Below are positions 1 through 64,000 of a DNA stretch of 64,000 nucleotides, piece after piece. Source of the stretch: Octopus sinensis (taxonomy: Eukaryota); NCBI RefSeq assembly GCF_006345805.1, contig NC_043009.1:19096001-19160000 (forward strand), in the 5' to 3' direction. The translations under genes and the position numbers were made by a program. The notes beneath the pieces were generated by a model. It worked only from the letters and a program-made list of their open reading frames with translations, ran no database searches and had not been told where the DNA came from. How positions within the stretch are numbered: position 1 is the first letter of the stretch; each line of letters opens with the position of its first letter.

Positions 1-1265
1 TGGACATGGACAAGATGAGATTAAATGAAACAAAATGATGCGGATGTGAGGGATGTCGGCGCCCACCGACCGACAAACCCTCGAATACAAAGTTTCTTAC
101 AACAATTCTCTTTGTCAGGGCCCCCAAGCAAATCATATCTCCCATGGCCACCGGGGTCCACAGGGTCAAAGTTGCCTTTGACCCCTCCCAGTCGACCACG
201 GAGAAATCTTCACACTCAATAGCCTGCGCCCGCTATCCCTCAGGCCTTGCCGGATGGTATTCTCGATCCATCCCGCCTTCGTGTCCAGGGGCAGCCCGCA
301 CACCCAAGCTCTTCTTATCTTCCTCCAACAATAAGTGGGGAGGAACAAAATTTCTTCTCCCTCAAGGGGCTCGCTGGCAAATCTGCCAGCTTCATCGGGG
401 GGTACCAAACAGCAACCAGGCCGTTGCAAATTTGGTCCCCCGTGAAACAAATTTTATAGTTGGCAGGTAGTCTGCCAACTCTCTCTCTATTACGCTCTTG
501 TCGAAGATGGCGATGGCACCACACGACCGTAGTACCACCGTCCTCTTCTCAAGATCTTTAATCCACTGTTTGGGTGGGACCACCTCCCACTCCAAAGCAG
601 CGGCACCGTTTGTTTTTGCCATGTGCAAAAAAGAAAGTCTTAAAAGTTCCAAAAAAAGTTCAAAGTTCAAAGAGAATGTAAAAAGGTACTCAAAAAGTTT
701 TTAAAAAAACAAGAAAAAACCAAGAAAGTCTAAAAATTAATTAATAGTACAAAAGGAAAGAAAAAATCAGGAAGGATAAACGGAAAATAGAAAAACAGTT
801 CACACGGCAAAAACCCAATCTCCTGGCCAACAGGTAATCCCGGTCTAATGTGGATAGGTTCCTTGGCATAAATCTTTTTGTTGTCCGGTAATTGGTAAAT
901 TAATCCAAAAATTCAAACACAATGCTGGCTACAGCCAACGGTAACTGCAACAGCAACAGGTTCTATTCTGGCGAGGATACGCCCCACCACTTTTTCTTTA
1001 TAAAATGAATTCAATAAATTCTCAATATACAAAAACATCAGCAGCCAAGAGCAGGCGAAATTGTTCCAGAGCTGGGCACAATTTACTGAAAAAATAATTC
1101 GCACGCAACAAATTTTGCCCAGCTCACAACAAACAAAATCACATACCTCGACAACCTTCTCTGTTTTTGTTCTTTTTTCTTTTTAGGACGGAGCTCAGAG
1201 CTCACGTCCTCACCGTTCAGTGTCAAGAAGTCAACTCCACGTCCGGAACCGGAAGCAAGCTTCTT
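1..1265 (-). mobile_element. 5' UTR and frameshifted ORF1 of an L1/Tx1-like LINE
   Basis: Overlapping ORFs 670-392 and 450-166 (MAKTNGAAALEWEVVPPKQW..., LPTYCWRKIRRAWVCGLPLD) resembling RRM-type Tx1 ORF1; GC-richer than the flanks. Confidence 0.55.
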
Positions 1266-1287
1266 ACCACACAGCTACGCCTGTATA

Positions 1288-1372
1288 TGCGCGCGCGCAC
1301 ACACACACACAAACACACATACACACACACACACATACACACACATACACGCGCACACACTCATACACACGT
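1288..1372. repeat. (CA)n microsatellite
   Basis: Direct reading. Confidence 0.95.
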
Positions 1373-1597
1373 GTATTACTTTATCTTTTCCTCCCAGAGG
1401 CTGTAGTCACGCATTGAGAGTCACCATTGGATTGATTTTTTTGTCATTTACACGACTCTCATTTGTTTTGTTTTGTTGTTTTGATATAATGCGGGTTCGT
1501 ATGCTACCTCAGATAAAAATTTGTCGTTTTTAATGAATCCATATCTAAGCCCTATATTGAAAAGCTGTTTCACCTTAACATTTAAGATATTATAGTA

Positions 1598-2041
1598 ATG
1601 GATCTTTACTATATACGGAGAGGTTGGGACCTTTGTTACTATGTAGTGATGTTCAGTCTGGGGTATGAGGTATTATCCCAAACTTAGGTGCTAAAACCTC
1701 CTGGATTTTCCATATATACATTCTGCATATCTATTTATTGTTTGTTCTAGGGAGTCTCAACTGGCCTCACCCAGTTGCACCGAGGCAATTTTCTTTTCGT
1801 ATAATAGCGCTAGTTTGCATTAAGCTCTGCCGTTAGTTTCTTGCTAAGGGGCGACCAGAATTAGGAACAGTAATCCAGATGACTGAGAACAAATGCATTC
1901 TACAGAACCAACATGGTTTCCTTTATCTTGCCCTGAATGATCTTAGAATCCAACCAGCCACTCGTCGTCACAATGTTATCAATATTCGCATGAGATGAGA
2001 CTTCACTAAAGCAATAATAAATCTCTTTACGTTGTCGAGCG
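1598..2041 (+). pseudogene. Decayed 5' exons of the Cys-rich family (signal-like 1598-1662, A-type 1751-1831, B-type about 1947-2041)
   Basis: MDLYYIRRGWDLCYYVVMFSL|gtatga; SPSCTEAIFFSYNSASLH[fs]KLC; PATR[fs]SQCY resembles PAQRLAQCY at 6084. Confidence 0.4.
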
Positions 2042-3198
2042 GTTACTGTTTACATCTCGTTCAGAGATTTATTATTGCTTTCAGACAGTTTTTCGAAATC
2101 AGTGACAGTGTTTACTGGGCAAAACATTAAATAGATATTCGCAAACAAGTCTCTCCTCATCGAAAACCGGTGATTACCGTATGTTGACATGAGGCAAAAA
2201 CCTCGAAACCGCAGTCCGTGCGTATCACTTAGGTTTACGAGAGGGGATGACCTCCCTTTGCAAATATCATAAGGGCACAGAAAGTGTGCCTAAAGCCAGC
2301 TGGTGACGATGATCTCCTGGGGCTAAAAGCTACAGTAACACCCACCCTTAGTGGTTAGCCATATTGAGATGGCTAGTATACTTTACGTTTTATTGTAATT
2401 ATTCTTTCTCAATTTTATCTCTTATTCTTCTCTCCCCATCTTTTCACTAACATTCGTTCCCTTGTTCATGCCTTCCTTCCATGTAATAGCGTCTCACACC
2501 AACAGCATTTCTCTTGCCTTCATTTTCACCTCTCTCTCGTCCCCGATCCACCTCTTTATTTCTATGGTCCGCCCCCATACATAATAAGATAACATACCAA
2601 CACCTCAAAGCCTTACTAACCTACGCCACTAAACCTCCACTTTTGTACACCTATGCACACAGAAATCCCTCAATTCACACACATTACTCCGTTTACCCAT
2701 TTCAAAACAACACAAGTACACTCCTATACCTCCACACACACTCGCCTCTTTCTCTCTTTTAACCTTCAAACCACAGATCCACATTTCCGCGCGGCTCCTA
2801 CCCACTCATCCGTTTAACCTCTTTTTTCTTCCTTTTCTTCTTAATCACATTTCTACCCCCCCCCCAACACACACTTTTCTTTTGATGGATAACTAACGTA
2901 CGAAATGATACGTAACTTTCCCTTCCTTCTTTTCAATGTCAAATAATAGTTGTTAAAACACTCTTTCCTGTGTTTCAATTCTTTTCATTTTGTCTTTCTT
3001 CAATACATTTAAGATATTCATACATTCTTTTTCTAGCAATGGCTCTGACTAAGGCGTCAATTACTTTCTTAGGTCCTACAATTTACCTCCACTGATCAAT
3101 AGACCAATTCAGTAAACCTATATACAATGACTACTGAAGACTGGTTTCTTATAATAAAGGAATTACGCGTAATAACCCTTATTTTAACTTGTCTCTTT

Positions 3199-3415
<217 letters not shown>

Positions 3416-4921
3416 ACTAGCAGAGATACCCGGCGTTGCCCGTGTTACATTCAATTGAAGAATTAGACTTTTCTGTTATAATTTCTGGAATGAACTGGAA
3501 TATCTATGTTTCGAATTTCAGCAAATTTGCAGATGAGGGTTATTTCCCTCTTTACACACCTTACAAAAATTGTAATCGTGCCACATGTATCACAAACTAC
3601 TGATTTTTATGCGTATATTCCAAAATTCCAGTCCCAAATTTTAGTCATTTCTTTTATTATCCAAAACTAGGTCAAAAGTACTGAATGGATCTTTATGAAA
3701 TTTGGAAATATATTCTATGCAGAAGGGCCACAACCCCCATGACAATTCATATATTTTTGCTGTTGATGAAATTTTAACCATATACATTAGACACAAATGA
3801 AGTAATATTTATAAAATTTCATTTCTTATAAGTTAGAAAGGCCTCTTCATGGGAACTGAATACCAACAATTTTGTCATTTTATCTAAGCAAAGACGAATA
3901 CAGTTGTACGCTTGGAAGCTGTAGGGTTACCCGAGCATAAAAGATGAGCATTATTTGTAATTCAGTGTTACAACAGTGTAACAGTTTGCTTTGACATACA
4001 CTTAGATTTTGATTTCTGCAATGTGGTGCATAAATTGTCAAGTAAATGAGAGGCATCTTTGCCTCCACTGATTCAGTTGCAAAGTGTTGAGTAAAGTTAT
4101 TTGATTGCAGACGTCCTTTCAGTCTTTTTATTATCACTCGGTCACACATAGTCCCCAGATGGTAACATTGATTTCAAGGCCTTCCCAGATGAGTGACTGG
4201 TTATTCAAAGACATTTATAGATTGTAAATTTATTCTGTCCAGTTACTTATCAGTATAGTGGTCATTTGCAGACTCCAGGAGTGATACATTCATTTCTCCT
4301 TAGACCTCACGTCACACAGTTGTTAATGTTTATTTCAGTTGGGTCACGCCCTACCAATTACTATAGATTCGTAATGCATCTTACGGCTGTGCCTGTCACC
4401 TGGATGGTGAGGAATTCTACATAGGGAGTGGTAACAACCAGGGTAGGGTAGCTGACTGCTTATTGGGATCATTCGTCTTTTGGTTTCCTATAGCTTTGTT
4501 CTCTTTTACAAACCCAGTGAAGATATATTTCCTATTTCAAAGGAATTCAAACAATAGATATTAGACCCAAGTTAAAAAGATTCTCAACAATTCAACTTCT
4601 CTGGTTGACATTAAGACGCCCACTACCAACAGAGTCCTAAACTCTCACATTTTAGAGCTCCATGACCTTCATTTTTCAGGAGCAAAATCTTTTTAACAGG
4701 TTCAATAAGACAGGTTCAATATACGCATAAAAATCAGTAGTTTGTGATACATGTGGCACGATTACAATTTTTGTAAGGTGTGTAAAGAGGGAAATAACCC
4801 TCATCTGCAAATTTGCTGAAATTCGAAACATAGATATTCCAGTTCATTCCAGAAATTATTACAGAAAAGTCTAATTCTTTAATTGAATGTAAGACGAGCA
4901 ACGCCGGGTATCTCTGCTAGT
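3416..4921. repeat. 204-bp inverted repeat pair (3416-3619 and 4718-4921) with Helentron/HINE-like termini
   Basis: Arms differ at 4 positions; terminus ACTAGCAGAGATACCCGGCGTTGC..CG matches the family at 26297; both outer ends abut TA-rich repeats. Confidence 0.85.
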
Positions 4922-4923
4922 AT

Positions 4924-4974
<51 letters not shown>

Positions 4975-5009
4975 TACACACACACACACCACATACACAC
5001 ACACACACC

Positions 5010-5071
<62 letters not shown>

Positions 5072-5364
5072 TTCATCATCATCATTGTTCGACCGTGATC
5101 GAGACAATGGAATTTACTATGTTACGTCAGACTTCACGTTGCATCATAGCATTACAGAGGTCCTGTTGCTGGATGCCTGTATCCCTGGAGATTAAATCAG
5201 GGTAGGAAAGTGTGCGCCCTCTGGTATCGCGAGTAGATGGCTTCCATAGGAGAAGAGTAGAAATTGCCTCGTTTTCAGCTCTACAACAATGTCCAGCAAA
5301 CTGGACTCTTCAACCTTTCACAAGAGATGATACAGGTGCTAGTTTCCCATATATTTGTACTTTG
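3966..5364 (+). pseudogene. Decayed Cys-rich exons 3966-4041, 4339-4406 and 5279-5364
   Basis: AG/GT-bounded; begin VLQQC and ALQQC; YGC motif at 4339-4406; stops or indels in the Cys frame; 3966-4041 is 76 nt like the intact 6824-6899. Confidence 0.4.
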
Positions 5365-5421
5365 GTTGGATGACGCTTCCACGAGAGAATTATGTATATA
5401 TACCTATATACGTACATCTCT

Positions 5422-5530
<109 letters not shown>

Positions 5531-5585
5531 TATATATAATATATATATATAATATAAATATATATATAATATATGTATGATATAT

Positions 5586-5866
5586 ATATATATGATATTA
5601 TGTATCGGGCTGCGTGTTGTGTTCTTGAGCAAAGCACTTTATTTCACGTTGCTCCAGTTCACTCAGCTGTAGAAATGAGTTGCGACGTCACTGGTGCCAG
5701 CTGTATCGACCTTTGTCTTTCCCTTGGATAACACTGGTGGCGTGGAGAGGGGAGGCTGGTATGCATGGGCGACTGCTGGTCTTCCATAAACAACCTTGCC
5801 CGGACTTGTGTCTAGGAGGGTAACTTTCTAGGTGCAATCCCATGGTCATTCATGACCGAAGGGGGT

Positions 5867-5869
<3 letters not shown>
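5586..5869 (+). mobile_element. SINE with truncated head
   Basis: gtgttcttgagcaaagcactttatttcacgttgctccag core shared with the SINE at 59154. Confidence 0.75.
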
Positions 5870-5912
<43 letters not shown>

Positions 5913-5920
5913 ATATACAT

Positions 5921-5975
<55 letters not shown>

Positions 5976-6083
5976 TATATAAACATACATGTATGTATAT
6001 ATATGTATACACACACAATTCCATGCATGACGGTAATAATTAATGTATTTCAAAGTACCATTGTGATCTAATTTAATTTCCAG

Positions 6084-16340
<10,257 letters not shown>

Positions 16341-17536
16341 TGTTTATTAATGTTCATCTAACAGCATATAAATTTATCTATTTTCTTTTAAATAACTAAT
16401 ACAATAAGTAAATTGATCATGCTTAATCAATCTAAATCAATGGTTCCTAATCTTGAAATACAGATGCAACTCTTATTTAGATAAGTTAAAAATGCATAAA
16501 AATATAACAAATAAATACGTTTGCGGAAAACAAAAGCAATCTGCAGTTTTGTTTGATCTGCGAAGAGAATTGCATCGGCTCTCGTTGATCGACATTGAAT
16601 ATTGCGATATTCGTGGTGTATGTATAATTGTTTTATCCCATTACGAGTATCATAAAATATCAGTTCAGTTTTAAGAAGAAGCTTTGATTTATTATTTACT
16701 AGCCATCTACTATCATTTAAATCATCATATATATAATTATATATGCAATCCATCGTATAAATGTAGATTGATAAACAATGCATATCAATTTGATTTCCAG
16801 TAAAAGAAACTTGTGCATTAATTTTCTCTGATCTGATTTAACACGATTTTCTCGATATTTTTGAATAATATGAAAAGCCATGTTATAAACTTCGTGCCCT
16901 TTAACAGGTAGATAACCCCGTTCATTAAGTGAATTTGTATTAAATAAGAATCGAAATGAAAGTTACGCCTCAAAACCATTTTTCATGCTTACCGAACAGT
17001 AAACCCAGTAAAACTATTCATTGTTTTATCGTAAGAGAACCTTCTGTTATGACCAGGTTGTGATTCTTTATTTAGACTTATTTTCACTGATATCACACGT
17101 GGGAATTTATCTCAGTACCTTCATTTTTAAATTCCCCTAAAATGTAAAGATTTCTATGTGGTCAGTAGAAATTCAGGATTAAGATGTATGGTAGCAAGCG
17201 TTATAGAGAAGTAAATACCCAGTAAGACGAGTCTCAGGCGTATTTTTTCATTAATCTTTTATGCCTTATATTTCTATTCTGCTTTTGAAAAGAAGAATGA
17301 GCATCATATGCTGCTACATTTTCAGTTAGAACCTTTTATGAATGTATAAATTAAAGATTTCCTTATAACTGGTATAATTTTATAAAAGTGTTATTAAATC
17401 TGGTTTATTTAATAAAATTGCCAGTATATTTCGAATGGAGTTTGTGTTGTTTTCATTAGAAATAACGAATATTGCTTTAATCAGTGTGAATTTGAATTAA
17501 TGGCAATCCCGTTGGTTCTTTTATGATCTCTTGCAG

Positions 17537-18104
17537 AAAATACGCATGCATCTGTACTAAGGATACTAGTTATTTGTATAGTGTTCCCTCTGCATAAAAT
17601 GATGTGTTATACATACTTATAATACTTATTTACAAATAAGTGAAACAGCACGCATTGCAGCAACCTGTCTAGTTGTAAATGTGTACTACAGCATAATGCA
17701 GTTGACTGTCATGAGTGGTGATATCTCTGTACCATTTTGTTGTCCGTCTGTAGTGCTTAGTTCAAATTTCATGCAGTAAAGTTCAAGTAGGTGTAAGGTA
17801 TAAACAAATGAATATAGATATATAATTCTATCCAAGGGATATCAAAGCAAACACCTGTACACATGTATGTATGCTACATTACATTCCATATAATTAAGAT
17901 GTCACCAATTAAAGATGAATTTGACAACAAAAGTGTTCTTGAGAACGTTTTTGTAGCAGTAAGTATAGCTTAGAATTTCACTTTTGGTATTTGAGTTTTA
18001 TATTGTAGACTAGAACTCATGTGTGTCAAACGATGGCTGCTGATTAGTCTTTGAGACTGAAAACGAAACAGGAACTGAATTTACATCTCTGATGGTTAAC
18101 AAGC
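17537..18104 (+). pseudogene. Further decayed copy of the Cys-rich exon pairs
   Basis: 17899-17958 ends TTGTAGCA|gtaagt (compare TTGTGCAA|gtaagt at 6899). 18009-18104 has TGT GTC AAA CGA T-- GGC TGC (compare CLKRYGC). KYACIC at 17537. Confidence 0.3.
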
Positions 18105-18179
18105 GTAAATTTATGGAACTACTATTTCCATGAGGTTGACTCCAACATCATATATTCGGACATTATTTCAACTTTATTC

Positions 18180-18343
18180 ACACACACACACACACACACA
18201 TTGTGATGAAGACGCTATCAGTAACTCAAACTTTTTTAATGGATAACATCCCTTTCAATGTATCGATATTTTGGGCTCATGACTGAACAGGAGTAATTTT
18301 CACTCCTGTTCAGTCATGAGTTACTGATGGCGTCTTCATCACA

Positions 18344-18400
<57 letters not shown>
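18180..18400. repeat. Interrupted palindrome bounded by (CA)n and (TG)n
   Basis: 18200-18228 pairs with 18317-18345; perfect 19-bp stem 18276-18294 / 18302-18320. Confidence 0.85.
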
Positions 18401-18403
<3 letters not shown>

Positions 18404-19109
18404 TACATCTTGATTTTAGAGAAATTTTAGCTTTTCTAAGAACACACCTTTATATATGTTTTGATGGTACAGTCAAGTAAAAGTTTTTTAAAATGTTTTT
18501 CTCACTTCTGCGACCTGTTCAGTGACAATTCAGTTGTACAATCGCACAAATCCAAAGAAAGAAAGAAAGAAAAACAAACTCAAGGTTGTCGATTATATTT
18601 AGTTCTTTAATACTTCAAGCATTAATATTTTTAAATCTGGGTAACTTGTTTCCTATCATTCTCGTATCAATCCACTGCAGCTGAAATCTGAAATATAATA
18701 TACAGAATAACAGAATATTTAGTATTTCAGTAACATGCTCACGTAGAGACATACTCGCTGATACACGAATACATGCTTCATTATGCAGGCATATATACAA
18801 ATATGTTCATGGTAACATTTAAACATACAAAGCACATATTAAAAGTGCAGATATGGTTGCCTATAGAGAAACTCGAGTTTATATCGCTTACTGCTCTAGT
18901 AGAAACATATTTTTAGCGACATTATGATGTTATTCTAAACTTTGATCTTGCATAAAGAAGGATCAAATACTCTTTCACATGGCTAAATTTGTCGTCGGAA
19001 GATATCGACATAAATACTAAACTATCTTACTTATTTATAGCGGTATAAACGAAACATGCATACGCTATCTGTAAAATAGAAATCAGAAGAGGAAGTCATA
19101 CGTCTTGTG

Positions 19110-19177
<68 letters not shown>

Positions 19178-19619
19178 ACACACACACACGCAACACACAT
19201 ACACACACCACATATCTATCTGTGTGTGCATATGTGTGTGTGAGTGTGTCCGTGTGTGTGTGAGTGTGTGCGTGTGTGTGCGCGTGTGTGTGTGTGTAAT
19301 GTACTGTTCCGTGATAGAATGATCAACAAAAAAATGTACTCTATCTGGTGAGAGATAAGTATTATTTAAAAGACACAATACATATCTTCAAGAAAACGAG
19401 GAAGATTAAAAAAACAGAAAACGATAAAGTAAAAAACTCAAATGTAAAAAATGTAAAAGAGTTCTTCTTAGACCTTAAATTATAAGGCTGGAGAGATATC
19501 AACAAGTTAGTTAGGTATAGGCAGAATTTTCAAATTCTTCAAAATATATTTATACATATGTTTGCAACCGCTGAAAATTTCAGACCAGGACTTCAGTAGA
19601 GAGTTAGGGGTCTCAGACC

Positions 19620-22215
19620 TGAAAAGGATCTACGGTCTTTGATCTCGTGTAAGGATACTGTTCATATTAGACCGAAAAGAGAAGGTGGAGCTTACAAGCG
19701 AACAAAAATACAGTGTGCTGAAAAGGAAGTATAATATTGAAAGAAAGGGCCTGAAAGTAGTAGTGGAGGAACTGAAACAGCGCCTCGTTGCAAAGAAAGC
19801 AAAGATGGTAAGATACGACCAAAGAATGAAGGTTTACCTCCAGAATAGGTTATTCAGAGTAGATCAGAATAGATTCTATAAAGAAATAAATGGAGAGTGT
19901 ACAGATGAAAAGTTGATACCAGATAATATTGGAAGTCAAAGGTTTTGGAGTGACATCTGGAGCAAAGACAAGGAGCACAAGAAGTATTCTAAATGGTTGC
20001 AAGAACTGAAACAAAACAGACAGAACTAGTCATTTCAGTTAGGGAAGAAATCAGCAAAAAAATTAGCAACTTGAAGGCCCCGGGACCAGATGGAGTTCAA
20101 GGCTACTGGATCAAACGATTTGGTGAATGTCATGCACGAATAGCTGTACAACTCAACACCTTGTTAAATTCCGACCAAGTAACACCAGAGTGGTTGACAT
20201 TGGGTAGAACAGTGCTGTACCTGAAAAACATTGAAAAGGGCAATACGGTAGTCAATTAAAATTATCCTGTTTGCCACTTATATGGAAGTTATTGACTGGA
20301 ATACTCCCAGAACATCTGGAAAAAAATGGAGTCCTGCCATATGAGCAGAAGTGTTGCAAGCGTGATTGCAGAGGTATCAACTCCTGATAAACTAAACTGT
20401 ACTTAGAGACTGCAAGAGGAGGAAAAGTAACTTAGCCATGTCACGGATCGACTATCACGTGGCGTACGATATGATCCCACATTCTTGGATTATGGAGTGT
20501 ATTTGGCATTGCATCGAATGTTGAGCGATTGCTTGGAAAAAGTATGGCGAATTGGAGGACGGCTCTGACAGCTTATGGAAGAAGTTTAGGGACAGTAGAA
20601 ATTAGGAGGGGCATCTTACAAGGGGACTGCCTGTCCCACCGATCTTTGTACTGTGCTTGATACCACTAACACTGATTCTGATGAAAGCAAAAGCTATGTA
20701 TGTATTCAAAAGCCACCAACAAAATGTCAACCATTTGTTATTCATGGATAACCTCAACCGTTATGGTAAAGATGAAGCCCAAATCAGTTCACTCGTTGAT
20801 ACGCTGTATACCTTCAGTGCGGCTTTCATAATGGAGTTCGGACTGAGAAAGTGTGGTGTGTTAGTCTTGAAGAGAGGCAAAATCAAATGTATGGGCAGGC
20901 TAACGATACTGTCCGGGGAGATTATGAAGCAGATAGAAGAGACGGGCTATAAGTACGTAGGGATCTGGGAAATTAATAAATTGATGGAGAAAGAAATGAC
21001 AGAAAAATTGAAGGTTGAGTACTTGCGCTATCAAACCTGGGCGGTTTCACTCCTTAGATATGGAGCAGGGGTAATCGCATGAACAGTAGACGAACTAAAC
21101 AGCTTAGACAGAAAGACAAGGAAGTTGCTAACTAGGTATGGGTCACTCCACCCACAAAGTGACACAGACAGACTGTATGTACCAAGAAAAAGAGGGGGAA
21201 GAGGACTTATTGGATGCGAACACAGTATTAGATCAGAAGAAAACAACATAGCATGGTATGTAAAAATGCCACAGAACCGCTATTACTAGAAGTAAGAAGG
21301 TCAGGCTTGTGTAGGATGAAAGATTGTTGAGATAAAGCATTATAAAAGAAATTGAAAACGAATGAAATAGATGGGTAAAGAAAAGAATGCATGGTCAATT
21401 TCATAGGGATATTGAAGATAAGACAGACAGAGAAAAAAGATGGCTGTGGATGACTAAAATTGATTTAAAACCAGAAACGGAGGCTCTAATCTGTGCTGCC
21501 CAAGAGCAAGCACTAAGAACAAACTGCATAATATACAGAATAGACAACACAGCAGAAAGTTATAAATACAGAATCTGTGGACAAAACGGTGAAACCGTAT
21601 GGCATATTACCAGCCAATGTACGCCACTAGCCCAGAAGGAATATAAGAGACGCTATGACAATATAGCCAGATTGGTCCACTGGACACTTTGCCACAAGTA
21701 TGGACTTGACAGAGCGAAAAATTGGTACGACCACAAACCTGAAGGCATCGTCGAAAATAGAAATACAAAGATCCTATGGGATTTTATGATTCAGTGCGAC
21801 CATGAGATAGAGAATAGGAAACCGGACATCGTCTTAATTGAGAAATAAAACCAACTATGCTGGATCATAGATATAGAATGCCCAGCTGACAACAAACTAT
21901 GCAAAAAGGAAGAAAGAAAGGTCGAGATATATAACAAGTTAGCTTGGGAGGTGAAGCCAGTTGTGGTCGCTGAAAAAGGTGGTAGTGGTACCAATAATTG
22001 TCGGAGCCCTGGGAACAGTGAGCAAAAATCTTGAGAAGTATGTGGAACAAATAGGGGCTGCAATAAGGGTGGAGCACTTGCAGAAAACAACACTGCTTGG
22101 AGCCGCTCGAATACACCGGAAGGCGCTCGAAAAATAAGAGGTGTTACCTTAGTTCACTAGTAGTGAACAGCTGAAACTGTAGTAATCTTCAGTGCTAGAA
22201 GCTGTGCAAAGGCAA
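19620..22215 (+). mobile_element. Dong/R4-clade non-LTR retrotransposon, frameshifted
   Basis: APGPDG, IDY..AYDMIPH, GILQGD, LFMD; knuckle-like RICGQNGETVWHITSQC; RLE motif KPDIVLIEK; ends in (AAT)n. Confidence 0.85.
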
Positions 22216-22269
22216 TAATAATAATAATTATTATTATTATTATTATCATCATCATCATTATTATTATTA

Positions 22270-22815
22270 TTAATGAGTGAGAGAGCAGTGCATGCCATCA
22301 AAGTGACACTGGGGTAAAATATACGAAGCCCAGTATACCCATCATGACTACTCGTCTGGCATATGCATCACAACTATATGTGCGTGACATGGTGATCTCA
22401 TATCAAGATAAACAGCACATGACCTTGCAGGTGGGGCCCAGTTGAAATTTTCTTCTGGTCGAGTAGCCCATCATGCTCAAAAGGTCCCTGAATAGGATTA
22501 TTTAAGGATGTTGACCGAAACACCCATGTTTCCATAGGTTAATTATCCAAACCCAAAAGAATTCCTCTCAACACATGGCTATGATGCTCCCCAACTATTT
22601 CTGCTCGTGATCACAGATGCACATATCGTCAGCCACTAAGGGACATGCTCAACTGGTTACGGTCAAACAACTGGCAAGCAAATCTGTGGTATTGAGCAGA
22701 ATATTTGATGTAACCCATCTCTTATACCAAGACAAAACAATGTACATGATAACACTTCCAATCAGTTAAGATCAGAAACCACGAGAGTCACTGCCTGGTA
22801 CTGCATCAGGGCATC
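22270..22815 (-). mobile_element. About 540-bp non-coding retroposon-like repeat with a (TAA)n tail
   Basis: Bounded on both sides by ATT/TAT runs, no ORF; class unresolved. Confidence 0.5.
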
Positions 22816-22816
22816 C

Positions 22817-22856
<40 letters not shown>

Positions 22857-22935
22857 GTCTGACAGTTCTTTACATTTGCACAAGCTGGCTCCAAGTCTCA
22901 CCCAGAGACCTCAAGAGACAACAAGCTGGAAGTTC

Positions 22936-22983
<48 letters not shown>

Positions 22984-22989
22984 TTTAAT

Positions 22990-23220
22990 TTTATAATCCT
23001 TTCTACCGAAGGTACAAGACTTGAAATTTTGGGTGAGGGGACTAGTCGATTACGTCGATCACATTGTTTCACTGGTACTTTATTTATCGACCCCGAAATG
23101 ATAGAAAGGAAAGTCGACCTCGGCGGAATTTGAACTTTGAACGTGAAGACGGATGAACGTGAAGACGAATGAACGTGAAGACGGACAAAATGCCACTTAG
23201 CATTTTATCCGGCGTGCTAC
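22990..23220 (-). mobile_element. tRNA-derived SINE with an internal 14-bp tandem triplication
   Basis: aaagtcgacctcggcggaatttgaac B-box region; gaacgtgaagacg repeated three times. Confidence 0.8.
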
Positions 23221-23399
23221 TTTCCCTCCCCAAGCTTTCAGTCATACTATAACATCTCTTATCCTTCACTCGCCCTAGGACACTGGGTGTGTCTCGGCTA
23301 GTGATTGTAACAAACATGCAGATTAAAAGTAAAGAAGAAGAAGAAGAACAACAACAACAACAACCTGGAAATTGAATTACAAATATATTCAAGTTTTCT

Positions 23400-23880
23400 T
23401 GTTGTAGGTATGATAAAAGAAAAGATATCTAGACAACATCTCAGAAGAATTCTCAAAGAAATCCAAAAGATTGTTATGAGAAGTATTGTTCACCACCTTC
23501 GAAAAACCCTAGTAATTTAAATGTTTGTTTTGTATTATATGAATGTATTTCCGTACTACCCAAGTCTTCAATTACATTTCAACATCCCTTAACCTTCATT
23601 TGCCCGAGGGCATGCTTGATTGCATCAAAAATACAGAAGAAAAAAATTATAATTTCCGTGTTTTCGTATCCGTATCAGTTCAATCTTTTGCCAGTTTATG
23701 ATTCCAGCTCTATACCTAAGTGAAGTTATCGCCCATGTATTTACCGCTTAGATATTATTCAATCCAGACAACACCTACTGCATTCTGCGGAAATGTTCTT
23801 CACCTGTTGTTTCATTTTCTTTCTTCATGATTCCATTGAACTATAGAATGCTAGGGTACTTATAACCTTTCTTTTTAATC
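23400..23880 (-). mobile_element. Dong/R4-like LINE fragment
   Basis: NTWAITSLRYRAGIINW, similar to WAVSLLRYGAGVI in the 19620 element. Confidence 0.55.
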
Positions 23881-24114
23881 TGTTTCATTACATCCCTTTT
23901 TGCAAATTGATATACATACTCGCACACATGCATTCATACATACATACATACATAATACATACATGCACACATGCACGCATGGATGCATACATGCATACAT
24001 GCATACATACATACAAACCAGAAAGGAGAAGGCTAATTCGAAGACTACAGATCCAATCCATCATTGGAAATGTAAAAGTCTGTAAAACTTTCCAGAAGTT
24101 TATCATTCAAATAT

Positions 24115-25193
24115 ATGGAAGTGACAAAGGAGCATATACGGCATATTTTGCTTTATGAGTTCAATAAAGGCAACAACGCAACGAAATGTGCGAAGAATAT
24201 TTATGCGGTATATGGGGATCGGAGAATAACCGTAAGCCAGTGTCAACGGTGGTTCAAGAAATTCCGAGCCGGAAACTACAGCCTAGAAGACGATCCTCAT
24301 CCTGAAAGATTTGTAGAGCTCGAGGAGGACGTCCTGTAAACCCTGGTGGAACAAAACCCCATCGTAACTGCTGAGGCACTAATAGAGAAGCTTCGATTTG
24401 GTCATACAATCATTCATCGATAGGTGCGTGCCATCGGAAAAGTCAGCAAATTTGGTCAATCGGTTCCTCACAAACTTTGCGAATCTAATCGCGCGCAGAG
24501 AGTGAATGTGTGTTCTTCTTTGATGTCACGTCTCACGAATGAACCATTTTGGACCGAATAGTGACTGGTGATGAGAAATAGGTTCTCTGTAAAAAAAAAA
24601 ATGTCAAGCGCCGAACATAGTGGGTAGAGAAAGGAGAAACACCGGCAGCCCAGGCTAAAGAAGGTCTTCACCCACATAAGATGTTGTTATCTGTTCGTTG
24701 GGATATGAAAGGTTTAGTCTACTTTGAACTTTTAAACCCAAACCAAACGACAACAAAGAAGATCTACAGCGAGCAGCTTGAGCGACTTAAGTCGGCGCTA
24801 GAAGAAAAACGACCACCTTTGCTTTCAAAACGAAAGGTGTTCTTCCATCAGGATAATGCTCGGCCACATACAGCGAGGATGACATCCCAAAGGCTGGGGC
24901 AGTTTCAATGGGAATTGATGCCCCACCCACCATATTCGCCGGAGATGGCCCCATCTGATTTTCATTTGAACGAGGAAATGTAAATTCTGTAGACGAGGTC
25001 AGAACAGTATACTGGATGAGTATTTTTCGTCACGGACAGGTGAATTTTGGAAGAGGGTCCTTGTAAGTCTACCAGATAAATGGAAGAGCGTTGTAGAAAA
25101 TGAAGGAGAGTATATTTTAAATTAAAAAAGAACTTTATCTTAATTTTGAAAAATAAAAGATAAAAAAAACACATCATTTATGGGATGACCCAA
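24115..25193 (+). mobile_element. Mariner (DD34D) transposon, decayed, 5' TIR lost
   Basis: MEVTKEHIRHILLYEF HTH, IVTGDE, HQDNARPH, HPPYSPEMAPSDFHL; 3' TIR ...tttatgggatgacccaa. Confidence 0.9.
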
Positions 25194-25408
25194 CATATAT
25201 ATATATACACATATTCATATGAAAGATTGGAAGTTTATATTTCTGAGATACCTGTAAGTTGCCTTCCATCAAATTTACATCGGTAGAATAAGTGCCAGTA
25301 ATATATTACACCATACACTAATGAATTACATGCACTATATTGACTTTTGTTGTCGAAATTAAATTACTGTTTTATTAAAATAACAGAATCAAAAAACTTA
25401 ATCCTACC

Positions 25409-25440
25409 TTAGCGTTCTTTAACTTCTTTCAGATTTTGAG
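25409..25440 (-). CDS. PAN gene candidate exon 7 ([10 protein letters not shown]), with a donor 1 nt after the stop
   Basis: Very strong acceptor tctgtcttctccccttttttctttag, donor AAG|gtagga after 25408, phase compatible with exon 6. Confidence 0.55.
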
Positions 25441-26932
25441 CTAAAGAAAAAAGGGGAGAAGACAGACGATATTATAATGACAATGGTTGGATATTTTACT
25501 GAAAAATTAAAGCAAACTTAAGAATCTTTCAACTATTAAGCCTTTAGAATATATAGATATACTGGCATTATGACCCGGCGTTGCCGGGTCATAGTGCTAG
25601 TTTGGTATAAATTTGTTAAATTAAAAATTTGGGGTAATAAAACATACAATGACATTAAAAAGACGAATTAAAATTCCAGAGAAAAATACATAGAAGATAA
25701 ATATACAAATTTACAAAAATACATAAAAGTTCATCTAGTTTCGGAGATGCGCCAATTAATATGAAACATATATATTTAAGATTGACACTCCCCTCGTCAG
25801 GATGTTTTTTACACACAACACATAGTACACGGAAACATATGCACAATTACATACCGGCTACATGCGAAAGACCAAACATTACGTACTCCCAAAAATTGTT
25901 ATAGATACTGAATGCTACTTAATAAGCATATAATTTAATCTAGCAGCCATAGTAAATGGTATGTGCACAGCTCCATCTGGGCTAATTCACTTTTGCACTC
26001 AATTAAATTTTTAATCTTTTAATTTCTCCCATTCATGCAAAGCCACATATTCGAGTTCAAGTCCTTGATACATTTTATACTAATTGCTATTTTTTCTTTT
26101 AATTGTTATATTACGATTTAATTACTATACTTTAGTTTTATTTTAATTATCACTTACTATATTTACTATATCTAATTCAATTGTTATTATTACCTCTAAC
26201 TTTTATTGCTATTTTTATTTCTAAATTTACTTATGGAACGTCGAGTGGATCTTATGCATACACTATATTTTTATATGATGTTTATATATTTATATACTAG
26301 CAGTATCGCCCGGCGTTGCTCGGGTTTGTAAGGGAAATAACTATATAAGCATTTTTAGAGATGTAAAGTATAATAGCCATCTCAATATGGCTAACCACAA
26401 AGGGGGGGGGTTACTGTAGATTTTTACGTTCTGAGATTTAATAATACATTTTTAGGGAGTTACTTCCCTTATATATGCCAAAAGTGCATTAAAAATGGGA
26501 AAAATTGATGGTAAATTTTTTTTTAAATCGTAGACTCATCGTAGACGCGCGCTAATACCCAGAAGGGCTCGATATGAATCACGACTATAAGATACCCGGT
26601 TTTGGTTAAACTACACCGCAAAATGTGGGAGTAGTTAGGAATTTAAATCGTAGGAGACAGACAGCACACAACCTCACTTTTATATATAAAGATTACTATA
26701 TATTTCTAAACGTCGGGCTTTATATCTGTTCTGTAGATATAAATGAATATATGAATATATGTATGTATTTGATCTTTCAGTGGATTTTGTAGTGCTCTTG
26801 TAGTTGCTGCTCGCATTGCCTCCAATCGGATTAAAAATTGTATACAGCTCATTTGAGCACTACTATTCCAGTCTGTTATATATTTTGAGCGTTGTTGTCA
26901 CTAACGATCTCAAGATATAACTTTATATTTTG

Positions 26933-26984
<52 letters not shown>

Positions 26985-27195
26985 ATATACATACAATAGA
27001 GAGATGTTTTTGTTTCACTTTTAACACGTAATACTGAAATAGTGGAGAAGATATGATATTGCTGGGGGCTCGCCCTAGGCAAGAACTTGAACATTTTTAT
27101 TGCCCATGAAACTACATGGACTCTAAGTAAGGCATGTGTAAAATTTGAATCAAATTGGTTGTGTAGTTCTCAAGTTTTAGGGAAACACGCAGACA

Positions 27196-27241
<46 letters not shown>

Positions 27242-30200
27242 TTCTCAGTTTTATATAAAGAGAGATTAAAAGCAGTTTTATTGTGATACCGATATGAATA
27301 TATTTTCAGCCGGGCTATCACCCATCGAGCTTAGAGAAACCACAACACTGACAGAAACACAATTTCCTGAAAGGTTATACTATGCAGCCAATGCACAGTA
27401 GACTTTTTATTGTATATCCAATAAAGCAATGGGTATACAGAGGGTCAGTAAGCTGAAAGAGAAAATGGTTTCATACATGTACGATATACAGGATTAATTA
27501 GCCGTAAGAGCACCCAATAAAAGCAATATTTCATCTGCCTGGCCAGCTTGTTAGAAATAATTAGTAGCTTCTCTATATGCGACCAAATCACCAATGAGGG
27601 AAGATGTCACAAAAACATAGCAAGTTAGAGTAAGGGTGAAATGGGAAAGGTTCAGTGAACTATTACATCGACAGGAGTTAAAAGTTGTCTTTGAGAAACT
27701 CCGACATCAAAAGAGAGACAAACAATAAAGAAAAAGTTTAACCGGAACCATGCAACAGTGTAGACAGGCATTAAAGCAGAAGCAGTGGACATCATAGGAG
27801 CTCCTCCTTCGCGAGAAGACTTAGACACTCTTTCTGGAGGAAAATTTGCATCGAAGGGATAGAGTTTAAGCAAGATGTTCTGTTTCTGGAAGAAATTCGA
27901 AAACGTTATTGTCCCTGCATTATACCCAAGACATACAGCATTGATGGTGATACCCTTATGACTGTAATCTAGAAACTTCAAGATAGAAAAGCACCTGGAA
28001 GAGACTTGATTGTTGGATATTGGTACAAGCTAACTTTCTACCGACCATATTTTATCAACTTATACCAGTAAACACTCAATGGTAATATTAGCATACCAGA
28101 TTAGTTAGCTCTGGCAGACACAAACTGATTCCCAAATGCAGAACCACCCACATGACAAAAACTACTGGCCAATTGCATGCCAGAACTTAATGTATAAAGT
28201 GTAAATAGCATGTTTAAACCTCTTCGACCAAGGCCATTGTGAAAGTAATAACATCATCACAGCAGAACAAGCAGCTGGGAAGAAGGGAGTCTTGTAAATA
28301 AACAAAACTGTAATGTCAGAGGTGCGGAAGCATAGAAGGAACCTAGTTTCAATATGGCTAGACTGCAATAAAGCCTTTGACTTTGACCCCACTTATGGAT
28401 GCTAGAAGCCTTTCAACTTGCTAAAGTTCCAGTGAACATAGTCAAAGCCACAGCTGACATGAATAATCGTGGGTCACCATCTTGAAATTAAACACGAGGA
28501 GTGATTATATTATCACTGATAGAATATTCCAAGGGGACAGCCTCTCTGGGATGTTGTTTACACTTTCTGTAAACCCCATGTCATGAGGCTGATAACATAC
28601 ATAGATTGATAACTTCATAAGACTTGGAAAGTAGTTTCTTGAGCAGCATTTGCTGTCTGACAACCTTAAATACATATCCAAAGACGTCACACGACTCTAC
28701 CGCAATTTATCATCAGATGAAAAGATGAGCGTGTATCAGCAGAAGATCAGGCATGGATATGTTAATAGAACGCTCCGAGATGATAGTAACATTAATCATC
28801 AAAGCAGTTTATCATAGATGAATAACCAGGAACAGGAAATATAATTCAGGAAAAGATGCAAAATGAAACAACCGATGCAGGCTTTGTGGAGTTAACACTG
28901 AAGATATCATCCACATCGTAAGCAGTTGTCCAAAAGTGTCATAAGACATGATGTTGTATATACAGCATGTTTAAACCTCTTCTTCATGTCATGAAACATG
29001 ATGTTGTAGCTAGGACACTATATAATGAGATCTGTCGGAAGGATAAACGCGAAACCAAAGGAATAAGACCCCGCAATATGGTGAAAGCCATAGCTACTCA
29101 TAATAAAAATGAGTACTGGTGGAATGTCCCAGTGAAAACATCAATAAAATGTAAACATAATAGACCTGACGTAATGGGACAGAGAAGAGAAACTGTGTAC
29201 CGTTGTGGAAATCAGCTACCCAACGGATGTTAACGTAAAGCTAAAGATCAGTGAAAAAGAAAATACACTGAACTATTGGAAAAATTGCAGTTACTCTATC
29301 GAGATTAAAAGTTCAATTAGATACCTGTAATTATTACGGCACTGAGATATGCAACACACTGCCTAAATATCAATCTTGAGAAATTAGGCTTCTCAAAACT
29401 AGAAAGGAGAAAGCTGATGCGAAAACTATAGATTCAATCCATTACTGGAACTATAAAAATCTGTAAAACTTTCTGGAAGTTTATCATTTAAGTATATATG
29501 ATCATGTACAGATATGCAGGTATATGCATGAAAATGATTACATAAAACGAAACAAATCTGTACATATACACACATACATACATACATGTACTTGAAATTC
29601 CAATGAAAGAGCCTTGGATCTAGGTTAGAAATCAGATGTTTCTCTAAGACATCTTGAAATAAAACTGAATAATCACGTACATACATACATTACATACATA
29701 CATACATTACATACATAACATACATACATACATTACATACAAACATACATACACATTTCATTTGCTAAATGCAGGATTCAGTGAATTTGGTAATTTTACA
29801 TTGATGAGTCTATAAACGTACAGTATATGTTTTAACTTTTCTAACAAAATAAGACATGCATTCTTAATTCACTTATGTTGATGGGGATGTAAAACCAATA
29901 TAGCTTATCGAATTTGTCCGAGCATGACAATAATTCAAAATACGATTCAACTTCATCTCTCAACCAGTCATCCTTGTGAAATTTAATTTTCATCTATTTT
30001 CAAGGGTAATTCACACAGAAACACGCACTCACATACACAGACACAGACACTCCCTAAACTAATATACATGCGAACAATTTTGTTTCTCAGCATATTTGTA
30101 ACTTTTCGTATCTTTTTACTTGTTTCAGTCATTAGACTGCAGCCATGCTGGGGCACCGCCTTGAAGAGTTTTTAGTCGAATGTATTAACACCAGTACTTA

Positions 30201-30504
30201 TGTTTTAAAGCCTGGTACTTATTTTATTGGCATCTTTTGCCGAACCGCTAAGTTACAGGACGTAAACATACCAGCACCGGTCGTCAAGCGGTGATAGTGG
30301 GACAAACACAGACACAAAGACACGCGCGCCACGCACATGCACACACAAACACACTCATATAGTTTGTGTCTACCAAATCGACTCACAAGACTTTGGTTGG
30401 CCTGGGGCTATAGAAGAAGACATGTGCCTAAAGTGCCATGCAGTGGGACTGAACCCGAAACCACACTGCCACGCCTGCGTATAAAATGAATTAATAAAAT
30501 AATC

Positions 30505-30574
<70 letters not shown>

Positions 30575-33500
30575 CGTAAAATTCTTTTCCCTATAGCATG
30601 GCGACGGGAAACTAAAATAAACGACCCGAAGTATTTTGTTGCTTACAAAGAAATATAAAATTGTTTCTAAAACAAATACTCACATCCGTTTATTTCGTAG
30701 AAGTTCCAGTAATGTATACTTGGTTTTAAAGTAAAATCAAAATGTGTTACATTGGCTATATCACATTTTCTGTTTGAATGCTTGTATTCAACTGCCTCAC
30801 AAGCCTTTGTTTCCACACAGCGATCCAAACACTCTTTCAGTGAACCACGTGTAGTTGGGTAATAGTCGTAACCGTTGATGCTAGCTCCTAGTATGATGTT
30901 CATAGTACCACGTTCTGCAGTTGAGGAAAACATTAATGAAAAGAATTGCATCGTTGATGGCTAAAATAAACCAAAATATTACTATCGAAGACAAAGGTAC
31001 TCACACACCAAAGATTCTATCAGCAATTAAAGGAACAATTAATTTACATTCATTTACCAGTTTAGACAATCATAAATCATTTTATGAATAACAATTTCAT
31101 TACATCTGTTCTTAACTGAAGAAACGCTTAACAAATCAGGCGGTTAAGAAATAAAGTTTGATAGATAGACCTTGCTGAAGCTGGTAAAAATCTCGGTTTC
31201 GGGTAGGACGCACAATTTTCACTTTGGAGGCGTCGTCAGATAAAAGTATGCAGGTCGGACCATTTTTGGTATCATGTTCAAACGCGATACAATTCTTAGT
31301 TAACAAGCAAGTTGTGGCACATGTTTCTACATCATATTCTTTTATGTATTTGAATCTGTTGCCATCTCTAAGATAAGCATCTGGTACTCTCAAGAACATC
31401 CTTATGCTGGGCACTGTGAAAAGAAAACACCACAAATTTAGTATTACTCGCTTCAGGAAATATAAATATAAAACTAATTTGAATGCATACATATTTCTAT
31501 CTCTAAGTAGAGGTAAAAAAACTGATACTAGTTACTTAATGAAGCATTAGATTAATACAAGAGAATAAAGGTAATTTTAATGTGTGTTTCTCAAGAAAAG
31601 TGAAATCGTTGAAACGAGAATCGAAACTGGGTAAGGATTTAACTTGTTGCGAGTTTACTCATTGCACCCTCTCTCTATACTTTATATATAAATTTTATAA
31701 AGTTTTCACGATGTACCATCCAGTTTTAAGGAGTTGGTACTGTAAGTATATGGACATAGTACCGTTTTCTCGATTAAAATGTGAGTTCGTATATGGTCGG
31801 TGTGCTACTGATAAAATATTGCGTTTCAGTTATTTAAGTTAGAGGGAAAAATTTGACTTAACGGAAGATCAAGTCAAGAAGAAATTTATGCTCTCCAAAG
31901 TAGATTCTACTCTTGACACAATAAGGGCAGCCGTGGCAAAAGCTCCAGCAGAATCTGCTCTAAGATAACCATGGACTTCGTACAAGATATACAAAGAAAA
32001 ACTGTCTCGGACGATATGAAAGGAGAAACAGGAAACCTGTCTCCGGGAAGTTTCTTTTTTCTGGAAGAACAAACTCAACAGGATTCCACAAGATTCACCA
32101 GTTCTCCCAATTAAATGACGAAAGGTAAACTTCTGGTCTGTCATTGCCAAATGATCAACACCATATCTGTTCGCTAATGAGCATGTTGACAAAAGTTTAT
32201 AAATGCGAGGTTCCAAGATACTTTGGATGTCTTGAGCATATATCAGCAATCACCCAGACCATCAGAGAAGCAAAAAAGAGCTACAGCATACTCTCAGTAG
32301 TATGATTAGATCTGACCAAAGCCTACCCAAGTATGATCCACCAATTAATTCAGAGACCATTGAAGTAGGCAAGCTGATGCCTTGGAAAGAGTTACAACAG
32401 CAACGTCAAAGACACCATGACTCAACTAAACAATTGACTTAGAGCAGCCGATGATAACCAGCTACTCCGACGTTTTAAGGAATAGTTTTTCCAGTAAGGC
32501 ATCATACTCAGACTGCAAGGCTTATTCCTGCTACATCGTCATACAAAGGGAAACAATGGAAATATTGTACAATGAATTTGTGCAGAGTTGGCTAAGTTCC
32601 AGTTCGGTCTGCTTGTATGACAAAACCTCAACTGATAGAGGAATAATTCAAGCTACACGTAACGTAAGAGGAATTAGTTCATTTCCACAGTCTGAGGATG
32701 AGAAAGTCAGATACGTCAATAGATCATAAAGAGTGGAAGTGAGAGCCCCTGGAAGTTGTGAAGGAAGTTGAAACATATGGAAGCAGCAAGAGATTTGGGT
32801 AGGCAGTCAAGAAGTGTAGGACTTAGCAAATGCAGCATCAAGAGGTGGAGCAGTGGAAATAGCTGATACAATTGAAGGCCCATAGTACAGTGTGTCTTGA
32901 GGCATCAGAATAAGATCGTCATGAGAAAAAATTAGGGATTGTCTGTTAGGGGCAGGGAATGCAAGGAGACCAAGCACTCAAGCGACTGTTTCGGAGAAAA
33001 TACTGAAGAACACTCAGCAGGAAAAGTTGTCCTTGCTGCTGTGCGCTGTAGCCGACGTCTTGCAAGCCTCAAATAACGTTAAAATCCGGAATAATGCGGA
33101 CACATTCTGAAAGCTGTGTGAGAAAACTCTTTACACTATGAACCACATTTTGAGTGAATGTCCAAGATCACTGGCTGATACAAGTGAAGGAACAATAATG
33201 TATTTCCAGAAGTTGCCAAGAGGATAGACCAGAGAGCAACAGGGATTAACAAAAAAAGAATCAGCTTCCAAAGAGAACACGATACGTCTTCTTAATCAAA
33301 GTAGCTGTGGGTGACCCATTTTCTATTTTGTATCAAACCTCTGACTGAAGATCTGAAAGGAAAACTCATCCTTTCTGAAACAGAAAAACAGACAATAACA
33401 TCGTCCCAACCATATATGTTCTTTCTATTTAGTACAAAAACGATCATCGTGGTCAAACTCAATATTTTAAGAGGACAAGCTGGATATTTCACACTAACTG

Positions 33501-34572
33501 AAGAAAGCCATATACCGGATTTGATTAAGGAGTCAAAAGATGGCGTGGAGTTTAATCCCTATTGATATCGACTGCTGTAGTTGACAAGAGACCGCAGATG
33601 AAGCCCTTCCGCGGATGAAAGTTGATTCAGTACACGCTGCTCACTAAGGTGAGGGTTAGGGGCATAACTAAGGGATATAGCGCTTGTGATCCAGAGATGC
33701 CTGTTAAAGATGAGGTCTTTCCAACACTGCGATTGCTTTTGTCACAATCAAGAGAATGATCGTGCGACATCATTAAGTAGCTTCCGCGGTCTCTGCTTAG
33801 GGCAAGGTTCAGTCTGGTTTGCATTTGCATTTGATAATTGATGAATAACTGAATATTACATTTTAATATCATTTTAAAGGAGTGCAATTAATAACAGAAG
33901 CTTTAAACTCTCAAAACTTGCCTTACACGCAATATCTCCTTTCAGGTCAAAAACACAAGTCTTAGTAATATAGCTGATCGATTAAAACGACCAAACCACT
34001 TTCCGACAAATTTGTGAAATTATAGCTATGTAAAAACATCAATATTTTACAGAAAAGCAGTGAAGCTTGCACTCAATGTAAAAATTAAAAGCACTGACAT
34101 TTATTTTTGTCAACTTACTCCATTTTAGGCACATAAAATATTGTTAATAAATATGCAACCCACTTCAAGGTTTATTATTTTTGAGTGTAGTACTCACCAT
34201 CATTCAAACTGTAATAATCCCATCTATGAATACTGGCTGTGAGACTTTTGTCTTTATGATTTAAATCGGTCAAATCACATCGTCTTTGTTCAACTTTATA
34301 TTCAAACATTTTGCAGTTTTTCAATTGTTTGCAGTGTGCAGCACATCTATCGGCACTTATATCATCAAGTTTATCGAGATGGTCATATTTGTCGATAGTG
34401 GCTCCTTTTACAACAACCATTTTACCTTTATCTAGAAGATATTAAAGTAAATTTGATTACATACAATACTGAAACTTTAAAAGAATTTCGAAACGATTCA
34501 TCGTTTTCATTTTCATATGTTCCTTGAAAGAAATATTTCCACATCTTTGTCTGCTTTTATGTATTAACTTCA

Positions 34573-34651
<79 letters not shown>

Positions 34652-36485
34652 AAGAGAATACACTTGTATGAATATATCAGGATGAGTAAAAAGTAAGCAA
34701 CGTTTTGAAACATGAAATTCATCACAATATATTTCAACAACGCGGAAATTGTATTCATCAAAGTAAGTACCATTACAATCAATGAGTTACAAGTTTGTTT
34801 ATTCCGGTGATATATCAATCTGGAATTCTGGAGCTGATGAACTCCTTGAACGCACTTTCAACAATGGTTTGATTTTTGAACTTCTCTCGCAGGGAACCAT
34901 CAAAGTAATTGAAAAAGTAGTCGTCTAGGGAATAAGCTGGATGGGGGAAGAACTTCATAGCCAAGTTCCCTCAACCTCTGGAGCATCATTAGTGAAACGT
35001 GTAGTCAAGCATTGCCATGAAGAACGATTGGCTCTCTTCTGCTGACCAGTCTGGAACGCAGGTGTAGCAGTTTTTCGTTCATTTTGGTAATTTCATGGCA
35101 ATATGTTTCTGCAGTAATGTTTTTTCTGGGTTTTAAGAAGTTATAGTGGATGAGTCCAGCAGTACACCACCCAACAGTCACCATAACCTTTGAAGAGCTT
35201 GGATTTAGGGAAGGTTTCCGGTGCTTCATTTTTGTCTAAAATTATTAGTGTACAGAATCCACTTTCATCGCAAGTTACAATACGGTCGAAAGAAGGAGCG
35301 GTCCGGTTACAGAGAAGCGACAAACAAATTTCATATCTGCGCATTTTCTGATTTTCATTCAAATCGTGTGGTACTCATTTGGCGAACTTCTTTGATTTTC
35401 CGATCGCATGCAAATGATCGCAGGCAATTTCTGGCTAACTTGAAGTTCTTTTGCCAGTTCTCGAGTAGTTTTACGTGGATCTTTCTCGACGGTCTATAAT
35501 TGACCGTCATCGATGACAAAAAAGGCGTCCACTACGCTCATGATCTTGAAGGCTCAGGTTTCCACCGCGAAAGCGTTTAAAACATTTTCGAGCTGACCGC
35601 TCACTGGTCATTTCCTTACCAGACGTTTCGTTGATATCGCGAGCAGTTTCAACTGCTTTACGTCCTTTATTGAAGTTGAATAGCGAAATTGCTCGAATAT
35701 CGCGCTGTGACACTTCCATTTCAGATGAATGTAACAACGGTGAAAAATATATCAATGTTAATTTATTGATGCATTTGGGCAAGTCTATGTCTGTATTATC
35801 AGACAACTGCAAAAAAATGTTTAGAAAAAATCCAAAGCTCTGCAAAAATCCGGTACAAATTCTTCATGGTTCAAAACATTGCTTACTTTTTACTCAACCT
35901 GATATATTTATTGTTTTATATATTTATGTTTTATATAAGTTTTATTCATACGTATATCAGTGTAATGGTTAAAAAGAAATTATGTCTACTTCTGCGCAGA
36001 ATGCCGAATGTTAGAATCGGTAGATTACTATTTCAAATAAATTGTAACTATATTTTTCGTGATTACATTATTGTAGTTCAATAATTTTGTTGGTTTTTAT
36101 TTCTTTTTAATCTTAATAATAGGAAATAACTTTCAGTCGATTGTGATTAGTTTTTAGCTAGTTTCTGTTTTATTGTCTGAAATACAATCTAATTCGCCAG
36201 TTTACTGTACTGGACAATAGATATCGGATAAACTTCCGGAAGGAATTGTATTTGCTATTTGGTTGTATGATGTTGTTAACTTGTCTTACTTTCCGTCATT
36301 ATACAGATCTTATAGGCGCAGGAGTGGCTGTGTGGTAAGTAGCTTGCTTACCAACCACATGGTTCCGCGTTCAGTTCCACTGTGTGGCACCTTAGACAAA
36401 TGTCTTCCACTATAGCCTTGAGCCGACCAAAGCCTTGTGAGAGGATTTGGTTGATGGAAACTGAAAGAAGCCCGTCGTATATATG

Positions 36486-36563
<78 letters not shown>

Positions 36564-36583
36564 TGTGTGTTTTTTTTGTGTGT

Positions 36584-36614
<31 letters not shown>

Positions 36615-39600
36615 CATGCGTGCGTGTATGTCTGTGTTTGTCCCCCCAACATCGCTTGACAACCGATGCTGCTGTGTTTACGTCCCCGTAACTTAGCGTT
36701 TCGGCAAAAGAGACCGATAGAATAAGTACTAGGCTTACAAAGAATAAGTCCAGGGGTTGATTTGGTCGACTAAAGGCGGTGCTCCAGCATGGCTGCAGCC
36801 AAATGACTGAAACAAGTAAAAGAGTAAAAGAGTAAAAGAGTATATCTCGTACTCTAACTCAGTCATGGCTATTTATTGCCTTTGTTAAAATACCATGTTA
36901 TACAGATTAGCTTTCAGAATAAGGATACTTTGAGTAACTCCAAACATTCCTCTCTTGAGCTATATTGAATACGGAAGTGCTTTTGGTATCATTGGAAAAA
37001 AGCAATTTCTTTTTTTAAAAGTATTCGATTTGACATAGCGCCAATTTTTCTGGAGAATGAATAATGTCGCAAGTTTCGTAGCGGACACTTTAATTCAGAA
37101 GATAATAGTCTAAATTTCGACCTTATGTAAACTTTTCTCTTTAATAAACAGTTAAATTCATTTTATGTCGGAATATTACGAAATAATATAATTTTAAAAA
37201 ATCATACTTGGTATAATTTGAAAGTAATCATATTTCGTTCTTCGAACAACTTTAATTCCGTCTTCAGATGCATCATGTTTTGACAAAAAGCAGGTCAATG
37301 CAAATTTATGATAAACAAATGATTTACAGCCTGTAGTAGTTGCGCATTTTTGTGCACACATTTCAACTGGAACTGCCTTGATTATCTTCAGAAGAGGTCT
37401 GACAGTTAAAGAAGCGTTGAATACTTTAATGTAAGTGACATGGTCAGCTTCGAATAGAGAGGAATCCTTTCCTGGGAAGAAAACAAATGGAAAGAACAAT
37501 TATGCATTGCCTAAAGACATATCAACTGTATCTCAACAGCAACATTTATTATACGGGTTTGAAAGGTGTGGGTGCAGGATCGATACTATTCTTACATCTG
37601 GAAAACTATAGGATAAGAAGTCGAAGTTCACAATTTTCTGCACTTTTAGGAAACAGGGCTTCTTGGTCAAGCTTTATAGAAGACATGCGTGTTGGGAGGA
37701 GAGTTTCGAGCATTAATAGATGAAGTGGGGCTTTCAGACATTCATTATCAAAGAGTTGGAATCTTTTGTCTGTAGTTGGGATTTAATATTTTAATTGTTG
37801 TGAGGTAACACAGGATGCCCTAAAGCCACCACACCAGTTATCTCATTTATGATACTACAGCCTATTTCACTGTCACAAGGTATATTAAAGTGCACCCAAG
37901 TTACTCTTCCTCACCACTAGATCAATTCATAATTTTGCATGCCTAAATATCAGCTCAGCTGTAGAAGGAATAACGAGAGATAGCTAAGAATTTTTAAAAT
38001 TTTGAATGATTGGTTAGTTTCTTCATATATGGTTGTTTTAAACCGCTCTTATCATCCGCTATATTTTATTATATAAGAAATATAGAAAGTTCTATTTAAA
38101 ATTTGAGAATCTAAAGAGGCGGGTATACTTTTAATATGCATGAATACTAAAAACATATGTTTTTATTTTTTATTTCCATTTTCAACTGCACTATTTTTAA
38201 ACTACGAGGTGGTATCAAAAGGTTCCCGGACTAGTTATGTTTCATAAAAAATAGTTTATTCATCTCCTTCGAAATAGTCACCTTGCGCAGCAATACACTG
38301 GTCCCAGTGTTTGCGCTACTTTTGGAATCCGGCTTTGTTTTCTTCCGTAAGCGAGTCGAGGACCTTCTGATCTCGACAACGGTGTTAAAACGGTGACCCC
38401 TGAGCTGCATTTTCATTTTGAGGTAGAAATAGAAGTCCGCAGGTACTAAATCTGGCAAACAGGGCAGATGCAGAAGTGATACCATGTTGTTTTTGGCAAG
38501 AAACTCGTGAGTGAAGAGAGCTCAGTGACAGGGTGCATTGACATCATAAGAATGCAATTGTTTGCGCTCCACATATCCGGTCACTTTCGCCAAATGTACT
38601 TCTTAAAATGTTTCAAAACATCGATGATTGTCTTCCGATGATCCTCATGCACAAGTTGATGGATTTTATCCACGTATCTTGGGTTGACGCCCGTGGCAGG
38701 TCATCCAGATCGCTAATTGTCTTCCAGGAACGTTCTCCCGCTTTTGAAGCGCCCGTGTTACTCGAAACATTGCGTACGACCCATTGCCATGTTGTAGTAG
38801 GCTTGCCGAAACATACTCAATATCTCTGTGGCAGATTTCCTAAGTTTAAGGCAAAATTTTACGTTGGCTCTTTGTTCCAACTTCTTGACAAAAATCACAA
38901 ACAACAGCATACACGTGATCAAAAAAGCATGAATTTCACAACTTACGAAGTAAACACTGCAATGTCACTCGGCACACTGTCTCATGAAGGTCATTGCTAG
39001 CTCTCACTGTGCCCACAATCATGTGCTGCCATCTGTTGGTGTGCTACAGAACTAGTCCCAGAACTTTTTGATACTACCTCGTACTTTTCCAGGTTCAGTC
39101 AATGAAGAATATTATAGAGAGAGGGAGAGAGAGGGAGAAAGTGGGGAGATGGGAGGGTGGAGGGGGGAAAGAGGGGGGATGGAAGGGGAGAAGGAGATGG
39201 GAAGGAGAGAGGGAAGGGGAGATGGGGAGAGAGAAAGTAATGTTTGTGCCACTTTTGCGTGGCCGTTCCACGCAGAACAATATTACTACAGGGAAACATT
39301 GTTTTTTCCCCAGCTAGTTCACAACACACAACCTGTGTCTGATATACTGCGAGTAAGAGAGCAAACCACTCCCCTTTTCCAACGTGGAAAGATCAGTAGA
39401 CCAGCTGGTTTCTGGGTGTGGACGCTTGCTCGGGGAGCACAACTACATTATCTTTCAGAATAGCAGTAATATGAAGATTTAAAGGCGTTACTCAATTTCC
39501 TAATTGACCAACGGTTTCTACTACGGCAATTTTTATGTAGCTTACAGACTTATTCGTATAGTTCACTAATTTTATCTTTGATTTTGGTACACCTAAATCA

Positions 39601-42600
39601 AAAATAATTTTAAAATAAGGACACTACACTTCTTCGAAATTGCATCAATCTGTTACACTCCTTCTTTCGGAACACCCATATTTTATCGTAACTTTTTTTT
39701 TATTCAACCAGTTTTCTATTTTATCTCAAAGTTAGTGGAGCTATAATCCTTCTTAGTGAATGCAACTGCATTTAATTTGTTCCTGAATTGGATTCGCATA
39801 GAAGTGGTTGCGAAAAAAATCACTGTCTTCCTTAAGAATGTTATTCATTCACTGCCATTGATGAATGATGTGGAAAAGATGTAACTATGAATGCGATATC
39901 AATAGTAACTTTATGAATACATTATCAATGACTCTAAATGTAACATTAGCTCTGAATCAAAGTAATAAACATAATTGGAGATAAAATATCTGTAAATCTA
40001 AGTATGACATAAGTAAGAAAACTGTAGCATTCGATGTATGTAATATGAAAGCGACTCTCGGCATGCAACGTAACAATGGCATTTAATATATAGTTAGCGG
40101 CACTCATGAATATTTCACGGAATTAATGGTAAACTTATAGGGTAATTTCTGAAAACGTTATCCAAAAAACCTGCAAGTGTAGCCTGTGTTGTGTCTGTCT
40201 CAAAAGATAGGCGTTCATCTGCTATTCATCGAAAAGTGACAGAAATTGGAATACGATGATTACTTTATGCACTTTATATATACACTTTATATACTTTATG
40301 AACAATTTTATAGTTCTAATACGCAGCACTCTCCCTCTTTATCTCTCGCCTTACCCTCTTTTTCTTTCTCTTTTTCCTTTCACTCTTCGCCTTTCTCTTC
40401 AACTAACCACGCGAAAGCGTTACAGACGGGCTAAGTAACGGAGGAAAAAGCTTAGTTAAAAAAAAGAATTACATAATGCACTCACCACCACCTCTCCTTC
40501 CCCTCCTCCTCCCCTACTCTGCATCAGACTTTGTATATATGTAACACGAATATAAATTGGTTTTGTGTAAACTTAATAAGAACCACCGGTATGTAATAAA
40601 ATGAATAACTAGAATTATATAATCCCAACGGTAATTTGATTTATGTAACCAAAATTAAATTCCTCTTTCAATGGGAGAGATAGAGAGAAAGAGAGATATA
40701 GAGAGGGTGTTACTTAATAAGACTGGGAAATAAAGAAGTAAATATATTAGCATGGAAAGAAAATCGTGCTTCAGTTTTAACATGATCACTTTGAGTATAG
40801 TTTTTGATACTCTAAAGTAATCGATAATGTTTACACCCTAATGTTTTCTCTTTTTTCTGCATATTTTATACTTTAGTGATAAAATTGGTATCTATTTTAC
40901 CCTTTTTAAATAAGTTTAGCTCATATCCGTATCAGGCATGTGGTATGGATTCAAAAGGGGCTTTTGGATGGTAGCAACAAGAAATATTCGTTCTGTCTAT
41001 GGAAATAAAACTTTAAATATCCGGTCGTGCCAACGAGAGTTTGCCCAGTTTCGCTCAGGAAATTTTTCTGTCATAGATTACCCTCGACCTGGACGTCCAA
41101 GTTCTGTTAATATGGAGCTTCTGAAAACCGTAAAATACAAAGCAAACTGCACGAGAATTAGCAAAACAGGAAAACTCAAGTCCCAGTTTGATTATAAAAC
41201 ACCTTCAAGCTAAAGTATCTAAACCTGGTCAGTGGATCCCTCATCATCTGACTGCTTCTCCGTTTAATCGAAGTCATTCAAAAGAATGAGCTGTATCCGA
41301 GGAGTTTTGAACCTTTTTTAAGGAGTAACGGTTATAACAGTCCTAAATTATTGTAATTTTCGTATTTCATTACTAAACCGCCAACTTTTTGTTCCAGATT
41401 GAAAAAGGTGGAAGTAAGAACACTTTGAATACATCAGACAATTTGCAAGCTCACTATTCAATAAAGTTCTGTGTTAAACTGGACATTGCTGTTACAGAAA
41501 CTTATGAAATGCTTCAGACTGCTTGTGGATTATCTTGTATGAGCCGAGTATATGTTTTAACTGGTAAAAGAGGATCAAGGACAGTAGAATAGATGTGAGA
41601 GACAATGTGTGGGAGGGAGAGGGAAGTTAGAACATTAGAACTGGTTGAGAAAATTCGCAATTTTCTGGGTGAAGACAGTGGAAAGATGAAAGAGGCTGTG
41701 ACAAGGGTCCTGGACACATTCACTTAGTAGGACTTCCATGGAGCCTTCACGGCGTAGGTGGAGAGCTACAAGTGAATTGAAGTCAGAGGATCCTACTTTG
41801 AAGTAGATTAAAGTTTTGTACTTCTTTGAAGTTAATGTCTTCCCTGAAAAGTCTCAAAATCTCTAGACTTTCTACCGAACGTTTCATAAGTACATTCATC
41901 CAAACTGGTGAAAAGTGGCTCCTCTATCATCATTCCCAACGAAAAGGACAATGGTTGGTATTGTTTGATTCTTTCACCCGCACGATTTTCATTAAGTAAA
42001 AAGAAACAAACTCGGATTTTTTGCGTGGAATCAAGTACCCTGAACTCCTAATATGCTGCAAACTCCTTATTTTTGTTCGGAAAATAAAGATATTTATGTT
42101 TTGATATTATACTTTTACTTCGTTTCACATATACAAGCAAAATCTCTAACGTTTTTTTTTAGATGAATTTATTGTTCGTTATCCCTCCACACACTTCTTT
42201 ACCACTAACTTCTATAACCTCCGCATTTTCCCTTATTCATTTCAAACTTCCTTGAATTTTCAATCTAAAGTAATCCACACTCTCTCGAAAACGTATTTCT
42301 GCAAAATGTTATCTAAAATTATGGGTAAAGAAAGAAATAGCCAAAAATATTTGAAAATGGAGGTGGGAAGTGAAATTTCTGAGGGTTCCACCCCACTCCA
42401 CCCCGATTTCCGGGGTCCAAAACGGGTTTTGTGGCATATTAGGAGGTCACCGGAATTCAGTCAACGAAAAAAAAATTCCAATGATTCCGGGGGGGGGGGG
42501 ATGGGGCATCCAGTTTCCCACCCACCCCTTTTTTCCGAACAAAAACAAGGGGGTTACAGCATATTAGGTTAGTGTACTTGATTCCATGCAAAAAATCCGA

Positions 42601-45600
42601 GTATTTTTTTTCTTAGTGATGGGGTATGAAGAGAGTCGTCTATGATAAAGTATTAAACTAAAACGAAACTGTTAGTCGTCAGTTGGAAGAACTTCACGAA
42701 AAACTCCAGAAAGGCGTTCCTCACTGGACGCTTTTCAGTTTAATCGAAGTCATTGAAAAGAATGAGGTGCATCCTTGGAGTTTTGAGACTTTTTTAAGGA
42801 GAGAGAGTCTTAACAGTCCTACATTAAAAGGATTATAACAGTAGCGACGAGATTTAAACAACGTACGGGGAATTAATAAAGTCGAAGGGTATCTAAACAA
42901 CTCATGAGGAATTAATGGGGTTAATAGAAACTCGAAGAGGAGTTAATAATCTCACAAAGTTTTGTTGTGCGAATTTTACGAAAAAATCGTAAAATAATGT
43001 AAAATTTGTTGGCCGGTTTGCTCGAGTTGCAAAAACAGCAACAACAACTGAAAGAATAACAACAGGAGCAGCTAAAACTGCAAGAGCAACAACATAAGCA
43101 ACAACAACAACAAATACTGCAGTCACTGAAGCCGTAGGTAAGCCAGAAAAAGCATTTTCGGCAGACTATGTCACGAACTCCATAACAGAATTCAAATACG
43201 AACCTGACGAAGGAGTTACCTTCGCAGAGCATACTACAAAAGACATAAGCAAATCTAGAAAGAATGTAAAGATTTGGACAACAAGATGAAAATGCGCTTA
43301 ATCTTGAGAAAACTAGCGGCAACAGAACATGAGCGATACAATAATTTTGTACTCCTAGGAAAACCTGCGGACATAAACTTTAATGACACAATAGAGATAC
43401 TGTGTAAAATTTTCAGTGAAAAAGCTCATTGTTCAACACACGTTTTGCTGATAGAGTTAACAGGGAATGCGAGAAGTTCAAGCTGAAAGAATTAACGCAA
43501 GATATGTTCAAATGCCTTATTTTTACACAGACTTACTGCCGAAAGGATGCAGCAGTTAGAACCAGAATTCTCGCAAAGCTGGAACAAAACCAGAATTTAA
43601 TCCTACAGCAAATGTCAGAAGAGTATGAAAGGATAGTCTTATTAAGACACGACACAGAAGAAAATGAACGTAAATGATTGTTTCCAAGTAAAGCAAATGT
43701 GAAATAGAATAGAGATAAAGTGTTTTCTAAACAAAAAAATAAACAGGACAAAAAACAAGAAATAAACCCATGTTTTGCATGTGGAAGTATACACCTGAGG
43801 AAAAATTGTCCATTTAAAAAAGCGGAGTGCTTTCATTGGGGAAATATAGGACATATACATTTTTTATTGCCCACAAGGGGCTAAACATAAAGGGGGCAAA
43901 CAAGGACAGACAAACGGATTAAGTCGATTACATCGACCCCAGTGCGTAATTGGTACTTAATTTATCGACCCCGAAATTATGAAAGGAAAGTCGACCTCGG
44001 CGGAATTTGAACTCAGAACGTAACGGCAGACGAAATACCGCTAAGCATTTCGCCCGGCGTGCTAACGTCTCTGCCAGTTCGCCGTCTTTTATGGAAATAT
44101 AGGACATATAAAGACGCACATTAGAACGAAGATGACAAAACGTCAGAACAAAGGAAAAAGAATGTCATCGAAAGAGATTGATAATATTACGATGAGGAAA
44201 TTCGTGAAGGTGAAAATCAGAAATACAAGTGTTAAAATACATTTGGACACTGGTATTGATGTCACCATTATAAACACACACACACACAAAAACGCGAAAA
44301 TATGTCGGTAAGCCGAAATTAATTAAATCGAAAAAAATAGCACGTGGTGTTAAGGGGAAAATAATATATTTCTTCGGTGAATTCATATGCAATGTAACAT
44401 TTCGAGGTCAAACAAAAAAGGCTAAAATATATGTGTTAAAAAGTTCACCTAATCTATTCGGCTCAGAGTGGACGGAACTATTCAAATTATGTGATACGCC
44501 CACAAGTGTCCTGTGTGAAAATATAGTTGGGCCAGGCAAAGGTTCAAATGCGGCTGAGAGACTGAAGCAAAAAGTTTCAGTCAAACAAAGTGGAACACCG
44601 GTATGTAAGCCAAAACGAAATGAAAAATTGCCCACAATAAAAAGTAAACATTGTTGAAAAGTCGATGTTCAGTGGTTGAGACTACAACACATCGATTTCG
44701 CTGGTCCTTTAAATGCTTCTTACGATTTAGTGGTACTTGATAGTTCTCGAAATGGCCTGAAATTTGTAAGTGTATAAAATCAATCTCCTCAACTGTGATA
44801 AACTATTTACAAGAATTGTCTGAAATATTTCGCATCCCAAACAAGATAATGTTTGACAATGGAACGCAATTTGTGTCTAGCGAATTTTTAAAATTTTGTG
44901 AAACGTTCGCGGTAGAACATATAACTACGGCGCCATACCATCCCAGATCTAATGGACAGGCAAGAATGCTTTGTCGATACCGTCAAAAGAGCCCTTAGAA
45001 AATCGAATGAGGAAGTCACGGATGAGGTAGCTCTACAACAATTTTTAAGAGTGTACCGTGTAACACCAAATCCGAATACACCAGCAGGTAGCTCCAAGGA
45101 AAGTAAAATCAGTCCTTGATAAATTGCTACCTGGCAAGAAAAGAAAAGTGCCTGGGAATACATAGTAAAATTCTTTAAAGTTGGTGAAAAGGTGTATATG
45201 AGGGCATACAAGAATAGAAAGCAGAGTTGGGGAGATGGCGTAATTACCAAATGCATAGGTAAAATGTATGGGGTAGAAGAGGCATACAAAAGAGACGGGA
45301 ACCAACGGAAAATAATCTGGTACATCAAAAGAGGCGGTTTCGATCACCTATTCAAAATATTTCATTCATATTCGTACCCAATGTCACATCAGAACCGTAA
45401 ACGCTACTACAATGCTTTCCTTCCCCTCAAAACGTACTGCTTTTGACTACTGAAAAGTAATAAATATTGGTTTCAGGTTCTGACACAAAACCAGCAATTT
45501 CGGTACATCGACCTCCCTTTTCAACTGGTTCTTATTTTACCAACTCCGAAAAGATGAAAGTTAAAGTCGACCCCGGCGGCATTTGAACTCAGAACGTAAA

Positions 45601-46601
45601 GAAATACCGCTAAGTATTTTTTTCAAAGCGCAACGATTCTGTTGAAAAGTAACAGATATTAAGAAATAAAATTATGAACGCCATTTTACTCTTCGAGATT
45701 GAGCATCGGTATTGATTACTGGCTGATACAGGCGCATTTCGATTAATAAATCTTGTGCAAGTTATCAAACTTATGACACCTCAGTCCATTATTCTCCATA
45801 AAATATGGAATCTTTGTACGATGTCAAACATAAGCTAATATTTAGAAATGAACGTTTTGTTGTGTTATCAGAGCTTTAAAAAAGGGGGAATATTTGTTCT
45901 GCTGTTGAATAAGCATTGAATAAAATGTGAGTTATTAGGCCCATAAATAGAGAATAGTCCTCAGTAAAACGAAACACCCTTTGGAAACGCCTTCAGCAAT
46001 AGAAGATATTAATAAATGTCTCACCTGTTTGGTCTAATTTAAATGTATGAAGCATTTTAGCCTGCACCATCAACTGAAGGAAGGCTGCAGAAACAAAGTG
46101 AAATGGTATTTAGAAACGAAAAAGAAAACAATAAGAAATTTACAGTTTACTTATGATATGAACGAGGTGTGTGAATGAAATATCAATTTGTGCTTGTGTT
46201 ACTTAGAAATATGCGCTTTGGAAGCTAGGGTTATGAAAACATCTTGTTGATCATTTAGTATTTTGGAGTTTTCCTAAATTTAATCTTGATATAACGTATC
46301 AATAATGTTAGACTTTCGTAACCCTGCTCTTCTTCAATGTATTGTCCAAAGCTGATATCACAGGTTTGATAGAAAACTGAATCTAAAAACAGATTTATAG
46401 TAACATGTTAATTAGATCATCACCGCCGTGAGGTGTCAACTCATGCTTGAGAAATGTCATGAATTCTAAATCGGCAATTATTTACCGTAAGCTATTTCAC
46501 AAGAAAATATATCGAAATAAAAATTTATCGCTTACTTTATCCCACAAAGTATACGCACCGAAAATTGCTATGAAGCATGGCAATAGCTCTCCTGACTTCA
46601 T
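25409..46601 (-). CDS. Secreted four-PAN/apple-domain protein, 7 coding exons: 46601-46559, 46084-46025, 37471-37208, 34431-34198, 31413-31171, 30914-30684, 25440-25409 (368 aa predicted)
   Basis: All introns are GT-AG and phase 1. Exon lengths 43+60+264+234+243+231+32=1107 nt give one open frame, with signal peptide [23 protein letters not shown] and four C-x3-C-x5-C-x11/12-C PAN cores. The last exon is the least certain. Confidence 0.8.
26297..26695 (+). mobile_element. Helentron/HINE (DINE-like) non-autonomous element
   Basis: ACTAGCAGTATCGCCCGGCGTTGCTCG terminus and cacttttatatataaagat end; internal segment shared with about 2330-2375 and 8405-8450. Confidence 0.65.
27600..29500 (+). mobile_element. 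Decayed R4/Dong-like LINE
   Basis: [40 protein letters not shown]; same 3' end recurs at about 24020-24110. Confidence 0.75.
30115..30480 (-). mobile_element. tRNA-derived SINE (same family as 36315)
   Basis: Reverse complement of the 36315 element (gactgaaacaag tail, ccccagcatggctgcag). Confidence 0.8.
30684..30914 (-). CDS. PAN gene exon 6, PAN domain 4
   Basis: Acceptor ttttcctcaactgcag, donor T|gtgagt, 231 nt; [23 protein letters not shown]...WNFY. Confidence 0.9.
31171..31413 (-). CDS. PAN gene exon 5, PAN domain 3
   Basis: Acceptor gttttcttttcacag, donor G|gtctat, 243 nt; [24 protein letters not shown]...RDFY. Confidence 0.88.
31870..33650 (+). mobile_element. Hero/R2-like RLE-type LINE remnant inside PAN intron 4
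   Basis: [40 protein letters not shown]...STKTII. Confidence 0.7.
34198..34431 (-). CDS. PAN gene exon 4, PAN domain 2
   Basis: Acceptor tttaatatcttctag, donor G|gtgagt, 234 nt; [23 protein letters not shown]...WDYY. Confidence 0.9.
34790..35720 (-). mobile_element. Mariner transposon remnant
   Basis: [32 protein letters not shown]. Confidence 0.85.
36315..36841 (+). mobile_element. tRNA-derived SINE with internal (TA)n/(TG)n and (AAAGAGT)n tail
   Basis: Head ggcgcaggagtggctgtgtggtaag...gttcagttcc. Confidence 0.85.
37208..37471 (-). CDS. PAN gene exon 3, PAN domain 1
   Basis: Acceptor tttgttttcttcccag, donor A|gtatga, 264 nt; [23 protein letters not shown]...YDYF. Confidence 0.9.
38205..39081 (-). 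mobile_element. Internally deleted mariner with both TIRs and TA target duplication
   Basis: TA-cgaggtggtatcaaaaggttcccggactagtt ... aactagtcccagaactttttgatactacctcg-TA; [13 protein letters not shown]; [17 protein letters not shown]. Confidence 0.85.
40930..41850 (+). mobile_element. Two mariner fragments separated by a Gypsy-LTR-like segment
   Basis: [23 protein letters not shown]; IKFCVKL..TETYEML; 41265-41345 matches the LTR at 42738-42820. Confidence 0.6.
42660..45330 (+). mobile_element. Internally deleted Gypsy/Ty3 LTR retrotransposon
   Basis: LTR end then PBS-like gtagcgacgag at 42841; gag with CFACG..H...C knuckle; protease LDTG; integrase [22 protein letters not shown]; no RT found. 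Confidence 0.85.
43858..44092 (-). mobile_element. SINE inserted in the Gypsy gag knuckle, 18-bp TSD
   Basis: ggaaatataggacatata at 43840-43857 and 44093-44110. Confidence 0.9.
46025..46084 (-). CDS. PAN gene exon 2 ([20 protein letters not shown])
   Basis: Acceptor ttcactttgtttctgcag, donor AG|gtgaga, 60-nt symmetric phase 1-1 exon that completes the signal peptide. Confidence 0.8.
46559..46601 (-). CDS. PAN gene exon 1 ([14 protein letters not shown])
   Basis: gcagccATG context, hydrophobic stretch, phase-1 donor G|gtgcgt, TATA and Inr upstream. Confidence 0.75.
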
Positions 46602-46662
46602 GGCTGCACAGTTTTAACAATTGCTGGTTAAACGAAGTTCTGCTTCCGTGAAATGGTGATCT

Positions 46663-46698
46663 ACTGACGTTGTCAGCGAGAAGCAATGAAGTTATATA
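46663..46698 (-). promoter_or_regulatory. TATA box and initiator of the PAN gene
   Basis: TATATAA at 46698-46692 and TCAGT Inr at 46667-46663 (A+1 at 46665, about 33 nt downstream); 64-nt 5' UTR with no upstream ATG. Confidence 0.6.
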
Positions 46699-46845
46699 GA
46701 AGTTTCGTTAAGCAGGCAAGTTAATGAAATATTTCAGAACAAATACATCTGTCTGACGAATTTCAATAAATCATTTCTCCGCATTTTTTTATGTAAATAT
46801 TTATTTGCAGCTCCTTTGTTTTTGTATCTGAATCAGTGGGTGTGC

Positions 46846-46904
<59 letters not shown>

Positions 46905-47601
46905 TACATATATATATACACACACATGTGTGTGTGTATGTGTACATTAGATGCTTCCCTCTCCAGCTGTTCAAGTAGGTGTCCACATTTTCATCTGCCT
47001 ATATTACATGGGAATGAATATATTATTTTGGGCAATATTTTATAAATATGTACTTTCTTAAATCGTAAAAGATAGATTTTTTTTGTATTTTAATCCAATC
47101 AATACATTTATGAGCAGTTTAGTCTCCTTTACGAAATATTTAAACAGGTTTATAACATCGTTAACCGATAAATAGAAAATCTAACCAAAAAATAATTTAA
47201 TTTTTATCATTATATAAATATTGGTTTCAAATTTTTAATACAGGTCCAGTAATCTTGGGTCGATTACATTAACCCCAGTGCTGAAGTGGTATCTATTTTA
47301 TCGGTCCCGAAAAGATGAAAGGCAAAGTCAACCTCGGTAATGACTGACGAAATACCACTAAGTACTTATACGGCGTTCTAACAATTCTACCTGCTACAAA
47401 CCATCATATAAATATGCAATGTAATTTCTGAAGGCAGTTTTGGACCTTCGTGTATTGAAGTGATATTTAATGTTCATATAGAGAGCTGAAAAATGTTTAA
47501 TCAATTGAAAGCAAAAACAATTTCAATACAATAAAGTCACATGTTAAAACATGCAATATACCGTTTAATTAAGATAATGTATTATTTAAGTACAGACTGA
47601 A

Positions 47602-47842
47602 GGCGGCGAGCTGGCAGGAGCGTTTGCACGCCGGGCGAAATGCCTAGCCGTATTTCGTCTGCCGTTACGTTCTGAGTTCAAATTCCACCGAGGTCGACTT
47701 TGCCTTTCATCCTTTCGGGGTCGATAAATTAAGTACCAGTTAGGCACTGGGGTCGATGTAATCGATTTAATCCGTTTGTCTGTCCTTGTTTGTCCCCTCC
47801 GTGTTTAGCCCCTTGTGGGTAATAAAGAAATAGGTATTTCGT
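47602..47842 (+). mobile_element. Full-length tRNA-derived SINE
   Basis: Same family as 14277 and 43858. Confidence 0.9.
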
Positions 47843-47844
47843 AT

Positions 47845-48150
47845 GTCTTTATCGTTCGGGTGAATGGTTTCTCTTCGAAACCGTTCAACATCAAGTGCTC
47901 AGTTCGTCAAGAATGTCCTCTCTCTCCCCTTCTGTACGTATTGGCTCTTGAGCCTTTGCTGCGGAGGTTGAAGGGACCGGGGGCATCCCGTGCGATCTAG
48001 GTTATAGGAGGACGGTCGCGGCGTTTGCAGATGGCAGCATTATCATCGTGTCCGAGGTGGATCACCTACAGATTGTGGGTGAAGCCAGCAAGGAACACGA
48101 TGTGGTGGCAGGAGCAAAAATTAACCGAGAAAAATTAGTCGGCTTGTTTT
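47845..48150 (+). mobile_element. L1/Tx1 RT fragment
   Basis: VRVNGFSSKPF...VRQECPLSPLLYVLALEPLL, AFAD, GAKINREK. Confidence 0.8.
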
Positions 48151-48249
48151 AGTCCCACATCAATTGAATTCGGAGAACATGGCCCAACGAATGTCCTTCT
48201 GCGATTTGTAGCAGATGCTTGAAAAACGATCCCTTTTTGAAGATAATTG

Positions 48250-48790
48250 TAACAGGGACGAAAAATGGATCGCCTATAACAATGAGAAGCGCCAGCGATC
48301 ATGGGAGAAGTGCGACGACCATCACATACAACCTTCAAAACAGGATTTTTACCTAAAGAAGGTTTTGCTTTCAATTTGATAGGATTGGAAGGGTATTGTC
48401 TTTTACGAGCTTCTTTCCATAAACAGGACCATCAATTCGGAATGTGTACCAACTGGAAGTGTCCAGAACTTGCTAATCGTAAGGGTATTGTCTTTCATCC
48501 CGATAATGCTAGACCTTACACTTCTTCGCAGATGCTGCAGACGTTTCTGAGGCTTGGTTGAGAAGTTTTGTCTCGCTCTCCATATTCGCCCGACCTTGCG
48601 CATTCAGATTCACTGAATGGACAGACTTTCAGCTCTGAAGAGGATGTAAAAATTCACCTGGAAGATTTTTCGCTAGTAAAAGCAGGAAATTTTTTGAGGA
48701 AATAGTGAATCTGCGCACAAGATGGCAGAAGAAACTGAAACTAAAAAGCAATTATATAACTGAATATTGATTGAATATGTTTAAAATTAA
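48250..48790 (+). mobile_element. Mariner 3' fragment
   Basis: NRKGIVFHPDNARPYTS; ccatattcgcccgaccttgcg (PYSPDLA). Confidence 0.8.
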
Positions 48791-49049
48791 ACGGCAATTA
48801 TATAAATGATTGAATATGTTTAAAAGTTGCCTTATGTTCCCTTAAACTGAACGGAATTTTTTACTAAGCCAATAGTGAATATAACAGAAATATTATTTTG
48901 TGCAAATCATTTTAGGACAAAGCTTGATAAAGTAGTAATATAGTAAATTAAAATGTAATGACGCTAGAAAATACAAGTATAGACTTTGAAATATTAAATA
49001 TATAAACATATTCATATACATATACACAGTGCCAGTGCTTGTAGCAACA

Positions 49050-50170
49050 TTTGGGTAACTCGACTGACCATTTCAGGAAATCCGTAACTTGGACATTATG
49101 GCTACGAAGATACTCACAACGACTGGTAACTTCCATATCAGCAGTGACGCAGACAGAATCTATTTTAAATGGAGAGAAAGTAGAGGTAATCGATCAGTCC
49201 AGACAGCCTTTGAGCGCCGGATCATAACACTTAGGCAACATTTATTGAGACACAGATCACTTGATTTTCATAATATTATTACTGTAGAGTACAACTGCAA
49301 TAATATCATGAAAATCAGTTGAAGAACTTCTGAAAAAGTAATCTGAGTGTACAGCCGATCCGTGTGAATCACAGGTAGCTGGACCGATCTACATAATCAG
49401 GGACTTAGCGGGGTAATATTCATCTTACCAGTATAACTACGCTTGCTTACGCATTCCTCAAGTTGGGAGGAATAGCAACCCCTCCTGGATCTGTTGTAAA
49501 TACATCATAGCTCTTCTAGAAGCGTCCAACTTTGCTATCCAGGAACAGAAGATAACTTCTGAATACCTGATCAAAAATAAAGGAAATGAAACCAAGAAAT
49601 TTCCATATTTTGATAAAAATTTTCGATTGTGCCGTATCAGTGTTAATATCAACTGTACCACCAACGGCCCAAAAATGTCCGGAAGATAGTACCTTGCCAC
49701 TCAACATAACATTGTCGCTGAGATCAATGACAATGCTACACGCAAGAAGAACTCTTGAAGGCCATACCGTAGGTACACTAAAACCAGAATGTGTCCACAT
49801 CTTTAAAAATAACACTGGTGGAACATTTGAATAAAAACAGCAGCTTGATGTGAGTAAAACAGACTGGATATAATTATATCCGCCGGGGAGCGAAAAGAAA
49901 ACAATTACTGTTGCAGAGAGCAACTCGAAAGATATATATGTCTCGTCAAAAACAGGAGTAAAGGAGAACATCTATGGATTACTTATGAGAATTTTCCAGA
50001 TCTTCTATCAAGGCTTTAGATTTTTATTTGTCATATGTGGAATGGGTTACTTAACAACAGATCTGCATAGGATTAGAAATGCTTGGGTTCTCTAAAATAG
50101 AACAAGGCGAACTCATTCACCGTCTCTAAATGTAATAGATTAGAGATACATTGAACATTTGTTAAAAACA
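49050..50170 (+). mobile_element. Highly decayed CR1/L2-like LINE
   Basis: Faint resemblance to V.PIFK, YRPISL and FLDLSKAFD regions; many stops. Confidence 0.3.
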
Positions 50171-53100
50171 TTTAAGGAATTCTCCATTTCAGGTTCGTTG
50201 GTTTAAAACATGCACGGAATCGGATATACAAATAGAATACACACGAACACATATAGACAATATTAGTAAACACACTAATACACTGAAATGACATGCGCAT
50301 ACACAGAAATATGCACACACCAACCAATTCAAATAAACCCAAACCCAAAGAGCTAACTCAACTTAAACAAAAGCTCATTGTCACTGTGTTAATGACCAGC
50401 TTGGACATTGAAAGAAAGACTTAAATAAATCCCAAAAGCAAATACATAAATACATACATACATACATACATGCATTCATACATACATAAATACATACATA
50501 CATACACACATACATACACACATATATGCGTGCATGTCAATTTGCATGAATGTATGTTTTTATATATGTGTGTTTGTAATCCAATTTATTCTGTCTCTTG
50601 AAGGTCAGTAATATGTCATCATGCTGATCAAAGTCAACAAAACTTGTGCCCCTTCAGGGTGTGTAAAGAACATTCTTCTCTATGGAGCTGAAACATGAAT
50701 AATGATGAAGGAGTTTCAATGTTCCCTCGTGTAGGATCAAAGCATATCAAGACCAAGAAAGAGATCGATAGAGACCTTCCGCTCGTCTGTTCTGTAAATG
50801 CTCAAAGAATATTAGGCTTTGTTGGCTACATACTAAACAACAAGGCACATTAGTTGTTATATTTTGGATTACCTTCACCCTGAAGGAGAACAAAGACCAC
50901 TCAACTATATCGCTGTTATTGGTAAATTGAGCATCTACCAAGCTTTTGGAAATCAGAGGTTCCTAGTGCAGCATTGTGGGACGCACCCCTGCTGCGGCTG
51001 CTTGTAGAAGACCGAATGAACAAATGTATGCATGAGTGTGTGTATATATGCGCGGGAATAGGGGTGTCTGCGTGTATGTACTAATTATTTTTATTGACAT
51101 AAGCCTAAGTTACAGATATATACACAGCGGTAAGTTAGCCACTGTATTGCCGTCATCAACAGATAAAGTAGTCACGCAAAAATTTACTAATTCTAAACAA
51201 ACCGATGACTACAGAAACAATTTTCTTTTTCGTTGTAAAAATTTAAGCAGCGAATTCTAAAAGTTCGAAATTATTAGTGAAAAATATTTTGAAATCACCT
51301 TTAAGACATTATATCTAATATAATGAAACTAAAATTATAATCTCGTAAACATAAGGTGAATATCTTTTCGTTCGTGCAAATCTTTTTAGAGGAGGGCTAC
51401 ATAGAAAATAAAAATATAAAACTCAAACAAAGATAACAAAAACTATTATAAAGAATTGGACGCAAAAAGATAGAAAGGCTGTAACACACACACACACACA
51501 CACACACACATGGATGTGTGTATATATATATGCGTGTCTGTGTATGTATAAGTTCACACGTGTATGTGATGCATGTGCGTCGCTTTGGTATTAAATATTT
51601 TATGCAGATATAGGGCTTTTTTCCAGAAACCGCAGGAAATTAAACGATGATTTGCTGTCATCAGCGAAAAAAAGAAAAGAGATAGTCTTAAAAGAATATG
51701 TTACTTGAATTCATCCTGCTAAACAATTAAGGGTAAATGGTTGAATAAGTCATAACTTCGAGCAGTCTATTAGCACCGTTTTCTGTATAAGAAGCACTCT
51801 ATAAAAGATTCTAAAGACTAAAATCAACAATGTAAAATGAACTTACCATAAATGGACATTTTAATATTATTAGAAATAGAATTATCTTAAATTCAGTGAA
51901 ATACATTGTTTCCTGCGAAGCATTTCAGTAAAAAATCAATAAAGCTGTAAAGATTTCCTTATATAGTGATAAGACATTTAAATATAAGGAACTAAAACAA
52001 ATGGCCACTTAAAATATATGCAGTATATGCACATATTAACTTTTTTCCAACACAGTCCAGTATTCCTGGTACAACTAAGCATAGAGACTAGCTGGTATTT
52101 TGCTGTCATCAGTAGTACGAAAAGAAACTATTGTAAATTACTCTTTGTATCATAAAATACTACTGGTATACAATCAGTGCAAAATGAACAGAAAGCGACT
52201 GGAACAGAAACAGTAACATCAGGCAATCTATTACAGTGGGCTTTGTGGCTTATAAATCATTTTATAGGGAACTCAAGCTACCGGAAAGAATATTAAAAAT
52301 AATGTAAAATCAAGATGCTTAAATGTTAGTTGTAATGGTTTCAAAATTTGACACAAGTTCAGCAATGTTAGAAGAGGGTACAGTTACTTACATCGACCTC
52401 AATGCTTTATCGACCTTAACGCATAAAAAGCAATGTTGACTTCGGTGAATTTTAAACTTAGATTATAGAGACCCGGGAAGAAGTCGTTACGAACTTTTAC
52501 TGATATACTAATGAATCAGCCATCACGTAGCCTTCATGGGAAAAATAGCAATATTAGGAATAATATCTTGTAAATACACCACTGGGAAAGGAGGGTTGCT
52601 GAATAACTACATTTACTGGATGTCTGACCATCGCTTTTCCAATTATCATACCACTTTATTAAACTCATTAAAACTCCTTACATATTCGTATTATCATTAA
52701 TATTCTGAATGTTGTAGAAATGAAATAGGAAGGAAGAAAATATAAAGTTTATTATATTATAATACAGGTGCTGTAAAAGCAACAATCCCTTTAAGATACA
52801 ACAGAAATTTGCTTTTAATGACAATTAATTAAGAAAAGTCAGTACGATTTCCCTTTCACTTTCCTTGTTTGCTCGGCGCTGGTTGCTTGAGGGTTCTGGT
52901 TATTTGCACTAGCAAATTATGTGTAGATTATGGCTGGCTGAAAAAAAAAGAGCCATATTTAAGAACTCTCAGCACCAAAGCATCTGTCTGAATTGGAAGT
53001 ATATCCTATCATACTTATGTGCCCCATCGTGACTATAACCGCCAGTCTGCTAACTTTGGCCCTCCTATTACCAATACCTGGGAATCCGGCAAATAGTTGA

Positions 53101-53735
53101 ACCAGAGCGTATACATACGCATTCACATATACATACACGTCCTAACACGGACCACATCCATCCAACAGATCTTTTCCATCCCCCAATATAAGACCCAACA
53201 CATATAGTATCCTAAACACACACCACACCAACATAAATACTCCAAAGAATTTAAACAAATAATTTAACCAAAACATAAACAAAAATACACAAACAAATAC
53301 ACGGATGCTTATGCGGGTTGGGCACCTGTTCACCCCCACCATAAACGCTACACATATAGAACCACTTCACACATTCCAATTCTACGAGGACACCGACTCT
53401 GAAAAGCACACACACATACATTTTCCACAAACGCATCTCCAGGAAACTTGTCACTTTGCAACAATCCCAGAGATGGTATTTTCGTGCCAAGGAACATAAC
53501 CCTTAACTTAACCCTTGCTCGGTTTGTTTCGTCGTCTTTTTTACACTAACCACAAACCGGATGTCTTTTCCCCTCCAAATATTGAGAACAGTTGCCATAT
53601 TTTATTCCATAACTGCCATCTCTGAAGAGCACAGGGTTACATAATTGGGTTGTTATCTAAGACTACGTTGAAACCCTAGTGCCACACCGATTGGTAAAAT
53701 CGGTCGTATATATATATTTTTTTCCACACACACTT

Positions 53736-53784
<49 letters not shown>

Positions 53785-54189
53785 TGCATATGATGATATA
53801 GTATTTTCTCTAGACCCAAGTTTGTGTTTCAAATAAAGATCCATAACTGGAATTTTTCAGTGGACGAAACGCAAACAGACACATATGACTGGTGAAACTA
53901 TTTATAGTAAATTATAGACCATTTCCTTTTTTTAATAAAATACGACTCCAACAAAAAAAAAGCATTAAATGTTAATTAAAATCTAGCAATAAAGTGGGTG
54001 CTATAATATTTATAAAAATAGTAATGAAATTATTTAATCGTAAATACAACGAAAATATATTACAATTCTTTCAATAAAAAATTATGAGTCATAAAAATAG
54101 ACCTAAAAATAGACCTTGGAAAATAATTTGGTTCACTTCTCCTTTGTCCCTAAATGTTAAGACTAACGTAGACAACAAATTATTGTCTC

Positions 54190-54780
54190 TTTCAGATTAA
54201 ACATTTCCCAATATATCATAAATTCAGGAAAACTTTTAACAGATGCTCAAAGTACCATACAGCTGCTACCCCAATATGAAGAACATTATAACTCGTAAAA
54301 ATGACCACGTATCTACTCCCAGTTGTAACTGTCGAGACCCTCAAGCTTATCCACTTGACCGGGCGTGTATGATAAACTCCGTTATGTATGAGACAGAAGT
54401 AACGGCAACGCTTCATGATAAATCAATTCAAAAGAAGAATCACATGTTATATGAAGGTGAACTCAAAAAACATTATACAAACCATTTTCTTTCCGATATA
54501 TCGACAAAAATAATGCAACAAAGTTGGCTAACCACGTATGGAATTTGAAGATCAGCTCCACACCACATACAATTAAGTGGAGGATCATGGAGAAATCCAA
54601 ACCGTATTTTGATGGATCTAAGAAATGCAAATTATGCATAGTAAAAAGATTTCATATTCTTCTTAGATCCAACAATTCCAACACACTGCTTAATTCCAGA
54701 TCTGAAACTTTTAGCAGATGTAAACACATGGACAAGTTTCTTTTATCGATCTGGAGGACACCACCCACTCCGGATTGAGT
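54190..54780 (+). mobile_element. Penelope 3' region (GIY-YIG/Cys-rich end)
   Basis: KVPYSCYPNMKNII, CNCR...PL...C, KCKLCI...LLNSRSE.FS.CKH. Confidence 0.8.
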
Positions 54781-55895
54781 TGCTGTCTCGCAGACTTTGA
54801 CATATTTTCTGTTATTTTGTTCTATACCATCTGTATTTAATGTGGTGTCTGCAATGAGGGAGGACGAGCATCTTAGTTTCCTTGATTTTTTCTTATTGTT
54901 CTTTACGTTTTTCACATCTTATATTCCCACTGTCTAATGTCCTTGTTTTTAAAATATACATAACTCATAAACAGCCTGAAAGATTGCTTGCAGATGCACG
55001 ACATATTTTGTAAATATGCCTAGTTAAAGTATCATAAAAGCACGAAATTATCAGTACTTCTTTCGGTTGTGTATTAGATTGATGTGTGTATGTATTTGTT
55101 TGTGTTTATGTGTATGTGTGTATGCATGTGTGTGTGTATGTGTTAGAAAATAAAATGTGAGTGAGATATGTCAAGTGTCTCAATGAAACGATTTCATATA
55201 ATTTATCCCTTCAAACTATTTACAATTACAGCAATAAATGTAGTAGTTCGAAGACTATGCCTAAACAAACCTCAATGAGAACGAAAGTAAATGTATGCTT
55301 CAAATCACCTGATTACACCATTCTTCCGTTTACAAAGTTTTCTACAACCATATTTTAATGGCACACAAATTAGTGGCGTAAAAATTATGGTGAACTGGTT
55401 TCACATGACAAATGAAACTATATTATGATCTGTGCTTTTCAGTAACTCACCTTCCATTACAATCCGCTTGCATCCAGGTGATCGATATTGTTTAACGCTA
55501 CATAAAAAAAAAAATAAATAAAAAGATAAATTTAAATAAATGCCAAAACGTTAAACTTCAGTAAACGCAAATACTAGCAGATGTTATAGTTCCTCTGTTT
55601 CTTTGATATATATTTAATATATATTGATTACTAACTGTAGGATTTAATCTGCGTTAAATCTTATTTAAACTAAAATTATTATACTAATATTTTGTTCCGT
55701 TTTCATATGGCAAAAATGAACATGATTCATTGATTTCTGTATATATGCACGAAACACACAAAATTTTTACCAGCTAATCCATCACGTGCTATCCTACTAT
55801 TTAGATTATAACTTATATATATGTATATACACAGACAGAAACACGCGCACGCACGCACACACGCACACACACACTCGCATACACACACACACACA

Positions 55896-55983
<88 letters not shown>

Positions 55984-56082
55984 AAGATTGAGACGAATAC
56001 CAAATCTCCACGTGGCAGGTTTGATAATAGTTTAAAGATTTCTCTCGGCATGAAACTCATGCTACTCTTTTTAACGCATAAA

Positions 56083-56195
<113 letters not shown>

Positions 56196-56403
56196 GGAGT
56201 AAACACATAAATGTGAAACAAGGTGGAAAAAAGAGTACTCAAATATCAGGGGTAAAGTAATATGCTTTATTTAAAGGCAGCAGAAATTGGGCTGTTACCT
56301 AAGACTACGTTGAAACCCTATATATATATAAATGTGACCGCGTGTGTACCGTCGGCGATTTTTTTCCTCCGTCTTCCCTTCTTTGGATCTTTCCTTTTCG
56401 TAT

Positions 56404-56438
56404 GTTTCTGACGAAGAGCTCCGCTCGAAACGTTAAAC
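56404..56438 (+). ncRNA. Minimal type I hammerhead ribozyme motif, probably in a Penelope pseudo-LTR
   Basis: gttt-CUGACGA-a-gagc(ucc)gcuc-GAAA-cgUU-aaac: both core boxes, 4-bp stems I and II, palindromic AACGUU in place of stem III. Confidence 0.6.
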
Positions 56439-56544
56439 CTTCCTTCTTTCCTTCTTTCCTGAGCGTCCAATAATACTATACTTGTTCCACGTCCTCGCGT
56501 TGTTGTGTTTTCATGTTTGGATTAACTTTATATATATATATATT

Positions 56545-56700
<156 letters not shown>

Positions 56701-56703
56701 TAG

Positions 56704-56872
56704 ATAATAGGACAATCAGTTAGTTGTCATAATAATACTCAGGGTTTCAGATGCCGGGGCTAAAAGACGTCCTCATTAGTTTTTGTCTAAATAACAGATG
56801 AGAATGTCTTTTAGGCCCGGCATCGGAAACTCTAAGTATTATTATGACAACTAACTGATTGCCCTATATTAT
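56704..56872. repeat. About 73-bp-arm palindrome of degenerate hammerhead-like units
   Basis: Arms 56704-56776 and 56797-56872; each carries a C(T/A)(G/A)ATGA...GAAA remnant. Confidence 0.75.
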
Positions 56873-56951
56873 ATAGCTATAGATACATTCCTCTATTTAC
56901 ATAATATCGAGGTCTCATTCTTTCTTTGTTTCCTATTATATATATATATAT

Positions 56952-57191
56952 AAACAATTGCAGCGTGGAAGGTGTTTATAAGTCATTTAAGAAACACACA
57001 AAACCGTTAGATTCACTTTAAATTAAATTTGTCAAATATTTTTGTCGCTTTGAGACCGCGACCTGTTCACTGACAAAGCTTCGTGCTGCATCCTGATATT
57101 TTGACAAATTAAATTTAAATGTTGAAGTGAATCTAACAGTTTTGTGTGTTTCTTCAATGGCTTATAAACACCTTCCACGCTGCAATTGTTT
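56952..57191. repeat. Inverted repeat (about 85-bp arms), MITE or pLTR-like
   Basis: aaacaattgcagcgtggaaggtgtttataag... and its reverse complement. Confidence 0.8.
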
Positions 57192-57523
57192 TCGTTCCAG
57201 CACACTATCTCAGATCAAGTCACTTGCTATGCAGGTACATCTCCTATATATATATATCAATAAATTTCAGAGTAGCAAAAAATTATTTAGAAATTATTTG
57301 CTACCAGTGGTCTAGCGTGAAGAAAAAACTAGTCAATAGACTATATATCATTCATATAAATACAGTGTGCACTTTAGATATATAGATATATATAGGTACT
57401 GTAAATTTAGAGTGAATACTTGATAACTGTAATCACCTGTATATGTCAGGTAGTGACAGTGGTGAGAGAATATATCAAATTTGTGTTTTGTTTTTAATTT
57501 ATATTTGGTATATATATATATGC

Positions 57524-57577
<54 letters not shown>

Positions 57578-57752
57578 GTTTAAATATTTGTTGTGCAAGA
57601 TTTTTTATGTGAAGTCGTGTGTTGAAACAGATATTGTTATATTTCGGAATGGTCATTTTGCCAGTTTAGCCAATAAAAACACACGCACTATATATTTGGT
57701 GTTTCTTTGCTTCAGTGTTATTTATTTTTTACATTAATCTTAATCTTATTTC

Positions 57753-57797
57753 GGCCAGAGTTCTTTCGTCACACTCTTGTGACCGCATCAGTGGTCC
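57753..57797 (-). ncRNA. Variant minimal hammerhead motif
   Basis: ggacca-CUGAUGC-g-gucac(aagagu)gugac-GAAA-gaac-UC-uggcc; core A9 is replaced by C. Confidence 0.35.
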
Positions 57798-58203
57798 TTT
57801 GTTTTCTTCTTTCTTATTTGTGTCTCTCCTTACTAACCGTCAGCCATTTTGTATTTCTATTGTATGTCTTCATTTGCGCATGCTTATATCTCTATGTGCG
57901 TTTATGTTTATTTAGTGTGTGTATGTGGGGGATGCCTGTAATATTTGTATCTTCTGTTTATATATGTTCATGTAATTTGTAATTTTATATGTTCATGTAA
58001 TTTGTATGTTGTTTTTTGTTTTTGTTGTTTTTGTTTATTCTTATTTTGTTCGTGTGTTTACATCCACCTATTATTATCATTACATATGCTTATATGTATG
58101 TATGTATGTAAAAAAATATAAACTGGGACAAGAACGCAAAACATTTAGAAGACGATACAAAAAACTCGGACAGGACATTCGAAGCCTTCAATCTTCAGTC
58201 ATT

Positions 58204-58271
<68 letters not shown>

Positions 58272-58678
58272 AAAAAATGAAGTTCGAAAATGCTGCTGTA
58301 TTATACAATTTTTAATTTTTATATATACATTATAACATGTTTCAGTTCCTGAAATGAACCTTATCAAAAAAAGTTATATATAAAAAGAGACAGCTCATGC
58401 CGTCAAACACAAGAAATTCATTTATAATACACAACGGAGTCAGACATCTTAGAGTTCATGTATAGTTGATATATAGTTCATGTATAGTTGATATATAGTT
58501 TGAAGTATATGTTCAAAGTGTTCGATGCAGTGGCCCACGGTGGCGATACGTATTCAATACAAAAAACAGATCAAAGTGGTGGAAAGCGGTCAATACAGAA
58601 GATTGATGTTTCCGAAAGAGCGAGGAATTCATTTTTACCTTAAGCAATTGTGATGACCCATGGTGGAAGTTCGCTGGG

Positions 58679-58716
<38 letters not shown>

Positions 58717-59153
58717 TTATGTATATATGTATATATATATACATATGTATATATATGTGTATATATACATATATATATCTGTAAATATAATATGTAACAA
58801 TTATTCGGTAGCCATCTTTTTAATACTATTATCACGCATTTGATATTTACATTATTTCTTTATTATCCAGAAGGAGCCAAAACGCTTGATATTCACGTGT
58901 CAGCAATCCAGAAAACATTTTTACTACTCAATACAAAAAACGCTTTTGTACTTAAGAAACACTGCAACAGCGCTATCATCAACATAGTTACAAGCAACAA
59001 AATAAATATAGGTATACCAAAACAGTACACAACCTAAATAAAACTAAATGTCAAACAAAAAAAAATGAAGCAAAGAAAATATATAACTATAGACAATTTA
59101 AAACTGGCTAACATTTCTATCCAACTATCAATAAAGACATATGTAAAGTAATT

Positions 59154-59455
59154 AGCGTGGCTTAGTGGTTAGGGCATTCGGCTTACGATCGTAAAGCCGT
59201 GAGTTCAATTCCCGGTGACGCGTTGTGTCCTTGAACAAGATACTTTATTTCAAGTTGCTCCAGCCCACTCATATGGCAAAAATGAGTAGTACCTGTATTT
59301 CTAAGGGCTGGCCTTGTCACACTTTGTGTCACGCTGAATATCTCTGAGAACTACGTTAAGGGTACACGTGTTTGTGGAGTGCTCAACCACTTACACGTTA
59401 ATTTCACGAGCAAGCTGTTCCGTTGATCGTATCAGCTGGGACTCTCGTCGTCGTA
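59154..59455 (+). mobile_element. tRNA-derived SINE
   Basis: A-box tggcttagtggttagg and B-box gagttcaattccc, followed by the core shared with 5586. Confidence 0.85.
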
Positions 59456-59519
59456 TATCATCAATTAACATAATCATCAAGAACAAAAACAGCATTTCAC
59501 TCGTATTCTAAAATTTTTA

Positions 59520-60400
59520 TTTATGACTTGAACTTATCAGACATTTTTGTTCTATTGTTCGCATCCAAATGCCTCGATGACAAACCAAATATTTTAGGAG
59601 TGGTTTAAAGAAGTGTTCTTACTGAGTGTAAAAGAAAAGAAAAGGGAAGAATGACCTTCCGGAAGATAGCAAGTTGTATTAGTATTGAATAACTGCAGAA
59701 CCCACCCATGGAGCTGGGAGCTCCATAATTTTCTTAAATTTTATTATCTCTAAATGTGACAAACCTTATACAACCTTTGTATCAGGGCCTCATCCAAAGT
59801 TTGAAAATACATTATCGTCGAGATTTCCCAAGTAACCTAGTTAACTATGAAAAAGAACCGAAAATTTCAATTTAAAGGACGGCATTTACGATACCTCTTG
59901 CATGGAATAACGTAAAATCTAAGACTTATCAATGAGAAAGTCGTGGCCGATGGCCATTTTTAAGGTTGAAGAAGGTGCGGTTGATTTTGTGGGTTTTGGG
60001 ATTACACCACAACGCGAAGTAATTAGGGAGATATGTGCATTGTAAAAGACAAAGCAAGGCGTGAATGAAGAAGAAATTGAACATTTGGTTAATATTGATA
60101 GCGATACTCCTATTGCCATATATTTGGATGATAAAGGAAAAATTTTTTATGCATTGATATACAGCATCTAGGGAAACGAAGATGAAAAGGAATCAAAGCC
60201 TAAAGTTTCGTTGAAGACATTGAGAGAGAGGCACCAGATACGTTTATTTTCTTTGTAGAACAATTAACGTACATCAATGTACATGTCGTTATGCAACGTC
60301 TATCATTAAGAATAAATTTCTTCGTGATAGAACAAAGGTGTCTTGGTAAAGTGATATAAAGACACGCTGAGAAAATTTTCGGAAAACAATCCACACTTTA
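59520..60400 (+). mobile_element. pogo/Tigger transposase remnant
   Basis: ASMTNQIF.EWFKEVF, LNNCRTHP, NVTNLIQPLYQGLIQSLK, DFVGF. Confidence 0.7.
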
Positions 60401-62139
60401 TCCACCCTTATGGAGGCTGCTACACCGTCCACAGCTGATGTCGTAGACCTCTTTATCTCACCCCACCCTCCCTCCCAGCTCTGTAAACCTCTCTTCTTGC
60501 CTCGTCAATCCCAACGTTCCTGAAACTTCAGCCTCACCTGTCAACCAGTCTGCCACAGTCCTTGACGATGAACTCTCACAATATTTTTTTAATTTTTTCA
60601 TAATACAGTATAATGTTTAGTGTTTAAACTTTAAGCCGTATAAATAATTTTATTTTCATTACATATTCAGTTTAGCATTTAAGTTGTATAAAATATATGT
60701 GGTAAAGCGAATTGAAGTGTTATAAAGTAAAGTTTTCCTGTTGTTTTTGATTGTTGGTATTTGTTCATATTTTCGTAATAAGCTGTATCTTGTAGTAGGT
60801 ATGATGTAATTATAGCATTCAATAATGACTGCCGCATTTCCTGTATCCTCTTCTTAAATGACAATATTTTTGAGTTCATGTATAATTATCCATTTCTTTC
60901 GACTGATGTTAGATTTGGACTTAAGGTCTGGTAGTTCGTGATATGGGAATGAGGATATAAAGTCATAAGATTTGTCAAATACTTTGTTTCTGGCTATTGT
61001 TAGAAACTGCAAATGATTCGTAATTATTTTCCCTGTAAAATACCTTTCTGTGAAACGTAATTTTCTACATGTGTGGGACATCTTTAAGTATTTCATTGAA
61101 GTATTGTGGCTTTGGAGTGGATTTTATACCTTTTAAGGGAATATAAATTTGATGTATTGAAAAGTTGCTTTTGTTTTTTGTATGAAAGATTATCTCCTAT
61201 CAGCACTTTCCATTTGTGCCACAGGTTGTCGCAAATCGTGTGCACTGAGTCTACTTAATGGTCTTTTAAGTTTACTTCTGTATTCGTTGACTAATTTTTT
61301 GGTTTATTTTTCTAGTATTTTCTGCTAATTTTGTTCTTTCTGTTTTTTAACTCAGTTTCAAAATTAATGGGCTAATTAGCATTTTCCCAATAACTGAAGA
61401 GATGCAACTTCTTCATTTTCGCAGTTTCTCTTTATAGTTTAATAATGTTTTAATTTGGTAAGTTTTCCAACCTTTTTCAAATTCGTCAGTTGATTTATTT
61501 TTTGTTTGTTAGAGTTTGCCTTTAGTCGTAAAAGTTCTTTTTTCCATTTGGAGTTTTCTAGGGAAACATCTTCTCTTTAAACTTTCTATGTTGTCCATGT
61601 TCATTAGAGCTAGGTCAGTTTATAATTTTCTGGGAAGAACAATCTAATCTTCATATAGTTGGGCTTTGCCGTTAGTTTTCAATGTACTCCAAAAGGCAAG
61701 TTTTGTAGGTTTGAAGATTTAGTTTCAACTATATAATTATATATAATTATATAAATGTAGTTTAAACTATATAATTATATTTTATAGAATTATATAATTA
61801 TCAACATATAATTGAAAACATTTGTCTTTGCAGATTAACATTGTTGCTTTCTTATTTTGGTTAGAGATTTAGGTTCAGGATCCCGCAGCATAGTTTCTAC
61901 AATTTTACATAACTGGTTTAACGTTTAATTAACTTCTGCCTGTTGAGTTCCACTTCCTCCTTCCTTAATTTCTTTGGTATGGTTCTGTGTTTCGTCAAAT
62001 TTTGTAGCTAGGATTGAGAGTATGTAGGCGACCTCTTTCAGTTTCTTTGGAACGTTTTCGTTCGTTGTATTAACGCTTCGATTTGACTTACGCGATGTTG
62101 TCGTTCCACGCGTCTTTTCAGTGTGTATGTTAACTGTGA

Positions 62140-62950
62140 TGATCGCTCACATTTTACCCTTAAAAGCTGAAGGTCTTTGCTGTGAAGTGTGAGCAAGTGC
62201 AGTATCTAGACTTTGTTGGTGTACGCCCCAGACTAGTAACTTTCCATTACTTCTCTCAAGCGCCTCAGAACAGCCAATTAAAACTCTTTCGTTCAGCTGA
62301 CAACGTGAAACACACTCATGTTGACTGACGCTTTTCCAACAAAAACAATCTATTATAATACATCGCTTACAATTGTAGCGATTCTCATTGTACGATGATG
62401 GTCCCATCCACTGCAATGACTGCCTTTTCAGTTCGATTTTATAGCCATACACTTACATTTCGTCACTTGTTATGACGCTTTTCAGAAAGTTTTCATATGT
62501 ACCCAAATGACCAAACAGCTCCTGGCTGAAAGTAATTTGGTTCTTTTCAGCTGACACGGCACGCATTTACAATATCACAATGCATCCTCTTTTCATTCAA
62601 ATCATGTGGGAAGAATTTTCAGTCGCCTACTTCTTTAGAAGCTTCACAGGTATCCGGCGACGGTTTCCAGAGATAGCAGTGCGCACTTTTGAAATGTGAT
62701 AGGTAACCGTTGTCGCCAAACGTTGATCACACTTTGAATCGACGTTGGAAGATGTTTTTCCTCATTTGAAACACTGGCACCACATGTGACATGCATATGA
62801 ATCAAGCAACCTTCTCCATAGGTCTTTGGCATGGAGTGGTAACGTTACTATAAAAAGTTTTGTTTCCTAATTTGAAACAGGTTTTCACACAAAAGTGGCC
62901 TTTTCCAAATTTTTCAGCAACTAGTGTTCTAAACAGGTGTTCACTTGACT
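62140..62950 (-). mobile_element. Mariner remnant
   Basis: MYGYKIELKRQSLQW and KTYGEGCL. Confidence 0.7.
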
Positions 62951-63180
62951 TACGTGACGGATTCTAAGGCGGCAATTACGTTCAAAATCAACCACATACT
63001 GTACTGCAGTCGCAAGCATGATGCACTGGATTATCGGGCTGCTTGAAAACATCTGTTTTTCGACAGATTACATATACGCGCGCACACACACACACACACA
63101 CACAAAAGCACACATACCTGTATGTGTGCGCACATGCATGTGTGTGTATATATATGTACTCATACATACATACACATATA

Positions 63181-63223
<43 letters not shown>

Positions 63224-63492
63224 TCAATATATACGTATATATTTCCACGCATACAAAACAGAAATCAATGTGTGTTTGCATATGTATTTAAAAACAATTG
63301 ACACATAATTGTACTATTAGCTATTAATATAATCATAAGTTTATAATGTCGCCAGTGTGTCTAGGTTTATCTACAAATATTTGTCTCAGATATTTGTAAG
63401 TCAATCATTCTTCCAAATTATTCTAATCCAACAGATCTTCAATTTTATATTGATTGTATTTATTTATGTATATATACACATGTGTGTATGTG

Positions 63493-63534
<42 letters not shown>

Positions 63535-64000
63535 TACTTATACATGCGCACATACATACACACACAAACACACACATATATATGTGTGTATCTACATCTA
63601 TATGTATATATGTATATATATATATATATATACAATATTCATGATGTTTATATCCTAGTGCATTTCCCAGTCAACATCAAACTTACTAGAAGCGACTTAA
63701 GAAAACACACCAGATTACGAAGTCATGGACGGATATATATATTGGTTATCTATAATACTTGGTAGGTAAAAGCTTTCGTACAATTGGGAGCAAATAAGGT
63801 ATTCCTTGGTTAAAACGGGTGGAAAGCAGAGACACAATGGAAGACTGGCTAGCACTTCGAATTTTGCTCCTGTCATTAAGTCTCTTAATCTTTAAATAAC
63901 CGATTCTGTCTAAGTGCTTTGGAAGTTGTTAGGAATACTTATAGGATCTTCTTATATTTCAATCTTAGAAATAATTCAAAAAGTCACTTACCAAATATCT

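Follow-up and report, generated by a model that had tools for sequence, protein, structure and literature searches.

PAN domains of other animals serve protease-docking or anti-haemostatic and collagen-binding roles, and they are built into several kinds of architecture. In HGF and plasminogen, one N-terminal PAN with a two-disulfide, four-cysteine core is followed by kringles and a protease-like domain. Factor XI and prekallikrein contain four tandem PAN-superfamily domains (apple domains) with six cysteines each, which are joined to a serine protease. Each vertebrate apple domain is encoded by two exons. The PAN-ZP apical-matrix proteins of nematodes and insects additionally carry a ZP domain and a membrane anchor. 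TgMIC4 and the Sarcocystis protein SML-2, both from apicomplexans, are secreted and consist of tandem PAN/apple domains only.

The locus described here lies in a 64,000-nucleotide stretch of the Octopus sinensis genome (contig NC_043009.1, positions 19,096,001 to 19,160,000), which was analyzed as a whole and is called the window below. On the minus strand, positions 46601 to 25409 correspond to LOC115218683 (CM016871.1). Taken as a whole, this interval is very probably best explained as an intact protein-coding gene that is conserved across octopods. The gene model was rebuilt independently from the sequence and contains seven coding exons, in which all six introns are of the GT-AG type and in phase 1 (Table 1). 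The coding sequence of 1107 nt yields a 368-aa product that is identical to RefSeq XP_029644473.1 (“uncharacterized protein”) over 100% of its length. The first-pass annotation had arrived at the same seven phase-1 exons and in-frame product; its structure stands, and the strand, which it had left unstated, is the minus strand. The correct gene was thus recoverable by a first-stage reader from raw sequence alone. As a discovery it carries limited weight, since the model is already known from the RefSeq and UniProt entries that it equals and PAN is a familiar binding module.

Three other octopods, O. bimaculoides, O. vulgaris, and Argonauta hians, likewise have the gene in seven exons with GT-AG introns that are all in phase 1. 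It spans 7.0 kb in Argonauta as compared to 21.2 kb in O. sinensis. An in-frame TAA precedes the ATG by 15 nt. For exon 1, the phase-1 donor TCG/GTGCGT was preferred over a candidate at 46536 (AAA/GTAAGC, phase 0), which breaks the frame and was rejected. The preferred donor and the exon length are kept in all three Octopus species and in Argonauta, with the donor taking the form TCG/GTTCGT in the latter. The Argonauta counterpart of exon 2 measures 45 nt and is likewise in phase 1-1, and exon 7 is kept in the three Octopus species and Argonauta.

Table 1. Features of the LOC115218683 locus in window coordinates; “core” gives the span of the cysteine motif C-x3-C-x5-C-x11/12-C.
Feature	Position	Strand	Details
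Coding exon 1	46559..46601	-	43 nt; ATG and first 14 codons of the signal-like peptide
Coding exon 2	46025..46084	-	60 nt, phase 1-1; remaining hydrophobic core, likely cleavage region ..LMVQA/K.., poorly conserved linker
Coding exon 3	37208..37471	-	264 nt, phase 1-1; PAN1, type A; C73, C77, C83, C95 (core 37290-37358); end ..YDYFQ
Coding exon 4	34198..34431	-	234 nt, phase 1-1; PAN2, type B; C152, C156, C162, C174 (core 34277-34345); end ..WDYYS
Coding exon 5	31171..31413	-	243 nt, phase 1-1; PAN3, type A; C232, C236, C242, C255 (core 31250-31321); end ..RDFYQ
Coding exon 6	30684..30914	-	231 nt, phase 1-1; PAN4, type B; C310, C314, C320, C332 (core 30763-30831); end ..WNFYE
Coding exon 7	25409..25440	-	32 nt including TAA; 10-residue tail and stop
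Candidate poly(A) signal AATAAA, use uncertain	25371..25376	-	33 nt past the stop
Candidate core promoter	46663..46698	-	TATATAA 46698-46692, 24-nt gap, TCAGT 46667-46663; motif match only
Decayed mariner/Mos1-type remnant, intron 3	35008..35863	-	Pfam Transposase_1 E = 4.9e-14 (35008-35235), HTH_48 E = 6e-13 (35510-35863)
Second mariner HTH_48 remnant, intron 2	40920..41210	+	Pfam HTH_48 E = 4.5e-07
LTR-retrotransposon integrase (rve) fragment, intron 2	44744..44995	+	Pfam rve E = 1.3e-09

The protein begins with a signal-like peptide and a short unstructured linker, continues with four PAN domains that are encoded by one exon each, and closes with a 10-residue tail. The four PAN domains called in the first-pass annotation are recovered by the Pfam profile PAN_1, which matches the protein in four stretches (112.3 bits at a cut-off of 21.4, E = 9.9e-33); PAN_4, PAN_2, and PAN_3 likewise score above the Pfam cut-off. 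No other Pfam family exceeds its cut-off in the protein, including protease, kringle, and ZP families. Each domain harbors four cysteines with the C2-C5 and C3-C4 spacing, and none of the four contains the C1-C6 pair that vertebrate apple domains have in addition. The 16 domain cysteines are invariant in five homologs and would form two disulfides per domain; a seventeenth lies in the signal-like peptide.

When the whole protein was scanned for hydrophobicity in 19-residue windows (KD > 1.6), these windows started only at residues 3 to 9, and no second hydrophobic or transmembrane segment was found beyond the N-terminus. The scan shows a signal-like segment where the first-pass annotation had placed a signal peptide and, together with the Pfam result, agrees with the annotated lack of protease, kringle, and transmembrane regions. 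The N-terminus reads MKSGE, 16 further residues, and QA/K, and a comparable N-terminus is present in Argonauta. Judged by hydrophobicity and the -3/-1 rule, cleavage would take place near VQA/K, and a product of about 40 kDa would be secreted. The tail had been described as short and basic, which did not hold: its net charge is only +1 and is not conserved, with a neutral tail in Argonauta and a long, acidic one in the metatranscriptome homolog described below.

In the AlphaFold2 (AF2) model (pLDDT 81, pTM 0.62), a strand/helix pattern is repeated four times, and these predicted strand-helix-strand repeats match the PAN fold of a helix packed on an antiparallel sheet. The pLDDT falls below 50 at residues 24 to 36, and the arrangement of the domains relative to each other is built on an alignment of five sequences. 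The best single-domain Foldseek matches are to the HGF N domain (rmsd 2.3-3.1 Å over about 79 columns, 22-28% identity).

Orthologs are found in O. bimaculoides (XP_014785566.1, UniProt A0A0L8G081 “Apple domain-containing protein”, 99% identical), O. vulgaris (CAI9731647.1, 90%), and Argonauta hians (GAB1601772.1, about 60%). All are labeled automatically as “uncharacterized”, “hypothetical”, or “Apple domain-containing”, and no paper naming the gene was found, so that a characterized one-to-one ortholog, which the first-pass annotation had named as the finding that would refute novelty, did not turn up. Literature searches for LOC115218683, LOC106880218, LOC115218587, and their XP and UniProt accessions returned nothing, and neither did “Apple domain-containing” combined with octopus. 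The combination of “PAN domain” and cephalopod gave one match, a paper on biomineralization proteomes in which PF00024 is merely listed. The main text of two argonaut eggcase papers contains no PAN or apple protein.

An intron-free metatranscriptome contig of 1304 nt encodes a 47%-identical homolog with the same four PAN domains. No interruption is seen in the contig where the last four junctions would fall. A second word-indexed search, made with this homolog, returned no further relatives, and a scan of JGI metagenomes with the ortholog alignment gave no matches. The short Logan matches P0007, P0011, P0014, P0022, and P0042 look like genomic exon ORFs that run into introns rather than transcripts. 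The collection searched yielded no copy of the exact protein that derives from a transcript, and P0007 is the sole other member of the cluster. The assignment of expression and of the six junctions to LOC115218683 is based on the RefSeq model, on conservation, and on the transcript of a homolog.

Judged by pairwise identity, the four PAN domains form a di-PAN cassette that is present twice, with a type A domain followed by a type B domain each time. PAN1 and PAN3 share 33% identity and PAN2 and PAN4 share 35%, as compared to 13-19% for the cross pairs. By the same measure, type B is the more conserved of the two, with PAN2 being 58% identical in the distant homolog P0003 versus 32-38% for the type A domains. 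A-type and B-type HMMs were built from the gene’s own A and B domains and find a strict ABAB order in octopus PAN-Sushi proteins (11 pairs in LOC118764742, seven in LOC106869390), an AB order in zonadhesin-like and WSC proteins, and a BB order in an ADAMTS-like protein. The octopod di-PAN (A-B) cassette family is defined here for the first time and is not a curated family.

The gene next to LOC115218683 on its downstream side is convergent and is syntenic in Argonauta. On the other side, 17 kb upstream, the first exon of a di-PAN-WSC gene is located head-to-head at 63726-63762 (+). Its product joins a di-PAN to a mucin-like Thr-rich linker and WSC domains, and the divergent 4-PAN/di-PAN-WSC pairing is also present in Argonauta. 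Upstream of the ATG, the TATA and Inr motifs that the first-pass annotation had noted at near-canonical spacing are present. Counted from the first T of the TATA, the A of the Inr follows 33 nt later, and it precedes the ATG by 64 nt; the 33-nt TATA-to-CAGT spacing aligns likewise in Argonauta. The composite TATA-N20-28-TCAGT occurs four times in the window against 1.45 expected, and it gains weight only from being conserved and from lying upstream of the ATG. At the opposite end, the AATAAA candidate is shared by O. sinensis and O. vulgaris and reads AAGAAA in O. bimaculoides.

The introns had been described as filled with transposable elements. Mariner fragments, an integrase fragment, a dispersed repeat of about 235 bp, and many microsatellites were indeed found; that transposable elements fill the introns is only partly borne out. 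A weak aspartyl-protease match is located at 44066-44308, near the rve fragment of intron 2. Among the window’s 120-aa ORFs, Pfam additionally gave only sub-threshold hints of reverse transcriptase, downstream of LOC115218683, and the window contains no tRNA genes or Rfam families. The tblastx comparison with Argonauta was filtered, because the unfiltered run was swamped by microsatellite matches.

Where the gene ends is the point at which two other readings of the locus have to be weighed. A donor-like site, AAG/GTAGGA, directly follows the stop codon and is conserved in Argonauta as AAG/GTAAGA, which leaves the 3′ end of the transcript ambiguous. The nearest paralogs are moreover very large multidomain proteins, so the seven exons might be only the 5′ part of a larger gene whose downstream exons add a protease, Sushi, ZP, or transmembrane domain, as in Factor XI/prekallikrein or the giant PAN-Sushi paralogs. 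This is extremely unlikely. The in-frame stop lies in the same last exon in all four octopod species, and the intron-free contig of the homolog stops after PAN4 and a tail, followed by a 3′UTR of 158 nt with AATAAA, just as the first-pass annotation had ended the protein without further protease or transmembrane exons. The rest of the window is devoid of PAN or Sushi-like exons. Repeat-like matches aside, the only downstream blocks shared with Argonauta belong to the convergent gene on the opposite strand, which begins there 2.7 kb past the stop, and gene calling in O. bimaculoides and O. vulgaris places no other gene within 10 kb. The other reading takes its support from a RefSeq model that lies some 260 kb away on the same chromosome (XP_029644340.2, LOC115218587). 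The true product would then be a form of 363 aa in which the PAN4 donor is read through and the C-terminus is ..INGCEYLF, with the 32-nt last exon being an artifact, or LOC115218587 would be a real recent paralog with a different 3′ end. Its block is 99.55% identical to window positions 25799-56576 over 30.8 kb and is cut off by a 100-N assembly gap. The gap comes about 360 bp short of where the last exon would lie, which accounts for the absence of this exon from that contig. Since the last exon, its acceptor, and the stop are kept in O. bimaculoides, O. vulgaris, and Argonauta, the 363-aa form has very little probability, and LOC115218587 is most likely an uncollapsed-haplotype artifact with a truncated model.

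The remaining alternatives accept the gene boundaries and concern what the locus does. It could have branched off from the large PAN-Sushi genes and be decaying or without function, annotated only because its ORFs are still open. A dN/dS of 0.41 between O. sinensis and O. bimaculoides is moderately high and points to fairly relaxed constraint, and the exact protein lacks a transcript-derived copy in the collection searched, where P0007 looks like a genomic exon ORF. The same ratio is significantly below 1 (Fisher p = 8e-4), a homolog is transcribed, and neither Octopus nor Argonauta shows damage to the ORF, to any of the 12 splice sites, to the 16 cysteines, or to the exon phases, which makes decay a highly improbable account. 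It is also unlikely, if less remote, that the same protein has a specialized role, either as a four-apple disc like that of Factor XI that docks a separate protease or zymogen, or as a salivary factor that counters haemostasis or binds collagen in the manner of the leech PAN protein LAPP. The four domains do align in order with the apple tetrads of Factor XI and prekallikrein (Foldseek E ~ 1e-12); the global TM-score to the Factor XI disc is only 0.23 with an rmsd of about 17 Å, and with the C1-C6 apple disulfide absent as well, membership in the disc arrangement was rejected. Neither expression or proteome evidence for salivary gland or haemolymph nor a link in the literature was found.

The preferred reading is that of an intact octopod gene whose product functions, by analogy, probably in the binding of extracellular ligands or glycans. 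The 368-aa protein would act without catalysis as a soluble, multivalent binder, with glycans or the glycoproteins of matrix and mucus as its likeliest ligands. This proposal is made because PAN domains elsewhere are protein- and carbohydrate-binding modules, because octopod proteins of the matrix type (PAN-Sushi giants, zonadhesin-like VWD/VWA proteins, di-PAN-WSC) contain the A-B cassette and an ADAMTS-like protein contains a related B-B pair, and because the conserved head-to-head neighbor is a di-PAN protein with a mucin-like linker and WSC domains. More speculatively, the A-B cassette may have arisen in octopods, or possibly in cephalopods, as a new means of extracellular recognition, and phase-1 exon shuffling may have carried it into matrix, mucin-like, and protease proteins. 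The bare 4-PAN protein might then be its soluble form, a lineage-restricted lectin or adaptor for cross-linking surfaces rich in glycans, for example mucus, the egg coat, cuticular linings, or microbes, perhaps together with its di-PAN-WSC neighbor. The cassette and the 4-PAN/di-PAN-WSC gene pair offer a handle for studies of cephalopod matrix or mucus proteins.

Among the known systems, the octopod relatives are about 30% identical to the 368-aa protein; these are the PAN-Sushi giants (LOC118764742, 2643 aa; the SVEP1-like CAI9728790.1), the di-PAN-WSC protein LOC118765861, the zonadhesin-like GAB1605714.1, and the ADAMTS-like XP_014774988.1. The giants, the WSC protein, and the zonadhesin-like protein share the A-B cassette and the four-cysteine pattern, whereas the ADAMTS-like protein scored as B-B. 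All of these relatives add Sushi, WSC, VWD/VWA, or metalloprotease/TSP1 domains, while LOC115218683 encodes the bare cassette, twice. With the N-terminal PAN of HGF and plasminogen, its domains have the four-cysteine type in common, with the difference being that kringles and the protease-like domain are absent according to Pfam. Factor XI and prekallikrein resemble it in having four tandem domains that align in order, and differ in their serine protease and in their six cysteines per domain, as compared to four. Each PAN domain of LOC115218683 is encoded by one exon, in contrast to the two exons of a vertebrate apple domain. Neither the ZP domain nor the membrane anchor of the PAN-ZP proteins is found in it by Pfam and hydrophobicity. 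In architecture, the apicomplexan proteins TgMIC4 and SML-2 are alike in being built of tandem PAN/apple domains only, and they are secreted, as is predicted for the octopod protein. TgMIC4 is the closest solved structure by sequence, if weakly so (4a5v, E = 0.004), and SML-2 is among the fold matches. These PAN lectins are very distant in sequence and come from an unrelated organism and biology, and their likeness to the octopod protein is one of sequence and fold matches.

The 4-PAN gene (LOC115218683) encodes a conserved, non-catalytic protein of two di-PAN cassettes that is probably secreted. A six-frame scan of the window, with microsatellites excluded, gives exactly four matches to C-x3-C-x5-C-x10-13-C, all on the minus strand, and the open frame of each core runs from a phase-1 AG acceptor with a pyrimidine-rich tract to a GT donor of the same phase. 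Exon 2 was picked among 399 enumerated phase-1/phase-1 open exon candidates. Joined together, the seven exons comprise 1107 nt and yield 368 aa. This independent rebuild returns the same protein as the seven-exon, phase-1 model of the first-pass annotation and places it on the minus strand; the earlier observation of the gene is confirmed, and its interpretation is supported. The product matches XP_029644473.1 ("uncharacterized protein LOC115218683 [Octopus sinensis]") at 100% identity from end to end, and the locus belongs to CM016871.1 of GCA_006345805.1 (window at about 19.096-19.160 Mb). The gene is thus previously annotated, uncharacterised and part of a familiar domain family, and its novelty is low; a literature search found no paper naming it, its protein or the following relatives.

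An ortholog is present in O. bimaculoides (XP_014785566.1, 90% identical, "Apple domain-containing protein" in UniProt), and relatives are found in O. vulgaris (CAI9731647.1, 99%), Argonauta hians (GAB1601772.1, about 60%) and a 1304-nt JGI metatranscriptome contig (381-aa ORF, 47%). Exact protein-to-genome mapping recovers the same seven exons, with all introns GT-AG and phase 1, in O. bimaculoides, O. vulgaris and Argonauta. Gene length is 21.2 kb in O. sinensis and about 19-22 kb in its two congeners, against only 7.0 kb in Argonauta. Between O. sinensis and O. bimaculoides, dN/dS is 0.41 (dN 0.05, dS 0.12) and lies below 1 (p = 8e-4). Two small introns are nearly as similar in this pair (91-95%) as the CDS (93.9%), so that only dN/dS is informative there, while against Argonauta the PAN exons are distinct from unalignable introns.

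Extra downstream exons, which might have added further domains, do not appear in the homologue's transcript. The metatranscriptome contig has no introns, is continuous across the last four junction positions and then shows a stop codon followed by a 158-nt 3'UTR that carries AATAAA close to the end, which indicates, at the transcript level, that the protein terminates after PAN4 and the tail. In Argonauta, a convergent gene for a 320-aa protein (no Pfam match) begins 2.7 kb beyond the 4-PAN stop and leaves little space for more same-strand exons; short conserved blocks in the window are collinear with it. The O. sinensis gene has an AATAAA 33 nt beyond its stop, which O. bimaculoides does not share. 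Directly after the stop comes a donor-like AAG/GTAGGA whose conserved form in Argonauta is AAG/GTAAGA, and a 3'UTR intron with an unannotated non-coding last exon is possible.

A plausible candidate core promoter precedes the ATG. The first T of TATATAA lies 33 nt from the Inr A, which is 64 nt upstream of the ATG, and in the Argonauta alignment a TATA-like element and CCAGT keep this spacing. The region is rich in AT microsatellites, and the window holds four TATA-TCAGT composites against 1.45 expected. The introns contain decayed mariner remnants (Transposase_1, HTH_48), an LTR-retrotransposon integrase fragment, a dispersed repeat of ~235 bp and at least eight microsatellite arrays. Their description as "TE-filled" is fair in spirit. 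The dispersed repeat is a possible SINE; searches of the window for tRNA-like sequences and Rfam families gave no match.

Coordinates of features at the 4-PAN locus and in compared sequences (window unless stated; L004, Argonauta hians locus with the 4-PAN ortholog; L006, CM016871.1 18,835,345-18,871,289)
Feature	Position	Strand	Remark
First coding exon, di-PAN-WSC neighbour	63726-63762	+	37 nt
TATATAA	46698-46692	-	upstream of ATG
TCAGT	46667-46663	-	upstream of ATG
Exon 1	starts 46601	-	43 nt; ATG, phase-1 donor
Exon 2	46084-46025	-	60 nt; strong acceptor, CAG/GTGAGA donor
PAN core 1	37290-37358	-	cysteine-pattern scan
PAN core 2	34277-34345	-	cysteine-pattern scan
PAN core 3	31250-31321	-	cysteine-pattern scan
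PAN core 4	30763-30831	-	cysteine-pattern scan
Terminal exon	25440-25409	-	32 nt; ends in TAA
Donor-like site	25403-25411	-	directly after stop
~235-bp repeat	43846-44089, 14266-14504, 47600-47831		about 90% identical
~235-bp repeat, further copies	L006 8768-9000, 12510-12748		
TE-like ORF downstream	20657-21848	+	sub-threshold RVT_1, zf-RVT Pfam hints only
TE-like ORF downstream	15032-15523	+	transposase-looking by eye; no Pfam match
Blocks conserved with Argonauta	1422-1589, 6073-6177, 7407-7502, 16200-16322	+	small Cys-containing exons
Convergent 320-aa gene	L004 19675-26977	-	
di-PAN-WSC PAN exons	L004 1656-1363, 967-731		opposite strand to 4-PAN gene
PAN1 half-exon duplicate	L004 6770-6892		aa 77-114
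Second copy of block	L006		matches 25799-56576

An apparent paralogue, LOC115218587 (XP_029644340.2, 363 aa), is located on the same chromosome at a distance of about 260 kb. Its product equals the 4-PAN protein over 358 residues and then reads into intron 6 (..CEYLF). The surrounding block is 99.55% identical to window positions 25799-56576 over 30.8 kb and breaks off at an assembly gap of 100 Ns, about 360 bp short of the last-exon position, which accounts for the truncated RefSeq model; an alternative isoform was rejected. The simplest reading of the block is an uncollapsed haplotype, which is probable, or else a very recent duplication truncated where a contig ends.

LOC118765861, the di-PAN-WSC gene, is divergent from the duplicate copy and sits 17.1 kb upstream of it. 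In the window, the first coding exon of its counterpart is a 37-nt stretch, 17.1 kb from the 4-PAN ATG, that encodes MDGYIYWLSIIL (12/13 residues matching) before a phase-1 GTAGGT donor. The neighbour's product is predicted to be secreted and carries an A-B cassette, a Thr-rich mucin-like linker and WSC domains. Argonauta has its PAN-A exon (46% identical) and PAN-B exon (66%) on the strand opposite to the 4-PAN gene and 8-9 kb upstream of it, so the head-to-head pair is conserved across octopods. Separately, the 3' half of the PAN1 exon is present a second time in Argonauta, without any change, some 5 kb ahead of the real exon and before the gene's ATG; this extra copy either arose by local duplication or is an artefact of the assembly.

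PAN1 and PAN3 (type A) share 33% identity and PAN2 and PAN4 (type B) 35%, against 13-19% for cross pairs; the protein is therefore (A-B)x2. An exhaustive HMMER search gives only 100 relatives at E <= 1e-3. Beyond the orthologs, the best matches are giant octopus PAN + Sushi proteins, among them LOC118764742 (2643 aa, 21 PAN stretches) and SVEP1-like models. Profiles built from the A and B domains score these giants as strict ABAB, with 11 pairs in LOC118764742 and 7 in LOC106869390, and score annelid multi-PAN proteins weakly as generic A. The cassette is N-terminal in an Argonauta zonadhesin-like VWD-C8-TIL-VWA protein and in the Octopus di-PAN + Thr-rich + WSC protein, and a B-B pair ends ADAMTS-like metalloproteases. 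One PAN equals one exon in both the 4-PAN and di-PAN-WSC genes, and all 4-PAN exon boundaries are phase 1-1, which is the classic pattern of a shuffled module. Modest side results of the analysis are the cassette, the conserved gene pair and the duplicate in the assembly.

The 4-PAN protein would bind extracellular glycans or glycoproteins as a soluble, multivalent molecule, as suggested by what PAN domains generally do, by the matrix, mucin and protease architectures with the same PAN types and by the WSC-bearing neighbour. Of the two types, B is more likely to bind the ligand, because its domains are better conserved (58-61% in the distant homologue, type A 32-38%). Profile searches bear out a protein of four PAN domains lacking protease or kringle, as Pfam matches only PAN families (PAN_1 112 bits over four stretches; PAN_4, PAN_2 and PAN_3 also above cut-off). 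Hydrophobic 19-mers start only at residues 3-9, where the N-terminus, with a K following the predicted cleavage, is a plausible signal peptide; the 19-residue scan found no second TM candidate, in agreement with the absence of a TM region noted earlier. The predicted mature protein has about 40 kDa, a pI of 8.8 and three N-x-S/T sites.

Each domain holds four cysteines, and the full set of 16 is invariant among five homologues. By sequence, they correspond to the PAN-fold core (C2-C5/C3-C4) and lack the C1-C6 pair, the defining feature of vertebrate apple domains. The AlphaFold2 model (five-sequence alignment; pLDDT 81, pTM 0.62) repeats its strand/helix pattern four times. Its best single-domain fold match is the HGF N domain (rmsd 2.3-3.1 Å), and the nearest solved structure by sequence is TgMIC4 (E = 0.004). 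Each domain also aligns with its counterpart in the apple tetrads of FXI and prekallikrein (E ~ 1e-12), but the TM is only 0.23, and their disc is therefore not reproduced by the model.
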